Below, piece by piece: positions 1 through 32,000 of a DNA stretch of 32,000 nt. A model generated the notes under the pieces. That model was given only the letters and a program-made list of their open reading frames with translations, was not told where the DNA came from and did no database searches. The stretch is taken from NCBI GenBank assembly GCA_016933055.1, contig JAFGBS010000009.1:167590-199589 (forward strand). The letters are read 5' to 3'. Source of the DNA: Promethearchaeota archaeon. GTDB lineage: Archaea > Asgardarchaeota > Lokiarchaeia > Sigyniarchaeales > Promethearchaeaceae. The translations under genes and the position numbers were made by a program. How positions within the stretch are numbered: the first letter of the stretch is position 1; each line of letters starts with the position of its first letter.

Positions 1-150
1 TTTATTTCCATCAACGACAACAAAACTTATTCGTTCTGAGGTTTGGTGGACATCAGTGTGTTCAAATTCATTTTCTCTAAACCCTTCTACCAGTTCAGCG
101 AATTCTTCATTTGTCATTTTTCGTTCTATGATTTTAATATTACTCATCAT
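1..150 (-). CDS. Partial CDS (first 50 codons; continues past the window start). Hypothetical, possibly the N-terminus of a GNAT-type acetyltransferase
   Basis: The reverse strand is open from ATGATG at 145-150 to position 1: MMSNIKIIERKMTNEEFAELVEGFRENEFEHTDVHQTSERISFVVVDGNK. It is absent from the ORF track only because it is truncated. Fifty residues are too few for a family call. Confidence 0.3.
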   Translation of the reverse strand, partial: MMSNIKIIERKMTNEEFAELVEGFRENEFEHTDVHQTSERISFVVVDGNK

Positions 151-228
151 AACATACTTCCGATAAGGTGTGTATAAGAATAATGCGTAAAAATTTATTT
201 CGAAATTTTATACATAACTTACAGCAAA

Positions 229-486
229 GTGATTTCATCCATGGGAACAAATACCGATTATAATTCTGAGCAATCTAAAATACTCTCGTTAATAAAACAA
301 GGAGAGGATATTATCTCCGCTCGGATTACACTTGAATGTCCTTATTGCTCGTATAAGCGTATATTCAAAAATCAATTCAGTCCGAGCAAGATCGAGCTTA
401 TTACAGTGACATTTAAAATAATTGATTGGTTGACATGTGAGCGATGCGATCATCAGCTTAATTTTACGTTAGACCTATTTATTTGA
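229..486 (+). CDS. Small zinc-ribbon-like protein (two CxxC pairs), family unknown
   Basis: 85-aa ORF with a GTG at 229 and the first ATG at 241. It carries CPYC and CERC pairs about 40 residues apart. The 3' end overlaps the convergent gene 453..1601 by 34 nt. Confidence 0.4.
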   Translation: MISSMGTNTDYNSEQSKILSLIKQGEDIISARITLECPYCSYKRIFKNQFSPSKIELITVTFKIIDWLTCERCDHQLNFTLDLFI

Positions 487-1601
487 ATCATTTTGTCATT
501 CGGATCAGTCCCAAGCACCACTCTATATCGAATTTCATTTAGAGAATTTATTTTTTCTTGTTCTAATTTACCATTGACCAACACCTTATCTCCTTTGCGA
601 GCTTGTTCCAAAAATCTCCCCCGAAAGGTGAAAATTTCTATTTCTTCTATAGGAATTGGGTGAATGCTTTTTTGAATTGAATTAATTTGTAATTTGTAAC
701 TACCCGGAGTGAAGATCGATTTAGAATCATTCACAATTTCTCCTCGAAGAATGACTCGATCTAGACCTTTATAAGAGAAATCGTTAAAATCTGGCAGATT
801 TATATCATTTCGACATATTTCAATGTAACGAAGAAATACATCCCTTCCATCTATCAAGAATTGGTGAGTTTTCTGAAGTTCCATGCGTTTAAAGTCACGA
901 AATGGCACATGAAATCCAGCACCTCGGTTCTTGAAATGGGTTCGCATTAATCTTCCGGTATACGTCTTAATCAAGGATGAACCGTATTGAAATGACTTAG
1001 AATGGGAGAACCTATCCTCTAAAAAGGCATGAACCTTATGTGACTCTACTTCTCCATAAATAATAAGATCATAATCTGATTTAGGTTGGTTCAATCCTAC
1101 CATATATGAACCCGACAATCCTATGTGGGAAACAGGGATATCAGATCCTTCGTGAATAAACATTACTAAATTCTTTAACGACTCTTCAGGTTCAGATTCT
1201 AATTTCTCCTGTAAATACACTTCAGGAACATGAATAGTTTTTATATCTCGTATAGGAACTGCTTGCAGAGGGAAATCAAATAATTCTGATCGAAATATAT
1301 ATTCGGGTTTGAATTGAGATAAAATTCGGAATCTTGACTCAATATCATATATTTTGATGAAATTTTTGTGTGCAAATCGTACATCTGCTATATCCACAGA
1401 ATATTTCTTTTCAATTTCCTTTTGAATGCGGAATTTTTTTGTTTTTGGAGCATTTGCATAATTCCTGTTAAAAAAGTCAACGGGCATATATCTTAAATAT
1501 GCAATTTTATACATTTCGGGTTGAATTATTCCTTTAACATCAAAAATTAACCCCTCTTTCGTCTCGAGAAAATCTCCTTCAAACGTTCGGTAATCCATCA
1601 T
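453..1601 (-). CDS. Pol-beta-superfamily nucleotidyltransferase with a C-terminal OB-fold-like domain
   Basis: HIGLSGSYMVGLNQPKSDYDLIIYGE matches the G[SG]...D.D minimal nucleotidyltransferase signature. The C-terminal VILRGEIV...FRGRFLEQARKGDKVLVNGKLEQ looks like an OB barrel. Its ATG overlaps the mptA stop in ATGA (1598-1601). Confidence 0.6.
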   Translation of the reverse strand: MMDYRTFEGDFLETKEGLIFDVKGIIQPEMYKIAYLRYMPVDFFNRNYANAPKTKKFRIQKEIEKKYSVDIADVRFAHKNFIKIYDIESRFRILSQFKPEYIFRSELFDFPLQAVPIRDIKTIHVPEVYLQEKLESEPEESLKNLVMFIHEGSDIPVSHIGLSGSYMVGLNQPKSDYDLIIYGEVESHKVHAFLEDRFSHSKSFQYGSSLIKTYTGRLMRTHFKNRGAGFHVPFRDFKRMELQKTHQFLIDGRDVFLRYIEICRNDINLPDFNDFSYKGLDRVILRGEIVNDSKSIFTPGSYKLQINSIQKSIHPIPIEEIEIFTFRGRFLEQARKGDKVLVNGKLEQEKINSLNEIRYRVVLGTDPNDKMIQINRSNVKLS

Positions 1602-2578
1602 GCAAACTGGTCCCGAATTTCCTTCAAAGTTGTGTTTAATTCAGCATATGCGTTATGGTGATGAATACTTTCTTGAGTATCTGCATTGATGGATACTGAA
1701 CAATCGTCGGGTAAATACGCGAATTTAGGACTAGCTAATGCTTTTGCGGCTTCTCTGACTACATCTTCTACGAAACGTGGATTTAAATGTGCAATTCGTA
1801 CTAGCTCGGCTTCATCAGGTCGTTTTAACACAGATTGTATTTTCGCACTCATGGATCCTTCAATAATTTCCACTAATTCTAATACATCAACCAGTTGTTC
1901 AGAGCCATTTTGTGTTCCAATAATTATTTTACCAGTAGCACGTTGATTGTGAGATGCGATCGGAATCACATTGAGTAGTTCATCGATATCTGCATCACTT
2001 AATTTATTGGTGCGGGATTTAATTAATTCTTTCGAGTATTCTACAGACATTTCTTTAGCGCATGGACATGCGGTAATTCCCTCTGCTTGTACTCCCACGT
2101 ATACCTTTCGGGTGATGTTACCCTTATTATTGCGATCCCCGATTACTTTGGAATACACATCATATGATTTTTGCATTTGATCTCGATCGGTGGTTTTTCT
2201 TTTTACAAATAGCACTCCATTCACTTCGACTTCTGCATGAGTGGTATATTCATGTTCTTGGAGTAGTAAATCTATAATGCGTATACAAAACTGCTCGAAA
2301 GTGGTTGCAGGTTTGAAAGCAGCGTTATTTATGACCTCCTCAATGGATTCTGCAGTTCTACTCATGTGTATTCCTCTTTGTGTTCCTGGTAGTGAAATAT
2401 ATGCTTGAATATTAGCATTAATCGAACACTTAAAATTATCACGAACGATATCCACGGTTCTAATTACATTCCGGATTCCTACTTTTTCAATGGGTATCGA
2501 AGCAACTGGCTGTTCCGATTGAATATCTCTTTTAAATGGCATGGGGTATTTTTCTCCTCCGAATCGTACCAATTTCAA
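1598..2578 (-). CDS. mptA: GTP cyclohydrolase MptA (FolE2 / type IV family), first step of archaeal pterin/H4MPT biosynthesis
   Basis: 326 aa with family motifs QRGIHMSR, ACPCAKEMS, SHNQRATG and ESIHHHNAYA. The size is typical of archaeal MptA. Confidence 0.85.
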   Translation of the reverse strand: MKLVRFGGEKYPMPFKRDIQSEQPVASIPIEKVGIRNVIRTVDIVRDNFKCSINANIQAYISLPGTQRGIHMSRTAESIEEVINNAAFKPATTFEQFCIRIIDLLLQEHEYTTHAEVEVNGVLFVKRKTTDRDQMQKSYDVYSKVIGDRNNKGNITRKVYVGVQAEGITACPCAKEMSVEYSKELIKSRTNKLSDADIDELLNVIPIASHNQRATGKIIIGTQNGSEQLVDVLELVEIIEGSMSAKIQSVLKRPDEAELVRIAHLNPRFVEDVVREAAKALASPKFAYLPDDCSVSINADTQESIHHHNAYAELNTTLKEIRDQFA

Positions 2579-2672
2579 ATAGTATGAGGGGAAGTTTCAC
2601 TTCTTATGAAACAATTCTTCGGCGGTATTCTTGAAGAAAACATTATTTATCAGTTTTTCATTGATCATTTTT

Positions 2673-3236
2673 ATGATAATTGCAATTTCTGGATTGCATG
2701 GGACTGGAAAATCAGTTGTAGGAAAAAAAATAGCAGAAAAACTTGGATTAGCGTATTACTCCACGGGAGACTTATTTCGCGCTATTGCACAGGAAAAAGG
2801 ATTATCATTAGAAGATCTGTCTAACCTCGCAGAAAAGGACAAAACTATAGATTATACCATCGATTATCGCATAAAACAACTTGCACTGAAAGGAAATTGC
2901 GTATTGGATAATCAACTTAGTTCGTATCTTCTTAAAGATTTAGTTGATTATAGTGTTTTGTTGGCATGTGATGAGGAAATTAGGATTAAAAGAATGAAAG
3001 AGAGAGACAAGGAGGAACTGGGTGCCAAAATTCAAGAAACTCAAGTACGTGAGCGTTCGGAGAGAAAACGATTCTTAGAATTTTATGGTATTGACATCCA
3101 TGATCCAGACAAAATCAAGGAAACCTTTGACTTGATTTTGGATACTACTCATTTATCTATTGAAGAAGTGACGTCGAAAATATTAACAGCTATTCAAGAA
3201 CAAGAGGGATTTTCACTTAAGGATCCGAAAAATTAA
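2673..3236 (+). CDS. cmk: Cytidylate kinase, archaeal type
   Basis: MIIAISGLHGTGKSVVGKKIAEKLGLAYYSTGDLFRAIAQEKG is the P-loop plus conserved archaeal Cmk N-terminus. The track ORF starts at 2631, but the internal ATG at 2673 gives the canonical N-terminus, so the exact start is uncertain. Confidence 0.85.
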   Translation: MIIAISGLHGTGKSVVGKKIAEKLGLAYYSTGDLFRAIAQEKGLSLEDLSNLAEKDKTIDYTIDYRIKQLALKGNCVLDNQLSSYLLKDLVDYSVLLACDEEIRIKRMKERDKEELGAKIQETQVRERSERKRFLEFYGIDIHDPDKIKETFDLILDTTHLSIEEVTSKILTAIQEQEGFSLKDPKN

Positions 3237-3332
3237 TATTTTTTCCACAACAGAAGAGGTTACACCTTGGTCTATCTTTCACCCTACATGGGAGATAAGA
3301 TATACTGAGCAAAATTACAATTGGTGACAATA

Positions 3333-3608
3333 ATGGGTGTCTATGACATAGGACAAGTATGCGTAAAATTACTCGGTCGAGAAGCTGGGTATCTTTGCAC
3401 TATCGTGGAAGTAATCGATAAAAACTTTGCATTAGTAGAAGGCTTGAAAGTAAAGCGGAGGAGATGTAACTTCAAACATTTATCTCCTACGAAACATATG
3501 ATTGAAATCAAGAAGGGTGCTAATAAAAAGGCAATTGAAGAAGCAATTGAGAAAGCAAAATTAAAGGAAAAATTCGAAACAAAAAATGTTCCGAAATTGC
3601 AACTTTAA
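3333..3608 (+). CDS. rpl14e: 50S ribosomal protein L14e (eL14)
   Basis: KOW-like IGQVCVKLLGREAGYLCTIVEVIDKNFALVEG...VKRRRCNFKHLSPT. The track ORF starts at TTG 3321; ATG 3333 is the more likely start. Confidence 0.85.
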   Translation: MGVYDIGQVCVKLLGREAGYLCTIVEVIDKNFALVEGLKVKRRRCNFKHLSPTKHMIEIKKGANKKAIEEAIEKAKLKEKFETKNVPKLQL

Positions 3609-3610
3609 CC

Positions 3611-3636
3611 AATCTATTTATTTTTTATTTTTAAAA
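3611..3636 (+). promoter_or_regulatory. A/T-only tract between rpl14e and the tRNA: probable oligo-T terminator for rpl14e and TATA-like element for the tRNA
   Basis: aatctatttattttttatttttaaaa lies directly after the rpl14e stop and roughly 3-28 nt upstream of the tRNA 5' end. Confidence 0.3.
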
Positions 3637-3638
3637 AA

Positions 3639-3751
3639 GCAGGTGTAATCAAGTGGTTACGATGCTAGCCTGGAATGAACGGAATAATTCCGTAAAATCC
3701 CGGTTAGCTAGTGGGTGAAAGCCCGCATGGGTTCGAATCCCATCGCCTGCG
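3639..3751 (+). tRNA. tRNA-Ser(GGA) with a 30-nt intron at the canonical 37/38 position
   Basis: Hand-folded. Acceptor GCAGGTG/CGCCTGC (one G-U) with discriminator G. D arm ATCA-AGTGGTTA-CGAT. Anticodon stem CTAGC/GCTAG with loop C-T-GGA-A (anticodon 3672-3674). Intron 3676-3705. Long variable arm T-GGGT-GAAA-GCCC-GC (class II). T arm ATGGG-TTCGAAT-CCCAT. No encoded CCA. Confidence 0.8.
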
Positions 3752-3769
3752 CTCTTAAAAACAATAAAA

Positions 3770-5143
3770 TTAAGATGGATTACGAATTATTTCCAGTATT
3801 TTATCCCGTTTCTTCAAAGATTCAGTAGCCGATAGTTCAATTTTACGTTCCATTTCCTCCTTTTTCTCTGGATCTTCTTCTCCGATTACCTTTTTAATGG
3901 GAGTGTAGGCGGACTCCCGAAACCGGGGAAGAATAATAGATTCTCCTGAGGGGTTTTTGAAAATTACATGATTTGAATCCGTAACTTGACCAATTTCCAT
4001 GATTTTCACTCCCGCTTTTTTAACAAGTTGAATAATTTTCTCAGACATACTTGGGGCTACAAATAACAATAAAGCATCTAATGATACTCCAAGATAATCT
4101 ACACCCGTTTTTTTTAGCAAATCTAATACTAAGGGATCCACCAGTTGTTCCACCTTTGATATTGAAATCTCAACTCCAGTTTTTGATTCGTAGATAATTT
4201 CGTATAAATCTCCTCGCAGACCTCCGTTGGTAACATCACACATGGTCCGAATATGAGGAATAAACTCAGAATTCAAAATGGTTTTTGCTGCAGTTAAAAA
4301 TTTGATGTTCAAGGTGGCTTTCAATGCATCATGATTTCCTGAATAAATCGCAGTGGTAGATATAGTCCCCCCTCCTGCGCCTTCCGTCATTAATATTTTA
4401 TCCCCGACTATAATGTCTCTACGTGCAAGTAAATTGTGTGTAATTCCAATCACTGCAATACCACCTGTAATTCGGGTTCCGATAACCATATCTCCCCCAA
4501 TTCTAAGTGTAGAGCCCGCGGTTATCGGAACTTCCGTCAGTTCAGCAACAGCAGAAACTCCTGCCATAAAATCGAATAATTTTCCTACATCTGCATCATC
4601 TCCCAAATGAATATCTACCATTATTGAAATAGGCACAGCTCCCTTTACATAGATGTCTCGTAATCCGGCGCGAGTAACATGAAATCCCGCCAAAAACGGA
4701 TAATCACTCAATCGACTATGCATTCCCTCCATTTTGGATATGATTAGTAAATCTTTGGAACCTTCCACTGTATCAGAAAGTTTTACCGCTCCTGCATCAT
4801 CTAAAGATTTTGGAGATAAATAAGCTTCAATGGAGGTACTAGATACTTCTCCAATGAGTTTGTGCACAAAAAAATCTCCTATCCCCCGACATCCAACTCC
4901 TTGTTCTCCCACTGTAATATTGGATTCGGGAATTTTCAGGATTTCCCTAACTACTAAATCCTCGCCCGAGTATTCGGATTTTACACACTCTTCCCAGATT
5001 GCAAGAGCCAGTTTACTAGCATCTTTTCTACTGATTTCCTTATAGACTAAGTACTCGTCTACCAATTTTTCCAGAATCTCGTTTTTTTTCCATTTTTTAG
5101 TAATTAAACTACGAGTAGTACCTTCCAGATCAGTCATAAGCAT
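3770..5143 (-). CDS. AIR-synthase-related protein (PurM/ThiL/HypE superfamily) with an N-terminal extension of about 70 aa
   Basis: 457 aa. A glycine-rich core (DIHLGDDADVG, GGDMVIGTRITGGIAVIG, TEGAGGGTIST, DVTNGGLRGDL) is typical of the PurM-like ATP-binding fold. The specific function cannot be assigned. Confidence 0.7.
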   Translation of the reverse strand: MLMTDLEGTTRSLITKKWKKNEILEKLVDEYLVYKEISRKDASKLALAIWEECVKSEYSGEDLVVREILKIPESNITVGEQGVGCRGIGDFFVHKLIGEVSSTSIEAYLSPKSLDDAGAVKLSDTVEGSKDLLIISKMEGMHSRLSDYPFLAGFHVTRAGLRDIYVKGAVPISIMVDIHLGDDADVGKLFDFMAGVSAVAELTEVPITAGSTLRIGGDMVIGTRITGGIAVIGITHNLLARRDIIVGDKILMTEGAGGGTISTTAIYSGNHDALKATLNIKFLTAAKTILNSEFIPHIRTMCDVTNGGLRGDLYEIIYESKTGVEISISKVEQLVDPLVLDLLKKTGVDYLGVSLDALLLFVAPSMSEKIIQLVKKAGVKIMEIGQVTDSNHVIFKNPSGESIILPRFRESAYTPIKKVIGEEDPEKKEEMERKIELSATESLKKRDKILEIIRNPS

Positions 5144-5173
5144 AATGGATTTGTGAATGGTTCCTCTAAATTC

Positions 5174-5189
5174 TTCTCAACATTGAGAA
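5174..5189. repeat. Perfect 7-bp inverted repeat TTCTCAA-ca-TTGAGAA in the divergent intergenic region
   Basis: Read directly from the sequence. It lies between the divergently transcribed AIR-synthase-like gene (start 5143) and the beta-RFAP synthase gene (start 5231), so it is a possible operator. Confidence 0.3.
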
Positions 5190-5230
5190 AAAATTAAAAA
5201 AGAATAAACCACGCGGTATCTTGAAAAAAA

Positions 5231-6352
5231 TTGCGAGTGTACATAAAAACACCATGCCGATTACATTTTAGCTTAATTGATATGAATGGTTCGCTAAATC
5301 GAGTCGATGGAGGAATAGGTCTTACCCTGAAACAACCTAATTTTACCTTAGAAGTCCTTGATCGTGAATCTCTTATTCATCGAGGAGTAGGGAAGTTTGC
5401 TTGGGAACTTTTACCGGAAAAGCAAATAGTCCTTGAAACAGATTTAGGTCAAGTCGTTTTTTCAATAGAATGTTCAGATTGCCCCAATCCCGATGAATTG
5501 TTAGATACCGTATCAGATATCACAGAAAAATTTATCCACCAGCTCACTGATAAATTCTCGCTCGCTAAATCTGATAAATTCCCTTTGAAATTTACGATAT
5601 GGGATTTTCTGTTTTCCCATATGGGTCTTGGTTCCAAAACTCAAATGGCACTTGCAATTGCATCCTCCATCATAAAGATTCTCGGATTAGATGTACACAT
5701 AGATGTTGAAACACTTACTCAAATGGTGGGGAGAGGAGGGACTTCGGGAATTGGATTTCGCTCTTTTGAAAATGGAGGTTTCATTTTGGATTGCGGTCAT
5801 CGATTTGGGAAAAATCTGGAGAAAGAAAGTTTCTTACCTTCGTCAGCTTCTCATGCTAAACCTGCACGTACAATTTTACGCTATGATTTTCCAGAGGAAT
5901 GGTACGTGCTTGTTGTAATCCTAAACGTTCCAGCGGGTGCATCGAATATGGAGGAAATTAATATCTTCCAAAATCACTGTCCTATCCCAATAGAAGAAGT
6001 CCAGCAAGTGACTCATCATATTTTGATGCAACTACTTCCCGGAATTATCGAGAAGGATTTGGTCAATTTTGGCGAAGCGGTGAATTCCATCCGAAAAATT
6101 GGATTTAAAAAAATCGAAATCGATCTACAACACGATCACATAAAGGAATTAATTAAATTCTTAGAACAAAAATCCTCAAAATGTGTGGGGATGAGTTCAT
6201 TCGGTCCCACGGTATTTTCCATATTTGAATCAAAGCCACTAGCATTGGAGATGCTGGATCATATCAAGAAAAAATTCTCATCGGTTGGATTTACTTCGTA
6301 TATCACTACTGCTAATAATACAGGAGCCGATATTGAGGTAACTCCTCAGTAA
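5231..6352 (+). CDS. mptG: Beta-ribofuranosylaminobenzene 5'-phosphate (beta-RFAP) synthase, GHMP-kinase fold; committed step of methanopterin biosynthesis
   Basis: The N-terminus (M)RVYIKTPCRLHFSLIDMNGSLNRVDGGIGLTL is characteristic of beta-RFAP synthases. GHMP-like motifs MGLGSKTQ and GRGGTSGIG are present. The start is TTG 5231 or GVG-type GTG 5237. Confidence 0.75.
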   Translation: MRVYIKTPCRLHFSLIDMNGSLNRVDGGIGLTLKQPNFTLEVLDRESLIHRGVGKFAWELLPEKQIVLETDLGQVVFSIECSDCPNPDELLDTVSDITEKFIHQLTDKFSLAKSDKFPLKFTIWDFLFSHMGLGSKTQMALAIASSIIKILGLDVHIDVETLTQMVGRGGTSGIGFRSFENGGFILDCGHRFGKNLEKESFLPSSASHAKPARTILRYDFPEEWYVLVVILNVPAGASNMEEINIFQNHCPIPIEEVQQVTHHILMQLLPGIIEKDLVNFGEAVNSIRKIGFKKIEIDLQHDHIKELIKFLEQKSSKCVGMSSFGPTVFSIFESKPLALEMLDHIKKKFSSVGFTSYITTANNTGADIEVTPQ

Positions 6353-6394
6353 ATGAATTAAAAGGAAAAAGAATAGAGAAAATTCGATTACTAA

Positions 6395-7858
6395 TTAAAA
6401 TTGATCTAATTTTTTGGATTGGATCCAAATGTCCTCTAAAACGGGGGCAAACATTTTGATATGTTCATCCAATACTGAGCCCATCCCCGCTACTTGTAGT
6501 TCTCCATCTCCTTTGGAGACAACACAGACAATCATTTCCTCAAAATCTTTATTGAGAGCCCAAACCGTGCCGCGGGGGAAATATCGCAAGTCAACATTGG
6601 TCATTTCCTTTAATGTGTCCACTTTTCCTTTATCAGCAGAACTATTCAAATCAAAATCGGTAGAGATACGAACATTGATACGGGACTTTACTTTTGAGAG
6701 TGCTGTAAAATCAATATCTTTGATCGTGGGACAAATTACATATAACCGCATCTTAACCATGGAAAATGCCTCGTTTATCTGCGCTTTCATAGCTTCTGGT
6801 GATCTTATGAACCATACATCCTTAAAAGTCATCATAGAGGCTGCTTTAGAACGTTCCCAAAATTCCTGCATAGTTTTTTCTGCCAGATCCAATTGTCGGA
6901 CAACTGACATCATGGTATCTTCATCCAGTGTTTCCATTACTTCCTTTTGGAATTGCCCTTTTAATTCATTAATTCCTTTTTGAATAGAATTATTCACTTC
7001 AGTGACGCGTTTTTCTAAATCTCCTAATGTCTCTTCTAATCCTGCTTCGATATTGGTGAAAGAATCTCCTATTCCTGAACTTATCTCTCCAGCTGTATCC
7101 GTAATACTTCCTAATTGCTCAATAACTTGATCTAAGGTGTCTTGTGTAGTTTGGATTACCTTATCTCGGAAGTACCCTGCCATTTCTTCAAATTGGTCCT
7201 TAATAATACGTGAAACTATCTTTTCTGCAAAACTTGACAAGGCTCCCACTCGGAATTGCTTCTCGAATGCTTGCGAGATTTCAGATTTTATCGTTTCCAA
7301 TCGAGATTGCATTCGTCCGAATTCCATTTCAATATCTGGGGGAACTACTTCCTTAAGATTCAAAATAAATAATTTTAAATCATGGAATTTTTGAACCCCT
7401 TTCATTTGATTTTCAAATTTTGAGAGCTGGTCTTTCATTTTCACGGGGAGGGTTTCCTTCATTTCACGAATAAATTCCACATATTCTTGAAATTTGTCTA
7501 AGGATGCAATAGATTTCTCCATCCCGATGAACCTTCCCTCTAAAGCCGTAGGAGCTGCACTCTTCAATCCAGTAATAGATTCCTTAAATTGATGTATTTG
7601 TTTCATTAATGCAGCATATGGGGGTAATGCGGAATAATGGATAGTTTTTCCTGGTACTTCTCTTACCAATCCTTTTTCTACCAAATCTTTCGCGATTTCT
7701 TGCGCCCGTACATCATCTACTCCACCTAAAAGTCCCATTTCACCGGCACTAACTGGTCCTCTTCCAGTGATCCGAAAATAAACCTCTATTTCGTCTGGAG
7801 CTAATCCGATTAATTCGAGGACTTCTTGAGTAGATTTAAACTCTTGTTCACTTGACAT
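6395..7858 (-). CDS. TrmB-type winged-HTH protein with a long central coiled-coil insert and a TrmB-C/PLD-like C-terminal domain
   Basis: The N-terminus VLELIGLAPDEIEVYFRITGRGPVSAGEMGLLGGVDDVRAQEIAKDLVEKGLVREVPGKTIHYSALPP fits the TrmB HTH. Roughly residues 90-340 are heptad-like and E/K/Q-rich. The C-terminus VWFIRSPEAMKAQINEAFSMVKMRLYVICPT...INVRISTDFD resembles the TrmB middle/PLD-like domain. The start lies 8 nt after the stop of the upstream gene. Confidence 0.55.
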   Translation of the reverse strand: MSSEQEFKSTQEVLELIGLAPDEIEVYFRITGRGPVSAGEMGLLGGVDDVRAQEIAKDLVEKGLVREVPGKTIHYSALPPYAALMKQIHQFKESITGLKSAAPTALEGRFIGMEKSIASLDKFQEYVEFIREMKETLPVKMKDQLSKFENQMKGVQKFHDLKLFILNLKEVVPPDIEMEFGRMQSRLETIKSEISQAFEKQFRVGALSSFAEKIVSRIIKDQFEEMAGYFRDKVIQTTQDTLDQVIEQLGSITDTAGEISSGIGDSFTNIEAGLEETLGDLEKRVTEVNNSIQKGINELKGQFQKEVMETLDEDTMMSVVRQLDLAEKTMQEFWERSKAASMMTFKDVWFIRSPEAMKAQINEAFSMVKMRLYVICPTIKDIDFTALSKVKSRINVRISTDFDLNSSADKGKVDTLKEMTNVDLRYFPRGTVWALNKDFEEMIVCVVSKGDGELQVAGMGSVLDEHIKMFAPVLEDIWIQSKKLDQF

Positions 7859-7866
7859 GTTTTATT

Positions 7867-9015
7867 TCACTTCCCTTTTTTTTCGTGAAAATCATAATAT
7901 ACTTTTTCTAGATAATCCAAATGTTTGATCGCAGTCTCTTTTTTAATGATTCCCTCTTCTTGATCCTTACGGATATTCTCTAACATATATTCAGGGTAAA
8001 ATGGTCGAACTGCAACATCCGTGAGTAAAAATACCCACTCGACATTTTTGTTATCTTTAATTATTTTTAAAATATTGTCTTTCTCCATTACCGATAGCAA
8101 ATGAGCAACATCTAAGGCACCTTCATCTGTTCCTTTGGGAATCTTATTCAACGGGTAAGGTCTATCTCGGAATAGTGCTAAATAATCAAATTTATCTGGA
8201 TTAGTCAAATTGCGAGCAAGAACCAGATTATCTTCTTCTGTTGGCTTATAGTCTGCGAAAAATTTCTTCACTTCTGAAAGATATTTTTCGGCGAGATTTG
8301 GGTTTGGTAAGTTATTTTTAGCGTTATCGATGAGATCAAACGCTGGAGCTCGAAATATTGTAAAATCTGAGATGAGGAAAAGAAAAACTTCCGCTACTCC
8401 TTCAATCCAATCTTGTTTTACTAAACCACTTTTTACAAATGGATCTAGTGTGATATCAAGATTGGTAATGATTTTCTTTAATGACTCTTCCAGCAATGCT
8501 TGGAGTTGTTTCTTCGAGTAGGCACGTTCCCTAAGTAATTCTAGGATTTTTCTCCCTTTTTGACTATAATAAATCTGAGCTAGTAATTGCTCCTTCGTCA
8601 AATATTTCAATCTTTCCAATAAGAACAGTGCATTTTTCAGATACTGTTTAAGTTTCTTCACTACTTCATAATTTGCACTGATACTTGTACCGAGTTGGCG
8701 GAGGTATTTCAAGATCGCTTCATTTATATCTTTAATTACAGCCTCTCCGAACATATCTGGATCCTCACCCAATTCCAATATGAGATTAATCATAAAGGGG
8801 GTAGGGGAATCCATGCCTGTGAAGTAGGATGCAACGTTGGACTGAACTTTTTCTAGACGGACCAAGACATTTCCCGCTTCTGCAACACCAGTAATATGAG
8901 CATAAAATACTCGCATCATATCATCTAGATCCACTTTCAATTCTTCGGGATAATTCAACTGCACAATTAAACCATCAGTATCGGTCCATTTTGTAACTAC
9001 AAATCCTTTAGGCAT
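7867..9015 (-). CDS. Hypothetical cytoplasmic protein: N-terminal alpha/beta domain (roadblock/longin-like pattern) followed by helical, winged-helix-like segments
   Basis: 382 aa with no signal peptide or TM helix. The first ~110 aa (MPKGFVVTKWTDTDGLIVQLNYPE...NVLVRLEKVQSNVASYF...FMINLILELGEDPDMF...) alternate beta and alpha propensity. GRKILELLRERAYSKKQLQALLEES...LVKQDW and a second C-terminal segment look like wH units. Stop/start spacing to the upstream paralog is TAA-A-ATG. Confidence 0.5.
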   Translation of the reverse strand: MPKGFVVTKWTDTDGLIVQLNYPEELKVDLDDMMRVFYAHITGVAEAGNVLVRLEKVQSNVASYFTGMDSPTPFMINLILELGEDPDMFGEAVIKDINEAILKYLRQLGTSISANYEVVKKLKQYLKNALFLLERLKYLTKEQLLAQIYYSQKGRKILELLRERAYSKKQLQALLEESLKKIITNLDITLDPFVKSGLVKQDWIEGVAEVFLFLISDFTIFRAPAFDLIDNAKNNLPNPNLAEKYLSEVKKFFADYKPTEEDNLVLARNLTNPDKFDYLALFRDRPYPLNKIPKGTDEGALDVAHLLSVMEKDNILKIIKDNKNVEWVFLLTDVAVRPFYPEYMLENIRKDQEEGIIKKETAIKHLDYLEKVYYDFHEKKGK

Positions 9016-9016
9016 T

Positions 9017-10633
9017 TTATTTGCTCCCTTCTATTTTCTTTTCTGGTATAGTTTTTTCTTCTGGGGGTGACATATCTTCATAACCCGACATGTCTTTTTT
9101 TGGAGCAGCTTTCTCTGAAGGCTGCGATGGTGCTTTTCTACTAGACTTATCTAGTAGACGTTTTTCTTCTTCAAAAATATTTCTTCCAATTGTGTTGGAG
9201 TCTTTTGTTTGCAATGGCTTGGTAGCCCTTCCATGTCGGATTTTTCGTCGTAGTGACTTTACAGTTCTAACTTGTGCGGGGAATTTAAAAATACCTTCAT
9301 ACAATCCGATTCCTGTAGCTAAGGCAGCAAGCAATCCTGCAGAACTATAAATATAAGGTTGCAAGTTCGTTGGAGGTGGGTCTGGCAATATAACTATATA
9401 TGTTAGTTTGAGCACTACGTTATCTATGTAAATTCCAATCGGAGAATCTAATTCAAAATTATCCCCAATATACATTTGAATAGATACGGTAATATTTTCA
9501 TCCAAACTAATTAGTGATGTAACATTGTATCCATCAGGATTAGCAACTTGGTAAATATCTGTGGCGGCACTGATTTTGACCGTTTCATAGAGTTTCTTAT
9601 TACTGACAAACAATCGAAATTCCGAGTTTGGAGAAGCATCTGTTGGCCATGGGGTATCAATTTTGTACGAAAATTCAAAGGACGCGTCTCGAATCAAAAC
9701 ATTCGTGCTATTAAGTGAATTCCCGATTCCATCCCAAGAAGCTGTTGTTAATTGGTTCATTTTCTTTTGATACGTGAACGATAAACTCACATTTTTGATA
9801 TATATGTCATCAAAAAAGTCTTGATCGCTATTTCTATTATCCTCACAAAATATTCTGATCCCCACGGTTATTGTAAAGTTAAAATCATCCGTATTTAACA
9901 CTGAAGTAAGAAAGAATTTCAGATTTTCTTCGGTGACAGTTGTTATTAATGTATCCTCCATTTGGTCGAATGTCCCCGCACTATCTTTACCGAGATCAGA
10001 AGTTTGATTATATGCAATTTCATACACTTTTTGCTTTGGTAAATCTGAAATTAGTAAATAATACCTAATGTAATCGTAATCTGCCGCTTGATGGACAGCA
10101 TCTCCAGGAACTTCAATTCCTCCAAAATCAGGATTGTTTGCATGAACGGTTGCATTGATTACAGCACTTACGGATGCAGAAGTGATTGTATAATCACTCA
10201 TATTATTCGGCATGCTAACATTATAATCAAAATGAACAGAAGGTGATTGGTCTGAACGCTGACCATAAGTGTCTCCCCAGTAATGAGAAACATAAAATCC
10301 TTCTGAAGTCACATCATAATCATCTGGCAAATCTGGATAGGCTATATTGTTTACTGCTGTCCATGTATCAGAATTCAAAGGTGCATTTAGCTCCCATTCC
10401 AATTCCTCTCCAAGTAAATTATAAAGTGCCTCTCCTGAACTCGAACTAGTAGTAATATCAGATTCATCTCCTGCTATAGAAGTTGACCATTGAGAACTGA
10501 TAGGATCATCAAAACCACTTATCCAAACTACATCTTCATAAAGTATTTCCCGAGCAGAAACTAAAGGAATTGTGCTTAAAAGACTAATCACACATAAAAT
10601 GCCTATGCTGGTAATTAATAGGGATCTTTTCAT
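9017..10633 (-). CDS. Surface glycoprotein paralog 1: signal peptide, two jelly-roll/CBM-like modules, Pro-rich stalk, one TM helix, conserved basic cytoplasmic motif, low-complexity tail
   Basis: Signal peptide MKRSLLITSIGILCVISLLSTIPLVSA|RE. I counted 9 N-x-S/T sequons by hand. Stalk PDPPPTN, TM YIYSSAGLLAALATGIGLY, then EGIFKFPAQVRTVKSLRRKIRHGRATKPL and a 64-aa K/E/S/P-rich tail. The start overlaps the stop of paralog 2 (ATGA at 10630-10633). Confidence 0.8.
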   Translation of the reverse strand: MKRSLLITSIGILCVISLLSTIPLVSAREILYEDVVWISGFDDPISSQWSTSIAGDESDITTSSSSGEALYNLLGEELEWELNAPLNSDTWTAVNNIAYPDLPDDYDVTSEGFYVSHYWGDTYGQRSDQSPSVHFDYNVSMPNNMSDYTITSASVSAVINATVHANNPDFGGIEVPGDAVHQAADYDYIRYYLLISDLPKQKVYEIAYNQTSDLGKDSAGTFDQMEDTLITTVTEENLKFFLTSVLNTDDFNFTITVGIRIFCEDNRNSDQDFFDDIYIKNVSLSFTYQKKMNQLTTASWDGIGNSLNSTNVLIRDASFEFSYKIDTPWPTDASPNSEFRLFVSNKKLYETVKISAATDIYQVANPDGYNVTSLISLDENITVSIQMYIGDNFELDSPIGIYIDNVVLKLTYIVILPDPPPTNLQPYIYSSAGLLAALATGIGLYEGIFKFPAQVRTVKSLRRKIRHGRATKPLQTKDSNTIGRNIFEEEKRLLDKSSRKAPSQPSEKAAPKKDMSGYEDMSPPEEKTIPEKKIEGSK

Positions 10634-12396
10634 TGGTTTCCTTCCCCCTTTGAGGTAATATCAAGATTAGTATCGGTTTTTGACGTATCAATAGATTTAG
10701 GTGGTTTGGGTTCGTTAATTTTATCTGCTTCAACATAGGACTTTGAGGAAGCTTCTTTACTTGCAGCGGTACTTTTTGTAGAAGATGTTTTCAGTTTTTT
10801 CTGAAGTTGTGTTTTTTCTGAAGCGTGTATCTCATTACTAATTGAGCTAGCATCCTTTTTTGTTAAGGGTTTCGTGCCTCGCCCCGTCCGTATTCTTCTC
10901 TTTAAATTACGTATGTGACGAACTTGAGCTGGATATTTGAAATGGCCCTCATAAGCACCAAATCCTACCCCTAATAATACCACTCCTCCCATTAACCCGT
11001 AAAGATATGGCCAATTACTCTCAGGTGGAGGAGCTGGAGGTTCAATTAATACATAGGCTACCCACAATTGTACATTTGTTATAGAAACTGTAATATTATC
11101 TGCAAGCGCAAATTCATCTGCCAGATATAATTCAATTGAAAGTGTAATATTCACTTCCTTTTGAAGTAATTTCGTTACATTAAACCCTTCAGCCTTTGAT
11201 TCTTGAAATGAAAAAGTTCCAGAACTTAATTTAATGGTTTCGTTATGCATATTTCCATTAATTCGAATCCGTAACTCCGAATTTGGGGAGGACAGCTCCC
11301 AAGGTGTGTCGATCTTGAAATCGTATTTAACAATTCCATTTGTGATTTGTGCATTATCCTCAACGATGGAATTTCCTACTTGGCTCCAAGAAGCAGATGC
11401 GTCACGATTGATTATTTTTTCATAACTGAATGTTAAATTATAAGATTTAATTAGTAAATCATCCCATGAATCATCATCGTTTAAAAAATTATCTTCGCAC
11501 CATATTTTCATTCCCATGGTAAAGTTAAAATTTCGATTATCCGTGGAAAGAACATCAGAAAGAAAAAATATTAAACTCTCTTCTGGAACAGTGAACAAAT
11601 AAGTATCTGTTAAGCTATCATATGTTGTTGTCAAATATTCAGCATCCGAGGTATATACATCTTGTCCGAGAGGATAAGTATATTGTCCTGTTTGATACTG
11701 GGCGATTTCATATGATTTTGTATTGGTAAGATCAGAAACTAATGAATAAAATCTTACATAATCGTAAGTCGAGAATTGAGGTGTTGTCGCCTGTGATGGT
11801 GGAACATCCGCCACGTTAGTATAATCCCCATAAGCTTCAACTCCACCATTTCCATTACCGTAACCGTTATTGGCTTTAACAGTAGCGTTCACAATTACAG
11901 AGACATTTGCTGATGTAATTCTATAATCCGACATGTCAACAGGCATAGATATATTTCTAGTCCAATGAACTGAGGTTAATTGACCTGCTTCGGCTTCCGT
12001 CCAGAAATGTGTAACATACATACCTTCAGATGTGATATCATAATCGTCAGGGAATGTAGTTAATTCTGGATTTTGTACTACCGTCCAATTATCAGTATGT
12101 GGTGGATCTTCTGCGATCGAGAATGTGCGATAATCTCCCACTACCTTGAAATCAGCTTGCCCCGAAGTCGGGCTTTCTGCTATCAAATCAGTCAAATCTC
12201 CATTAACCGAACTTATCCATTCGGGATCAATCGGAGCAATAAAACCGGGATTAACCATCCATTCCTTATCGGTTCCATCTTGAGCATTTAGTAAAGAGAT
12301 ATGGGAAAAAAACGCAATAACGATAAAGAAAACTATTAATCGATAATATTTCTTTTTTATTGTAAACCCCTCTGTAGGTTTTGTTATCTTAATCAC
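10630..12396 (-). CDS. Surface glycoprotein paralog 2 (same architecture as 9017..10633)
   Basis: GTG start, hydrophobic signal/anchor YRLIVFFIVIAFFSHISLLNA|QDG, and 10 sequons by hand count. Blocks shared with paralog 1 include DDYDITSEGMYVTHFW, MSDYRITSANVSVIVNATV, YEIA, FFLSDVLSTD, NFNFT, WCEDN, LTFSYEK, KIDTPW and SPNSE. Stalk EPPAPPPESN, one TM helix, then YEGHFKYPAQVRHIRNLKRRIRTGRGTKPL and a 77-aa S/K/T-rich tail. Confidence 0.8.
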   Translation of the reverse strand: MIKITKPTEGFTIKKKYYRLIVFFIVIAFFSHISLLNAQDGTDKEWMVNPGFIAPIDPEWISSVNGDLTDLIAESPTSGQADFKVVGDYRTFSIAEDPPHTDNWTVVQNPELTTFPDDYDITSEGMYVTHFWTEAEAGQLTSVHWTRNISMPVDMSDYRITSANVSVIVNATVKANNGYGNGNGGVEAYGDYTNVADVPPSQATTPQFSTYDYVRFYSLVSDLTNTKSYEIAQYQTGQYTYPLGQDVYTSDAEYLTTTYDSLTDTYLFTVPEESLIFFLSDVLSTDNRNFNFTMGMKIWCEDNFLNDDDSWDDLLIKSYNLTFSYEKIINRDASASWSQVGNSIVEDNAQITNGIVKYDFKIDTPWELSSPNSELRIRINGNMHNETIKLSSGTFSFQESKAEGFNVTKLLQKEVNITLSIELYLADEFALADNITVSITNVQLWVAYVLIEPPAPPPESNWPYLYGLMGGVVLLGVGFGAYEGHFKYPAQVRHIRNLKRRIRTGRGTKPLTKKDASSISNEIHASEKTQLQKKLKTSSTKSTAASKEASSKSYVEADKINEPKPPKSIDTSKTDTNLDITSKGEGNQ

Positions 12397-12407
12397 ATTA
12401 TCTTTGT

Positions 12408-12423
12408 TTTAAATTAATTTAAA
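12408..12423 (-). promoter_or_regulatory. 16-nt perfect A/T palindrome TTTAAATTAATTTAAA at the TATA-box position upstream of paralog 2
   Basis: It lies 12-27 nt upstream of the GTG start at 12396 on the minus strand. It is AT-only, so a chance occurrence in this genome is plausible. Confidence 0.25.
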
Positions 12424-12556
12424 TTTTCGTTAGAGAACTCATAACTCTTCAAAAGAGATCGGGAATTATTTGAAATAATCACTCTATATTAAGATATTAT
12501 CAAAAATGATCATAAAAGAAATAAGTCGACCTTTAAAATTAAGGTATGAATAACTT

Positions 12557-13894
12557 TTACTCTACAGTGTTATGTTCCTTGTTCCGTGGATTGTACAAAA
12601 TTTTTGCCGTGTTCAATCGATCAGATTTATGTTCTCTAAATACCCCTCCGATCCTTACTGATAAATCTTCAAAACTATACTTGAATTTAATTAACTCCCA
12701 CAATTTCAAAGCTACGAACCAGAATCCGACTACGATCATTAAATACGAAATGTTCATGATGACATTGCCCATTACCGCATCAAATTCTCCACTTAACTCC
12801 CCAAAGCGTGAGTGAAAGATGTTACTCCACAAAATATTCCATAAAGCTTCTAAACAATAAATCGTCAACGAAAGCATTCCGAAGCGACGTATAAAGATAC
12901 TTCTTTTTACCGTTTTCTCACCAGATTCAAAATCAAATTTTCTGAAAAACCACGGGATCCACAATAACATCAGCCCGAGATTTATAAATGAGAGATCTGG
13001 GGGTATGTTCTTGTATCTAAATAAGTAAGTAATAATATCTGTAGAAATAGTAAATAGGTGATATCCTACTAGTAATAATCCAACAATGAGGAAAATCAAT
13101 CCCAGTTTTCTGCAATAGCGCTTAACGGCTTTATAAGGACGATCTTCCGCTAAAAAAATACCGATCACAATTCCAATAAGTGCATATCCTGCATAAGGCA
13201 GTACACAGTGAAGGGATCCTGCTATAAAAGAGAGGAAAAATGCTGGTACATAATACAATCTACCCATTTCCAAATAAGATAAAAATAAGGGATTTAACCA
13301 TTCCCATAGTGCCTTAGAAATGGTTAACCACACAATAGCAAATATTGTGAGATTACGTATATTTATGTTTTTTGATTCCTCAAACCGATCTTTCCGCCAC
13401 ATGAATAATAAAGTAAAACAGGAAATTAATCCTGAACTTGCAATCATAGATAACGCATCGGCTTTAAAGAAGATTTCAATCTCCGGCAGACTAAATGCTC
13501 TTTTCTGAATTGAACCAGTGAAAAGGGAGTACAATTGATGATCACCCGTTAGAGCAGGAGTTGCCATAACAAATAATCCCATGTAGACAAAATGAAAAAG
13601 CAAGATCAATAAATTATTTATGATAGATGGTCTCACACTTCTCCAGATAGAATTACCTGCATCTTTTCGGTGGTAAACGATATAAGAATTTGCAATACCA
13701 GTAATTAATGCGAATAATCCTGCCCAAGTGCCTAAATAAAGCATTGGGGCAAATATGACTAGGGGTGAACGTGGAAGATATTCTACTGCATTTCCTTCAC
13801 CGAGAAAAATTCCGAACACGATACCATGTGCAAAAACGACCCCAAAAATAGCTAAGCCTCGAATAAAATCGATACTTAACAGTCGTTTAGACAT
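12557..13894 (-). CDS. Multi-pass membrane protein, acyltransferase-3 / DUF1624 (HGSNAT-like) type
   Basis: The N-terminus MSKRLLSIDFIRGLAIFGVVFAHG matches the R..S.D..RG.A...V..H signature of membrane O-/N-acyltransferases. About 10 or more hydrophobic helices follow. Confidence 0.55.
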   Translation of the reverse strand: MSKRLLSIDFIRGLAIFGVVFAHGIVFGIFLGEGNAVEYLPRSPLVIFAPMLYLGTWAGLFALITGIANSYIVYHRKDAGNSIWRSVRPSIINNLLILLFHFVYMGLFVMATPALTGDHQLYSLFTGSIQKRAFSLPEIEIFFKADALSMIASSGLISCFTLLFMWRKDRFEESKNINIRNLTIFAIVWLTISKALWEWLNPLFLSYLEMGRLYYVPAFFLSFIAGSLHCVLPYAGYALIGIVIGIFLAEDRPYKAVKRYCRKLGLIFLIVGLLLVGYHLFTISTDIITYLFRYKNIPPDLSFINLGLMLLWIPWFFRKFDFESGEKTVKRSIFIRRFGMLSLTIYCLEALWNILWSNIFHSRFGELSGEFDAVMGNVIMNISYLMIVVGFWFVALKLWELIKFKYSFEDLSVRIGGVFREHKSDRLNTAKILYNPRNKEHNTVE

Positions 13895-13973
13895 TGATCA
13901 GATCAATGATTATTCTAATAAATATCTATTTGAAATATTTTGTTTTGAAGAAAAAATTAGTAAAGAAAAGGAA

Positions 13974-15542
13974 TTAAAGCGTTTTTGTGGATTTCACGTT
14001 AAGCTCGTCTATATTTAGTCTCATTTTAGTTAACATATTCACTTGATCTGCTCGTGAGGGGATATTTAGTTTCTTTATTCTTGCACCTCTTCGGATTTTT
14101 CTTCTTATGCTACGTATTTTTCTCACATGGACAGGAAATTTAAGAATTCCTTGATACAAGCTAAATACAATAAAAAGTACTGCTATTCCTCCAGCAAGGC
14201 CTGCTGTCAAGGGTAAATAATTGGGTGGTGGTTCTGGAATCGGATCAGGGGTGAATATCATATAAGAGATCTTAAAATAGATGTTATCGATGAATATTGT
14301 GTAATTAAGCGTATTCTCAAATTCATCCGCAATATATAATTGGAATGAAACTGCCACGCTCAAGTTTGGAGTCAATAAATCCTTTAAAGCTCTTCCACTA
14401 AATTCAATTGTTTGATATATTGGAGTAAAACTATCCAATTTTACCGTTTCACTGTATTTTCTGCCATTAATAACGGTTTGAATCTCACTATTAGGGGATG
14501 CGGAAGTCCATAACGAATTGATTTTGTAATCAAAACTCAGTGACGCATTTGTGATAGTTGTGCAATTAACGACATCACCAAGTTGACTATATGAGATGGA
14601 ACTAAATTGGTCAATTTTTTTCTCATAGGTAAAGGATAAGCTGAAATTTTTGATACGTAGATCGTACCATGTATCTCTGTCGTAGGTAGGGTAATTATCT
14701 TCTGCATAAGCATTAATTTCGAGAATAATCGAGAAGTTTGTGTAATCGTATTGTAAAACTTTTGTGAGATAAAGGATTAGGAGATCTTGGTCAACAGGAA
14801 CTAATTCGGTATCGTTTAAATATACTCTTTCACCATACGTATTTGGTCCTACAGAACCCGATATGTCTTTCCCTAGGGTTGTGGTTTTATTATATGCAAT
14901 CCGATAATTTTCAATGTTGTTTGGATCTGTAACCGTGATTGAAAACCGTGCGTAATCTCCAACACCAATATATCCACTACTCAATAACACATCACCTGGT
15001 GTTTCTAAGTTTGTATCTCCACTCCCATTTACAATTGCACTAACTGAGGCTGATGTAATCACATAATCACTCATATTAACAGGAAGTTCAACTGAATGCT
15101 CCCATGTCATACTGGGGAAATTTCTGGTTTGGTTTCCCGTTACACCGAAATAATTTGTGACGGGTTCTTCTAGGTACTCATGCCCAATATAGCAGCCATT
15201 TTCATCAATACCATAGATATCGGGTAAAATAAACTCAGGATTGGGGATTTCAGTCCAATTATCGGAGATCGGCGGATTTGCATTGAAGACATAATCTCCC
15301 TCCTCACCAATTAAAACGAATGTGGCTTCTCCTCCTGTTATTTGTCCATCCAAATCTTGATCATCCCCTGAAGTTTCGATTACCCAGAAAGAAGAATTAT
15401 CGAATCCATTATTTCGTAACCATTCAATATCTGTGTAATAATCTTCTCGTGCTGATACAGAAACAATTTTAGAAGAGACAATCGAGGATAAAATCAAGAT
15501 TGATATAATTATTACTAATCTCTTGATCCACTTCATTTTCAA
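13974..15542 (-). CDS. Surface glycoprotein paralog 3 (more divergent member of the same family)
   Basis: The signal peptide ends VSVSA|RE, as in paralog 1. I counted 13 sequons by hand. Shared blocks are NMSDYVITSASVSAIVN, RIAYNKT, NFS, AEDN, RIKNFSLSFTYEKK, SPNSE and FIDNIYFKISY. Stalk PDPIPEPPPN, one TM helix, then YQGILKFPVHVRKIRSIRRKIRRGARIKKL and a 30-aa tail. Confidence 0.8.
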   Translation of the reverse strand: MKMKWIKRLVIIISILILSSIVSSKIVSVSAREDYYTDIEWLRNNGFDNSSFWVIETSGDDQDLDGQITGGEATFVLIGEEGDYVFNANPPISDNWTEIPNPEFILPDIYGIDENGCYIGHEYLEEPVTNYFGVTGNQTRNFPSMTWEHSVELPVNMSDYVITSASVSAIVNGSGDTNLETPGDVLLSSGYIGVGDYARFSITVTDPNNIENYRIAYNKTTTLGKDISGSVGPNTYGERVYLNDTELVPVDQDLLILYLTKVLQYDYTNFSIILEINAYAEDNYPTYDRDTWYDLRIKNFSLSFTYEKKIDQFSSISYSQLGDVVNCTTITNASLSFDYKINSLWTSASPNSEIQTVINGRKYSETVKLDSFTPIYQTIEFSGRALKDLLTPNLSVAVSFQLYIADEFENTLNYTIFIDNIYFKISYMIFTPDPIPEPPPNYLPLTAGLAGGIAVLFIVFSLYQGILKFPVHVRKIRSIRRKIRRGARIKKLNIPSRADQVNMLTKMRLNIDELNVKSTKTL

Positions 15543-15643
15543 CTTAATTCAGATCCCTTTGAATGATATGATAATTTTGGATATTGATTCTATATATATC
15601 TTAACTTATACATTACATTAACTATCAAATATTTGTGAATACC

Positions 15644-16039
15644 ATGAATGAAGAAACTATAGCTGATAGAAAATTCCCTGAAGATTTTACTTCTAAAGAG
15701 CGCGCAATTTTTGAGGTCGGCATCAAACTTGGAGCGCTTTATCATATCGCAATGGGTATGCCCATTTCAAAAGATCCAATGACGATTGCATCCATCGAGA
15801 CCGCTCTTGCTAATTCTATTAAATCTCAACCCTATGTCACTGAGATGAAAGTGAAATTAAACGTGGACAATATTATGGGGTCAAAATCCCATGAATTTGA
15901 TTACTCTGAAATCACATCTTCGACTCTAAACGCAGAAATCCGACTTAAGTATAACAATATAGAAGTGTTAGGAATGTTGGAATGGAATGAAGAACTCAAC
16001 TACCCGCTTATGTTCGTCAAGAAGATACGCTCAGACTAG
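15644..16039 (+). CDS. Probable archaeal-type dihydroneopterin aldolase (MptD-like)
   Basis: About 131 aa. KERAIFEVGIKLGALYHIAMGMPIS resembles the conserved FE.GIKLGAL.H core I recall for the archaeal DHNA/MptD family. The H4MPT gene context supports this. The track start is GTG 15635, but ATG 15644 is more likely. Confidence 0.45.
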   Translation: MNEETIADRKFPEDFTSKERAIFEVGIKLGALYHIAMGMPISKDPMTIASIETALANSIKSQPYVTEMKVKLNVDNIMGSKSHEFDYSEITSSTLNAEIRLKYNNIEVLGMLEWNEELNYPLMFVKKIRSD

Positions 16040-16776
16040 GATTTTATTTCTTCCAAAAACTTATCAACCATATCGCAGACCTTTAACGCTCGCTGAGATG
16101 CAGAGAATCGACGAATATCATATTGAAAATCCCTTACTCTATCGATTAATTTTTGAATATCATTTCGGGAATTTTGCTGTTTTTGGATAGCAGGAATTTT
16201 TGATGCGTACACAATAGCTTCTAAAGCTAAATTGTCTCCTCGATTAACTGGTTGAGATTGTTTGAATGATTGATACATCTCCTTTACAAGTACTTGAAAA
16301 GTTACCTTAAATTCAGGGTGTTCCTCACTAGAATGAGGATTTTTCAGAAATATAGGTTTATTTCGTATATTGATTTCTCCAAGAATGAGAATTTGGGATT
16401 GTTTTAGGAACGCATATCCTTTGTGAATATCCAAGTAAGATTGATCCATCTCTTCAACATCGATACCGGCATGTTCTCCTCTTAACGCTGCCAGAGCAAA
16501 ATATTCGACATCATCGGTGAAATTGATGGTTATAAATTTGACATTCGGGTTCATTAACAGCTCAAAAGTATCTGTATCGGGATATGGTTTTAGGAACATT
16601 ACCTTATTACCGCTAAATCTTATTCCCATAGCCGAAGCATTGAATCTCTGTTGATTTGGCCATTGAATAACTACAATTGATTCATATAATTTACCATTTT
16701 CGAAGGGGAAATCTATTTCGTCCATGCTATCAATGTTAATTTGAATAAAGTCTTTATTTTTGTTATGTGCACCCAT
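16036..16776 (-). CDS. DUF447-like protein (FMN-binding split-barrel-like; a family that accompanies H4MPT-linked C1 genes)
   Basis: LYESIVVIQW...FNASAMGIRFSGNKVMFLKPYPDTDTFELL...ITINFTDDVEYF fits the remembered DUF447 pattern (YE.I..T...NaAPMG....l.l.p..gs.T..NL....vN..dD...f). This is memory-based, not a search result. Confidence 0.45.
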   Translation of the reverse strand: MGAHNKNKDFIQINIDSMDEIDFPFENGKLYESIVVIQWPNQQRFNASAMGIRFSGNKVMFLKPYPDTDTFELLMNPNVKFITINFTDDVEYFALAALRGEHAGIDVEEMDQSYLDIHKGYAFLKQSQILILGEINIRNKPIFLKNPHSSEEHPEFKVTFQVLVKEMYQSFKQSQPVNRGDNLALEAIVYASKIPAIQKQQNSRNDIQKLIDRVRDFQYDIRRFSASQRALKVCDMVDKFLEEIKS

Positions 16777-16813
16777 ATCAATCTATAAGAAAACGTTTAT
16801 TTTCTATATTGCT

Positions 16814-16820
16814 AAGGTGG
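16814..16820 (+). promoter_or_regulatory. Shine-Dalgarno-like site AAGGTGG
   Basis: It lies 4 nt upstream of the ATG at 16825 and is complementary to the conserved 3' end of 16S rRNA. Confidence 0.5.
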
Positions 16821-16824
16821 TATT

Positions 16825-17895
16825 ATGGTTCGTGTTGTCGGTGTAGATCCGGGTTCTGCGAGTTGGGATTTTGTTGGGATGGATGAAGATGGATCATTCT
16901 TTCTGGATCACTCTATTCCGACCAAACAAATTCAAAAACATCCTGAACTCTTCTTAAACCTTATAGAAACAACTGATTTTGATATAATGTCTGCACCCTC
17001 AGGATTTGGACTTCCCTTAAAAAAAATTGAAGATTTGAAAGAAGAGGATTTCTTTTTTGCACTCTTAAAGAAAAATCCCGAAAAAGGTATGATCGTGGGA
17101 CTAGGGCAAATTCTGAAAATACTACAAGAACAAAAAGTAAATGGATATTTTTTACCCAGTGTGAAGCACCTTTCTACGGTTCCAAGACATAAAAAAGTGA
17201 ATAAAATTGATTTAGGAACTGCAGATAAATTATGTACCGTCGTAGTAGGTATTCGCAATCAAATGGAGGATTATAACATCTCTTGTGAGGAGTCCTCTTT
17301 CATCATGGTTGAAATGGGTTATGGTTTTAATGCCGTCATTGCAATTGAAAATGGACAAATAACTGATGGAATTGGAGGATCTCAACTAATGGGTTTCCGT
17401 GCGGTAGGTTCCATTGATGCTGAAATAGCTTATTTGATGGGAAAGATCAAGAAAAAAGATGTGTATCGAGGTGGAGTGAGCTCAATAGCGGGATATTTTG
17501 ATATGAGAGCTGAAGAGCTCTTATTATTATCAAAAAAAGATAGAAAAACAAAATTGGCAATGGATGCATTTTATGATAACTTGATCAAATCCGTGTACGC
17601 TATCTCGAGCTCCTTTTCATCGAGGGATGCTATTAAAGAAATTTTATTTGCAGGAAGGCTTGCAAAAATTGATGCTTTAATTCAACCTTTGAAAGAAAAA
17701 TTATCTTTTATTGCCCCCACCAAAGTTATGCGATCATATGTATCAATTTCCAAAGAATCTGCCCAAGGCGCTGCATTTATAGCAAATGGATTATCGGGTG
17801 GAAGATTTGCAGACATCGTTGACAATTTGAAAATTCGAGAATCATCTGGCAGTATTTTGGATGATATCTATCTACCGTTGGAACAGCGAATGTAA
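16825..17895 (+). CDS. ASKHA-fold (acetate/sugar kinase-Hsp70-actin) protein, DUF1464-like
   Basis: The N-terminal phosphate-1 motif is MVRVVGVDPGSASWDFVG. Later glycine motifs are GTADKL and DGIGGSQLMG. At 356 aa the size fits DUF1464 and BcrAD/BadFG-type ATPases. Confidence 0.5.
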   Translation: MVRVVGVDPGSASWDFVGMDEDGSFFLDHSIPTKQIQKHPELFLNLIETTDFDIMSAPSGFGLPLKKIEDLKEEDFFFALLKKNPEKGMIVGLGQILKILQEQKVNGYFLPSVKHLSTVPRHKKVNKIDLGTADKLCTVVVGIRNQMEDYNISCEESSFIMVEMGYGFNAVIAIENGQITDGIGGSQLMGFRAVGSIDAEIAYLMGKIKKKDVYRGGVSSIAGYFDMRAEELLLLSKKDRKTKLAMDAFYDNLIKSVYAISSSFSSRDAIKEILFAGRLAKIDALIQPLKEKLSFIAPTKVMRSYVSISKESAQGAAFIANGLSGGRFADIVDNLKIRESSGSILDDIYLPLEQRM

Positions 17896-17977
17896 AATAG
17901 GTTTTATATGAGAGATTTTTACTTATTCTTTAATAGATCAAATCCTATATTTACTCCACATATAGAGATGCATACAG

Positions 17978-19672
17978 ATGGCTACCTCCTTACGTATCTT
18001 ATTAATTACGGGTGAACAGAGTTTTAACGAGATTCAGCAAATTGCGAATAAAGTGAATGGAGAAAAGGATCTAAATATTCACTGTGAAATTCGGATGGTA
18101 TCCGTAGATGTTTCTGCATTCATCACTCCCGAACATGTTACTGAATTGTGCATTCCTTTCACCGAAGAGAATTATGATTTCGCATTAATTCCGGGTTTCA
18201 CTACATGGGATTCAAGTATTTTGAAAGATAAAATTCAGATACCCGTGTACAAAGGTACACGGTTTTCTGGGGATTTATACGATTTACTCTGTCACATAAG
18301 AGAACTTAAGTTACCTACTAAAAAAGCTGCAGATCATTTACTCCAAACTAGAAGTCGACAGAAAATTCAGGAATATGTTGAAAATCTTGGTGAAACCTTT
18401 TTCACGCAAGGACAACCAATATCAGGATCTCGAGTATTGCAATTTGTCACACCTAATGGACGAAGAATCTTAACAGGAGGAGATTTTCCACCATTATTGT
18501 TCGCGGAAATAGTGGATGCTCCAAAATTATCCGAATCCGAAATCATGGAAAAAGTTCATTATTATATGGATTCGGGAGCAAATGTGATTGATATCGGGAT
18601 GATCTTTGGACAATCCCATCCAGATCTTATTCGAAAAATCGTTCCGAAAATAAAAAACACATGCGATATTTTAGTTAGCATAGACAGTGTGCGCATAGAT
18701 GAAATTGTGGCCGGGATTGAGTCGGATGTGGATATAATTCTTAGCATTGATGGAGAAAACATCGATTCATTTTTAGAGTATTCGGAAAATCATCAAATAA
18801 AACGAGATCTTGGAATAGTATTAATTCCACTTGATGGTCCTAATCATACGGCTATAGAAAATCCCACCGCAAAAGCCGAATTTCTCATATCTTTAGCAAA
18901 AAACCTACGCAATCACGGGTTTAACAATATATTTTATGATTCCCTTTTAAAAAACCCTATTTCACCGGGATTAATGGATTCTTTGCACTGTTATTACATC
19001 CACAATGAAATTGTACAACAGCAACCCGAAATATACTATCCTACCTTTATGGGATTACATAATGTATTTGAGCTTGTCGATGCGGATAGCAGTGGAATGA
19101 TCAGCTTACTATCCTTAATTGCATCAGAATTGAATTGTGCCGGAATCTTTACGACAGAATTTAGTCCAAAAACACTAGGTTCCATACGAGAGACTCGTAA
19201 AAGCATTGATTTTGCTTATTTTGCAAAAATCTCCAAATCACCCCCCACAAGCTTAGGACTGGATGCATTTTTTGTGAAATCTAAACGAAGGTCCCTCTCA
19301 AGAACTGAGGAACCGAGTATAATCCTCAACCTACATACAAACGAAATTTCCCAAGAAAATCTCAAAGAATTGATATCACCCGATGATAAATTTATCCACG
19401 ACACTACGGGGTACTTCAAAATCTACATAAATCACTTAACTCGCTTAATTGAAGTAATTTTTATACCCTTTGATGAGACAAAAAAGCGATTAAACCTAAC
19501 TGGACCCTTACTTTTAAAAGGACGATCTGCAGAGCATTTGTATAAAACCATTCATCAATTGGGTTTAGTGACGGAAATCTCTCATGCATTTTATCTTGGT
19601 AAAGAATTAAGCAAAGCTGAATACGCATTACATGTCAATGCTCCGTATTTCGAGGATACTGAATTAGAATAA
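17978..19672 (+). CDS. Dihydropteroate-synthase-related protein with a DUF4346-like C-terminal domain (archaeal H4MPT-type)
   Basis: 564 aa. The central pterin-binding-like segment is YYMDSGANVIDIGMIFG...ILVSIDS. The C-terminus GYFKIYINH...LKGRSAEHLYKTIHQLGLVTEISHAFYLGKELSKAEYAL matches the remembered DUF4346 signature. Confidence 0.6.
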   Translation: MATSLRILLITGEQSFNEIQQIANKVNGEKDLNIHCEIRMVSVDVSAFITPEHVTELCIPFTEENYDFALIPGFTTWDSSILKDKIQIPVYKGTRFSGDLYDLLCHIRELKLPTKKAADHLLQTRSRQKIQEYVENLGETFFTQGQPISGSRVLQFVTPNGRRILTGGDFPPLLFAEIVDAPKLSESEIMEKVHYYMDSGANVIDIGMIFGQSHPDLIRKIVPKIKNTCDILVSIDSVRIDEIVAGIESDVDIILSIDGENIDSFLEYSENHQIKRDLGIVLIPLDGPNHTAIENPTAKAEFLISLAKNLRNHGFNNIFYDSLLKNPISPGLMDSLHCYYIHNEIVQQQPEIYYPTFMGLHNVFELVDADSSGMISLLSLIASELNCAGIFTTEFSPKTLGSIRETRKSIDFAYFAKISKSPPTSLGLDAFFVKSKRRSLSRTEEPSIILNLHTNEISQENLKELISPDDKFIHDTTGYFKIYINHLTRLIEVIFIPFDETKKRLNLTGPLLLKGRSAEHLYKTIHQLGLVTEISHAFYLGKELSKAEYALHVNAPYFEDTELE

Positions 19673-19723
19673 AAATTAAAAAATTAGTAAATCTATTAGA
19701 CGATCCTTAAAAAATAAAAAAAT

Positions 19724-20377
19724 TTATTCCTTTATGGGAGTAATCTTTGACTCAAATTCTTCTAATTTGATGGGAAGTTCCCCATTTGGAGGGATAATCC
19801 CTTTTTCTCTTTGTATTTGTCGCGCCAAAAGATACATAATAAGTGATAATGCTTTTCGACCGCGGTTGTTTGTTGGGATCGCAAGATCTACACCATCTAA
19901 CGTATCATCTGTATCGATCAAACTAACTAATGGAATTCTTGCAAGAGTTGATTCAGCTAAGGCTTGTTTATCGGCATGTGGATCGATGATAAGTACACAA
20001 TCAGCTTCAAAATAGTCATCAATCATTGGATTGGTTAGTGTTCCCGGAATAAACCGTTTATCCATAGATTTTGCGCCAATCACTTCTGCAAATTTACGAA
20101 TGGGTTGTCTACCATATCGCCTTACACTACAAACAAGAATCTTTGATGGGTCAAAACGGGCTAAGAATTTACCTGCAACGCGTAAACGGGTATCAGTTGC
20201 GTTAATATTAATCACATATAGCCCATAACTCGTGGTACGATAGATCCAAGGCTCTGTGTACTTGGTTTTCAATTTAGTACCTATATGAACCCCATGGCTA
20301 AGGTACATTTCTCTATCCACGAGCAATAAAGCCTCTTCGGATGCTTCTTGAATTTCTTGTACTTCTTCTTCCGACAT
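19724..20377 (-). CDS. rps2: 30S ribosomal protein S2 (uS2), archaeal form
   Basis: An acidic N-terminus is followed by LSHGVHIGT...WIYRTTSYGLYVININ...LVCSVRRYGRQP...FIPGTLTNP...LIIDPHADKQAL.E...IP.V.L.DTD. Confidence 0.9.
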   Translation of the reverse strand: MSEEEVQEIQEASEEALLLVDREMYLSHGVHIGTKLKTKYTEPWIYRTTSYGLYVININATDTRLRVAGKFLARFDPSKILVCSVRRYGRQPIRKFAEVIGAKSMDKRFIPGTLTNPMIDDYFEADCVLIIDPHADKQALAESTLARIPLVSLIDTDDTLDGVDLAIPTNNRGRKALSLIMYLLARQIQREKGIIPPNGELPIKLEEFESKITPIKE

Positions 20378-20520
20378 TACACTCTTTCACATTAAACATG
20401 CAATTTTAATTTTTTTGTTGTAATACTTCTGGAAACAGTTGGGATCTTATGGTGTCTTTTCAATTATTTTGGAGAATTTCTGAAAAGAATGCTTTAATGT
20501 CACGGAAATTTGGTTAAAGT

Positions 20521-21315
20521 ATGTCCCAAACCATTGCTATTTCTGGCAAGGGGGGGGTTGGAAAAACAACAATTGCAGCCCTTTTGATAAAATACCTAGC
20601 CAAACACTTCACTGATCGAGACGTCCTAATTATTGATGGAGATCCTGCTAGCAACATACCTGAAGTATTAGGTTTAAAAACGGATTTAGATAAAACTATT
20701 AGTCGAATCACTTTCCATCTCAAGCAGCAAATCGAAAAAGGCTCCCTCCCTCCGGGTTATGATAAAGGTTTACATCTCCAAAACGAGATTTACAAGATTA
20801 TCTACGAAAAACCCGATTATGATGTCCTAATCCTAGGTCGAGGGGAAGGTAAGGGCTGTTATTGCTTTATCAACAATTTATTAAAAAATATTTTGGATCC
20901 CTTAGAGGAAAATTATGATATTATCTTTTTGGATATGGAAGCGGGTTTAGAGCATTTCAGTCGTCGTACTGATCGAGATGTGGACGAACTCATAATTGTG
21001 ACTGATATGAGCAAAATGGGTTTTAATACAATGGATCGGATCGTAGAAATCTCTACCGAGGTGCATTTGAATTTTAAAAAATATTGGATTGTCGGAAATC
21101 GGTTTGATAATGAGGATGCTAAATCTATTCTCGAAGATCGAATCCAACAATTAAAAGATAAATTCCAAATTGATATTGAGTTAATCGGTTATATTCCTCA
21201 AAATAGTGAGATAATTAAGAGGAATCTTATTGGAGAAGCCCTCATAGACGTTCCAGATGAGAACCCTGCATATGTTGAAGCAGAAAGAATGGGAAGAATT
21301 ATCTTTAAACACTAA
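20521..21315 (+). CDS. cooC: CooC/AcsF-type Ni-insertion accessory ATPase (MinD/ParA fold) for CODH/ACS
   Basis: Deviant Walker A IAISGKGGVGKTT plus the CooC-specific CxC metal motif GKGCYCFINNLL. Length 264 aa. Confidence 0.8.
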   Translation: MSQTIAISGKGGVGKTTIAALLIKYLAKHFTDRDVLIIDGDPASNIPEVLGLKTDLDKTISRITFHLKQQIEKGSLPPGYDKGLHLQNEIYKIIYEKPDYDVLILGRGEGKGCYCFINNLLKNILDPLEENYDIIFLDMEAGLEHFSRRTDRDVDELIIVTDMSKMGFNTMDRIVEISTEVHLNFKKYWIVGNRFDNEDAKSILEDRIQQLKDKFQIDIELIGYIPQNSEIIKRNLIGEALIDVPDENPAYVEAERMGRIIFKH

Positions 21316-21326
21316 TTGATTTACAA

Positions 21327-22445
21327 TTATTCCTTGGATGCTTTTGCAACAGCAATTTTCTGATAGAGTTCTAAGGTATTCCTTGGGGGGATCACTTCTT
21401 TCTCTTTTTTAACAAGGCGAATTGCGTCAAAATTACAGAATGTCACGCACACTCCACAACCGATGCATCGGGTTAAATCTACTGTGGAAATTTCATTTAC
21501 GACTTTAGCAGCATCCATAGGACATTTAGCTTCACACAATTTACAACCCGTACAATTTTCAGGGATTACTTCGGCATAGTAATTAGTATGAAAATATTGT
21601 GCAGGATTTTCCAACTTCTTTGCATTAGTCAAAATTTCACATGAGCATCCACAACACATACATAAAGCAAACGGTCTTTGAGTATTTGAGGGTTGTAGGA
21701 CCAACCCAAGTTTTTGTCCTTCTCTAATGATTTTTAATACTTCTTCTTTGGTTATTTTGCGACCTAATCCATTATCGATATAATAATGCGCAGCTCCTCC
21801 GAATTGGAAACAAGTTTCTTTCGGGTGATTGCATCCTTTCCCTAATATATCCTTGGTTTGCCTGCATATGCAATTACTTAGAGAAATAGTATCTGATGCA
21901 TCGGCGAGCAATTGTTCCACCTCATCAAAGGGTGTAACAATATTTTTATGTTCCACCATTTCCTTTACTTCAATTGTTTTTATAGCCTTAGTTGAGGGGA
22001 TCGTGCGCATTTGGGGCACTTTGGTTTTAAGTATCTCATCACGATAAGCTTCGTCCATATAATCAACAAAATTCCGTGCAAAACTGGGGCTTAATCGATT
22101 CACTTGATATTCGAAAATACCCACCGCAAGGGCTGCTATACTGTAATAAATTTTTCCTCTTTCTTTTCCGGTGCCTCCATTAATTACCCCTTTCTTCAAC
22201 ATCTCGTTTAGATTAAATTCTAACCATTCGCGGGATTTTTCTCGTCGTTTAAAATAGGGGTAAATCTCATCTACTGTTTGAGGTATTATTCCTAAGCGTA
22301 ATGCGATCATAGCGTGTTCTGGGTTAAATAATTCCTTAAGTATTTTTAGTTCAACACCAGATTCTGTTTTCGGATAACCGACTGGGAAAGAATCTAAATG
22401 TTTACGAAGTTTTTTGTAGATTTTATCGGTGGAATCACTATTCAT
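21327..22445 (-). CDS. Poly-cysteine Fe-S protein with two C-terminal 4Fe-4S ferredoxin motifs
   Basis: CTGCKLCEAKCP and CIGCGVCVTFCN, plus upstream Cys clusters CICRQT...GCNHPKETC and CMCCGCSCE. The N-terminal region is winged-helix-like. ATG 22445 (MNSDSTDKIYKKL) is preferred over the track start at 22493. Confidence 0.7.
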   Translation of the reverse strand: MNSDSTDKIYKKLRKHLDSFPVGYPKTESGVELKILKELFNPEHAMIALRLGIIPQTVDEIYPYFKRREKSREWLEFNLNEMLKKGVINGGTGKERGKIYYSIAALAVGIFEYQVNRLSPSFARNFVDYMDEAYRDEILKTKVPQMRTIPSTKAIKTIEVKEMVEHKNIVTPFDEVEQLLADASDTISLSNCICRQTKDILGKGCNHPKETCFQFGGAAHYYIDNGLGRKITKEEVLKIIREGQKLGLVLQPSNTQRPFALCMCCGCSCEILTNAKKLENPAQYFHTNYYAEVIPENCTGCKLCEAKCPMDAAKVVNEISTVDLTRCIGCGVCVTFCNFDAIRLVKKEKEVIPPRNTLELYQKIAVAKASKE

Positions 22446-22533
22446 ATCAGTAAATTGGTGAGTTTGGTTTAAAAAATTTGCATAAAAAAACAAGTCTTAA
22501 GAAAGGGTAAGATTGAAGTGATGAAGATAAGAT

Positions 22534-23982
22534 TTAACGATCATTATATTCCTTCATAAACTGTTCAAGGTTCCAATCTTTTTCCATAAATTTCTGTAAT
22601 CCCGAGGAATCCATTGGACCGACCACTACATAACAATTTGCATCATCTTCGATTGCACCACTAAGACGAGCCGCCATTCCAGGAATTACTAAAACGCGGT
22701 GATCTACTGCATCAAACACTTTAAAATCATTAACTGCTTCAGCAACTTTATCGGAGCTTAATTGACCTCCTGCTACACCTGCTTCTATCCCCAATCCTTC
22801 AGTATCTACAACTAAAAGATAGGAATCGATGTGAGCGTCCTTTATGTCTTGTTCCACGGGGATCTTAGTCATTCGATAATTACTCGTCATGAAAATCGGA
22901 GAATTTCTACTCGGACTTCCAATCTCAAAGAATCCTGCATCCACTCGGGGATAGATACGGGGATCGGTGAAAATATTCTGCCTATAGGTCATCAACGCCA
23001 AAGGAACCCATACCTCTTCTTCCGTCCGACCTGAATGGATTATTACTAAACTTACATCCACACTCAGCATCATAATTGCAGTTAATGCTTCTTTATACTG
23101 AACAGCGAAAAGTTCCTCTTCTGATGTGGGGTTATCAATGGCCCAAATGGATGCAGGAACTCCCACGGTAGGATGCTTTGTCAACTCGCTCCCATCTCTG
23201 ATGGAACTATACCGAATTTGCATTATACGATTTAAAGTTTCAGTCGAATACCCAGCACCCATGATAGTTCCGGGATCTAATGCCAATTCTGTTACTCCCA
23301 TATCTTCAAGAGAATGTGCTATGGAAACTAACTCATCCAAATCAGTGGAAAAGCAAACAACTGGGAGATTCAGTTCTATGGCACATTTACCCACATCCTT
23401 CCAATTTTCCTTGGTTGCTGCATAAAGAAGCGGTTTTTTTTCTTTAATCTTTATAGCAGCACTTTTGAGCACCTCGGGATTAAAAGAACATAATATTAAT
23501 GGAAGATTTACGGAATCGGATACTAATTTTACCGTCTTTGCATACATATCGGGATTGTTGGAAGAACTACGAATTGCGATCGCATCCAAGGTCAAGTTTT
23601 CTCCGATTCGGAAGACAACAAACTCATCTAGATGCTTGACTACATCCATTAGGTTCGGCATTTCATCGTAGACTTCGACTGCAATCGCAGTTGGATTGAA
23701 AAACGTCAAATCATGTCGGTGGAATGCTTCTTCGCCACCAATACGGCATAAATTCTTACCAGCTCCGAATTCTAGTGGTAGTTGAGGTGGTTTAATGAGT
23801 TCTTCTATTTGTTTTCTCTTCTTTGGGGGGAGATGTTTTGGAGGACAATCTTCTAATTTTACTCGACGCTCTAATAAATCCGTTACAAACTCCATACATG
23901 TGTTACGACCACACTCTTTACAATTGCTACGATCAAGTAATTTATAAATTTGGAGGGGGGATGCTCTTTTTACCAATTCCAT
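22534..23982 (-). CDS. cdhE: Acetyl-CoA decarbonylase/synthase gamma subunit (corrinoid Fe-S protein large subunit, CdhE/AcsC)
   Basis: The N-terminus ASPLQIYKLLDRSNCKECGRNTCMEFVTDLLERRVKLEDCPP carries the CX2CX4C...C cluster motif characteristic of CdhE/AcsC. The 482-aa length fits. Confidence 0.85.
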   Translation of the reverse strand: MELVKRASPLQIYKLLDRSNCKECGRNTCMEFVTDLLERRVKLEDCPPKHLPPKKRKQIEELIKPPQLPLEFGAGKNLCRIGGEEAFHRHDLTFFNPTAIAVEVYDEMPNLMDVVKHLDEFVVFRIGENLTLDAIAIRSSSNNPDMYAKTVKLVSDSVNLPLILCSFNPEVLKSAAIKIKEKKPLLYAATKENWKDVGKCAIELNLPVVCFSTDLDELVSIAHSLEDMGVTELALDPGTIMGAGYSTETLNRIMQIRYSSIRDGSELTKHPTVGVPASIWAIDNPTSEEELFAVQYKEALTAIMMLSVDVSLVIIHSGRTEEEVWVPLALMTYRQNIFTDPRIYPRVDAGFFEIGSPSRNSPIFMTSNYRMTKIPVEQDIKDAHIDSYLLVVDTEGLGIEAGVAGGQLSSDKVAEAVNDFKVFDAVDHRVLVIPGMAARLSGAIEDDANCYVVVGPMDSSGLQKFMEKDWNLEQFMKEYNDR

Positions 23983-24102
23983 TCACCAATATAATAAAAC
24001 TAATCTGACTGGGTAATAAAAAGAGTTGTTTTGGTTTTTTCAATAAAAGGTAAAAATCGATAAATGGAATTAAATAATGTTGGAGGATAGATTGTATAGA
24101 GA

Positions 24103-25476
24103 ATGAATGATATCGATCGTGCAACGCAATCGGTGATGGATGCCCATGAAAACGCCAAAAATGATCCATCCCGTCCCCAATTTCATTTACTTCCACCAAG
24201 TATGTGGATGAATGATCCAAATGGACTGATATATTATAACAACAAATATCACTTATTTTATCAGCATAATCCTTTTAGGGCTAAATGGGGCCCCATGTAT
24301 TGGGGTCACGCAGAATCCTCTGATCTCATTCACTGGACCCATTTACAGATAGCATTGGCACCAGATAAAAAAAAGGGGGAAAAATACTGTTTTTCTGGTT
24401 GTTGTGTAGATGATGATGGAATTCCTACAATTCTCTATACAAGTATACATTCCCTGCTAAATGTGTTATATGGGGGTCAAACTTGGATTGCGACAAGTGA
24501 TTCCGATTTAATTGAATGGAGACGCAATCCAAACAATCCGATAATGAAAAACTCTATGCATAACATAACTATCCGCCATTGGAGAGATCCTTACGTATGG
24601 AAAGAAAATAATGTATGGTATATGGTAATGGGGGGTCAGCTTACCCAACCCAAACGTGGCGCTGTTTTCTTATACACGTCAACGGATTTATATCATTGGG
24701 TATATAAGGGCATTTTCTCTGAGGGAGATCCTAACATCCATAAGAAGCCTTGGGAATGTCCCAATCTCTTAAAATGGGATAATAATGCCGTACTCATTAT
24801 CTCTCCTATGGATAAAGTGCAATTCTCACTCGTAAATTTAAAACAAGAATACACGAACTCTTCAGAATGGTTTATTTTTGATCATGGTAGGGAATTTTAT
24901 GCTCCACAAGCTATAAAACACCCTCACAATGAGGAAAAATATTTATTATGGGGCTGGATCAAAGGAGGTGGAATCCAAGATCAATGGAATGGATGTTTTA
25001 GCATACCTAGAGAATTAGAATTGATCGATAACAGATTAAAAATAACTCCTTCTTCCTCAATAACACAGTTGCGTCATCACCATCGCCATTTTATCAATCA
25101 ATCTGCTATATGTAACCTTCATGATGGATGCGGGGAACTCATACTAAAAATACCCCAAGATGTTTCTTTTACCATAGATATTTACCAAAATCCAAAGAAT
25201 AAATTCAGTATTATTTACCATCCAAAATCCAATTCATTCATCATGGGAAAAGAAATTACAGAATATCATTCACTTCAGGAAGAGATTACATTGCATATAT
25301 TTATCGATAGGAGTGTAATTGAGGCATTTTTTAACTATCAAGAATGTTTTACAACTCGTTTTTATCCACTCTCATACACAGACATAAGTATTGATTGTAA
25401 GGTACCAGGAACAGAATTACTTTCGTTGGATGTATGGGATTTATCAGGAATTATCAACAATTATGCTTCAAAGTAA
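24103..25476 (+). CDS. Glycoside hydrolase family 32 (beta-fructofuranosidase/invertase-type)
   Basis: All three GH32 catalytic signatures are present: WMNDPNG, WRDPYVW and WECPNL. A C-terminal beta-sandwich region follows. There is no signal peptide. Confidence 0.85.
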   Translation: MNDIDRATQSVMDAHENAKNDPSRPQFHLLPPSMWMNDPNGLIYYNNKYHLFYQHNPFRAKWGPMYWGHAESSDLIHWTHLQIALAPDKKKGEKYCFSGCCVDDDGIPTILYTSIHSLLNVLYGGQTWIATSDSDLIEWRRNPNNPIMKNSMHNITIRHWRDPYVWKENNVWYMVMGGQLTQPKRGAVFLYTSTDLYHWVYKGIFSEGDPNIHKKPWECPNLLKWDNNAVLIISPMDKVQFSLVNLKQEYTNSSEWFIFDHGREFYAPQAIKHPHNEEKYLLWGWIKGGGIQDQWNGCFSIPRELELIDNRLKITPSSSITQLRHHHRHFINQSAICNLHDGCGELILKIPQDVSFTIDIYQNPKNKFSIIYHPKSNSFIMGKEITEYHSLQEEITLHIFIDRSVIEAFFNYQECFTTRFYPLSYTDISIDCKVPGTELLSLDVWDLSGIINNYASK

Positions 25477-26718
25477 TCTATCATAGAAATTTTCATCTGA
25501 ATCTCTACGTAAATATCGAATATTTGGCATTCGATAATTGAATTGTACTTTAAATTTACGAAGAGGGGAATTGGAACACGGATTTCCGTCTTGAAAACTT
25601 ATTCGCATTTTACGAGGATTAATATAAACGCTAGATAACGTTTTAAACAAATTATTGCTATGCCTACACACGGTTTCATCCATCTCATTAGGTGGTCTTT
25701 GGTGATCTGACACTGCTTCTCTAAGGGAGCTCGCCGTAATCAATCTTCGACCAGCTTGATCTTCCATTAACTCTCTCATACGTTTAAGTCTCCAGTTGCT
25801 TAACTCGATGATTTTAAATCCTTCCAGACCCTCAACCGTCCATTCTGAATCATCTGGAATTTGGTGGGCTTTCATCGTGGGGTCCATATAATTATTTGAA
25901 GCACAGGTAATATATCCACTTTCTACTGGTTCCATAGCTCTTACAGCTCCAGTAGTTGCACTTCTTTCGACTATTCTACCATCATTGTTTTTATCTAGAA
26001 TTAAGAATATCCATCCCACTGGCATAGGAGCTTTCATCAGATAATCTACAGCTTCATCCGTAGTTTTAAGAGTTTCCAGCACTTCTTGAACGAACATAGT
26101 ACCGGGGGGATTTGCCAAATCCAAATCTGTTGAATATGCGGCATTCATTGTAATTCCCAAACCCTTTTCATTTATTCCGGAAACAATACCAGGCAATGGA
26201 CCTTCGCCCATCCCAACCGTAGAATACTCATTTGTAGTTAAATCACAAAATCGAATAATTTGATACTGCTCTAATTCAATGGGAAAATCGAAATTTTTCA
26301 CCAAGAAACCTTGGTTAAAACGATTCGTAACTATACCAGCTGTACATCCACGCCCTCGAGGTACTTTTGTGTCAAGATCCATTTTTCCCGAAAAGTTTTC
26401 GAAAAATAAGGCTTTTGCCAGTTTTTCGGTCTTTAATCCGAACCCTTCTGCTATTCCGGTCAATTTTTCATATTGATTTGGCAGAATTTTCTCAATATTT
26501 TTCTCCATCTTACGTGCTCCACTGGTTATGATTTGATCAAATACGAAATTGAATACTCCTTTACCAACTTGACCAACAATCGGTGCAGCTTGGACAAAAT
26601 TCATCCCACGCAGCATTTTAGTCATTGAAATCCTACCAACTAAAGCATAATATAATCTACCTTGTTGAACCCCGACTTCATAATGTTCTCCACGTGTATT
26701 GATTCGATCCACAGGCAT
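25468..26718 (-). CDS. Peptidase C45 / acyl-CoA:6-APA acyltransferase-like Ntn hydrolase
   Basis: 416 aa. The candidate autoprocessing/nucleophile site is PRGRGC-TAGIV, and the domain size is typical of the C45 family. The assignment rests on pattern memory. Confidence 0.5.
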   Translation of the reverse strand: MPVDRINTRGEHYEVGVQQGRLYYALVGRISMTKMLRGMNFVQAAPIVGQVGKGVFNFVFDQIITSGARKMEKNIEKILPNQYEKLTGIAEGFGLKTEKLAKALFFENFSGKMDLDTKVPRGRGCTAGIVTNRFNQGFLVKNFDFPIELEQYQIIRFCDLTTNEYSTVGMGEGPLPGIVSGINEKGLGITMNAAYSTDLDLANPPGTMFVQEVLETLKTTDEAVDYLMKAPMPVGWIFLILDKNNDGRIVERSATTGAVRAMEPVESGYITCASNNYMDPTMKAHQIPDDSEWTVEGLEGFKIIELSNWRLKRMRELMEDQAGRRLITASSLREAVSDHQRPPNEMDETVCRHSNNLFKTLSSVYINPRKMRISFQDGNPCSNSPLRKFKVQFNYRMPNIRYLRRDSDENFYDRLL

Positions 26719-26853
26719 AGGTTTTAATCACTAAATTAAATTCTTAGAAATTGTAAAATCATTCCTATCTTAACTATGTATATTTAACAAATTTAAAAAT
26801 TCACTCGATCAACGAATTTCAAAATAGACTTATGCACATTAAGAGATCCAAAA

Positions 26854-26879
26854 TGGAAAATTTTTAATGGTATTTTCCA
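26854..26879. repeat. Hairpin TGGAAAAT-(10 nt)-ATTTTCCA flanked by direct CAAAATGG repeats
   Basis: Read directly from the sequence. It lies about 65-90 nt upstream of rps8e. Confidence 0.3.
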
Positions 26880-26897
26880 CAAAATGGGATAACTAAC

Positions 26898-26920
26898 GAA
26901 GATCTTTGAAGATCTGAAGA
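26898..26920. repeat. Tandem GAAGATCT-tt-GAAGATCT-GAAGA (each unit contains the AGATCT palindrome)
   Basis: Read directly from the sequence. It lies 23-45 nt upstream of the rps8e ATG, in the promoter or leader region. Confidence 0.3.
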
Positions 26921-26942
26921 CTACACTAGAAATAGATGCACC

Positions 26943-27341
26943 ATGGCAAATACTCATCATCGAAGTCGAAGAACTAAAACAGGCAAAAAGTTGCGGAAAG
27001 CTCGGAAGAAACGTAAGTTCGAATTAGCTTCTCCGCCAATCGAAACAAAAATAGGAACGGATCGAAAAAAGATTGCTCGAACCCGTGGAGGTAACCAAAA
27101 ATTAAAACTTTTCAATGCAGAGAAGGTCAATGTGGTAAACCCGAAAACGGGGGAAGTTAAATCGACCGCTATTAAACGAGTAGAAGTAAATCCTTGTTCC
27201 ATCGATTACTCCCGAAGATCTATAATTACTAAAGGAGCTATTTTGGAGACAGAGTTAGGATACGTGAAAGTTACCTCTAGACCAGGACAGCATGGTTTGT
27301 TAAATGGTGTAGTTGTTGAATACAGCAAGAGTAAGAAATAA
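26943..27341 (+). CDS. rps8e: 30S ribosomal protein S8e (eS8)
   Basis: A basic N-terminus HHRSRRTKTGKKLRKARKKRKFELASPP and RTRGGNQKLKL are typical of eS8. Length 132 aa. Confidence 0.9.
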   Translation: MANTHHRSRRTKTGKKLRKARKKRKFELASPPIETKIGTDRKKIARTRGGNQKLKLFNAEKVNVVNPKTGEVKSTAIKRVEVNPCSIDYSRRSIITKGAILETELGYVKVTSRPGQHGLLNGVVVEYSKSKK

Positions 27342-27365
27342 AGAGACATAGCAAAGTGAAAACAA

Positions 27366-27635
27366 ATGGTTAGACCGTTATATAGATCCCGGAGTATGGC
27401 TCGTAAGAAACGAAATACCCCTGGAAATCGAAATACAATTATCTATCGGCGAAGAAATCCTTCCAGAGCGAAATGTGCATTATGTGGAGCAACTTTAGGT
27501 GGGGTTCCAGCTAAACGACCAGCAAAGATGAAAAAAATTCCCAAAGTTTCAAAACGTCCAGAACGTCAATATGGTGGACGAATATGTCACAACTGTCTAA
27601 AGAGTTCTTTGGTGGAAGTCTCAAAAGACTTGTAG
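27366..27635 (+). CDS. rpl34e: 50S ribosomal protein L34e (eL34)
   Basis: YRSRSMARKKRNTPGNRNTIIYRRRNPSRAKCALCGATLGGVP and the second pair ICHNC form the eL34 zinc-ribbon signature. Confidence 0.9.
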   Translation: MVRPLYRSRSMARKKRNTPGNRNTIIYRRRNPSRAKCALCGATLGGVPAKRPAKMKKIPKVSKRPERQYGGRICHNCLKSSLVEVSKDL

Positions 27636-27766
27636 ATTATCTCCATAATAAAATTATCAACTTTCTTCTCTTCAATCTTGATGTTCTAATATACATTAAT
27701 TCAAATCAGATCCCCCCTACTCCGAATGACAAAAATTTATAGTCATGATTCTTCTAATTTCCTATA

Positions 27767-28312
27767 ATGGGTAAATTCAGCACTTTCATGGGATTACTGT
27801 TAGGCACTGTAATTGCATTTTTTGGAGTGTTTTTCTTTAATTTTATGAATTTCTTAACTTACGATGGTAGAAACCTTACAGATTTGTTTGGAGAGATTAT
27901 ACAAAATCCATTTGTGGGATTATATGAATTTTCTTGGATATCTTTTCGATTTAATTTATTCAATTTTATTTTTGTTCTACCTAATATTCCAAATAAGGTT
28001 TTATTTCTAATCGAATTCTTTCTTCCAGTGTTTCTCACATGGTTTTTTAGCGGTTTGATTACTGGTTTACTTGTAATAGGAGCTAAACGTGGTCTTTTAT
28101 TCGGGTTTATAGTAATCTCTTTTCTTGTAATTCTATGGTTGTGTTTTGCCGTAATTTCGGGTGCCAACATCACCTTTGTGTTTGTACAAAATATCTATGA
28201 AACGGGAGGAGGAATCCTTACTGCCTTGTTTTCGGTTCTGATAGGTGGTGTAATTGGCGGAGCGATTTCAGGAACCATTTCTAAAAAAAACCAGTTAAAA
28301 AAGCCGGGTTGA
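27767..28312 (+). CDS. Hypothetical integral membrane protein (4-5 TM helices, Gly-rich last helix)
   Basis: 181 aa with long F/L/I/V/G-rich hydrophobic segments and a basic C-terminus KKNQLKKPG. No family is recognised. Confidence 0.5.
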   Translation: MGKFSTFMGLLLGTVIAFFGVFFFNFMNFLTYDGRNLTDLFGEIIQNPFVGLYEFSWISFRFNLFNFIFVLPNIPNKVLFLIEFFLPVFLTWFFSGLITGLLVIGAKRGLLFGFIVISFLVILWLCFAVISGANITFVFVQNIYETGGGILTALFSVLIGGVIGGAISGTISKKNQLKKPG

Positions 28313-28326
28313 TCTAATTTTCCAGA

Positions 28327-29682
28327 TTATACAAACTTTTTTTGAACATTCGTGTAAATCTGTCTGACATTTTGAACCCAATTTGAAAGAAATGCAGGTG
28401 AAGATGGATATCGCCTATACACAGCTTTAATTTCTTGCATCTGATTACGTAAATAATAAAGATCCATGAGAATAGACGGGTTAGATAAACCCCGTATAAC
28501 TTTACCAATTATTGCACCTATAGGTAATGGAAGTTCTCCGGTTGCTGTAATGCCTATTATTTCTTCGCTTGTGATTAATTGTTTTTTTAACACAAAATTC
28601 AATACATCATTTGGGAATTTTTGAATCGCAACACGCAATAAATCTAATGGAGCAAATTCTGCAGCAATAGTTTTCTGAGATAATAAATTATAATTCCACA
28701 ACGCTAAAGCATCATATTTTCCAAGGGCTTCAGCTTTTTCATATGCTTGAATCGCAAAATAACCCGCTTGCATGGAAGAAAATAGCCCTCCGCCCGTAAT
28801 GGGATTCACTTGCATTGCAGCATCTCCAACAAATAGGATTCCATTCGCAACACCAGTAAAAAGAGGTTTGCATACAGATACCAACCCCGATCCTCCATTA
28901 ATCTTAGTACATATTTCTTTTCCAATAAATGGTTTATACACGTACTTCTGGTAGTATTCTATTAATCGGTCTTTGTATTTTTCTGACACTCCGAATCCTA
29001 GATTAACTTCGTTTTCATTTCTGGGGAAATACCATATATATCCTCCAGGAGCTCGTTGATTATCCATATAAATTGATATATAATTTTGATCAACTACTAC
29101 AGGATTTTTCAGTTTTAAAATCTCACGATAACAGACGATATAATCAGTAGGTGATATTTCTTTATCCAAAAAAGGGAAGTCTATTTTTCTTCGTAATGGT
29201 GTATGAAATCCACTGGCATCGATTATCACATTTGCTCGTAGTTCTTTTTCCTCCAGAATTTTGCTCTTTATTCTTACACCTATGATTTGTTCCTTATCAT
29301 ATAAGGGAGAAAGTGCATGAGTATTGTCAAATAATTCCGCACCTGCATCAATAGCATCTAACATTAATCTTTGACCGAATTGCAGACGATCAATAATATA
29401 ACCTGCTTGAGCTCGATCTTTTATTGTAATGCAATAATGGCTATCTGGAGGGTATAATTTCGATCCATTGATTATATTCAAATACTCTCCTTTTTTTGGA
29501 TGAGGAATTCCTAAATTATCAAATATTTGACTTCCAATTCCATCTCCACAAATTTTATCCCCGATCTTCTCTTTAGGTTTTCCATCCAACAGGCATACGT
29601 TAAATCCTTTTTTTGCAGCAAAATATGCTGCAATAGTTCCAGCAGCTCCTGCACCTACAATTAGCAAGTCATATTTTTTCAT
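28327..29682 (-). CDS. Geranylgeranyl reductase family flavoprotein (digeranylgeranylglycerophospholipid reductase-like)
   Basis: FAD-binding N-terminus KYDLLIVGAGAAGTIAAYFAAKKGFNVCLLD, plus a GD motif FVGDAAMQVNPITGGG. It sits in an ether-lipid operon. Confidence 0.85.
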   Translation of the reverse strand: MKKYDLLIVGAGAAGTIAAYFAAKKGFNVCLLDGKPKEKIGDKICGDGIGSQIFDNLGIPHPKKGEYLNIINGSKLYPPDSHYCITIKDRAQAGYIIDRLQFGQRLMLDAIDAGAELFDNTHALSPLYDKEQIIGVRIKSKILEEKELRANVIIDASGFHTPLRRKIDFPFLDKEISPTDYIVCYREILKLKNPVVVDQNYISIYMDNQRAPGGYIWYFPRNENEVNLGFGVSEKYKDRLIEYYQKYVYKPFIGKEICTKINGGSGLVSVCKPLFTGVANGILFVGDAAMQVNPITGGGLFSSMQAGYFAIQAYEKAEALGKYDALALWNYNLLSQKTIAAEFAPLDLLRVAIQKFPNDVLNFVLKKQLITSEEIIGITATGELPLPIGAIIGKVIRGLSNPSILMDLYYLRNQMQEIKAVYRRYPSSPAFLSNWVQNVRQIYTNVQKKFV

Positions 29683-29701
29683 CTAGTGTCACTTAGACGT
29701 A

Positions 29702-30478
29702 TTATCCGTATAATCCAATTGATCCGGGAAAAAGAAGTACCGTTAAACCAAAAGTAAGTAAACATCCCGTAATGGGAACTGTCAGATCATCGATATTCGA
29801 AGGGCTGAAGATTTCCACAACAGTGGAATTTGCAGCCATCAATAAAGATAGTATTGTAATCCAAAAATATTCCATTTCTTGGACATTATCAGGAAACCAC
29901 TGACCAAAAAAGCTAAATCCAAAGAAGCTGAGTAAAAAAGCGGATATGAACATCGTCGTACTTCCTTCTATGGTACGAATTGTTTTCGTGTACTTAAGAT
30001 TGATATAATGTTTTCCCCATTTTCTGCCTACCCATGCTGCCGCAGTATCACTAATCATCATAACCATAATGCTGCTCGCTGGAAAATAAAAATATCGAAC
30101 CGCAGAAGGAAATGAAAAAATAAACACCAAAATGTTGATTGCTAAAGCATATGAAAAGGGTCCACTGAGGTAACCTTTTTCTTGCTCATCCTTCTCTGCG
30201 ATTGCTTCAAATACGGGTTTCCCAATGTTTTTAGGCCCAGCAAACCTTGTGAATATCAACACAGAGATGGAAATGATGAGAGCTAGAAATGGCAGAGATA
30301 AATAGGGAACAATAAAAACAGCAAACCCAGCAAAAAGATGAACTATCTTTCGTGCTGAATGAGATGTTATTATATTCCCCCTCTTCAACATGATGGAAAC
30401 TCCGATGACTAACAAAACATACAAAAAAGCGCCAGATAATAAAATAATATCTAATTGGAGTGGAGTTATTTCCGCCAT
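29702..30478 (-). CDS. CTP-transferase-1 family membrane protein (dolichol/phytol-kinase-like or cytidylyltransferase-like)
   Basis: 258 aa with about 7 TM helices. SARKIVHLFAG and SDTAAAWVGRKWGKH resemble the conserved motifs of the Sec59/VTE5/CdsA superfamily. Confidence 0.55.
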   Translation of the reverse strand: MAEITPLQLDIILLSGAFLYVLLVIGVSIMLKRGNIITSHSARKIVHLFAGFAVFIVPYLSLPFLALIISISVLIFTRFAGPKNIGKPVFEAIAEKDEQEKGYLSGPFSYALAINILVFIFSFPSAVRYFYFPASSIMVMMISDTAAAWVGRKWGKHYINLKYTKTIRTIEGSTTMFISAFLLSFFGFSFFGQWFPDNVQEMEYFWITILSLLMAANSTVVEIFSPSNIDDLTVPITGCLLTFGLTVLLFPGSIGLYG

Positions 30479-30505
30479 GGTTCAATATACCTAATAGGTC
30501 TCTAT

Positions 30506-31423
30506 CTATCCATAATCTTTGAATATTGCCAGAATATACCCAATTAGACCCACATAAGCTGCAATTTTCAAGCATAAACTGGCTTTAGTTTGACGATTCA
30601 TCTGATCTGGTTTGATAAGGAGTATAATCGAAACTAACACAAAAACATTCCCAATTCCTATGGTTATCATAAACCACACATTCAAGGAATACACGATCGC
30701 AGGGATAATATAAGTTATTATTGCTATTAGAGAAAAAAACCCCGATAATATTGCCGTGAATTTATATCCTCGTACACTGGCGACTGTTTTCACCTGAAAC
30801 TCGGTATCTCCTATAACATCTTCCATTCCTTTCACTAATTCTCTACTAATTAATAAACTCACCGCAGTGGCATAGAAAAACCATAAATAATCGGGAATTT
30901 GAGATATTTGCGAAATTAACAATGCTCCAAACGGGATTCCTGAGGAGAATGCAATTCCTACGATAACATTTCCCATAAATCCGCTCCTTTTGCCCTTCCA
31001 ATTATAAAGAAATCCAATAAATCCAAAAAAAAATCCCAGAAGTGGGATGAGAATTTTGTTTGGGGTAAAAAAACCTAAGGGGATTGATAAAAATATCCCC
31101 AATCCCATTAGAATGCTGGAATAGATAATTGCGCTTTTTTGAGTGATCTTTCCACTGGGAATAGGTCTATTTGGGCGATTTATCGAGTCAATATTAAGAT
31201 CAAAAATATCATTTATAACATTTGAAGCTGCAGCAATCAAAATATAGACACATAATCCTCCAAAGAGAGCAATAACATGGTAAGTATTTTGAAAAAAATC
31301 CGTTCCAGAATATGCATTCAATATACCGATAACTACGGTAAGACTTCCAAATAAGCAGTTTAGAGGACGTATGATTTGAATATATGCCAAAATCTGGGAA
31401 TAGGATTTAGGAACTTGATTCAA
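30506..31423 (-). CDS. UbiA-family prenyltransferase, digeranylgeranylglyceryl phosphate (DGGGP) synthase-like
   Basis: NVINDIFDLNIDSINRPNRPIPSGK is the first Asp-rich motif and the second lies around ELVKGMEDVIGD. There are about 8-9 TM helices. The start overlaps the upstream GGGP synthase gene by 17 nt. Confidence 0.8.
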   Translation of the reverse strand: MNQVPKSYSQILAYIQIIRPLNCLFGSLTVVIGILNAYSGTDFFQNTYHVIALFGGLCVYILIAAASNVINDIFDLNIDSINRPNRPIPSGKITQKSAIIYSSILMGLGIFLSIPLGFFTPNKILIPLLGFFFGFIGFLYNWKGKRSGFMGNVIVGIAFSSGIPFGALLISQISQIPDYLWFFYATAVSLLISRELVKGMEDVIGDTEFQVKTVASVRGYKFTAILSGFFSLIAIITYIIPAIVYSLNVWFMITIGIGNVFVLVSIILLIKPDQMNRQTKASLCLKIAAYVGLIGYILAIFKDYG

Positions 31424-32000
31424 GCTTTTTCTTTCCTGCTAGTTTTATAGCTGCTATAGTCTCTGATAAGGATTTTCCGTGATCTTTTAATAACATTTCT
31501 TCAAGGATCGTTCCCTGTACAATCAAATCTGCACCAGCATTTACTATTGCTACAGCATCAGCTTTCGTTCGAATTCCCCCCCCAACAATAATAGGAATAG
31601 TTAGGGATTTTTTTATAAGTCGAATTATAGATTCGGGTACGGTAGCCTCTGAACCAGACCCTGCTTCTAAATAAACCATTTTAAAACCAAAGTACTCTGC
31701 TGCCAGTGCATATCCCAAGGAGATTTCTGGTTTGGATCGAGGAAGTAATTTAACGTCTCCCAGCCAGCCTGCACCTGATCCAGGCTCCACAATAAGGTAA
31801 GCAGTTCCAATTGGTTCCATATCAAAAGATTTCATAGTAAATGAGGCGAGAGCTTGTTGTCCCGAAATGTAATAATGATTTGTAGAATTCAGCAAACTCA
31901 TAAATAAGGCTGCATCCGCTTTTGCACTTATACCGCTAATACTTCCTGGAAATAAAATTACAGGGAGGTTACATTGTTTTTTGATATCGAGAATAGTGTT
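31407..32000 (-). CDS. Geranylgeranylglyceryl phosphate (GGGP) synthase, PcrB family (5' end lies outside the window)
   Basis: The reading frame stays open upstream of the track Met at 31901, all the way to position 32000 (...NTILDIKKQCNLPVILFPGSISGISAKADAALFMSLLNSTNHYYISG...). LEAGSGS and PIIVGGGIR are typical GGGPS/PcrB TIM-barrel phosphate-binding motifs. Confidence 0.8.
   Translation of the reverse strand, partial: NTILDIKKQCNLPVILFPGSISGISAKADAALFMSLLNSTNHYYISGQQALASFTMKSFDMEPIGTAYLIVEPGSGAGWLGDVKLLPRSKPEISLGYALAAEYFGFKMVYLEAGSGSEATVPESIIRLIKKSLTIPIIVGGGIRTKADAVAIVNAGADLIVQGTILEEMLLKDHGKSLSETIAAIKLAGKKKLESSS

What the first reader, a model, noticed from the sequence alone, without database searches (positions are those of the whole stretch)
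6395..15542. Candidate undescribed surface-to-cytoplasm module: three paralogous type-I glycoproteins, an acyltransferase and two orphan cytoplasmic wH/coiled-coil proteins
Six co-directional minus-strand genes interrupt an otherwise coherent H4MPT biosynthesis neighbourhood. The order is paralog 3, acyltransferase-like protein, paralog 2, paralog 1, 382-aa protein, 487-aa protein. The last four are packed too tightly for independent promoters: ATGA overlap at 10630-10633, TAA-A-ATG at 9013-9019, and an 8-nt gap at 7859-7866. Secreted, membrane-anchored proteins are therefore co-expressed with two soluble proteins that lack signal peptides and carry winged-helix and coiled-coil features. I recognise no family for the ectodomains or for the 382-aa protein. 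A reasonable hypothesis is that the conserved cytoplasmic tails of the glycoproteins are docking sites for the two cytoplasmic partners, giving outside-in signalling, surface anchoring, or a membrane-tethered regulator. This is inference, not demonstrated.
Basis: partly seen in the sequence, partly recalled or inferred. Interest (0 to 1): 0.85.

Follow-up and report, generated by a model that had tools for sequence, protein, structure and literature searches.

The report
Asgard surface-protein / longin-adaptor operon
A gene cluster conserved across Lokiarchaeota, and recognisable in other Asgard archaea, links fast-evolving cell-surface proteins through a nearly invariant positively charged inner tail to two cytoplasmic proteins, one built like the eukaryotic nutrient-sensing subunits NPRL2/NPRL3; I found no description of this surface-to-interior link in the libraries and papers searched.

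Summary
The six minus-strand genes and their tight junctions are real. The source is a Lokiarchaeota MAG. Four genes form a conserved core: two surface-protein paralogs, the 382-aa protein and the 487-aa protein. In 79 related genome loci, a type-I surface protein with the same polybasic tail sits immediately upstream of the 382-aa homolog in 60 of 61 informative loci (median gap 3 nt). A homolog of the 487-aa protein sits immediately downstream in 65 of 66.

The tail is better conserved than the ectodomains (about 0.65 versus 0.42 identity). Eight protein clusters fuse ectodomain, TM helix, tail and the 382-aa domain into one chain.

A confident AlphaFold model (pLDDT 93) shows the 382-aa protein is a longin domain plus two winged helices. 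Its best full-length PDB matches are the GATOR1 subunits NPRL2/NPRL3, but it lacks the Arg finger and any Pfam NPR2 signal. The 487-aa protein is a TrmB-family protein with an acidic winged helix and a long helical insert.

The acyltransferase-like gene, the third paralog and the H4MPT neighbourhood are lineage-specific.

Best reading: an undescribed Asgard receptor–adaptor module. Direct tail binding and the output are inferred, not shown.

The parts
13974..15542 (-). Surface-protein paralog 3 (522 aa): signal peptide (nt 15450-15542), ectodomain, TM helix (nt 14145-14216), conserved basic tail LKFPVHVRKIRSIRRKIRRGARIKKL (nt 14067-14144). It is a lineage-specific extra copy.
   Evidence: ORF. 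36% identical to the 588-aa paralog. 13 sequons versus 6.0 expected. Coordinates. This position is found only in L001/L002.
12557..13894 (-). 445-aa multi-pass membrane protein, possibly an AT3-type acyltransferase. It is a lineage-specific insertion and not part of the conserved module.
   Evidence: At least 7 hydrophobic segments. Pfam Acyl_transf_3 E=0.21 but nearly full length, residues 6-393 against profile 2-322/326. No NCBIfam or PDB hit. A homolog is present only in L001/L002 among 80 loci.
10630..12396 (-). Surface-protein paralog (588 aa, GTG start): signal peptide (nt 12283-12396), ectodomain, TM (nt 10942-11010), tail FKYPAQVRHIRNLKRRIRTGRGTKPL (nt 10864-10941), then a low-complexity Ser/Lys-rich C-terminus.
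   Evidence: The stop codon overlaps the next gene's start as ATGA.
9017..10633 (-). Surface-protein paralog (538 aa): signal peptide (nt 10553-10633), ectodomain of about 420 aa from an Asgard-only family, TM (nt 9290-9358), tail FKFPAQVRTVKSLRRKIRHGRATKPL (nt 9212-9289).
   Evidence: The 82 homologs that carry a name are almost all Asgard-labelled, and none has a Pfam domain apart from two TIR fusions. A profile search finds no PDB sequence match.
7867..9015 (-). 382-aa acidic cytoplasmic protein: longin domain (aa 1-110, nt 8686-9015), long helix (aa 111-140), winged helix 1 (aa 141-225, nt 8341-8595), winged helix 2 (aa 226-340, nt 7996-8340), C-terminal helices (aa 341-382).
   Evidence: AF2 model with pLDDT 93.3 and pTM 0.88. 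Foldseek top hits are full-length NPRL2/NPRL3; longin-only hits have probability about 1.0. The winged helices match the PDB proteins PH1932 (ArsR-type wH by my recollection, E=4e-4) and 2d1h (E=0.03). No Pfam or NCBIfam family. 286 representative clusters in 1.84 billion proteins.
6395..7858 (-). 487-aa acidic TrmB-family protein: TrmB-type winged helix plus helix (aa 11-100, nt 7559-7828), alpha-helical insert of about 245 aa (aa 101-345, nt 6824-7558), conserved C-terminal alpha/beta domain (aa 346-487, nt 6398-6823). It lacks the Pro-rich linker and C-terminal helical module present in most orthologs.
   Evidence: Pfam TrmB 29 bits against a cut-off of 25.6. 23 of 23 orthologs hit TrmB, best 5e-11. 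PDB TrmB 3qph E=3e-6 and TrmBL2 E=5e-3. Length classes of 486-492 and 634-678 aa. Net charge -18; the wH region has pI 5.1.
6353..6394 (-). T-rich spacer downstream of the last gene, convergent with the beta-RFAP synthase gene. It is the likely end of the transcription unit.
   Evidence: The sequence read contains several oligo-T tracts. That such tracts terminate archaeal transcription is my own knowledge and was not tested.

Best explanation
The core of the finding (588-aa and 538-aa surface proteins, the 382-aa protein and the 487-aa protein) is one copy of an operon conserved throughout Lokiarchaeota and recognisable in Hel-, Odin- and Sigyn-archaeal genomes. It encodes a transmembrane receptor–adaptor module. 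One to three fast-evolving, sequon-rich type-I surface proteins expose variable ectodomains. Their single TM helix is followed by a nearly invariant polybasic amphipathic segment of about 35 residues (consensus FKYPPMVRKIRKLKKKVRKxKKTKPI). I propose that this tail is the docking site for the tandem winged-helix core of the acidic 382-aa protein. Its N-terminal longin domain would be an exchangeable output platform, of the kind that in eukaryotes holds small GTPases. The acidic TrmB-fold protein with its long helical insert would act as a co-adaptor or scaffold under the membrane rather than as a classical DNA-binding regulator. The module would thus physically couple surface proteins to cytoplasmic machinery. 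Shown here: the anatomy, the co-inheritance, the gene fusion and the fold. Inferred: direct tail binding, which domain binds the tail, and the output.
For: Linkage. In 79 genome loci, a tail-bearing type-I ORF lies immediately upstream of the 382-aa homolog in 60 of 61 loci with enough sequence; the exception is N-masked. The median gap is 3 nt. The TrmB-like gene lies immediately downstream in 65 of 66. The reverse look-up from a surface-protein homolog returns the same operon (L086).

Tail. Ectodomains range from about 500 to 1700 aa and differ in architecture, yet share the tail. Mean pairwise identity is 0.65-0.69 for the tail, 0.42 for the ectodomain and 0.24 beyond the tail.

Fusions. 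Eight representative clusters encode ectodomain, TM, tail, a linker of about 75 aa and the 382-aa domain in one chain.

Domain swaps. When the same ectodomain carries a cytoplasmic TIR domain, the tail and the 382-aa gene are both absent. In a Helarchaeota locus the tail-bearing surface protein is followed by a protein that keeps only the wH-wH core behind an HhH-type N-terminus.

Cross-class conservation. In Odinarchaeum LCB_4 a 382-like gene is followed, after a 136-aa ORF, by a 1552-aa type-I protein with a KKPIQVKKI motif after its TM. In a Sigynarchaeota locus a 382-like gene lies near a homolog of the 487-aa protein (E=4e-99), with an Arf-like GTPase gene between them.

Fold. The AF2 model has pLDDT 93. 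Foldseek's best PDB matches are full-length NPRL2/NPRL3 (E=5e-4, probability 0.98), and longin domains of Lst4, FLCN, DENND1 and a Lokiarchaeota longin match at probability about 1.0. NPRL2/3 are described as a longin domain plus repeated winged HTH domains (PMC3747258).

GTPase context. All four loci examined for the fused paralog are flanked by GTPase genes; Pfam confirmed Roadblock-Ras architecture for those in L081.

Charge. Tails carry +10 to +14; the longin domain carries -8 and the TrmB-like protein -18.
Against: No binding experiment or co-folding was possible. Conserved operons and fusions show functional coupling, not which surfaces touch. The canonical operon has no GTPase gene, and strong GTPase hits occur within 10 kb in only 3 of 79 loci. 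The longin domain has no conserved arginine in the beta4-beta5 loop, and its conserved Gly is not followed by Pro, so GAP activity is unlikely. No sequence-level link to NPRL2 was found, though the hhalign test was weak because the NPRL2 profile contained only vertebrate sequences. The global TM-score to NPRL2/3 is only about 0.25. The tail motif is kept even when the 382-aa domain is covalently fused, so the tail may do something other than recruit that domain. The tail identity figure is partly inflated because tails were selected with a motif pattern. A polybasic juxtamembrane segment could also be conserved for topology or lipid binding.
Confidence: 0.55

Rival explanations
1. Structural surface coat with a sub-membrane anchor. 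The variable glycoproteins are the unordered surface densities of S-layer-less Lokiarchaeia. The 382/487-aa proteins form a passive membrane skeleton that anchors and spaces them through the basic tails, with no signalling.
For: Lokiarchaeum ossiferum lacks an S-layer and shows unidentified surface densities and complex surface proteins (PMC9834061). No S-layer protein was detected in P. syntrophicum (PMC11284389). The operon is single-copy and near-universal in Lokiarchaeota-labelled loci. The 487-aa protein has a 245-aa helical insert with sub-threshold apolipoprotein/Baculo_PEP_C-type matches in 16 of 23 orthologs.
Against: Longin plus tandem-wH proteins are regulatory or adaptor platforms wherever they have been characterised. 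The same ectodomain is reused with a TIR effector domain, which fits a sensor better than a coat protein. No abundance data are available.
Confidence: 0.2
2. Membrane-tethered transcription control. The TrmB-like protein, or the wH domains of the 382-aa protein, bind DNA. They are sequestered at the membrane by the tails and released when the ectodomain senses a ligand.
For: The N-terminal domain passes the Pfam TrmB gathering score and matches TrmB/TrmBL2 in the PDB. The 382-aa protein carries two winged helices that match wH regulators (PH1932, 2d1h) in the PDB, and wH1 is basic with pI 9.0. Foldseek also lists CodY-type sensor-plus-wH regulators.
Against: The TrmB-type wH region is acidic (pI 5.1). 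Its predicted recognition helix reads EEERAAEIA in the family consensus, where P. furiosus TrmB has PYNRVYDTI (the helix assignment and its role in DNA contact are my inference). In NPRL2/3 the winged helices mediate protein-protein contacts (my recollection of the GATOR1 structures, not checked here). In the fused paralogs the 382-aa domain is permanently membrane-tethered.
Confidence: 0.12
3. Biogenesis or sorting adaptor. The tail is a sorting signal read by the longin protein, as AP sigma/mu or the SR-alpha SRX longin domains do in eukaryotes (my own knowledge), to target or cluster these type-I proteins, for example into protrusions.
For: The combination of a conserved cytoplasmic tail with a longin-domain partner fits this model. 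GTPase genes flank the fused paralogs.
Against: A general sorting factor would not be expected to be encoded next to its cargo in every genome, nor fused to it. The Helarchaeota variant lacks the longin domain but keeps the tail and the wH-wH core.
Confidence: 0.08
4. Antiviral or conflict sensor. The hypervariable ectodomains detect or decoy viruses, and the cytoplasmic partners trigger a defence response.
For: The ectodomain is fused to TIR domains in P0348 and P0354. The 382-aa domain is fused to SIR2_2 plus TPR in P0202. Ectodomains evolve quickly and are duplicated.
Against: PADLOC gives no meaningful hit. The operon is near-universal, syntenic and has highly conserved cytoplasmic parts (about 60% identity), unlike patchy defence islands. 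No relative was found in viral contigs.
Confidence: 0.04
5. The genes are neighbours by chance or by shared regulation only, without a joint function.
For: Only gene order is observed directly in the window.
Against: The order is kept in 60/61 and 65/66 loci, with overlapping or 3-nt junctions, and eight independent fusion clusters exist.
Confidence: 0.01

Closest known systems
GATOR1 subunits NPRL2/NPRL3 (eukaryotic longin-domain GAP complex for Rag GTPases) and the 'NPRL2-like' longin proteins already reported in Asgard archaea
   Same: The linear architecture is the same, N-terminal longin domain followed by repeated winged-helix domains, and the size is nearly identical (382 versus 380 aa). 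These are the best full-length structural matches in the PDB. The architecture is described in PMC3747258. The relatives act at a membrane surface next to transmembrane proteins and small GTPases, and fused paralogs of this protein sit beside GTPase genes, those tested being Roadblock-Ras fusions.
   Different: There is no Pfam NPR2/NPR3 signal and no profile-profile match. No arginine finger or GP motif is conserved. The global TM-score is only about 0.25. The operon partners are surface proteins and a TrmB-like protein, not DEPDC5 or Rag. The Asgard NPRL2-like proteins described by Liu et al. (bioRxiv 2020.10.19.343400) are a longin domain plus a small NPRL2-specific C-domain, or fusions to two-component domains. 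I could not test whether the 382-aa family belongs to one of those asCOGs.
TrmB / TrmBL2 family of archaeal transcription regulators
   Same: The N-terminal winged helix plus following helix is homologous (Pfam above gathering score; PDB 3qph E=3e-6). By eye, the region after residue 345 (VWF.RS....K.QI......K.R..I..P) resembles the start of the TrmB C-terminal domain.
   Different: A helical insert of about 245 residues is present. The wH and its recognition helix are acidic. Most orthologs carry an extra Pro-rich linker and a conserved C-terminal module. The gene is always encoded next to a longin-wH protein and surface proteins.
Toll-like-receptor-type single-pass receptors (ectodomain, TM, cytoplasmic signalling domain)
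   Same: Homologs P0348 and P0354 have exactly this layout, using the same ectodomain family with a TIR domain. The window's proteins have the same ectodomain and TM, with a docking tail in place of a built-in effector.
   Different: The ectodomain gave no Pfam match to any family, LRR repeats included. The window's proteins carry no TIR domain. Any resemblance is in layout only.
Archaeal S-layer and stalk/anchor proteins (e.g. SlaA/SlaB) and C-terminal sorting signals (PGF-CTERM/archaeosortase)
   Same: These are also secreted, sequon-rich proteins with a C-terminal TM anchor, and they are found in archaea.
   Different: No sequence similarity was found. The cytoplasmic tail here is long (57-103 aa) with a conserved 35-residue motif, whereas sortase signals end (from my own knowledge) in a few basic residues. 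Dedicated cytoplasmic partners are encoded alongside.

Membership tests
NPRL2/NPRL3 (GATOR1 longin subunits; Pfam NPR2 PF06218 / NPR3) | N-terminal longin domain (beta-beta-alpha-beta-beta-beta-alpha) | tested here: met
   In the AF2 model (pLDDT 93) residues 4-106 show this topology. Foldseek matches the longin domains of Lst4, NPRL2 (6ces_N), FLCN, DENND1 and Lokiarchaeota 8yqg at probability 0.98-1.0.
NPRL2/NPRL3 (GATOR1 longin subunits; Pfam NPR2 PF06218 / NPR3) | C-terminal repeated winged helix-turn-helix domains | tested here: met
   The model contains two wH units, residues 141-225 and 226-340. The PDB profile search matches PH1932 (E=4e-4) and 2d1h (E=0.03), both annotated as (hypothetical) transcriptional regulators. 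This architecture is defined for NPRL2/3 in PMC3747258.
NPRL2/NPRL3 (GATOR1 longin subunits; Pfam NPR2 PF06218 / NPR3) | Sequence membership (Pfam NPR2/NPR3 or profile-profile match) | tested here: not met
   None of the 65 family members shows NPR2 or NPR3 among the listed Pfam hits, even at E<=10 (top 25 of 113 families shown). hhalign of A3 against NPRL2 alignment A4 gave probability 0.4, but A4 contains only vertebrate sequences (Neff 1.4), so that test is weak.
NPRL2/NPRL3 (GATOR1 longin subunits; Pfam NPR2 PF06218 / NPR3) | Catalytic arginine finger in the longin domain (NPRL2 R78) and GP motif in the beta1-beta2 loop | tested here: not met
   In A3, positions 67-73 (the beta4-beta5 loop) carry Arg in at most 5 of 65 sequences. 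G15 is conserved in 56 of 65 but is followed by L, A or V rather than P. The motifs are defined in PMC12290439; placing R78 in the beta4-beta5 loop is my own reading of the NPRL2 sequence.
NPRL2/NPRL3 (GATOR1 longin subunits; Pfam NPR2 PF06218 / NPR3) | Works with a Rag/Arf-type small GTPase | tested here: inconclusive
   GTPase genes flank all four fused-paralog loci examined; Pfam confirmed Roadblock-Ras architecture for the two tested in L081. An Arf-like GTPase gene lies in the Sigyn locus. Only 3 of 79 canonical loci have a strong GTPase hit nearby.
TrmB family (PF01978) | N-terminal TrmB-type winged helix above the curated score | tested here: met
   The window protein scores 29.0 bits against a cut-off of 25.6. 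23 of 23 orthologs hit, best 5e-11. PDB 3qph aligns residues 12-99 at E=3e-6.
TrmB family (PF01978) | DNA-binding recognition helix and function as a transcription regulator | not testable with these tools
   Sequence gives only a hint. The wH region has pI 5.1, and the aligned helix reads EEERAAEIA where TrmB has PYNRVYDTI. This argues against DNA binding but does not settle it.
TrmB family (PF01978) | C-terminal effector (sugar-binding or TrmBL2-type) domain | tested here: inconclusive
   The NCBIfam TrmB and TrmBL2 equivalog models are far below their cut-offs (22 bits against 600; 14 against 530) and cover only the N-terminal part. The PDB alignment stops at about residue 100-150. The resemblance of residues 346-390 was judged by eye only.
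S-layer / adhesin families | Ectodomain similarity to a characterised S-layer, adhesin or Ig-like repeat family | tested here: not met
   The three paralogs give no Pfam or NCBIfam hit. No precomputed Pfam domain appears in 80 of 82 homologs. A profile search finds no PDB sequence hit. Longer relatives show only sub-threshold Invasin_D3, Big_13, Laminin_G_3 and DUF2341 hits in added domains.
Acyltransferase 3 (PF01757) | Match to the AT3 profile above the curated score | tested here: inconclusive
   The match has E=0.21 and 11 bits against a cut-off of 31, but spans residues 6-393 against profile 2-322/326. The N-terminal D9, R12-G13 and H23 resemble the AT3 TM1 motif, from my own knowledge. 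There is no PDB hit.
Known anti-phage defence systems (PADLOC) | Any component matching a defence-system model | tested here: not met
   Only weak coiled-coil-type matches of the 487-aa protein to DruC and ZorA (E>=1e-4). The other five proteins give nothing.

The most novel reading that the evidence does not exclude
The operon is a prokaryotic receptor–adaptor system. A conserved sorting or docking motif in the cytoplasmic tail of type-I surface proteins would be read by an NPRL2/NPRL3-like longin/winged-helix protein that serves as a platform for small GTPases. If so, it is an Asgard forerunner of two eukaryotic principles: longin-domain complexes (GATOR1, folliculin, C9orf72-SMCR8, AP adaptors) that are recruited to membranes by the cytoplasmic parts of transmembrane proteins, and cell-surface input that is relayed to GTPase switches.
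Probability: 0.2. Interest if true: 0.92.

Novelty: categorically new. Interest (0 to 1): 0.78.

Why it matters
Lokiarchaeia lack an S-layer. Their membrane carries unidentified surface densities and complex surface proteins that are thought to mediate the cell-cell contacts relevant to eukaryogenesis (PMC9834061). This operon offers concrete candidates for those proteins.

It also offers a first candidate route by which an Asgard cell could connect its surface to cytoplasmic machinery. One partner has the architecture of eukaryotic GATOR1 longin subunits, and its fused paralogs sit beside Roadblock-GTPase genes.

The system is small and sharply defined: a 26-35 residue tail peptide and two soluble proteins. 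The docking hypothesis can therefore be tested directly by co-folding, peptide pull-downs and cryo-ET labelling in the cultured strains. A positive result would place 'NPRL2-like' eukaryotic signature proteins in a defined cellular context for the first time.

If instead the module proves to be only a structural anchor, it would still identify what replaces the S-layer in these archaea.

Tried and rejected
- The first AF2 run, with 20 close homologs, gave pLDDT 57 and was unusable. It was rescued with a 65-sequence alignment that included distant representatives.
The resulting profile (Neff 1.4) gave no hhalign signal, so that test is uninformative rather than negative.
- Pfam, NCBIfam, PADLOC and PDB sequence searches of the ectodomains and of the 445-aa protein gave nothing usable.
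- No relative of the ectodomain was found in viral contigs. The 382-aa family alignment was too divergent for a viral scan.
- The search for GTPase genes in canonical loci was largely negative, with strong hits in 3 of 79 loci.
- I considered a PLD-type HKD site in the C-domain of the 487-aa protein. The invariant H466-x-K468 is not followed by the canonical spacing (by eye, from A5), so I rejected it.
- I considered an archaeosortase-type C-terminal sorting signal and rejected it because the tail is long and conserved.
- The other 382-aa ORF at 453-1601 is unrelated.
- I found no paper in the held library that describes this operon.

Full report
**Observation.** The three tight junctions read as described: ATGA at 10630-10633, TAA-A-ATG at 9013-9019 and an 8-nt gap at 7859-7866. 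The 588-, 538- and 522-aa proteins are true paralogs, 43% and 36% identical over their full length. Each has a signal-peptide-like N-terminus, a sequon-enriched ectodomain (9, 10 and 13 N-X-S/T against 5.4-6.5 in shuffles), one C-terminal hydrophobic helix and a basic tail. The 382- and 487-aa proteins have no hydrophobic segment. Only the GTG start at 12396 gives the 588-aa protein a signal peptide. The flanks are H4MPT/pterin genes. Glycosylation and co-transcription are predictions, not observations.

**Source.** The 382-aa protein is identical to a hypothetical protein of a Lokiarchaeota MAG (JW776_06255), and the window lies on a 117-kb Logan contig. In NCBI taxonomy, Promethearchaeota is the current phylum name; it contains only the class Promethearchaeia and unclassified members. 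That it corresponds to the former Lokiarchaeota is my own knowledge.

**Conserved linkage.** A profile of the 382-aa family retrieved 79 distinct loci from species-representative genomes. I mapped the window's proteins onto them with tblastn and phmmer and counted systematically.
- In 60 of 61 loci with at least 2.5 kb of upstream sequence, the ORF immediately upstream on the same strand is a type-I protein carrying the tail motif. The one exception is interrupted by masked N. The median gap is 3 nt.
- In 65 of 66 loci with enough downstream sequence, the next gene is a homolog of the 487-aa protein.
- One, two or three tail-bearing genes precede the 382-aa homolog.
- The H4MPT genes, the 445-aa membrane protein and a third paralog beyond it appear only in the window's own contig and its closest relative (L001, L002). 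Elsewhere an SDR gene lies upstream and a DUF6786 or cupin gene downstream. The conserved unit is therefore [surface protein]1-3, then 382, then 487.
- The reverse test agrees. Starting from a surface-protein homolog on a 461-kb contig returns SDR, GP, GP, 375-aa, TrmB-like.

**The tail.** Across the loci, 80 ORFs outside the window's own contig share a motif right after the TM helix, with consensus Q-T-H-F-K-Y-P-P-M-V-R-K-I-R-K-L-K-K-K-V-R-K-x-K-K-T-K-P-I. Conservation extends about 35 residues. These ORFs range from about 500 to 1700 aa, and several were not recognised as ectodomain homologs. Mean pairwise identity is 0.65-0.69 in the tail, 0.42 in the ectodomain of the same proteins and 0.24 just beyond the tail. 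The tail figure is somewhat inflated because I selected sequences with a motif pattern, but positions outside the pattern are also conserved. The hydrophobic residues V, I, L and V recur every three to four positions among Lys/Arg, which fits an amphipathic basic helix (my inference). The window's tails carry +10 to +14 net charge. The longin domain of the 382-aa protein carries -8 and the 487-aa protein -18.

**The 382-aa protein.** It has no Pfam or NCBIfam family. An exhaustive profile search of 1.84 billion representatives found 286 clusters (82 below 1e-30), down to about 25% identity. Those that could be named are from Odinarchaeum LCB_4, Helarchaeota, Sigynarchaeota and Lokiarchaeota. 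With 65 diverse sequences, AlphaFold2 gave pLDDT 93.3 and pTM 0.88. The model shows a beta-beta-alpha-beta-beta-beta-alpha longin domain (aa 1-110), a long helix, two winged-helix units (141-225 and 226-340) and terminal helices.

Foldseek against the PDB puts GATOR1 NPRL2 and NPRL3 chains on top, aligned over the whole length (E=5e-4, probability 0.98). Yeast Npr2, the Lst4, FLCN, DENND1 and C9orf72/SMCR8 longin domains and a Lokiarchaeota Roadblock-Longin protein follow. The global TM-score is only about 0.25, so the domains are arranged differently or the match is architectural. NPRL2/3 are described as a longin domain plus two or more winged HTH repeats (PMC3747258). The wH units also match the PDB regulators PH1932 and 2d1h by sequence profile.

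Membership fails on sequence. No NPR2 or NPR3 Pfam signal appears in any of the 65 members. There is no hhalign match, though the NPRL2 profile was poor. No arginine finger or GP motif is conserved (motifs from PMC12290439). 'NPRL2-like' longin proteins have been reported in Asgard archaea (bioRxiv 2020.10.19.343400; PMC9834061), but I found no mention of this operon.

**The 487-aa protein.** Its N-terminus is a TrmB-type winged helix plus the following helix. Pfam scores above the gathering cut-off, 23 of 23 orthologs hit, and PDB TrmB 3qph matches at E=3e-6 with TrmBL2 at 5e-3. A helical insert of about 245 residues follows, giving only sub-threshold apolipoprotein/Baculo_PEP_C-type matches, and then a conserved C-terminal domain. 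Sixty-two of 68 complete orthologs (634-678 aa) carry an additional Pro-rich linker and a conserved C-terminal helical module. The window's protein belongs to the short class of 486-492 aa. The wH region is acidic (pI 5.1). The helix aligned to TrmB's recognition helix reads EEERAAEIA in the consensus. I therefore doubt that it binds DNA, but this is inference.

**Fusions and swaps.** Eight representative clusters encode one chain with a large ectodomain, a TM helix, the tail motif (7 of 8), a linker of about 75 residues and the full 382-aa domain at the C-terminus. One of them lies on the same contig as a canonical operon (L081 and L013), so these are paralogs and not replacements. All four fused-paralog loci examined are flanked by small-GTPase genes, of 306-327 aa and a 616-651-aa double GTPase. 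Pfam showed Roadblock plus Ras domains in the two L081 proteins tested.

Other variants point the same way.
- The same ectodomain family occurs with a TM helix and a cytoplasmic TIR domain. There the conserved tail and the 382-aa gene are both missing.
- In a Helarchaeota locus a tail-bearing surface protein is followed by a 400-aa protein that keeps only the wH-wH core (E=1e-74) behind an HhH-type N-terminus. Related proteins have one to three such repeats.
- In Odinarchaeum a 382-like gene is followed, after a 136-aa ORF, by a 1552-aa type-I protein whose TM helix is followed by KKPIQVKKI.
- In Sigynarchaeota a 382-like gene lies near an Arf-like GTPase gene and a 921-aa ortholog of the 487-aa protein (E=4e-99).
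- Another family member is fused to SIR2_2 plus TPR.

**Mechanism.** The data show that tail-bearing surface proteins, the longin-wH-wH protein and the TrmB-like protein are inherited, ordered and sometimes fused as one unit. The constant elements are the tail and the wH-wH core, whereas the ectodomain and the N-terminal domain of the adaptor are exchangeable. The most economical reading is a receptor–adaptor module. The basic amphipathic tail docks on the wH-wH core. The longin domain is the output platform, with a GTPase link in the fused paralogs. The acidic TrmB-fold protein is a co-adaptor or scaffold. I give this 0.55.

The rivals are:
- a passive sub-membrane anchor for the S-layer-less surface coat (0.20);
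- a membrane-tethered transcription regulator (0.12);
- a sorting or biogenesis adaptor (0.08);
- an antiviral sensor (0.04);
- chance adjacency (0.01).

One observation does not fit simply. The tail is retained even when the adaptor is covalently fused, which hints that the tail has a second role, such as membrane-surface binding or contact with the TrmB-like protein.

**The extra genes.** The 445-aa protein is a multi-pass membrane protein with a weak but full-length Acyl_transf_3 match and an AT3-like N-terminal motif. If it is an AT3 acyltransferase it could modify glycans on its neighbours. However, it is confined to this lineage and is not part of the module.

**Novelty and limits.** No library searched (Pfam, NCBIfam, PADLOC, PDB sequences) and none of eight full-text literature searches describes this operon, the ectodomain family or the tail motif. 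The folds of the cytoplasmic parts are known kinds. The system as composed is not.

Limits are as follows.
- There is no interaction or expression evidence.
- The ectodomain and the 487-aa protein have no structure models.
- NCBI phylum labels of several MAGs (Thor-, Hermod-, Hod- and Heimdall-archaeota with about 60% identical proteins) may be unreliable.
- I could not check whether the cultured strains carry the operon.

Noticed in passing
window 3639-3752 (+): tRNA-Gly(CCC). Rfam reports a 113-nt span and ARAGORN an 89-nt gene, so it may contain an intron or extension.
   Followed up: no
L085 4563-9121 (P0348, P0354): The same surface ectodomain family is fused to a TM helix and a cytoplasmic TIR domain. 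Two such genes sit in tandem next to a Ras/Roc GTPase gene and TPR-protein genes, giving a Toll-like-receptor layout in an Asgard archaeon.
   Followed up: partly
L081 8001-14273; L082 3213-10859; L090 151-5079; L091 3622-9995: These are giant paralogs (1600-2550 aa) in which ectodomain, TM, tail and the 382-aa domain form one chain. All four are flanked by small-GTPase genes (Roadblock-Ras where tested in L081, and a double GTPase in L081 and L091), with a coiled-coil gene upstream in L081 and L082. L081 is on the same contig as a canonical operon.
   Followed up: partly
P0202 (Helarchaeota label); P0143, P0152: The 382-aa domain occurs fused to SIR2_2 plus TPR repeats, or to long Lys/Glu/Pro-rich C-terminal extensions.
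   Followed up: partly
L084 8664-9866; P0130, P0131, P0133: A subfamily keeps the wH-wH core but replaces the longin domain with one to three HhH-type repeats. In L084 it still follows a tail-bearing surface protein, and no TrmB-like gene is present.
   Followed up: partly
L036, L042, L043: The module is duplicated in tandem: 382-like, then a surface protein of about 1230-1320 aa, then a second 382-like gene. A TrmB-like gene follows in L036 and L042; L043 ends before that point.
   Followed up: no
window 6395-7858 compared with loci L003-L079: The window's TrmB-like protein belongs to a minority short class of 486-492 aa (6 of 68). This class lacks the Pro-rich linker and the conserved C-terminal helical module of about 70 aa found in the 634-678 aa majority.
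   Followed up: partly
loci L005-L076, flanks of the module: In most Lokiarchaeota loci the module lies between an SDR gene (267 aa, upstream) and a DUF6786 gene (354 aa, opposite strand) or a cupin gene (123 aa). In the window's lineage it sits inside an H4MPT/pterin gene cluster instead, which implies relocation.
   Followed up: partly
L016, L019, L029, L030, L048, L059, L070: Where two surface-protein genes of about 540 aa precede the 382-like gene, each finds its best cross-genome match at the same position (14 of 14). This suggests two conserved paralog classes, possibly a heteromer. Within-locus similarity is nevertheless high.
   Followed up: partly
P0361: A surface-protein homolog on a 2.5-kb contig is labelled Neomarinimicrobiota bacterium. 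This is probably a binning error rather than transfer to bacteria.
   Followed up: no
window 453-1601 (-): A second ORF of exactly 382 aa lies next to the GTP cyclohydrolase (GCHY-1) gene. It is unrelated to the 382-aa protein of the module.
   Followed up: yes

Follow-up and report, generated by a model that had tools for sequence, protein, structure and literature searches.

Two kinds of architecture have been described in the TrmB family that are close to the protein considered in this work. TrmB and TrmBL1 (3qph, 2f5t) contain a winged helix-turn-helix (wHTH), a dimerisation helix and an effector domain made of two subdomains, the second of which is a beta-barrel carrying six of the seven sugar contacts. 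TrmBL2 (5bpd/5box) is a protein of 264 aa with a wHTH, a dimerising amphipathic helix of about 35 residues and a single PLD-like C-terminal domain, and lacks the sugar-binding barrel; to our knowledge, it has no link to surface-protein operons. PLD-type folds without the HKD motif are also present in MITD1 and in the DUF1669 domain of FAM83, where these non-catalytic folds are used as scaffolds or membrane binders. Related to the membrane, Mlc is a regulator held there by PtsG. Among known organisms, Asgard archaea stand closest to the eukaryotes; they show elaborate surfaces and protrusions, the molecular basis of which is largely unknown. With regard to DNA binding, TrmBL2 is abundant and binds DNA non-specifically (PMC4877046). 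TrmB regulators are commonly encoded beside the operon that they control, and one member of the family, MreA, binds DNA without the recognition tyrosine (PMC4158304).

The window analysed here is the whole stretch of 32,000 nucleotides from a Promethearchaeota archaeon, and all positions refer to it. One of its genes encodes a protein of 487 aa that is organised in three parts, namely a TrmB winged helix (residues 8-80), an all-helical region (81-343) and a PLD-like alpha/beta domain (344-487):

6395-7858, minus strand: gene of the TrmB-derived protein, 487 aa, with wHTH, helical region and PLD-like domain (open reading frame, exact database match, homologs)
7619-7837, minus strand: winged helix-turn-helix of TrmB type, residues 8-80 (PF01978, PDB profile matches, model pLDDT 70-87)
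7289-7603, minus strand: three tandem 35-residue helical repeats, residues 86-120, 121-155 and 156-190 (hhalign, autocorrelation, conserved prolines, model)
6830-7243, minus strand: helical segment with 11-residue (3.67) periodicity, residues 206-343 (Fourier peak at 3.67, autocorrelation highest at lag 11)
6398-6829, minus strand: PLD-like alpha/beta domain, residues 344-487, without the HKD motif (Foldseek on the AlphaFold model)

An exact match in a Lokiarchaeota MAG and at least 288 homologs indicate that this is a real gene. The AlphaFold model used was obtained with an input of 120 sequences; compared with a 13-sequence input (pLDDT 56, unusable), the end domains alone improved. The order of a TrmB wHTH, a long helical stretch and a PLD-like domain, which a sequence-only reading of this DNA had put forward, is correct according to Pfam, the AlphaFold model and Foldseek. 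The N-terminal HTH claimed there is matched by the Pfam family TrmB (PF01978) over residues 15-80 with 29 bits (cut-off 25.6), as it is in 13 of 13 aligned family members, and PDB profile searches with the wHTH retrieve TrmB (3qph, E 1e-4) and also TrmBL2. The C-terminal likeness to TrmB and PLD-like domains is seen by fold, from Foldseek on the model, the last 135 residues or so having no sequence-level Pfam match. The top Foldseek match of the whole protein is TrmBL2 (5bpd, E 1e-8), with an alignment that spans both end domains. Since the wHTH lies above the Pfam cut-off, the TrmBL2 fold extends over both end domains and the zipper residues of TrmB (F81/L88) align with the invariant L84/F91, the 487-aa protein descends from a regulator of the TrmB/TrmBL2 type, whose order of parts it keeps, with the winged helix first, then the dimerisation helix and the PLD-like domain.

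Several basic residues present in the DNA-binding domain of TrmBL2 have been kept. The PGK wing and the arginine that opens the recognition helix are shared with TrmBL2; R51, K62 and the wing (K71) correspond to R48, K59 and P66-G67-K68 of its DNA-binding domain. However, the recognition tyrosine (Tyr50) is Q53 here and variable across the family, the neighbouring Asp51 is replaced by a conserved Glu, and the sequence similarity to TrmBL2 is marginal (E 0.03). The whole wHTH has a net charge of -4, and the recognition helix ranges from -1 to -5 in all the subfamilies, against +2 in TrmB and TrmBL2 (hand count from aligned fragments); in one paralogous subfamily it contains almost no basic residue. 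These data bear on the possibility that the protein is a TrmBL2-like chromatin protein or DNA-membrane tether, whose wHTH would bind DNA non-specifically while the rest would anchor the nucleoid to the tails of membrane proteins. TrmBL2 is the closest fold and binds DNA in this way (PMC4877046), and a 'TrmB family transcriptional regulator' (DSAG12_03376) ranks tenth by identification score in the proteome of P. syntrophicum (PMC11284389). Nevertheless, we consider such a tether very improbable: the wHTH is acidic, the family has no chromatin link, and the proteome lead is only a candidate, the family membership of DSAG12_03376 being putative.

At the other end of the protein, the PLD-like domain is modelled with pLDDT 67-86 over residues 350-440 and 60-73 towards the C-terminus. 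Its Foldseek matches are TrmBL2, NucT, Zucchini, FAM83, PLD, MITD1 and the first subdomain of the TrmB sugar domain, the match with TrmB (2f5t, E 5.6e-4) covering 142 alignment columns against a chain of 233 residues. The catalytic H-x-K-x4-D motif is absent from the 487-aa protein, and the single histidine of the domain (H466, in the last helix) lies in an off-motif context (HIKMFAPVLED). Although MITD1 and FAM83 appear among the fold matches, no sequence relationship with them is detectable and the resemblance would be at most an analogy of use; the domain was most simply inherited from the TrmB family. It has the fold of the first effector subdomain of TrmB/TrmBL1, whereas the second one, with the six sugar contacts, is missing; the protein stops after the PLD-like domain. 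The TrmB C-terminal family PF11495 matches neither the 487-aa protein nor any of 13 members at E values up to 1. Most family members add a Pro-rich linker and a C-terminal domain of 85 aa; both have been lost in the lineage of the window, where this domain is not encoded elsewhere, and profile searches with the domain of the long homologs against PDB and Pfam gave no significant match.

The main departure from the described architectures is found between the two end domains. Residues 81-343 are predicted as wholly helical by structure predictions, the helices having low pLDDT (45-65), and about 30 of these approximately 260 residues correspond to the dimerisation helix of TrmB itself, which leaves a net insertion of about 230 residues; TrmBL2, on the contrary, has one helix. 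In the model, the helix formed by residues 81-118 comes straight after the wing, and the first 35-residue repeat is a continuation of the dimerisation helix of TrmB. Each of the three repeats has a conserved central proline (P103, P138 and P173). In-register hhalign comparisons of the repeats gave P-values of 4e-7, 9e-5 and 6.5e-4 (controls above 0.1), the strongest autocorrelation of the segment is at lag 35, and the repeat borders coincide with breaks in the model helices. The hendecad segment that follows, of about 135 residues, contains conserved glycines at positions 250, 257, 264, 273 and 295 (G250/G257/G264/G273/G295).

This region had been described in the sequence-only reading as a coiled-coil insert of about 250 residues, rich in E/K/Q/L and with heptad-like periodicity, with three example peptides that map to residues 145-170, 182-202 and 274-311. 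The long helical stretch stands, and its heptad score (best register, residues 86-335) has a mean of 0.42 versus 0.27 +/- 0.03 in 200 shuffles. The picture of a uniform coiled coil has to be revised, as 35-residue repeats are followed by hendecads, the helices are broken by conserved Pro and Gly residues, and Fourier analysis finds the 3.5 period dominant in residues 86-168 only. Enrichment in E/K/Q/L is present and modest (37% vs 31% and 24% in the flanks).

The 11-residue periodicity is reminiscent of ApoLp-III, the exchangeable apolipoproteins and other proteins with 11-mer amphipathic helices. Apolipoprotein-type families score below the Pfam gathering thresholds in the 487-aa protein (19.9 bits vs 36.3 for PF01442 and 15.3 vs 90 for PF07464), and weak matches to ApoLp-III, Apolipoprotein, Baculo_PEP_C and Perilipin recur in the family, also below the cut-offs in the members scanned. 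This likeness probably reflects periodicity and composition and not common descent. In its degree of conservation, the helical region equals the folded domains (mean column majority 0.77 vs 0.81; pairwise identity 76-82% vs 76-86% in the end domains), which is unusual for a mere spacer. Because the recognition tyrosine is lost, the recognition helix is acidic and the conservation is uniform, the evidence leans, among the two roles suggested in the sequence-only reading, to a scaffold derived from a transcription factor over a regulator controlled by binding of the glycoprotein tails, which is still a possible role.

The genomic surroundings of the gene comprise the following features:

6353-6394, minus strand: T-rich tract past the stop codon of the 487-aa gene and before a convergent gene, likely transcript end (judged from sequence and layout of open reading frames)
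7867-9015, minus strand: partner gene, 382-aa soluble orphan protein, 8-nt gap upstream of the 487-aa gene (family, synteny)
9017-10633, minus strand: type-I surface glycoprotein paralog, 538 aa (signal peptide, sequons, TM helix, basic tail)
9020-9286, minus strand: cytoplasmic tail of the 538-aa glycoprotein, starting KFPAQVRTVKSLRRKIRHGRATKPL, net charge +10 (motif, charge)
10630-12396, minus strand: type-I surface glycoprotein paralog, 588 aa, 4-nt overlap with the next gene (sequence features)
10633-10938, minus strand: cytoplasmic tail of the 588-aa glycoprotein, starting KYPAQVRHIRNLKRRIRTGRGTKPL, net charge +12 (motif, charge)
12397-12556, minus strand: A/T-rich intergenic region of 160 nt upstream of the 588-538-382-487 run, candidate promoter (judged from sequence and gene gaps)
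13974-15542, minus strand: third glycoprotein paralog, 522 aa, with a 445-aa multi-pass membrane protein between (sequence features)
13977-14141, minus strand: cytoplasmic tail of the 522-aa glycoprotein, starting KFPVHVRKIRSIRRKIRRGARIKKL, net charge +14 (motif, charge)

The genes for the 588-, 538-, 382- and 487-aa proteins form a tight run (gaps of -4, 1 and 8 nt). Such small gaps upstream, a T-rich tract following the stop codon and a next gene in convergent orientation fit the proposal that the 487-aa gene is the last of its operon. The partner belongs to a family of about 375 aa, the members of which are 58-65% identical to the 382-aa protein of the window and contain no Pfam domain. It lies directly upstream and on the same strand in 62 of the 67 informative loci, being the most constant neighbour. 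Profile searches of the partner against PDB and Pfam produced nothing significant (best match, myosin-Va tail, E 0.13), and no relationship with the TrmB-like protein was detected. By eye, the first 110 residues or so of the partner seem to follow the order beta-beta-alpha-beta-beta-beta-alpha, with a possible winged helix after it.

Gene position, taken alone, fits another explanation, according to which the protein would be an ordinary, local TrmB-family autoregulator with a long dimerisation helix and the glycoproteins would be its regulon. The membership of the wHTH in the TrmB family and the TrmBL2-like fold agree with it, and the habit of TrmB regulators of sitting beside their targets (PMC4158304) suits the place of the gene. 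We regard this explanation as unlikely, because it leaves without explanation the ever-present 375-aa partner, a 260-residue helical region conserved to the degree of the end domains, the duplicated modules and the acidic recognition helix devoid of the tyrosine. Besides, the sugar-binding subdomain is absent, and the 487-aa protein scores far below the equivalog cut-offs of the NCBIfam models for TrmB (NF040851, 22.4 bits vs 600) and TrmBL2 (NF041141, 13.9 bits vs 530). Homologs with a sugar-regulon function in unrelated contexts would have argued against the sequence-only reading; no homolog was seen in such a context, and no sugar-transport or glycolytic genes are linked to the family. A crude search for a shared operator in 56 upstream regions revealed no obvious motif, a result that is evidence neither way given that the operon starts are unreliable.

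The surface glycoproteins constitute the third component of the module. The 538-aa protein has a signal peptide, its ectodomain is acidic and contains N-X-S/T sequons, and a single TM helix is followed by a basic tail. Glycoprotein homologs, usually preceding the partner, are found in 47 of the 54 loci with at least 4 kb upstream. Of 85 sources, 49 contain a TM segment followed by the polybasic motif K[YF]PPxVRKIRKLKKK (KYPPxVRKIRKLKKK...), with 72 occurrences in all, and the tail positions Y445, P452, V455, R456 and G468 are invariant in the glycoprotein alignment. In comparisons in which the partner and the TrmB-like protein reach 69-80% identity, the ectodomains reach only 37-52%; profile searches with the ectodomain gave no significant PDB or Pfam match. 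The charges of the three products are complementary, from +10 to +14 in the tails versus -18 in the TrmB-like protein (pI 5.0) and -6 in the partner; the positive-inside rule can account for polybasic juxtamembrane segments. The linkage of the three genes is conserved across Asgard genomes and survives the reshuffled gene order of Helarchaeota, L. ossiferum and P. syntrophicum, which together with the conserved motif of the tails makes the functional link to the glycoproteins much stronger than a single window could show.

It could be argued from the same tails that the protein is a regulator controlled from the membrane, that is, a DNA-binding TrmB repressor or activator of its own operon, captured reversibly on the tails either directly or via the partner, so that a surface event would alter transcription, much as Mlc is held by PtsG. 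The TrmB wHTH is kept and R51, K62 and the PGK wing in it are conserved, the gene closes the operon that it would control, and the tails show conservation, the partner being a possible bridge. Even so, this possibility seems somewhat unlikely, as the recognition tyrosine is gone, the recognition helix is acidic and one subfamily has almost no basic residues there; moreover, sequestration would not require parts as elaborate as the helical region, the Pro-rich linker and the additional C-terminal domain.

The reading that we prefer, tentatively and with somewhat less than an even chance of being right, is that of a repurposed TrmB scaffold or adaptor acting with the partner on the glycoprotein tails. 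The single dimerisation helix would have grown into the helical region of about 260 residues by tripling of a 35-residue unit, followed by the hendecad segment, and the protein would no longer be mainly a sequence-specific DNA binder. It would be an elongated, probably dimeric and acidic cytoplasmic adaptor or scaffold which, with the co-transcribed partner of about 375 aa, may engage the polybasic juxtamembrane tails of the type-I surface glycoproteins, fast-evolving ectodomains being thereby coupled to a conserved intracellular assembly. Dimerisation, physical binding of tails and partner, membrane proximity and the loss of DNA binding are the elements that we infer here. Some observations weigh against the scaffold reading, such as the conserved basic residues and the MreA precedent, the position of the gene beside the operon, the positive-inside rule, the low pLDDT of the helices, the sub-threshold apolipoprotein scores and a degree of conservation shared with the neighbouring SDR and cupin genes.

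From a functional point of view, the module may be compared with integrin-talin and Mlc-PtsG, which resemble it in having single-pass surface proteins, short tails more conserved than the ectodomains and co-inherited, conserved soluble proteins; there is no homology, and the likeness would be purely one of function. The conserved co-encoding of the TrmB-derived protein with the partner and with polybasic-tail glycoproteins suggests an undescribed link between the cell surface and the interior, and makes the module a concrete, testable candidate for an outside-inside connection in Asgard cells. If the scaffold reading is right, the TrmB-derived protein would illustrate clearly how repeat expansion can turn the fold of a transcription factor into a structural or signalling protein. 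A more ambitious and distinctly improbable version is that the three products form an Asgard-specific transmembrane coupling device, in which the conserved tails of the fast-evolving glycoproteins would be held to a cytoplasmic plaque of the partner and a dimeric TrmB-derived rod. Through its winged helix, Pro-rich linker and C-terminal domain, the rod would in turn reach DNA, the cytoskeleton or small-GTPase machinery. Such a device would correspond, in a prokaryote, to tethers of the receptor-adaptor or envelope-chromatin kind, made from a recycled transcription factor and present as several paralogous modules per genome.

The distribution of the family completes this description. No account of it was found in the literature on Asgard TrmB proteins, coiled coils, surface proteins, tails or apolipoproteins, and all three components are annotated merely as 'hypothetical' or 'TrmB regulator', no paper on them having been found. 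Relatives were detected in Asgard genomes only (162 species representatives). At least three paralogous subfamilies exist, each of them accompanied by a partner-like gene and large surface proteins; NEF87_000855 and DSAG12_03151 are the paralogs in L. ossiferum and P. syntrophicum. Exceptional conservation of the TrmB-like protein, suggested by identities of 52-59% across MAGs labelled as different Asgard phyla, was considered and rejected, since the neighbouring SDR and cupin genes are equally conserved between the same genomes; in three such MAGs, identities of 94-98% and 75-78% were obtained for the flanking Roadblock, SDR and cupin genes. The phylum labels therefore overstate the divergence, and the TrmB-like protein evolves at an ordinary rate.

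The TrmB-like protein is encoded by the last gene of a glycoprotein operon:

6395-7858, minus strand: open reading frame of the TrmB-like protein, 487 residues

An identical protein, annotated as hypothetical, occurs in a Lokiarchaeota MAG, and a homology search revealed hundreds of homologs. The three-part architecture proposed in the sequence-only reading (a TrmB winged helix, a long helical middle and a PLD-like end) proved to be correct on the evidence of the Pfam TrmB match, the AlphaFold model and the Foldseek match to TrmBL2. The winged helix (residues 15-80) matches Pfam TrmB with 29 bits against a curated cut-off of 25.6, as does every one of the 13 proteins in a diverse alignment (13/13), and this domain makes the protein, judged by sequence, a member of the TrmB family. 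Nevertheless, it scores far below the equivalog models of both TrmB and TrmBL2, and differs from TrmB in having neither the sugar-binding subdomain nor the recognition Tyr. A profile of 120 homologs compared with the PDB matched TrmB (3qph, E 1e-4) and TrmBL2 only within the first ~95 residues, and a family search by sequence gave no match for the C-terminal third.

The AlphaFold model, built from 120 sequences (mean pLDDT 63.6), consists of the winged helix (8-77; pLDDT about 70-87), five helices (81-118, 121-153, 158-202, 205-251 and 256-341; 45-65) and an alpha/beta domain (354-480; 67-86 in residues 350-440 and 60-73 beyond). When the whole model was compared with the PDB by Foldseek, TrmBL2 was the top match (E 1e-8), with both end domains aligned. 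Later matches, to the C-terminal domain, all have the PLD fold (NucT, Zucchini, FAM83, phospholipase D, subdomain 1 of the TrmB sugar domain, and MITD1). Inspection of its sequence found no H-x-K-x4-D motif and a single histidine, which marks it as a predicted non-catalytic PLD-like domain of the kind present in the TrmB family.

The middle had been described as an E/K/Q/L-rich region with heptad-like periodicity, and the three peptides quoted for it map to residues 145-170, 182-202 and 274-311. The best-register heptad score (0.42) is clearly above that of shuffles (0.27 +/- 0.03). On the other hand, the E/K/Q/L excess is modest (37% versus 31% and 24% in the flanks), and the family-average hydrophobicity period is 3.5 only in residues 86-168 and 3.67 (11/3) in 206-343; the region is not a single uniform coiled coil. 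Its first half contains three tandem 35-residue repeats, each with one conserved central proline:

Residues 86-120: first repeat, P103
Residues 121-155: second repeat, P138
Residues 156-190: third repeat, P173

In profile-profile comparison the repeats align in register (P 4e-7, 9e-5 and 6.5e-4), whereas adjoining 35-residue segments used as control gave P > 0.1. Lag 35 is the top autocorrelation in this half, and the repeat borders coincide with breaks between helices of the model. Residues F81/L88, which form the zipper of the TrmB dimerisation helix (PMC4158304), align with the invariant L84/F91, so the first repeat continues the ancestral dimerisation helix; repeats two and three look like duplications of it. 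The second half has its top autocorrelation at lag 11 and conserved glycines at 250, 257, 264, 273 and 295. Family members repeatedly give weak, sub-threshold matches to ApoLp-III, Apolipoprotein A1/A4/E, Baculo_PEP_C and Perilipin. In its conservation the helical region is on a par with the folded domains (mean column majority 0.77 versus 0.81).

With each species represented by a single genome, a scan counted 162 relatives; the 80 loci kept belong without exception to Asgard MAGs or to records whose title says no more than 'uncultured archaeon'. Among 1.84 billion representatives, 482 proteins were found at E up to 1e-3, and all the named members looked up among them are Asgard. At least three subfamilies share the architecture, several of them within single MAGs as indicated by locus-tag prefixes:

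Subfamily 1: that of the window protein, ~640 aa in most genomes
Subfamily 2: ~660 aa, only 16-18% identity to the first
Subfamily 3: ~730-900 aa, including L. ossiferum NEF87_000855 and P. syntrophicum DSAG12_03151

A 'TrmB family transcriptional regulator' of P. syntrophicum, DSAG12_03376, ranks tenth among the best-identified proteins of its proteome (NSAF 0.15; PMC11284389, Table 1) and is a lead to a possible further member. In most members the PLD-like domain is followed by a Pro-rich linker and a conserved helical domain of ~85 residues (seen in P0011, P0039, P0043 and P0056, among other homologs). This domain, common to all three subfamilies, contains ..LQDDILEKKGFSAVLRQIR..KINFWRSKL and had no match in a PDB search. 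Neither linker nor terminal domain is present in the window protein or in the proteins closely related to it (487-495 aa); the stop codon lies just 42 nt from the convergent gene, and the rest of the window encodes nothing that resembles the domain. Its absence is a lineage-specific loss.

The genes for the 588-, 538-, 382- and 487-aa products form, in this order, a packed run with gaps of -4, 1 and 8 nt, followed by a T-rich tract and the convergent gene. The 382-aa partner, encoded at 7867-9015 on the minus strand, is a soluble protein from an orphan family with a near-fixed length of ~375 aa, whose members share 58-65% identity with it, are all named 'hypothetical' and have no sequence match in Pfam or PDB. 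Judged by eye, the order in the first ~110 residues of the partner is beta-beta-alpha-beta-beta-beta-alpha, and residues ~140-215 resemble a winged helix, for which matches are scattered and sub-threshold; the homolog P0125 (543 aa) is extended at its C-terminus by a K/E-rich stretch. Of the 67 species-representative loci with enough flank, 62 have the partner immediately upstream in the same orientation (median gap ~27 nt), and the remaining 5 have it elsewhere within the locus. Where the upstream flank is 4 kb or longer (54 loci), glycoprotein homologs are present in 47. The linkage is kept despite altered gene order in Helarchaeota (L072), L. ossiferum (L079) and P. syntrophicum (L084), which is good evidence for functional coupling.

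The glycoproteins of 522, 588 and 538 aa are paralogous to one another and share a signal peptide, a single transmembrane helix and a basic tail; their ectodomains are acidic (pI ~4.05) and N-X-S/T sequons exceed expectation. The large upstream proteins end alike, with the transmembrane helix and then K[YF]PPxVRKIRKLKKK[VI][RK]KGKKTKPI..KREEII, a motif with 72 occurrences, spread over 49 of the 85 sources. In the window, and also in loci L001-L082, it is found in the cytoplasmic tails:

9020-9286, minus strand: tail with polybasic motif
10633-10938, minus strand: tail with polybasic motif
13977-14141, minus strand: tail with polybasic motif

The motif is more conserved than the ectodomains, which share 37-52% identity between genomes whose cytoplasmic proteins share 69-80%. 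The tails carry charges of +10 to +14, the TrmB-like protein -18 (pI 5.0) and the partner -6. In the paralogous modules of L. ossiferum and P. syntrophicum the tails are long and K/P/S-rich instead.

Three other loci (L001, L003 and L004) have Roadblock/LC7 and SDR genes before the module and a cupin gene after it; in L003 an Arf/Rag-like small GTPase also precedes it. Between MAGs labelled Promethearchaeota, Hodarchaeota and Thorarchaeota, identity is 94-98% for Roadblock, 75-78% for SDR, 76% for the cupin (the sole pair where both loci have it) and 69-76% for the TrmB-like proteins. These labels therefore overstate divergence, and the Roadblock identity makes them doubtful. The TrmB-like protein is not unusually slow in its evolution, its rate being about equal to that of its enzyme neighbours. 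An ORF of ~990 aa lies near the L. ossiferum module (L079, 1214-4189), directly followed by a second 375-aa ORF; it is similar in length to proteins near the module in L002 (14479-end) and L003 (15430-18405), which show faint MarR/HTH and TPR matches.

In favour of DNA binding, the winged helix is a bona fide TrmB domain, whose R51, K62 and P69-G70-K71 wing vary little or not at all and correspond in the alignment to R48, K59 and P66-G67-K68 of TrmBL2. Three findings speak against DNA binding: Tyr50, singled out as the most important residue in DNA recognition by TrmB (PMC4158304), maps to the variable Q53; the recognition-helix stretch has a net charge of -1 to -5 in all subfamilies, against +2 in TrmB and TrmBL2 (counted from aligned fragments); and the ~660-aa subfamily is nearly devoid of basic residues there. 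However, the TrmB protein MreA binds DNA without the Tyr (PMC4158304), so this evidence is suggestive, not decisive, of a loss of DNA binding. A crude survey of upstream regions found no shared operator, which carries no weight either way. Three readings of the protein's role rank below the preferred one: a regulator under control at the membrane, which is a lesser possibility, a plain local autoregulator, which is unlikely, and a TrmBL2-like tether between DNA and membrane, which is improbable. As the tentatively preferred reading, we infer that an elongated adaptor or scaffold may have arisen by the rebuilding of a TrmBL2-like regulator: the dimerisation helix would have been triplicated, a hendecad segment added and, in most lineages, the linker and terminal domain gained, and the resulting protein, together with its 375-aa partner, would act on the surface glycoproteins encoded alongside, at their conserved polybasic tails. 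A literature search found no description of this architecture or gene context. The module is conserved, Asgard-specific and present in multiplied form, and it can be tested directly; the function proposed for it is an inference.

The operon is embedded in a run of pterin/methanopterin-type biosynthesis genes (1598-2578, 5231-6352 and 15635-19672), namely folE2-type GTP cyclohydrolase, GHMP-kinase-like, dihydroneopterin aldolase, DUF447, DUF1464 and pterin-binding protein. Between the glycoprotein paralogs lies one further gene:

12557-13894, minus strand: 445-aa multi-pass membrane protein, no Pfam match

A homolog of this protein was seen in L005, the closest relative, and in no other locus, which places it outside the conserved module. 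Genes for a CODH/acetyl-CoA synthase delta subunit (22534-23982) and a GH32 glycoside hydrolase (24103-25476) are also nearby; the chromosomal context is ordinary, and no sign of a mobile element was found.

What the first reader, a model, noticed from the sequence alone, without database searches (positions are those of the whole stretch)
7867..9015. 382-aa orphan: roadblock/longin-like N-terminal pattern fused to winged-helix-like repeats, coupled to a membrane glycoprotein
There is no signal peptide, TM helix or catalytic motif. The first ~110 residues show a beta-beta-alpha-beta-beta-beta-alpha-like alternation: GFVVTKW, GLIVQLNY, helix DLDDMMRVFYAHITG, NVLVRLE, VASYFTG, FMINLILEL, helix DMFGEAVIKDINEAILKYL. 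That pattern is reminiscent of roadblock/LC7 or longin regulatory domains, which are expanded in Asgard archaea. It is followed by at least two segments with a winged-helix flavour (GRKILELLRERAYSKKQLQALLEES...GLVKQDW, and LDVAHLLSVMEKDNILKIIKDNKNVEWVFLLTD). Tandem wH units also occur in ESCRT-II-type and other scaffold proteins. Its start lies 1 nt after the stop of paralog 1. All fold statements are my pattern reading and remain speculative.
Basis: inference. Interest (0 to 1): 0.65.

Follow-up and report, generated by a model that had tools for sequence, protein, structure and literature searches.

The report
Longin plus winged-helix surface-protein adaptor
This is a real, strongly conserved cytoplasmic protein of Asgard archaea, built like the eukaryotic nutrient-signalling subunits NPRL2/NPRL3 (a longin domain plus two winged helices); operon structure and gene fusions tie it to single-pass cell-surface proteins, which suggests a device coupling the cell surface to the cytoplasm.

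Summary
The 382-aa ORF (7867-9015, minus strand) is real, but it is not an orphan. It has hundreds of homologues (~60% identity across Lokiarchaeia). More distant relatives occur in Odin-, Njord-, Hel- and Sigynarchaeia.

It shows an N-terminal longin fold (β-β-α-β-β-β-α), a long helix and two winged-helix units. The best PDB fold matches for the whole chain are NPRL2 and NPRL3 of GATOR1. No ESCRT-II protein is in the top 50. No sequence-level homology to NPRL2 was detectable, and the arginine finger and the Pro of the 'GP' motif are absent.

The gene is the middle of a conserved cassette:
- Upstream lie surface protein(s) with a TM helix and a basic 'YQxHFKYPPxVRKIRK' tail (at least 62 of 70 loci).
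- Downstream lies a TrmB-type winged-helix/coiled-coil protein (67 of 72 loci).
- In paralogues the module is fused behind the same TM/tail motif.
- Tail-bearing giant proteins also sit next to the module in Odin, Hel and Njord genomes.

The most likely role is a non-catalytic cytoplasmic adaptor for surface-protein tails. GTPase regulation and DNA binding remain possible. I rate it a new variant of a known kind, of moderate-to-high interest.

The parts
7867..9015 (-). Complete ORF, 382 aa: cytoplasmic longin + helix + wH1 + helical linker + wH2 + C-terminal helices
   Evidence: ORF list. 395 homologues. AF2 model with pLDDT 93.4 and pTM 0.88, all five models >91.
8686..9015 (-). Longin domain, residues 1-110 (β-β-α-β-β-β-α). 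It is acidic: net -8 here, family mean -8.5.
   Evidence: DSSP of the model. Foldseek longin hits with probability 1.0. Charge calculation.
8944..8988 (-). β1-β2 hairpin motif W10-(T/D)11-x3-G15 ... Y22-P23-E24, the most conserved part of the longin domain family-wide
   Evidence: Column counts: W 50/55, D 43/55, G 52/55, P 54/55. Same spacing as C9orf72 W33-D34...G38 (PMC12290439) and as NPRL2 F15...G20...P28-E29 (sequence verified; collinear but non-significant hhalign).
8602..8685 (-). Long connecting helix, residues 111-138
   Evidence: Model helix 112-138.
8347..8601 (-). Winged-helix unit 1, residues 139-223 (four helices, β-hairpin and a third strand)
   Evidence: Model. Weak profile match to the Mnd1 wH (E=0.048).
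8242..8346 (-). Helical linker, residues 224-258, with the conserved R222-x-P224 and FFxxY256 motifs at its ends
   Evidence: Model. Conservation table.
7996..8241 (-). Winged-helix unit 2, residues 259-340 (ArsR/PH1932-like by sequence)
   Evidence: hmmsearch of the family profile against PDB sequences: 1uly_A E=1.2e-4, HlyU 0.02. HTH_20/HTH_5 hits in 5-6 of 55 members. Model.
7870..7995 (-). C-terminal helices, residues 341-382 (P341-E-Y motif and a long terminal helix)
   Evidence: Model helices 343-353 and 359-381. P341 and L369 are nearly invariant.
9017..10633 (-). Upstream partner gene: single-pass surface protein paralogue 1 (538 aa). Its stop lies 1 nt before the target's ATG.
   Evidence: ORF list. 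Junction sequence. Homologous upstream ORFs in 50/67 related loci.
9212..9373 (-). C-terminal TM helix plus basic juxtamembrane tail motif of paralogue 1 (…GIGLYEGIFKFPAQVRTVKSLRRKIRHGRATKPL)
   Evidence: Motif located. Consensus LYQtHFKYPPmVRKIRKLkKK from 57 loci. Only 1 spurious regex match among about 400 unrelated ORFs.
10630..12396 (-). Surface protein paralogue 2 (588 aa) with the same TM/tail motif at nt 10864-11025. Overlaps paralogue 1 by 4 nt.
13974..15542 (-). Surface protein paralogue 3 (522 aa) with the same TM/tail motif at nt 14067-14228, further upstream on the same strand
6395..7858 (-). Downstream partner gene (487 aa): TrmB-type winged helix + long helical/coiled-coil region + C-terminal α/β domain. 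Starts 8 nt after the target's stop.
   Evidence: Pfam TrmB 9.9e-7. Profile versus PDB: TrmB 3qph_A 3.4e-6. Orthologue immediately downstream in 67/72 loci. Junction.

Best explanation
The ORF encodes the soluble, cytoplasmic middle component of a conserved Asgard cassette. Upstream are one or more single-pass surface proteins. Each has a large ectodomain, a C-terminal TM helix and a very basic juxtamembrane tail (consensus LYQxHFKYPPxVRKIRKLKKK). Then comes this longin-wH-wH protein, followed by a TrmB-type winged-helix/coiled-coil protein.

Shown: the protein has the domain order of eukaryotic NPRL2/NPRL3, namely an N-terminal longin domain, a helical connector and two winged-helix units.

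Inferred:
- It acts as a non-catalytic adaptor or platform that docks onto the cytoplasmic tails of the surface proteins. The acidic longin domain and the basic tail are complementary in charge.
- Through its winged helices it recruits the coiled-coil TrmB-like partner, and possibly small GTPases, so linking the Lokiarchaeal cell surface to cytoplasmic machinery.
- It is probably not a GTPase-activating enzyme itself, because no arginine is conserved anywhere in the longin domain.
For: Fold and architecture:
- AF2 model with pLDDT 93.4 and pTM 0.88 from an 89-sequence alignment.
- With two independent models, the top 7-8 Foldseek PDB hits are whole-chain matches to NPRL2/NPRL3 (E 3e-4 to 3e-3, probability up to 0.99). 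Longin-only hits follow.
- NPRL2/3 are described as longin plus two or more ααααββ wHTH repeats (PMC3747258).

Coupling to surface proteins:
- The stop and the ATG are 1 nt apart here and directly abutting in 29/67 loci.
- The immediately upstream ORF carries the TM/tail motif in 57/67 loci. At least 62/70 loci carry one on the same strand.
- The regex is essentially absent from unrelated ORFs (1 in about 400).
- In at least 6 cluster representatives that retain the junction (P0150, P0156, P0159, P0181, P0189, P0170; also P0210 and P0151 by inspection) the module is fused about 75 residues behind the same TM/tail motif.
- Giant proteins bearing the tail motif lie next to the module in Odin, Hel and Njord genomes, in a different gene order.

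Other:
- The partner orthologue is immediately downstream in 67/72 loci.
- Family mean charges: longin -8.5, wH1 -1.1, wH2 -2.6. This argues for protein binding rather than DNA binding.
- No Arg is conserved in the longin domain.
Against: - No direct evidence of binding exists. Gene fusion and synteny show functional linkage, not which surfaces touch.
- The whole-chain fold matches have low TM-scores (~0.25, rmsd >20 A), so only domain order and the individual folds are shared, not the rigid arrangement.
- No sequence homology to NPRL2 was detected.
- The second wH resembles DNA-binding ArsR-type domains by sequence, and the partner has a TrmB-type DNA-binding-like domain, so a transcriptional role is not excluded.
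- The function of the ectodomains is unknown.
Confidence: 0.5

Rival explanations
1. It is a GTPase regulator in the NPRL2/NPRL3-FLCN-C9orf72 sense. The longin domain would be a platform (GAP or GEF subunit) for Asgard Rag/Arf/Ras-like GTPases, recruited to the membrane by the surface-protein tail. This overlaps with the adaptor model but adds an enzymatic or regulatory role.
For: - The top fold hits are NPRL2/NPRL3, followed by Lst4, SMCR8, FLCN and DENND longins.
- The conserved W-D-x3-G hairpin has the spacing of the functionally essential C9orf72 W33-D34...G38 (PMC12290439).
- In all three informative loci of the fused paralogue (L085, L087, L089), Ras/Roc-type GTPase genes lie immediately downstream. 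Roadblock-like N-termini are detected in L085 and L089.
- Longin GAP-like proteins with GP motif and Arg finger are already reported in Asgard archaea (PMC12290439).
Against: - No arginine is conserved in the longin domain. The NPRL2 R78 position aligns to a variable, often deleted loop.
- The Pro of the GP motif is absent.
- The window copy has T, not D, after the Trp.
- GTPase genes are not enriched near the split cassette: 6 regions in about 0.9 Mb of 79 loci, and none in this 32-kb window.
- The GTPase genes next to the fused paralogue are convergent, not co-transcribed, and two of the three loci are closely related.
Confidence: 0.22
2. It is a one-component transcription regulator. A longin/GAF-like sensor domain would control wHTH DNA binding and regulate the surface-protein operon, perhaps together with the TrmB-like protein.
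For: - wH2 matches ArsR-type regulators by sequence (PH1932 E=1.2e-4, HlyU 0.02).
- HTH_20, HTH_5, HTH_24 and TrmB Pfam hits occur in a minority of members.
- CodY (GAF + wHTH) appears among the weaker fold hits.
- NCBI labels a Njordarchaeal homologue as a 'winged helix-turn-helix domain-containing protein'.
- The neighbouring gene has a TrmB-type wH.
Against: - Both wH units are on average neutral to acidic across the family, and the putative recognition helix of wH2 carries no conserved basic residues.
- The module is repeatedly fused to the cytoplasmic end of giant membrane proteins and to TPR or SIR2-TPR regions. That is typical of protein-protein scaffolds.
- The best whole-chain fold hits are non-DNA-binding NPRL2/3.
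- The TrmB-like N-terminal domain of the partner is also acidic (-5).
Confidence: 0.15
3. It is an ESCRT-II-like tandem winged-helix scaffold (Vps22/Vps25/Vps36 type), as the first reader suggested as one option.
For: Tandem wH units are present. Asgard genomes contain diversified ESCRT components, including proteins that combine longin with ESCRT-related domains (PMC10936438).
Against: - No ESCRT-II chain is among the top 50 Foldseek hits with either model.
- No EAP30 or ESCRT-II Pfam hit occurs in the query or in the top families of 55 members.
- ESCRT-II subunits have no longin domain.
- No ESCRT genes are seen in the loci whose gene calls were listed.
Confidence: 0.03

Closest known systems
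NPRL2 / NPRL3 (Npr2/Npr3), subunits of GATOR1/SEACIT, the Rag-GTPase GAP of eukaryotes
   Same: - Same size (380 vs 382 aa for NPRL2).
- Same domain order: N-terminal longin, helical connector, then two or more ααααββ winged-helix repeats (PMC3747258).
- Best whole-chain Foldseek hits with two independent models.
- The longin hairpin shares the spacing aromatic-x4-G-x7-P-E.
   Different: - No detectable sequence homology: Pfam NPR2/NPR3 not hit, hhalign not significant.
- No Arg finger and no Pro in the 'GP' motif.
- No DEPDC5-like partner.
- Partnered instead with single-pass surface proteins and a TrmB-like coiled-coil protein.
- The relative domain arrangement differs (TM ~0.25).
C9orf72-SMCR8 and FLCN-FNIP longin-DENN GAP complexes
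   Same: Longin domain of the same subclass by fold hits (7mge_C, 6nzd_I, 8dhb_I). The family-wide W-D-x3-G motif matches C9orf72 W33-D34...G38 in place and spacing (PMC12290439).
   Different: - The C-terminal part is tandem wH, not DENN.
- No Arg finger.
- The window copy has W-T.
- No evidence for a heterodimeric longin partner.
'NPRL2-like' and other longin proteins already catalogued in Asgard archaea (Liu et al. asCOGs; Lokiarchaeal Roadblock-Longin protein 8yqg)
   Same: Asgard-specific expansion of longin proteins. Liu et al. report a family with longin + NPRL2-type C-terminal domain and many asCOGs with an 'NPRL2-like longin domain' (10.1101/2020.10.19.343400). 8yqg is a top longin hit.
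   Different: [quoted passage not shown]
- I could not check asCOG membership because the supplements are not held.
- In the papers searched I found no description of the operon or fusion link to surface proteins with a conserved tail.
SRα SRX domain-SRβ, and longin-SNAREs (membrane-anchored longin platforms)
   Same: A longin-fold domain held at a membrane by a TM partner or segment. SRX is among the fold hits (1nrj_A). The fused paralogues are literally TM-tail-longin proteins.
   Different: No SNARE motif and no SRβ-type partner gene. The ectodomain-TM orientation and the wH repeats have no counterpart.
ArsR/MarR/TrmB-type wHTH regulators; CodY (GAF + wHTH)
   Same: wH2 is recognisably ArsR/PH1932-like by sequence. 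A sensor-like α/β domain followed by wH resembles one-component regulators.
   Different: - Acidic to neutral wH units without a conserved basic recognition helix.
- Two wH units in tandem.
- Fusion to membrane proteins and to TPR regions.
ESCRT-II (Vps22/Vps25/Vps36)
   Same: Tandem winged helices used as a protein scaffold.
   Different: No longin domain in ESCRT-II. No fold or sequence hit here.

Membership tests
Longin domain fold | β-β-α-β-β-β-α(-α) topology, five-stranded antiparallel sheet sandwiched by helices | tested here: met
   DSSP of the pLDDT-93 model: E4-11, E15-22, H30-42, E48-54, E59-65, E74-81, H86-107. Foldseek probability 1.0 to the Lst4 longin, Loki longin 8yqg and NPRL2 longin (4.1 A/141 columns).
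Roadblock/LC7 (Pfam PF03259) | α-β-β-α-β-β-β order with an N-terminal helix; match to the Robl_LC7 profile | tested here: not met
   The chain starts directly with β1 and has no N-terminal helix. No Robl_LC7 hit at E<=1. It is not among the top families in 55 members.
NPRL2/NPRL3 (GATOR1/SEACIT) | Architecture: N-terminal longin followed by two or more ααααββ winged-helix repeats (PMC3747258) | tested here: met
   Model topology. The top 7-8 Foldseek PDB hits are whole-chain NPRL2/NPRL3 alignments.
NPRL2/NPRL3 (GATOR1/SEACIT) | Sequence membership (Pfam NPR2 PF06218 / NPR3; profile-profile similarity) | tested here: not met
   - No Pfam hit.
- hhalign of the family profile against human NPRL2 and against a 14-sequence vertebrate NPRL2 alignment: probability <1%.
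- The N-terminal-only alignment is collinear but P=0.074.
- The NPRL2 profile was shallow (Neff ~1.3), so this test is weak.
NPRL2/NPRL3 (GATOR1/SEACIT) | Catalytic arginine finger (NPRL2 Arg78) in the β4-β5 loop | tested here: not met
   No Arg is conserved anywhere in the longin domain across 55 diverse members. The R78-equivalent position falls at T72, in a loop that is deleted in 35/55 members.
NPRL2/NPRL3 (GATOR1/SEACIT) | Complex with DEPDC5 and a paralogous longin partner; GAP activity on Rag GTPases | not testable with these tools
   No DEPDC5-like gene appears in the loci whose genes were listed. Activity needs biochemistry.
GAP-type longins (FLCN, SMCR8, NPRL2, C9orf72) as defined in PMC12290439 | 'GP' motif at the β1-β2 loop / start of β2 | tested here: not met
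   The Gly is conserved (G15, 52/55), but the next residue is A/V/L, never a conserved Pro.
C9orf72-type longin | W-D motif five residues before the hairpin Gly (W33-D34...G38 in human; PMC12290439) | tested here: inconclusive
   Family: W10 50/55, D11 43/55, G15 52/55, with the same spacing. The window protein and its close Lokiarchaeial orthologues have W-T. A three-residue motif could be convergent.
ESCRT-II (Vps22/Vps25/Vps36) | Tandem wH only; EAP30/Vps25-type sequence or fold match | tested here: not met
   No ESCRT-II chain in the top 50 fold hits. No such Pfam family in the query or among the top families of 55 members.
ArsR/MarR-type wHTH DNA-binding regulators | wHTH sequence signature | tested here: met
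   For wH2 only: 1uly_A (PH1932) E=1.2e-4, HlyU 0.02. HTH_20 in 6/55 and HTH_5 in 5/55 members.
ArsR/MarR-type wHTH DNA-binding regulators | Basic DNA-contacting recognition helix/wing; DNA binding | tested here: inconclusive
   Family mean net charge is -1.1 for wH1 and -2.6 for wH2, and no basic residues are conserved in helix 303-312. This argues against DNA binding but does not test it.

The most novel reading that the evidence does not exclude
The cassette is a transmembrane signalling device of Asgard archaea. Large surface receptors would carry, or recruit through a conserved basic tail, an NPRL2/3-C9orf72-like longin/winged-helix platform. That platform would in turn engage Roadblock-fused Ras/Rag-like GTPases and a coiled-coil effector. 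This would be an archaeal forerunner of the membrane-anchored longin-GTPase signalling hubs (GATOR1/FLCN/Ragulator type) of eukaryotes, with the fused and split forms as two states of one system.
Probability: 0.15. Interest if true: 0.85.

Novelty: new variant of a known kind. Interest (0 to 1): 0.6.

Why it matters
Longin and roadblock platforms with small GTPases are central to eukaryotic membrane identity and nutrient signalling. [quoted passage not shown]

Here one family, among the most conserved in Lokiarchaeia, has the NPRL2/NPRL3 architecture. Operon structure, gene fusion and cross-class synteny all link it to single-pass surface proteins that share a conserved cytoplasmic tail motif. 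Lokiarchaea lack an S-layer and display 'complex surface proteins' on their bodies and protrusions (PMC9834061).

This gives a concrete and testable triad of tail peptide, adaptor and coiled-coil partner. It can be used to ask how an Asgard cell couples its surface to its interior, and whether longin platforms were membrane-receptor-associated before eukaryotes arose. If the role is only structural, the family is still a useful marker and a tractable protein-interaction system.

Tried and rejected
- Direct family searches of the protein found nothing usable: Pfam, NCBIfam, PADLOC and phmmer against PDB. The only entry, CoV_NSP15_C, is below threshold and was dismissed.
- Paralogy with the other 382-aa ORF of the window (453-1601) was rejected. 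BLASTP shows no similarity, and that ORF has a nucleotidyltransferase domain.
- Sequence homology to NPRL2 was tested three ways, all negative. The NPRL2 search returned only vertebrate sequences, so the profile was shallow.
- My first by-eye alignment of NPRL2 'YSRNALLF' to 'QSNVASYF' was wrong. It paired β5 with β4. The model and hhalign place R78 at the β4-β5 loop.
- GTPase enrichment near the split cassette was rejected: 6 regions in about 0.9 Mb.
- An anti-phage defence role has no support for the cassette. Only the Helarchaeal SIR2-TPR fusion matches defence models.
- The first AF2 model, from a shallow MSA, was unstable across models (82 down to 48). It was replaced by one from a diverse MSA.
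- The search for related loci failed with the diverse alignment, so the close alignment was used. That biases the 79 loci towards Lokiarchaeia.
- The asCOG supplementary tables are not held.
Full report
**1. The observation**

The window contains an ATG-initiated ORF on the minus strand at 7867..9015, encoding 382 aa. It has no hydrophobic segment that could be a TM helix. It has no significant hit in Pfam, NCBIfam, PADLOC or PDB sequences.

The upstream gene (9017..10633) ends ...AAA TAA. One base later comes the ATG. The next gene (6395..7858) starts 8 nt after the target's TGA.

The window comes from a Lokiarchaeial (Promethearchaeota) MAG. The identical protein is deposited as hypothetical protein JW776_06255.

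The claim 'orphan' is wrong:
- The word-indexed search gave 395 hits at E<=1e-3. Nearly all of the best 120 are 375-aa proteins at 58-65% identity.
- The exhaustive search of 50%-identity representatives found 237 clusters, 43 of them at E<=1e-30.
- Named members come from Lokiarchaeia, Odinarchaeum yellowstonii LCB_4, Njord-, Hel- and Sigynarchaeia.
- Among 33 Lokiarchaeial orthologues the mean column identity is 79%, and residues 29-91 are almost invariant.
- A pattern scan of one genome per GTDB species found 92 genomes with a close relative.

**2. The fold**

A first AF2 model from the 33 close orthologues was only moderately confident. The best model reached pLDDT 82, and the other four ranged from 66 down to 48.

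I rebuilt the alignment with 89 sequences, including members at 21-45% identity. This gave pLDDT 93.4 and pTM 0.88, with all five models above 91.

The topology is:
- β4-11, β15-22, α30-42, β48-54, β59-65, β74-81, α86-107.
- A long helix at 112-138.
- A four-helix + β-hairpin (+ third strand) unit at about 139-223.
- Two linker helices.
- A second such unit at about 259-340.
- Two C-terminal helices.

The N-terminal order β-β-α-β-β-β-α is the longin order, not the roadblock order, and no Robl_LC7 match exists.

The second winged helix is also visible by sequence. The family profile hits the ArsR-type PH1932 at E=1.2e-4 and HlyU at 0.02. The first unit weakly hits the Mnd1 wH at 0.048.

**3. 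What it resembles**

Foldseek against the PDB gave the same answer with both models.
- The top 7-8 hits are whole-chain alignments to NPRL2 and NPRL3 in GATOR1 structures (E 3e-4 to 3e-3, probability up to 0.99). Chain identities were checked by sequence. Yeast Npr2 (8adl_S) also appears.
- Longin-only hits at probability ~1.0 follow: the Lst4 longin, the Lokiarchaeal longin of 8yqg, the NPRL2 longin (4.1 A over 141 columns), SMCR8, FLCN, DENND1A/10, TRAPP and SRX.
- Winged-helix regulators come further down.
- No ESCRT-II subunit is in the top 50.

NPRL2/NPRL3 are described as an N-terminal longin domain followed by two or more ααααββ winged HTH repeats (PMC3747258). That is the architecture found here, in a protein of almost the same length.

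The whole-chain TM-scores are low (~0.25, rmsd >20 A). What is shared is the domain order and the domain folds, not the rigid arrangement.

**4. Membership tests**

Sequence homology to NPRL2 could not be shown.
- hhalign of the family profile against human NPRL2 and against a vertebrate NPRL2 alignment gave nothing.
- An N-terminal-only comparison gave a collinear 98-column alignment in the structurally expected register, but with P=0.074.

Family-wide conservation shows a hairpin motif W10-D11-x3-G15...Y22-P23.
- Its W-D...G spacing equals that of C9orf72 W33-D34...G38. That paper calls the W-D pair essential and the 'GP' motif diagnostic of GAP-type longins (PMC12290439).
- Its aromatic...G...P-E spacing equals NPRL2 F15...G20...P28-E29.
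- However, the Pro of 'GP' is absent, and the window protein has W-T rather than W-D.
- No arginine is conserved anywhere in the longin domain. The NPRL2 Arg78 position falls in a loop that is deleted in most members.

I therefore file the protein as working like, and built like, the non-catalytic members of the NPRL/C9orf72 class. I do not file it as a member of the NPRL2 family.

**5. Genomic context**

This is the strongest evidence about function.

In the window, four genes are packed on the minus strand: surface paralogue 2, surface paralogue 1, the target and a TrmB-like protein. A third surface paralogue and a multi-TM protein lie further upstream. All three surface proteins have an N-terminal signal/anchor, 9-13 sequons, a C-terminal TM helix and a shared basic juxtamembrane sequence (...LYEGIFKFPAQVRTVKSLRRKIRHG...).

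In 79 related loci from different species:
- The ORF immediately upstream carries TM + [FYW]x3-5[KR]xPxxV[KR] in 57 of 67 cases. The consensus is LYQtHFKYPPmVRKIRKLkKK, followed by about 58 more residues.
- The stop directly abuts the ATG in 29 of 67.
- Thirty-five further motif-bearing ORFs lie in these loci, all on the same strand. They are tandem paralogues, as in the window. At least 62 of 70 loci therefore have one.
- Only one spurious regex match occurs in about 400 unrelated ORFs.
- The orthologue of the TrmB-like protein is immediately downstream in 67 of 72 loci, at 49-59% identity (83% in the nearest relative, L006).

A paralogous subfamily (about 28-31% identity) has the whole module fused to the C-terminus of 1300-2500-aa proteins. 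These have LamG-type ectodomains and the same TM/juxtamembrane motif about 75 residues before the longin domain. One such gene (P0159) is on the same contig as a split cassette (L017).

Adjacency persists in distant classes even though the gene order changes:
- Odin: a 1552-aa protein with TM ...KKPIQVKK.
- Hel: a 1892-aa protein with TM ...YQTYYRYPPTVR.
- Njord: a 1602-aa protein with TM ...YRRAKIPFVIKK.

The Njord locus even holds two module paralogues, each next to a giant protein.

**6. Other fusions and neighbours**

- The module occurs with C-terminal TPR repeats (P0148) and with SIR2-TPR (P0217, Helarchaeota).
- Its wH-wH half (residues ~137-379) occurs behind helix-hairpin-helix repeats (P0129, P0131).
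- In Hel locus L005, a TPR protein is encoded between the giant protein and the module.
- The partner protein has a TrmB-type wH and first coiled-coil helix (Pfam 1e-6 to 5e-11; PDB 3qph_A 3.4e-6), about 230 residues of helical repeats and a C-terminal α/β domain. Its wH region is acidic (-5).
- The target's longin domain is strongly acidic (family mean -8.5), and its wH units are neutral to acidic. This fits protein binding, in particular to the very basic tails, better than DNA binding.

**7. GTPases**

The window holds no small GTPase gene. The 79 split-cassette loci (about 0.9 Mb) contain only about six GTPase regions, which is no enrichment.

By contrast, all three informative loci of the fused paralogue have Ras/Roc-type GTPase genes directly downstream, in convergent orientation. 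Weak Roadblock-like N-termini are detected in L085 and L089. Two of these loci are closely related, so this is a lead, not a result.

**8. Interpretation**

Shown:
- A conserved cytoplasmic longin-wH-wH protein with NPRL2/3-like architecture.
- Tight and evolutionarily persistent genetic linkage, including fusion, to single-pass surface proteins with a conserved basic tail.
- In Lokiarchaeia, linkage to a TrmB-like coiled-coil protein.

Inferred:
- The protein is a non-catalytic adaptor that docks on the tails and recruits cytoplasmic partners.
- A GTPase-platform role (confidence ~0.2) and a DNA-binding regulator role (~0.15) are not excluded.
- An ESCRT-II-like role is unlikely.

**9. Novelty**

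Asgard longin expansions and 'NPRL2-like' proteins are published (10.1101/2020.10.19.343400; PMC9834061; PMC12290439). The domain-level idea is therefore not new, and this family may already sit in an asCOG, which I could not check.

In the papers searched I found no description of the following:
- the cassette;
- the conserved tail motif;
- the receptor-module fusions;
- the cross-class synteny.

Lokiarchaea lack an ordered S-layer and show complex surface proteins (PMC9834061). This cassette is a candidate for how such proteins are connected to the cytoplasm. Hence my rating: a new variant of a known kind, with interest about 0.6.

Noticed in passing
window 12557-15542 (-): A third surface-protein paralogue (13974-15542, 522 aa, same TM/tail motif) is followed by a 445-aa multi-TM protein (12557-13894). 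That protein has only a sub-threshold Acyl_transf_3 match. Both lie on the same strand, upstream of the four-gene cassette, and may belong to a longer operon.
   Followed up: partly
window 6395-7858 (-) versus L009-L083 downstream ORFs: The TrmB-like partner here is 487 aa. Most orthologues are about 640-730 aa. They carry an extra P/E/K-rich linker and a conserved C-terminal helix motif (...EKKGFSAVLRQI...FWRSKL) that is missing in this genome and in about eight others (e.g. L006, L008, L015, L039, L050, L064).
   Followed up: partly
L085 5733-17565; L087 11017-13421; L089 5237-7238: Next to the fused (receptor-TM-longin-wH) paralogue lies a conserved convergent set. It comprises Ras/Roc-type small GTPases of about 306 and/or 327 aa, a 275-286-aa protein with no Pfam match, and, in L085 only, a divergent 651-aa tandem-GTPase protein. 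Weak Roadblock/LC7 N-termini are detected in L085 and L089.
   Followed up: partly
P0129, P0131; P0148, P0217; L005 7072-7983: The module is separable and is recombined with other domains. The wH-wH half occurs behind helix-hairpin-helix repeats. The full module occurs in front of TPR or SIR2-TPR regions (Helarchaeota). A stand-alone TPR gene sits between the giant protein and the module in L005.
   Followed up: partly
L086 1427-13589 (Njordarchaeal metagenome contig): Two paralogues of the module (362 and 363 aa, 28% identical to the window protein) lie in one locus. Each is adjacent to a giant (1602 / 1469 aa) secreted or membrane protein, with a Roc/Arf-type GTPase gene at the locus edge.
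   Followed up: partly
window 1598-6352 and 15635-19672: The cassette is embedded among pterin/methanopterin-type biosynthesis genes: GCHY-1 type GTP cyclohydrolase, an AIR-synthase-related protein, a GHMP-kinase-like protein, dihydroneopterin aldolase, DUF447, DUF1464 and a pterin-binding protein. Further on come CdhD, ribosomal proteins S2 and S8e, a GH32 hydrolase, geranylgeranyl reductase and a UbiA prenyltransferase.
   Followed up: no
L015, L018, L023, L025, L037, L040, L044-L046, L051, L057 (record titles): Contigs labelled Heimdall-, Hod-, Hermod- or Thorarchaeota carry orthologues about 56-61% identical to the Lokiarchaeial protein, in the same range as bona fide Loki genomes. This suggests mislabelled bins or inconsistent naming rather than true presence in those classes.
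   Followed up: no
window 453-1601 (-): A second ORF of exactly 382 aa exists in the window. It is unrelated to the target (no BLASTP similarity) and carries a weak nucleotidyltransferase (NTP_transf_2) match.
   Followed up: yes

Follow-up and report, generated by a model that had tools for sequence, protein, structure and literature searches.

Three genes in a 32,000-nt window of a Promethearchaeota archaeon genome (contig JAFGBS010000009.1; all positions below count from the first letter of the window, and all features named lie on the (-) strand) encode paralogous surface proteins of an Asgard family, here called the ecto family. They combine an acidic, sequon-rich beta ectodomain with one transmembrane (TM) helix and a conserved cytoplasmic tail, and their genes adjoin two conserved neighbours, here termed WH382 and TrmB487. 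In our best explanation they would be N-glycosylated, ligand-binding surface proteins whose tail is possibly coupled to WH382 and TrmB487; taken as a whole, we regard this reading as evenly balanced between right and wrong.

Paralog 1 (P1; 9017..10633, 538 aa) and paralog 2 (P2; 10630..12396, 588 aa, GTG start) are ORFs overlapping by 4 nt, and their products share 40% identity over 561 columns (BLASTP, E 2e-124). All collinear blocks by which a sequence-only reading of this DNA had recognised them as tandem paralogs are present in this alignment. That reading did not include paralog 3 (P3; 13974..15542, 522 aa, TTG start), a further copy with 38% identity to P1 (E 2e-80), and it likewise missed the conserved tail and the operon partners. 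P1 itself is 100% identical to 'hypothetical protein JW776_06260, Candidatus Lokiarchaeota'. All three proteins run from a signal peptide through a very acidic ectodomain and a Pro-rich stalk to a single TM helix and a polybasic cytoplasmic motif, and are predicted from this layout to be Sec-exported, single-pass type I membrane proteins with N-out/C-in orientation. The putative P1 signal peptide is a hydrophobic N-terminal segment (aa 1-27, 10553..10633, KD 2.27) that is probably cleaved at an A-x-A-like site, between PLVSA and RE. It is followed by a large N-terminal beta-sandwich module (aa 28-293, 9755..10552; 6 sequons, last strand IYIKNVSLSFTY), a smaller C-terminal beta module (aa 294-415, 9389..9754; 3 sequons, last strand IYIDNVVLKLTY), the Pro-rich stalk (ILPDPPPTNLQP) with the TM helix (aa 428-448; together 9290..9388), the juxtamembrane motif KFPAQVRTVKSLRRKIRHGRATKP (9215..9286, recognised in the conservation profile) and a poorly conserved, low-complexity basic tail (9020..9214). 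The TM helix is the best hydrophobic 21-residue window right ahead of the basic motif and is conserved in the family; TM helix and motif lie at 10951-11013 and 10867-10938 in P2, and at 14157-14219 and 14070-14141 in P3. Net charges of P1-P3 range from -38 to -42 in the ectodomain and from +10 to +14 in the tail (P1: -42, and +10 for motif plus tail, aa 450-538).

Far from being a low-confidence, non-beta structure, the AF2 model of the ectodomain is confident (pLDDT 93.4, pTM 0.86) and almost all beta, with a single helix. In P1, an N module of ~265 aa (~15 strands plus one helix; strands E2-E265 in ectodomain numbering) precedes a C module of ~125 aa (~6 strands, E270-E388). Foldseek matches were confined to generic tandem jelly-roll or CBM-like beta-sandwich proteins, namely 4h3w, BcsB, PNGase F-like enzymes, allantoicase, neuropilin b1b2 and the malectin-like FER/ANX in the PDB, and CBM-cenC-type phage tail proteins in BFVD. 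The top matches had probabilities up to 0.99-1.0, yet TM ~0.2 and identity < 10%. Because the matches are that weak, 'CBM-like' is, on the predicted structure, a label at fold level and not a family membership. The jelly-roll/CBM-like call of the sequence-only reading thus stands as far as the fold is concerned, given the confident all-beta model and the jelly-roll matches, and reaches no deeper. The proteins fall into no named family of known function: P1-P3 had no match in Pfam and NCBIfam, no such match recurred among 82 homologs, none of which matched a catalytic-family HMM, and the family profile matched no PDB sequence; a sequence link to a CBM or lectin family was absent from all of these searches. 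The ecto proteins share with CBM/galactose-binding-domain-like jelly-rolls (CenC-type CBMs, PNGase F, allantoicase repeats, BcsB CBDs) the all-beta sandwich in two tandem modules and the terminal strand pattern ..I.I(D/K)N(V/I).L...Y with an acidic loop ahead of it. However, they have no sequence relationship to them, their sugar binding is putative, and they differ by the unusually large N module, the membrane anchor and the conserved cytoplasmic tail.

The two modules had also been taken for an internal duplication, each half ending in a similar strand. When N-half and C-half profiles were compared by hhalign, only the last ~32 columns aligned (E 0.0065 and 0.008, probability ~5%), which correspond to the last beta-hairpin of each module. 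The score of 22.6 was reached by 0/60 column shuffles (13.3 +/- 2.3), so the terminal similarity is real, but it is local. A duplication of whole modules, though possible, is not supported here: the parts are unequal in size, share only this hairpin and give no BLAST self-match within the paralogs. Regarding function, the conserved acidic motifs (CEDN..D.D, SPNSE) would be compatible with a metal site, and the most likely role of the ectodomain is to bind an extracellular ligand, which would be a glycan or the surface of another cell; this proposal is a fold analogy, because the fold matches are weak and a sequence link to CBMs or lectins is missing.

The numbers of N-x-S/T sequons counted earlier, 9 in P1 and 10 in P2, were exact on recount, and P3 carries 13. 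All of them lie within the ectodomains and none in the TM and tail region. Shuffling predicts 5.2-5.6 sequons per ectodomain (p = 0.06, 0.04 and 0.0008 for P1, P2 and P3), the density is 1.7-2.5 per 100 aa in P1-P3 versus 0-1.1 (mostly < 0.7) in the other proteins of the window, and the three ectodomains pooled contain 32 N-x-S/T versus 12 reversed motifs. Across 64 family members we counted 854 sequons versus 416 expected from shuffles and 370 reversed motifs (~2x enriched), with every one of the 64 above expectation. Several sequons had been seen at aligned positions in P1 and P2, and this extends to the whole family: among 78 homologs, the sequon is retained at P1 N160 (NAT) in 99%, N252 (NFT) in 83%, N380 (NIT) in 78%, N209 in 72%, the column of P1 283 in 69% and N138 in 60%. 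Hence, the description of the ectodomains as sequon-decorated holds in enrichment, confinement and positional conservation. The sites are most likely N-glycosylated, as judged from these patterns, and the near-invariant NAT motif could be structural instead of a glycosite. Glycosylation at N-x-S/T has been demonstrated by experiment in the Asgard archaeon P. syntrophicum; in this sole Asgard glycoproteome, glycosylation was infrequent and a solute-binding protein dominant (PMC11284389).

To judge from its relatives, the ecto family is restricted to Asgard archaea and uncharacterised. A sequence search returned 82 relatives, of which all named ones are Asgard except one Neomarinimicrobiota-labelled contig; GTDB genomes contain 122 relatives, and the 80 of them that are listed belong to Asgard or 'uncultured archaeon' MAGs. 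The family also has 510 cluster representatives without taxonomy attached. Its genes form tandem arrays of 1-5 members with conserved order of subfamilies, for example BBCD or AACD. The cytoplasmic motif has the consensus K[YF]PxxVRK[VI]RK..., and among 133 motif matches in the loci, 126 fall in the ecto family and 6 in giant surface proteins (1236-1365 aa) of the same clusters. TM helix and tail are common to both groups (hhalign probability 99%, E 2.5e-18), whereas their ectodomains have no detectable similarity. The tail signature is not the same in the two cluster layouts.

P2, P1, WH382 and TrmB487 follow each other with intergenic gaps of -4, +1 and +8 nt; WH382 (7867..9015) begins 1 nt past the P1 stop, and TrmB487 occupies 6395..7858. 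In a set of 80 loci, a WH382 homolog stands beside the ecto family in 59 and a TrmB487 homolog in 53, and the reciprocal check found WH382 next to the ecto family in 3/3 loci. The pair is divergent and upstream of the array in most loci. The surroundings vary: a sister version of the cluster has genes for two gelsolin-domain coiled-coil proteins directly downstream, and other lineages have a Roadblock protein nearby, sometimes with a Rag/Arf-like GTPase.

WH382 is, according to an AF2 model of moderate confidence (pLDDT 74.6, pTM 0.39), a cytoplasmic longin and winged-helix protein of NPRL2/NPRL3-like architecture. Its N-domain (aa 1-106) has the longin order beta-beta-alpha-beta-beta-beta-alpha, and the C-part is modelled as helical/winged-helix. 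Foldseek matched it over the full length to GATOR1 NPRL2/3 chains (E 2.5e-4, TM 0.28), and in the longin part only to Lst4, FLCN and a Lokiarchaeal Roadblock-Longin protein (TMt 0.55-0.56 for Lst4 and the Lokiarchaeal protein). It is thus WH382, and not the ecto proteins, that resembles GATOR1 NPRL2/NPRL3, FLCN and SMCR8 in its N-terminal longin followed by a helical and winged-helix part, and Asgard archaea are known to have NPRL2-like longin proteins (Liu et al., bioRxiv 10.1101/2020.10.19.343400). However, in contrast to GATOR1 NPRL2/NPRL3, it has no Pfam match, including NPR2/NPR3, its model is only moderately confident, no DEPDC5-like partner is apparent, and no described GATOR1 setting has a comparable gene context of surface proteins and a TrmB-like gene. 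TrmB487 possesses the N-terminal winged HTH and dimerisation helix of TrmB (Pfam TrmB PF01978, 29.0 bits versus a cut-off of 25.6; NCBIfam TrmB match at aa 11-133; PDB structures of TrmBL2 and TrmB fitting the N-terminal part), a middle region resembling apolipoprotein-like helical repeats and a conserved C-terminal domain. It shows no match to the C-terminal sugar-binding domain of TrmB, as the TrmB-type matches stop at the N-terminal part.

We propose that the rigid, acidic, all-beta ectodomain, which joins a large CBM-/jelly-roll-like sandwich to a smaller beta module on its C-terminal side, would bind a glycan or another cell's surface outside, and that the ecto proteins are probably part of the non-crystalline protein coat observed on S-layer-less Asgard cells. 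In L. ossiferum, the cells lack an S-layer but bear unordered densities and numerous proteins on their surface (PMC9834061). The ecto genes would be co-transcribed with the longin and winged-helix gene and the TrmB-like gene, and the tail may be a docking site that couples the surface proteins to WH382/TrmB487 for sorting, anchoring or signalling to transcription. A docking role is suggested because the tail is common to otherwise unrelated giant proteins and because the genes appear co-transcribed with WH382/TrmB487. Alternatively, the adjacency could reflect regulation of the array by the TrmB-like protein, without physical contact to the tail. Tail and neighbours together hint that cell surface and interior are connected. 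Cultured Asgard archaea have no S-layer, and their surface proteins are thought to mediate the cell-cell contacts of eukaryogenesis models. Occurring across Asgard lineages, multi-copy, exported and sequon-rich, the ecto family is a concrete candidate for these proteins. The conserved tail and the near-obligate adjacency to a eukaryote-like longin-domain protein set it apart, given that genes for longin, Roadblock and GTPase proteins in Asgard archaea are reported to lie mostly outside informative operons (PMC10933270), and the locus is one of few sites for a direct functional test of an Asgard longin-domain protein. A bolder version, which we consider rather unlikely, would unite ecto family, anchor-sharing giants, WH382 and TrmB487 in one Asgard-specific transmembrane system, in which the KYPxxVRKVRK tail recruits the GATOR1/FLCN-type longin protein, so that the surface is linked to machinery for GTPase action, the cytoskeleton or transcription in the manner of a prokaryotic receptor and adaptor. 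If true, eukaryogenesis models would have in it the kind of link that they require for protrusion-mediated cell-cell contact. Should the coupling be unreal, a new, well-defined family of probable archaeal surface glycoproteins with a confident fold model would still remain.

Somewhat unlikely, though the strongest competitor of this proposal, is a purely structural coat (glycocalyx) that replaces the S-layer and both protects and hydrates the membrane, the TrmB-like protein being only its regulator. The ectodomains are acidic and sequon-rich as in archaeal envelope and S-layer glycoproteins, with which they also share the Sec signal peptide, the C-terminal TM anchor and a plausible place in a cell coat, and the mostly divergent, upstream position of the regulator pair is a classic regulator-target layout. 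No ordered S-layer or lattice has been seen on cultured Asgards (PMC9834061). An archaeal S-layer protein proper is not supported, as P1-P3 also lack any S-layer match in Pfam and NCBIfam; unlike S-layer glycoproteins, the ecto proteins come in multi-paralog arrays, and they have the conserved cytoplasmic motif and cytoplasmic operon partners that known S-layer proteins lack. For a bulk coat, the polybasic juxtamembrane stretch could merely be a stop-transfer, positive-inside topology signal. However, the motif is conserved well past charge (K[YF]P..VRK), and the conserved tail segment of ~60-120 columns is common to differing ectodomains. WH382 is 58-65% identical across Asgard classes, compared to ~40% for the ectodomains, and its fold is not of the DNA-binding regulator type. 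Moreover, the conserved, ordered subfamilies suggest separate roles. These points argue against a purely structural coat.

Alternatively, the ecto proteins might be transmembrane sensors, in which a ligand shifts the tail-bound WH382 and thereby frees or activates the TrmB-like protein in one-step outside-in signalling to transcription. This we judge quite unlikely, although the combination of ectodomain, TM helix and conserved tail and the tight operon with a TrmB-type winged-HTH protein would suit it, and in Asgard archaea, fusions of NPRL2-like longin domains with two-component signalling domains are frequent (Liu et al., bioRxiv 10.1101/2020.10.19.343400). In the homologs P0064 and P0070, a cytoplasmic TIR domain replaces the end of the tail, which would make them immune-type variants and hints at a receptor-like use of the scaffold, a point in favour of the main proposal too. 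But such fusions are rare (2/82 aligned members), P1-P3 have neither a TIR domain (Pfam) nor any other enzymatic or known signalling domain in their tails, and 3-5 conserved paralogs per single regulator pair would be unusual. Hence, a TIR-domain transmembrane receptor was rejected for P1-P3. Like eukaryotic and bacterial single-pass receptors with a lectin-like ectodomain (malectin-like kinases FER/ANX, neuropilin, TIR receptors), they place tandem beta-sandwiches outside the cell, cross the membrane once and end in a cytoplasmic tail; they have no kinase or TIR domain, the likeness is one of fold alone, and signalling is putative.

That the ecto proteins act on glycans outside, as membrane-anchored enzymes or as subunits that handle polysaccharides (PNGase-, lyase- or BcsB-like), is highly improbable, since the Foldseek matches to PNGase F-type enzymes, xanthan lyase and BcsB, the latter likewise C-terminally TM-anchored with jelly-roll CBDs, are all generic, the 82 members match no catalytic family, the model has no flavodoxin-like domain, and the cluster has no glycosyltransferase or synthase gene. 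A BcsB-like cellulose synthase subunit was rejected, as the model contains a single helix and no alpha/beta domain and the window no GT2 gene. A possibly acyltransferase-3-like membrane protein inside the array might speak for glycan handling in this lineage. It is a multi-pass protein of 445 aa, encoded between P2 and P3 (12557..13894), with only a weak full-length match to Acyl_transf_3 (E 0.21). Among the 80 loci, only those of the close relatives L001 and L003 contain its gene, which is a lineage-specific insertion into the array.

The window carries three sequon-rich membrane paralogs on the minus strand. P1 (9017-10633, a 538 aa ORF) and P2 (10630-12396, a 588 aa ORF), which overlap by 4 nt, had been read from the sequence alone as tandem paralogs with collinear blocks, and the alignment bears this out, with all listed blocks present and 40% identity over 561 aligned columns (E 2e-124). 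When all window ORFs were compared with one another by BLAST, a third copy absent from that reading emerged, P3 (13974-15542, a 522 aa ORF with a TTG start), with identities of 38% to P1 and 33% to P2. All three are type I surface proteins, N-out and C-in: a signal peptide (VSA|RE in P1 and P3, LNA|QD in P2) is followed by an ectodomain of net charge -38 to -42, a Pro-rich stalk (e.g. ILPDPPPTNLQP), one Gly/Ala-rich TM helix, a conserved basic segment immediately after the helix (LYEGIFKFPAQVRTVKSLRRKIRHGRATKP in P1) and a low-complexity tail of net charge +10 to +14. A multi-pass membrane protein of 445 aa (12557-13894, minus strand) lies between P2 and P3; it shows a weak full-length match to Acyl_transf_3 (E 0.21), could modify glycans or adjoining proteins, and among the loci occurs just in L001 and L003, both close relatives.

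The window is chromosomal Asgard DNA: a hypothetical protein recorded under 'Candidatus Lokiarchaeota', from a contig of 819 kb, has the same sequence as P1. A mobile or viral origin was rejected because the flanking genes are housekeeping ones (pterin biosynthesis, ribosomal proteins, the CODH/ACS delta subunit, archaeal lipid synthesis). The window also holds a tRNA-Gly(CCC) at 3639-3752 on the plus strand, for which the Rfam match spans 113 nt against a 71-position model (89 nt by ARAGORN); the gene is thus interrupted by an intron, a common situation in archaea.

A word-index search returned 82 homologs, which belong, like P1-P3, to what is here called the ecto family. The named ones are Asgard (Loki, Hermod, Hod, Hel, Thor) save one, P0077, a partial protein of 844 aa on a 2.5-kb contig labelled 'Candidatus Neomarinimicrobiota bacterium', which is probably mis-binned since all other named relatives are Asgard. 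An exhaustive HMM search of a library without taxonomy gave 510 cluster representatives, 292 of them at E<=1e-30 and many 1000-2000 aa long. In the GTDB species genomes, 122 relatives were detected, and the 80 that were listed all belong to Promethearchaeota (including Odin, Thor, Hod and Hermod) or to 'uncultured archaeon' MAGs. The literature searched held no prior description of the family or its cluster, and the best-supported view is that it represents a new family of Asgard surface proteins. Longer members have additional Ig-like segments or two complete ectodomains per ORF. Such double-ectodomain proteins measure about 1100-1800 aa (e.g. L012 11535-15014, L011 9821-15277, P0203-P0206); each fused copy presumably keeps its own TM helix and tail, which would make them multi-pass proteins with two ectodomains.

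The P1 ectodomain (aa 28-420) was modelled by AlphaFold2 from the 82-sequence alignment at high confidence (pLDDT 93.4, pTM 0.86), and instead of a non-beta or low-confidence fold it shows strands throughout and a single helix. Some 15 strands and the helix make up an N-terminal module of about 265 aa, and about 6 strands a C-terminal one of about 125 aa. Foldseek matches in the PDB were tandem beta-sandwich or jelly-roll proteins, namely 4h3w (E 9e-6), BcsB, PNGase F-type enzymes, allantoicase, PHM, neuropilin b1b2, malectin-like FER/ANX, CBMs and viral jelly-roll capsid proteins, every one at a TM-score of about 0.2 and below 10% identity; in BFVD, CBM-cenC-type proteins and phage tail proteins were matched. 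Pfam and NCBIfam assigned no ectodomain family to P1-P3, Pfam found no recurrent ectodomain domain over the 82 homologs, and a PDB sequence search with the family profile gave no match, so that these searches yield no named family of known function. The NCBI name 'LapA family protein' of one homolog was discarded, as it stems from a weak match of the TM helix (LapA_dom, E 0.0046). The beta-sandwich, CBM-like call made from the sequence thus stands at the level of the predicted fold but not at that of sequence, because the structural matches are weak and sequence matches are absent.

The similarity behind the proposed internal duplication proved local. BLAST detected no self-similarity within the paralogs, and in a profile comparison of the N- and C-terminal modules (hhalign, 82 or 235 sequences) only the last hairpin aligned, over 32 columns (E 0.0065 and 0.008, hhalign probability about 5%; consensus ITLGIxIxCEDNxxxDxDxWxxLxIKSxNLTFTY versus ITLSIQVYLADxFxLxxxITISIDNVxLxISY). 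The resemblance is real, since its score of 22.6 exceeded all 60 column shuffles (13.3 +/- 2.3), but it is limited to the hairpin, since shuffles keeping 10-column blocks reached that score in 5 of 60 trials. Hence, the similar terminal strands are confirmed, and a duplication of the whole module, which may have taken place, finds no support in these sequence comparisons.

The hand counts of 9 sequons in P1 and 10 in P2 were exact on recount, and P3 has 13. Every one lies between signal peptide and TM helix, and there are none in the TM helix and tail of the three proteins. Compared with composition-preserving shuffles, which expect 5.2-5.6, the excess per protein is modest (p = 0.06, 0.04 and 0.0008 for P1, P2 and P3). 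Sequon density per 100 aa is 1.7-2.5 in P1-P3 versus 0-1.1, mostly below 0.7, in the other 24 window proteins, and the three ectodomains together contain 32 N-x-S/T versus 12 motifs of the reversed control [ST]-x-N. The ectodomains of 64 family members hold 854 sequons, where shuffles predict 416 and the reversed motif occurs 370 times, the count exceeding expectation in 64/64. The suggestion that sequons occupy aligned positions proved correct as well: among 78 sequences, N160 (NAT) is kept in 99%, N252 (NFT) in 83%, N380 (NIT) in 78%, N209 in 72%, the column at P1 283 in 69% and N138 in 60% (P1 numbering), although overall identity in the family is no more than about 40%. For P. syntrophicum, an Asgard archaeon, N-x-S/T N-glycosylation has been demonstrated; it is infrequent there and mostly concerns one solute-binding protein (PMC11284389). 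Because sequons are enriched and conserved in position and this precedent exists, the predicted N-glycosylation of the P1-P3 ectodomains is well motivated.

The basic segment behind the TM helix has the family consensus lYq...K[YF]P.[PQ]VRKVRK.RK, and two signatures occur, one per cluster layout (YQKvLKYPKPVRKVRKYRKTL versus YQTHFKYPPxVRKIRKLRKKIRKGKK). The expression K[YF]P..[VI]R matched 133 positions in the locus ORFs, 126 of them in the ecto family and 6 in giant, sequon-rich proteins of 1236-1365 aa from the same clusters. Extremely sequon-rich surface giants are encoded at L006 15356-19063, L060 5351-9445, L069 16853-20911 and L017 11618-15367, and they have only TM helix and tail in common with the ecto family. 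When the family profile was aligned to one giant by hhalign, only this part aligned (119 columns, probability 99%, E 2.5e-18). Judged from these alignments, TM helix and tail are a shared, portable module.

P1 is followed by WH382 (7867-9015, minus strand) and TrmB487 (6395-7858, minus strand); the gaps along P2-P1-WH382-TrmB487 are -4, +1 and +8 nt, which makes them one operon, and TATA-like AT-rich stretches precede P2 and P3. WH382 (395 matches in the homolog search) is better conserved than the ectodomains, with 58-65% identity across Loki, Hod, Hermod, Odin, Thor and Heimdall, and contains no Pfam domain. AlphaFold2 (pLDDT 74.6, pTM 0.39) models it with an N-domain of beta-beta-alpha-beta-beta-beta-alpha order and, after this, helical and winged-helix parts. 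In Foldseek, it matched at full length the GATOR1 complex chains 9o5a_H (E 2.5e-4, probability 1.0), 7t3b_C and 9v0j_A, which we take, by their chain lengths, to be NPRL2/NPRL3. The longin part alone matched the Lokiarchaeal Roadblock-Longin protein 8yqg (TMt 0.56), Lst4, FLCN, SMCR8/C9orf72 and TRAPP subunits, the winged-helix part ArsR/SmtB-type domains. NPRL2-like longin proteins are already known from Asgard (bioRxiv 10.1101/2020.10.19.343400; PMC12290439), and the literature searched does not describe a longin-protein gene beside an ecto array. TrmB487 combines a TrmB-type winged HTH above the Pfam threshold with apolipoprotein-like helical repeats and a conserved C-terminal domain. Elsewhere the partner is longer, about 640-750 aa (L012 4386-6557, minus; L078 6215-8404, minus; L010 14496-16445, plus), always with a conserved C-terminal extension ending ...FW(K/R)(Q/S)KLN(L/I), and divergent-layout copies have an extra N-terminal Cys/His zinc-ribbon-like segment; the 487-aa window protein has neither.

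In 80 fetched loci the ecto genes form tandem arrays of 1-5 genes, adjoined by a WH382 homolog in 59 and a TrmB487 homolog in 53, and loci without them are mostly truncated contigs. Starting from three WH382 homologs, the abutting upstream gene carried the family TM and tail motif in 3/3 cases (2/3 confirmed as ecto family by HMM), each with a TrmB-like gene downstream. The pair stands downstream of the array in a co-directional layout, as in the window (WH382 56-65% identical), or upstream in a divergent layout with a paralogous pair (about 32% identical). The subfamily order is conserved across Asgard classes, e.g. BBCD or AACD, with 66-68% identity within C and D over 17 loci and C-D often fused into one double-ectodomain ORF; P1-P3 are lineage-specific subfamilies common to the window and two close relatives.

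Taken together, the ecto proteins are best interpreted as putative ligand-binding proteins on the Asgard archaeal surface, probably N-glycosylated. They are candidates for the unordered densities that cryo-ET shows on the surface of cells lacking an S-layer (PMC9834061). Because the tail is conserved and portable and the operon partners are near-obligate, it may dock the longin/winged-helix and TrmB-like pair. A rival explanation is a purely structural coat whose neighbours do no more than regulate it. A true outside-in sensor is another rival. Two homologs bear a C-terminal cytoplasmic TIR_2 domain (P0064 aa 579-700, P0070 aa 630-750, E about 1e-16), a TLR-like architecture, here in an archaeon, and Pfam scans of the long-tailed homologs gave no domain besides these two. 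An extracellular glycan-active enzyme or subunit, to which the weak PNGase F-type matches might point, is the least likely reading.

Some neighbours occur in other lineages and are absent from the window. In the divergent-layout sister clusters, two proteins of ~350 aa come after the ecto array (L022 19289-20347, plus; tandem pairs in L006, L012, L020, L042 and L072), and their family is represented in 19 loci. An Asgard gelsolin-like domain (PDB 7c2f_B, E 3.2e-4) was matched by their first ~100 aa, behind which lies a long coiled coil; this hints at a link of the surface-protein cluster to actin regulation. Just upstream of the co-directional cluster, a Roadblock/LC7 protein and an SDR are found (L082 1448-3150, L081 3899-4360, L010, L028, L026, L035, L066, L069), in L082 and L010 together with a Rag/Arf-like GTPase, and the Roadblock/LC7 protein is 92-98% identical between MAGs.

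Follow-up and report, generated by a model that had tools for sequence, protein, structure and literature searches.

Three tandem genes in the 32,000-nucleotide stretch of Promethearchaeota DNA analysed here (the window) encode predicted surface proteins that share a basic segment of 30 residues behind their transmembrane (TM) helix, and the locus raises the question of what this segment does at the inner face of the membrane. An earlier note, made from the sequence alone, had proposed that it is a receptor motif that recruits intracellular partners, with the products of two neighboring genes, of 382 and 487 amino acids, as candidates. Our analysis indicates that the 30-mer is probably a handle that links the surface proteins to an internal adaptor; the physical binding is inferred, and no interface has been predicted or measured.

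The three paralogs share 40–43% identity over their full length in pairwise comparisons (Table 1), and paralog 1 is identical to NCBI JW776_06260, from a Candidatus Lokiarchaeota MAG. When translated on the minus strand, the three motif intervals yielded exactly the peptides quoted previously. The positions given for these peptides are correct, with the addition that the strand, left unstated there, is minus for all three genes. A plus-strand reading of the same intervals was rejected, as it gives nonsense with stop codons. The TGA stop codon of paralog 2 shares bases with the ATG of paralog 1 in an ATGA overlap, the ATG of the 382-aa gene lies 1 nt past the stop codon of paralog 1 (TAA-A-ATG), and 8 nt separate the 382-aa gene from the start of the 487-aa gene. 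Paralog 3 stands apart from this operon core, with gaps of 79 and 160 nt and the gene for a 445-aa membrane protein in between. The 445-aa protein has no family match in Pfam or NCBIfam, and a homologue occurs only in the two nearest relatives (L001 and L003) among 78 loci. Judging from this distribution, it would probably be an accessory gene and not a core component.

Table 1. Features of the locus, in positions of the window.
Feature	Position	Strand	Basis or remark
487-aa protein	6395..7858	-	Pfam TrmB, gene linkage
TrmB-type winged HTH of 487-aa protein, aa 15-80	7619-7816	-	PF01978
382-aa cytoplasmic protein, proposed motif adaptor	7867..9015	-	AF2 model, Foldseek, linkage
Longin-like domain of 382-aa protein, aa 1-110	8686-9015	-	AF2 model
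Paralog 1	9017..10633	-	538 aa; signal-like N-terminus, all-beta ectodomain, 9 sequons, TM helix, motif, tail
Paralog 1 distal cytoplasmic tail, 64 aa rich in K/E/S/P, with stop codon	9017..9211	-	
Paralog 1 juxtamembrane motif YEGIFKFPAQVRTVKSLRRKIRHGRATKPL, aa 445-474, subtype A	9212..9301	-	translation, conservation island
Paralog 1 single C-terminal TM helix PYIYSSAGLLAALATGIGL	9302..9358	-	translation; charge asymmetry across helix
Paralog 1 signal-like N-terminus	10553-10633	-	
Paralog 2	10630..12396	-	588 aa, GTG start, 77-aa tail
Paralog 2 juxtamembrane motif YEGHFKYPAQVRHIRNLKRRIRTGRGTKPL	10864..10953	-	translation
Paralog 2 TM helix	10954-11010	-	
445-aa polytopic membrane protein, between paralogs 2 and 3	12557..13894	-	
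Paralog 3	13974..15542	-	522 aa, 30-aa tail
Paralog 3 juxtamembrane motif YQGILKFPVHVRKIRSIRRKIRRGARIKKL	14067..14156	-	translation
Paralog 3 TM helix	14157-14213	-	

The elements of a type I surface protein can be recognized in all three paralogs. Each begins with a signal-like hydrophobic segment and carries one hydrophobic segment of about 19 residues near its C-terminus. Sequons of the form N-x-S/T number 9, 10 and 13 in the ectodomains and are absent from the tails, and the net charge is +8 to +12 in the 30 residues past the TM helix as compared with 0 to −2 before it. By all of these indicators the proteins meet the criteria for a single-pass, N-out/C-in topology; no dedicated predictor was applied, and the orientation is to that extent a prediction. 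Signal, sequon distribution and charge asymmetry all agree with the orientation that had been put forward for checking, while the term glycoprotein used for the three paralogs is borne out only as a prediction, with sequons present in every ectodomain. The all-beta fold assigned to the ectodomain of paralog 1 was taken from the model of a homologue, and none of the three paralogs matched an S-layer domain model, or any other model, in Pfam or NCBIfam. The hydrophobic moment of the motif (muH) ranges from 0.47 to 0.81 across the paralogs, with a narrow V/V/L/I stripe and the highest value (0.81) in paralog 3. A cationic amphipathic helix with these values could act by binding anionic lipids alone, which is an observation against docking.

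In each paralog the 30-mer begins directly after the 19-residue hydrophobic stretch, as had been stated. Among the three paralogs 12 of its 30 positions are invariant, as compared with 122 of 538 overall (binomial P = 0.025), and it ranks 10th among 509 thirty-residue segments. Its flanks are weakly conserved: the TM helix has 3 invariant positions out of 22, and the tail of 64 residues has none. Paralogs 1 and 2 have 20 identical motif residues, of which 16 are encoded by different codons, at a nucleotide identity of 54–59%. Identical residues reached via different codons at such low nucleotide identity point to selection at the protein level and exclude gene conversion. When 52 family members were compared, the full 30-mer as a whole did not stand out from the rest of the protein (rank 220 of 509). 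The 10-mer FPAQVRTVKS, however, reached 3.36 bits per column, on a par with the top ectodomain blocks (3.5 bits) and clearly more than stalk and TM helix (2.0–2.4) or tail (less than 2.2). A six-frame search of the window with loose patterns gave no further copies of the motif, only two chance matches broken by stop codons. The tail lengths reported before (64, 77 and 30 residues) are exact. The accompanying claim that the tails are not conserved is true of the three paralogs but does not hold entirely across the family, where the major subtype has a KLLKGKP element and further conservation that reaches to about position +32.

What is conserved more widely is a core, Y-x4-[KR]-[YF]-P-x2-[VI]-R-x2-R, which we found as 140 motifs from 52 genomic loci. 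Y(−5), V/I5 and R6 are each present in all 140, and P2 in 139. The motif of paralog 1 holds this entire core (Y(−5), K0, F/Y1, P2, V5, R6 and R9). Because the near-invariant residues include the non-basic Y, P and V/I besides R, the conservation goes beyond what the positive-inside rule requires, as the earlier note had argued. That note would have abandoned its reading had the motif been missing from orthologs; it is kept in roughly 65 of 82 homologues. An exhaustive search with a 91-position profile of the TM helix and motif, built from 66–100-aa fragments that had been recovered with a 58-column module profile, returned 348 protein clusters at 50% identity, 182 of them at E <= 1e-10. In every case found, the module of TM helix and motif is C-terminal and juxtamembrane.

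The module is also portable between ectodomains. Representatives of at least 450 aa (n = 96) have an ectodomain of the paralog 1 type in 47 cases and lack it in 49, and the latter carriers include full-length proteins with signal peptides, so that the motif is combined with two or more unrelated types of ectodomain. A Pfam search of seven proteins with the module on other ectodomains gave only sub-threshold Ig-like matches near the membrane. The core is retained in proteins of 35–45% identity from MAGs labelled Loki, Hod, Hermod, Thor and Odin. Two subtypes can be distinguished at position 11, which is L in 16 of 19 subtype A motifs and Y or F in 112 of 121 subtype B motifs; subtype B has additional conserved non-basic positions at P21, I25, A31 and F32. 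The family is large, occurs in tandem arrays and is Asgard-restricted in every genome locus retrieved.

These residues bear on an alternative that we consider unlikely but cannot set aside, namely that the 30-mer is a membrane-interface element only, which affects topology, TM tilt or clustering on anionic lipids, while the 382- and 487-aa proteins are local regulators that never touch the tail. The charge of +8 to +12, the hydrophobic moment and the V/V/L/I stripe are all what such an element would have. Lipid binding, however, needs neither an invariant Tyr, Pro and Val nor P21, I25, A31 and F32.

The link to the neighboring genes comes from comparative genomics. A homologue of the 382-aa protein is present at 53 of 59 motif-type loci, and all six exceptions abut a contig end. 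Among loci whose flanks both extend for 3 kb or more, it is found at 29 of 29 loci with the motif versus 0 of 9 loci whose surface protein has a fused tail without it; over all loci, the latter count is 0 of 17 (Fisher P = 2.6e-12, uncorrected for phylogeny). Relatives with a TIR tail have neither a 382- nor a 487-type partner nearby. In a reverse test that started from four 382-aa homologues, each abutting upstream gene bore the motif. The linkage is kept through three arrangements: surface-protein genes followed by the 382- and then the 487-type gene; a 382/487 pair transcribed divergently from the surface-protein array, as at subtype B loci; and the 382- and 487-type genes followed by the surface-protein genes, which is the order in the cultured strain MK-D1.

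The partners also differ with the motif. Subtype A motifs go with a partner of 374–382 aa and subtype B motifs with one of 417–424 aa, and a single MAG has one cluster of each subtype alongside a fused-type gene. In the longin alpha1/beta3 region, the partners share an FY.H.TG core and have many positions fixed differently between A and B. If co-occurrence and covariation with a specific cytoplasmic partner are taken as the criterion for a docking receptor, then genomic comparison indicates that the criterion is met, with physical binding still an inference. The suggestion that the 382- and 487-aa proteins are the partners has gained strong support in this way, direct contact again being inferred only. 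An element that acts on lipids alone gives no account of why each array within one genome has its own subtype-matched 382/487 pair, nor of the subtype A arrangement in which the start of the 382-aa gene abuts the stop codon of the surface protein. The divergent orientation of the subtype B pair, on the other hand, is frequent for local regulators.

Two cautions apply to these comparisons as observations against docking: the linkage statistics ignore phylogeny, and subtype covariation could reflect co-inheritance of neighboring genes.

In the AF2 model of the 382-aa protein (pLDDT 78.6, and about 57–80 in the longin domain), a longin-like domain is followed by two winged-helix domains. The longin fold is defined by the order beta-beta-alpha-beta-beta-beta-alpha, and the predicted model satisfies it with strands 4–11 and 15–22, helix 30–44, strands 48–54, 59–65 and 74–81, and helix 91–110. 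Foldseek matched this domain at a probability of 1.00 to longin domains with TM scores of 0.52–0.54, including Lst4 (4zy8, 0.54) and a Lokiarchaeal Roadblock-Longin protein (8yqg, 0.53), and gave a fold-level match to SRX (1nrj). With the whole chain, the top matches were to the NPRL2/3 and FNIP2 group (9o5d_D, E 1.3e-4; 9o5a_H, 9v0j_A and 6ulg_N) at a global TM of about 0.26. No longin or roadblock match was found at the sequence level in Pfam or NCBIfam, and the family profile compared with PDB sequences found no longin, NPRL2 or other solved protein. More than 395 homologues are known to us at 58–65% identity, from MAGs labelled Loki, Hod, Thor, Heimdall, Odin and Hermod. The two winged helices could bind DNA, as a local regulator would; the conservation of the protein, however, is far above that of the surface proteins it would supposedly regulate (35–45%).

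In the 487-aa protein, an N-terminal winged HTH is followed by a long helical region and then by a domain at the C-terminus. The HTH scored above the cut-off of the Pfam TrmB family (PF01978; 29.0 bits versus 25.6, residues 15–80), and the match to TrmBL2 in the PDB was weak (5bpd, E 0.027). Both results suit a regulator that acts on nearby genes. Equivalence to full-length TrmB was not met, since the NCBIfam TrmB model (NF040851) scored 22.4 bits, where its cut-off is 600, and covered residues 11–133 only. The protein is a short form, as family members usually have 637–750 aa, and the long forms are extended at both ends, by a CxxC...H...H segment at the N-terminus and by low-complexity sequence at the C-terminus. 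The helical region of the family comprises about 250 aa and can reach about 400 aa in long forms; a length of 250–400 residues is atypical for TrmB regulators and counts against a role as local regulator only. As a side observation against docking, a TrmB-type HTH gene beside an operon is a classic sign of a local transcription factor, which would account for the linkage with no contact to the tail.

A second alternative, which we regard as improbable, is that the motif is a sorting or processing signal read by a general machine, such as a translocon or insertase, a protease or a protrusion-targeting system, and not by the neighboring proteins. The spacing to the TM helix stays fixed while the ectodomains are of many unrelated kinds, as would fit a signal that is tripartite and portable like PGF-CTERM or LPXTG, and distinct protrusions of Lokiarchaeal cells bear surface proteins (PMC9834061). 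However, the signature is cytoplasmic and lies past the TM helix, with 30–110 more residues behind it, which is the wrong order for a sortase or archaeosortase, whose signals have the signature outside, ahead of the TM helix, and a short basic cluster at the extreme C-terminus. No PGF, PEF or LPXTG precedes the TM helix of the paralogs, so the criterion for such a sorting signal is not met. Clustering of the open reading frames in 78 loci recovered no other conserved neighbor (GTPase, protease or sortase), only lineage-specific synteny, and a general machine would need no dedicated, subtype-matched 382/487 pair for each array. That the motif has no special function and reflects recent duplication or gene conversion plus a positive-inside bias can hardly be maintained, since the genes are indeed tandem paralogs with only modest enrichment within the trio (P = 0.025), but most residues shared by paralogs 1 and 2 rest on different codons and the core is kept in divergent MAGs and on unrelated ectodomains, which already contradicts this idea.

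We return to docking. The reading that we lean towards, with restrained confidence, is that the 30-mer is the juxtamembrane docking element of an Asgard-specific class of single-pass surface proteins, a Pro-kinked cationic amphipathic helix that would recruit the 382/487 pair. The analysis has shown the conservation, the topology indicators, module portability, linkage with subtype covariation and the domain folds of the 382-aa protein; that the motif is bound at all, by which member of the pair, and with what output further on, is inferred. The invariant Tyr would mark the end of the TM helix, the helix would be interrupted by the [KR]-[YF]-Pro turn, and x-x-V-R-x-[VI]-R-x-[LY]-[RK]-[RK]-x-[IL] would form the cationic amphipathic helix on the inner face of the membrane. 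This element may then recruit the co-encoded, translationally coupled 382-aa longin and winged-helix protein, which would work jointly with the TrmB-like HTH/helical 487-aa protein. Surface proteins with differing ectodomains would in this way be wired to one cytoplasmic complex that might relay signals to a DNA-binding output, or serve as a cortical scaffold.

Relatives with the same ectodomain have other cytoplasmic ends. In three of them (P0064, P0070 and, in L079, a 754-aa gene) a single TM helix leads to a C-terminal TIR domain, and others lack the motif and have a fused cytoplasmic domain, roughly 250 aa long, with a winged helix at its end. A TIR or fused domain on the same ectodomain is what one would expect of a receptor whose outputs in the cytoplasm can be exchanged. 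A broader proposal, which remains tentative and which we would sooner question than assert, is that of a dedicated Asgard transmembrane receptor-adaptor system with interchangeable ectodomains, in which the juxtamembrane helix recruits the longin/winged-helix and TrmB-like proteins and the same scaffold is alternatively TIR-wired.

The Rosetta-stone idea, that the fused domain is an attached 382-aa protein, was not established at the sequence level. BLAST and phmmer found nothing between the fused domain and the 382-aa protein, hhalign gave probabilities of 0.1–2% against the 382- and 487-aa families, and Pfam returned nothing consistent for the fused domain. In an AF2 model of a fused-type protein (P0040), residues 430–525 had pLDDT <50 and only the C-terminal winged helix was confident. 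This failed link is an observation against docking, and the fused-type proteins could use the 382/487 pair in trans. Anti-phage defence models (PADLOC) did not match paralog 1, the 382- or 445-aa protein, P0064 or P0040; the 487-aa protein matched DruC and ZorA, but only weakly and in its helical region.

The motif and its two dedicated cytoplasmic partners offer a testable route from the cell surface to the interior, and the longin fold of one partner is otherwise tied to eukaryotic membrane traffic and GTPase regulation. If the broader receptor-adaptor proposal is true, the surface and the interior of a prokaryotic cell would be coupled through a longin platform anchored in the membrane, and the longin protein has the domain architecture of eukaryotic GTPase regulators of the NPRL2/3 and FLCN type. 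Cultured Promethearchaeum syntrophicum (MK-D1) carries the genes as DSAG12_03149 to DSAG12_03152, and therefore peptide-binding, localisation and proteomic experiments are feasible. We found no published description of the motif, the system or these loci in the literature searched. Lokiarchaeal cells have no ordered S-layer, and show unordered surface densities and complex surface proteins of unstated molecular identity (PMC9834061); in MK-D1, S-layer protein was not detected (PMC11284389). As a large, Asgard-restricted family in tandem arrays, the proteins described here are a concrete candidate for part of the Lokiarchaeal surface. They resemble archaeal S-layer glycoproteins in their secreted, sequon-rich and beta-rich ectodomain, single C-terminal TM helix and tandem paralogs, but differ from these and from PGF-CTERM proteins in the cytoplasmic extension of 60–107 residues with a conserved motif after the TM helix.

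Similar comparisons can be made on the cytoplasmic side. The 487-aa protein is like TrmB and TrmBL2 in having an N-terminal TrmB-type winged HTH and then a helix; it differs in the inserted helical region and in that no sugar-binding TrmB C-terminal domain was detected. In eukaryotic type I surface glycoproteins such as CD44, CD43 and ICAM-2, basic juxtamembrane clusters bind the FERM domain of ERM adaptors. The likeness lies in the single-pass N-out/C-in topology, varied ectodomains, a basic segment past the TM helix, a poorly conserved tail and an adaptor handle, whereas the Asgard system has no FERM domain, a longin and winged-helix protein as candidate adaptor, its own motif signature and as yet undemonstrated binding.

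Longin and roadblock domains serve as platforms for partners anchored in a membrane, of which they bind a helical or extended stretch. The longin domain of VAMP7 does so with Hrb or SNARE helices and the Ragulator roadblock dimers with LAMTOR1 (p18); a further pair is the SRX domain of SR-alpha and SR-beta. In these systems, as proposed here, a membrane-tethered helical or partly disordered segment recruits a protein of longin or roadblock fold. The Asgard anchor, however, would be a transmembrane surface protein and not a lipidated peptide or a GTPase, and its cluster has no conserved small GTPase. NPRL2/NPRL3 and FLCN/FNIP are longin-domain regulators of Rag GTPases. GATOR1 NPRL2/NPRL3 and FLCN/FNIP share with the 382-aa model an N-terminal longin domain that is followed by winged-helix-type domains. 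Membership in the GATOR1 group is not met, as the 382-aa protein has no sequence match and a TM of about 0.26, and no DEPDC5-like or Rag GTPase gene lies in the conserved cluster. NPRL2-like longin proteins have been reported from Asgard archaea (bioRxiv 10.1101/2020.10.19.343400).

Finally, the comparison extends to Toll-like and IL-1 receptors. The three proteins of the window differ from them in having no TIR domain, and the ectodomain is a tandem jelly-roll/CBM-like one and not LRR or Ig. The TIR-bearing relatives resemble them in the order of ectodomain, one TM helix and cytoplasmic TIR domain, and if the same ectodomain scaffold is indeed alternatively TIR-wired, it would represent a Toll-like-receptor architecture.

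The three surface-protein genes of the window, the paralogs par1, par2 and par3, lie on the minus strand. Its translation contains exactly the juxtamembrane peptides that an earlier note had reported, whereas a plus-strand reading of the same three intervals was ruled out by stop codons in those frames. The proteins are 40–43% identical to one another over their full length, and par1 is 100% identical to JW776_06260 from a Candidatus Lokiarchaeota MAG. All three begin with a hydrophobic, signal-like N-terminus and contain one hydrophobic segment of ~19 residues, followed by the 30-residue motif and then, as had been noted, by tails of 64, 77 and 30 residues, in which we found no sequon; the ectodomains of par1 to par3 carry 9, 10 and 13 N-x-S/T sequons. 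Because the 30 residues past the TM helix have a net charge of +8 to +12 and the 18 ahead of it one of only 0 to −2, N-out/C-in is the only reasonable topology. The par1-type ectodomain is modeled as tandem beta-jelly-roll/CBM-like domains (pLDDT >90), with only weak structural neighbors (BDI_1231, BcsB, PNGase and malectin-like ANX2; TM ≤0.27).

Genes and motifs of the surface-protein cluster (window coordinates)
Feature	Position	Strand	Remarks
TrmB-like protein gene	6395-7858	minus	487 aa
Partner protein gene	7867-9015	minus	382 aa
par1	9017-10633	minus	ORF, 538 aa
par1 motif	9212-9301	minus	
par2	10630-12396	minus	ORF, 588 aa
par2 motif	10864-10953	minus	
Polytopic membrane protein gene	12557-13894	minus	445 aa, between par2 and par3
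par3	13974-15542	minus	ORF, 522 aa
par3 motif	14067-14156	minus	
Pterin/methanopterin-type biosynthesis genes	1598-2578, 5231-6352, 15635-16776, 16825-19672		surround the cluster

In the run par2–par1–382-aa–487-aa, successive stop and start codons overlap or abut (ATGA, TAA-A-ATG and an 8-nt gap). The flanking genes include a folE2-type GTP cyclohydrolase, a GHMP-kinase-like protein, dihydroneopterin aldolase, DUF447, DUF1464 and a pterin-binding protein; since the same genes flank the locus in L001, the closest metagenomic relative, the cluster seems to have been inserted into a housekeeping region. The 445-aa protein matches no family, has a homologue only in the two closest relatives, L001 and L003, and by eye has an N-terminus (RLLSIDFIRGLAIFGVVFAHG) like that of acyltransferase-3/DUF1624-type proteins.

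Among the three paralogs, 12 of 30 motif positions are invariant versus 122 of 538 overall (P = 0.025), and the motif ranks 10th of 509 in conservation, with little conservation in its flanks (3/22 invariant in the TM helix, 0/64 in the tail). Gene conversion is not what maintains it: different codons encode 16 of the 20 residues identical between par1 and par2, so selection acts at the protein level. The core pattern [KR][FYW]P..[VILM][RK] directly follows the last TM helix in ~65 of 82 homologues, including members only 35–45% identical, from MAGs labeled Loki/Promethearchaeota, Hermod-, Hod-, Hel- and Thorarchaeota. In a column-wise profile of 52 members, conservation peaks sharply at FPAQVRTVKS (3.36 bits, level with the best ectodomain blocks), while the 30-mer as a whole is merely average for the protein. 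Across 140 motifs from genomic loci, Y(−5), P2, V/I5 and R6, counted from the core [KR], are essentially invariant. Several invariant residues are not basic and therefore cannot be explained by the positive-inside rule, as had been argued from the window alone. Past the proline, hydrophobic residues are spaced 3-3-4 (V..V..L...I; hydrophobic moment 0.47–0.81), which describes a cationic amphipathic helix with a K-[FY]-P turn between it and the TM helix.

The motif also behaves as a portable module. HMM domain mapping found several proteins of 1145–1449 aa in the same clusters, one of them from cultured P. syntrophicum MK-D1, in which the match covers the stalk, TM helix, motif and proximal tail but leaves out the ectodomain. 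A 91-position profile of TM helix and motif, searched exhaustively against 1.84 billion representatives, returned 348 clusters at E ≤ 1e-3, 182 of them at E ≤ 1e-10, with proteins of up to 2009 aa; the module always lies near the C-terminus, or occurs twice in tandem-unit proteins. The ectodomain is of the par1 type in 47 of the 96 representatives that are 450 aa or longer and different in the other 49; Pfam gave nothing significant for seven module proteins without the par1-type ectodomain. At many loci, single ORFs of ~1113–1185 aa (or ~1810–1820 aa) encode two full ectodomain–TM–motif units in one frame (for example L020:4520-7957, L039:4401-7835 and L011:9836-15295), so that the first motif would sit on the cytoplasmic side, in a loop joining two TM segments.

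Linkage to the 382-aa and 487-aa genes (the pair) was scanned with profile searches over all ORFs of 76 loci, one genome per species, all Asgard-labeled. A 382-aa homologue was present at 53 of 59 motif-type loci, and both homologues at 48; in all six loci without a 382-aa homologue the array abuts a contig end. The pair was found at none of 17 loci where a ~250-aa fused cytoplasmic domain replaces the motif (Fisher P = 2.6e-12, uncorrected for phylogeny). Where both flanks reach at least 3 kb, a 382-aa homologue is present at 29/29 motif loci versus 0/9 fused-tail loci. Linkage survives three arrangements: GP->382->487, 487<-382<-|->GP array and, in MK-D1, 382->487->GP (GP, surface-protein gene). 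In the reverse direction, starting from four 382-aa homologues, every upstream abutting gene (552–1233 aa) bears LYQTHFKYPPMVRKIRKLKKKV..., and a TrmB-like gene comes next. No other gene family was consistently associated in the retrieved loci beyond lineage synteny.

Motifs and partners fall into matching subtypes. Subtype A, that of the window, has L at position 11 in 16/19 and a partner of 374–382 aa; subtype B (LKYPxPVRKVRKY+KTL) has Y or F there in 112/121, further conserved P21, I25, R28 and F32, and a partner of 417–424 aa. An A cluster and a B cluster coexist with a fused-type gene in a single MAG, YT2_053.

Several further features of these loci were recorded. In L001 (11626-14248) the 382-aa gene is split into 150 + 189 aa and the 487-aa gene into 148 + 336 aa, reflecting either assembly frameshifts or pseudogenisation. 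A family member labeled 'Candidatus Neomarinimicrobiota bacterium' (P0077) and an Odinarchaeota-labeled locus (L014) with a layout nearly identical to Promethearchaeota loci are probably binning or labeling artefacts, not wider phyletic spread. In the subtype-A loci that were found by way of 382-aa homologues (L080:1448-3150; L081, L082 and L084, ~2684-4360), a Roadblock/LC7 gene (141–153 aa) recurs on the opposite strand, 3–5 kb upstream, alongside an Arf/RagA-like GTPase gene in L080; the recurrence may be synteny only, and the arrangement is absent from the window. Downstream of subtype-B arrays there are often two paralogous ~350-aa genes (15 loci) and a 148-aa gene (10 loci), as in L002:15866-18674, L063:19782-20960 and L010:17409-17888; neither has a Pfam match, and the 148-aa protein appears longin/roadblock-like by eye.

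The 382-aa family has >395 members, all annotated as hypothetical, and at 58–65% identity among MAGs of different Asgard lineages is conserved much more closely than the surface proteins. AF2 models the 382-aa protein (pLDDT 78.6, pTM 0.72) with an N-terminal beta-beta-alpha-beta-beta-beta-alpha domain, a helical linker and two winged-helix domains. The best Foldseek matches in the PDB were NPRL2/NPRL3 of GATOR1 (E 1.3e-4), then FNIP2; domain-level matches included the Lst4 longin domain (TM 0.54), a Lokiarchaeal Roadblock-Longin protein (TM 0.53), SMCR8/C9orf72 and SRX. Because Pfam, NCBIfam and PDB sequences gave no sequence-level match to any of these, we limit the claim to a predicted longin plus winged-helix architecture, not NPRL2 family membership. 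In the longin alpha1/beta3 region, A and B partners share an FY.H.TG core, with many positions fixed differently between them. In the 487-aa protein, a TrmB-type winged HTH scores above the Pfam cut-off; there is also a weak TrmBL2 match, as well as a long helical region. It is a short form: homologues are usually 637–750 aa (compare L002:6261-8492 and L067:7539-9791), and those 743–750-aa forms whose full sequences were read also carry a zinc-ribbon-like CxxC...H...H segment at the N-terminus, have a longer helical region and end in a low-complexity K/E/P-rich extension.

The simplest account of the conservation, portability, linkage and partner data is that the juxtamembrane segment serves for docking and would let several surface proteins with differing ectodomains engage one dedicated cytoplasmic pair. 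The earlier note's interpretation thus gains independent comparative support, without binding data; binding itself, the contacting partner and the output, signaling or scaffolding, are inferred. Longin and roadblock domains are known to act as platforms for membrane-anchored partners, whose helical or extended segments they bind, as in VAMP7-Hrb, LAMTOR1-Ragulator and SRX-SR-beta, and by this analogy the 382-aa protein is the more likely direct binder. The main rival, that the motif helix binds lipids only and the pair regulates transcription of the array, is not excluded, but the invariant non-basic residues, the subtype-matched pair that each array keeps inside a single genome and the atypical architecture of the 487-aa protein speak against it.

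Relatives with other cytoplasmic ends fit a receptor with exchangeable outputs, the same ectodomain scaffold carrying the motif, a TIR domain or a fused domain with a winged helix at its end. In P0040, P0045, P0057, P0059 and P0069 (~710–740 aa; e.g. L032:9809-11962) the motif is replaced by the conserved ~250-aa domain (LRTQKFKD..IQGILLIH..SGLPIFS..), whose terminal winged helix is modeled confidently. Its N-terminal part shows a beta-beta-alpha-beta-beta-beta-alpha pattern by eye; neither sequence comparisons nor AF2, whose model is low-confidence there, confirmed a longin fold, and a search for a Rosetta-stone link to the 382-aa protein found none. P0064 and P0070 have the same ectodomain and one TM helix with a cytoplasmic TIR domain, as do the products of two tandem genes at L079 (6688-8952 and 9126-11246); both partners are absent nearby at L079, where the neighbors include a Ras/Roc GTPase gene and several genes of the TPR_MalT type.

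In MK-D1 the system corresponds to DSAG12_03149 to DSAG12_03152. Three of these lack functional annotation, and UniRef names the TrmB-like one by its N-terminal domain only. DSAG12_03150 (L067:9764-11815, WP_147664212.1) is called 'cellulose biosynthesis cyclic di-GMP-binding regulatory protein BcsB' in RefSeq, probably an over-annotation, because this type of ectodomain resembles the jelly-roll domains of BcsB only weakly, at the fold level (TM ~0.13). PADLOC, Pfam and NCBIfam contain no curated family for the surface proteins or the 382-aa protein, and we found no mention of the motif, the MK-D1 loci or the system in the literature searched; that Asgard archaea have NPRL2-like longin proteins has been described in broad terms (bioRxiv 10.1101/2020.10.19.343400). 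The system occurs in a lineage whose cell surface is molecularly uncharacterised (PMC11284389, PMC9834061). We classify the mechanism, with direct binding inferred, as a new form of a known kind, in which a single-pass receptor docks a dedicated adaptor through a juxtamembrane motif; the TIR-tailed relatives, with an ectodomain, one TM helix and a TIR domain, have the architecture of Toll-like receptors.
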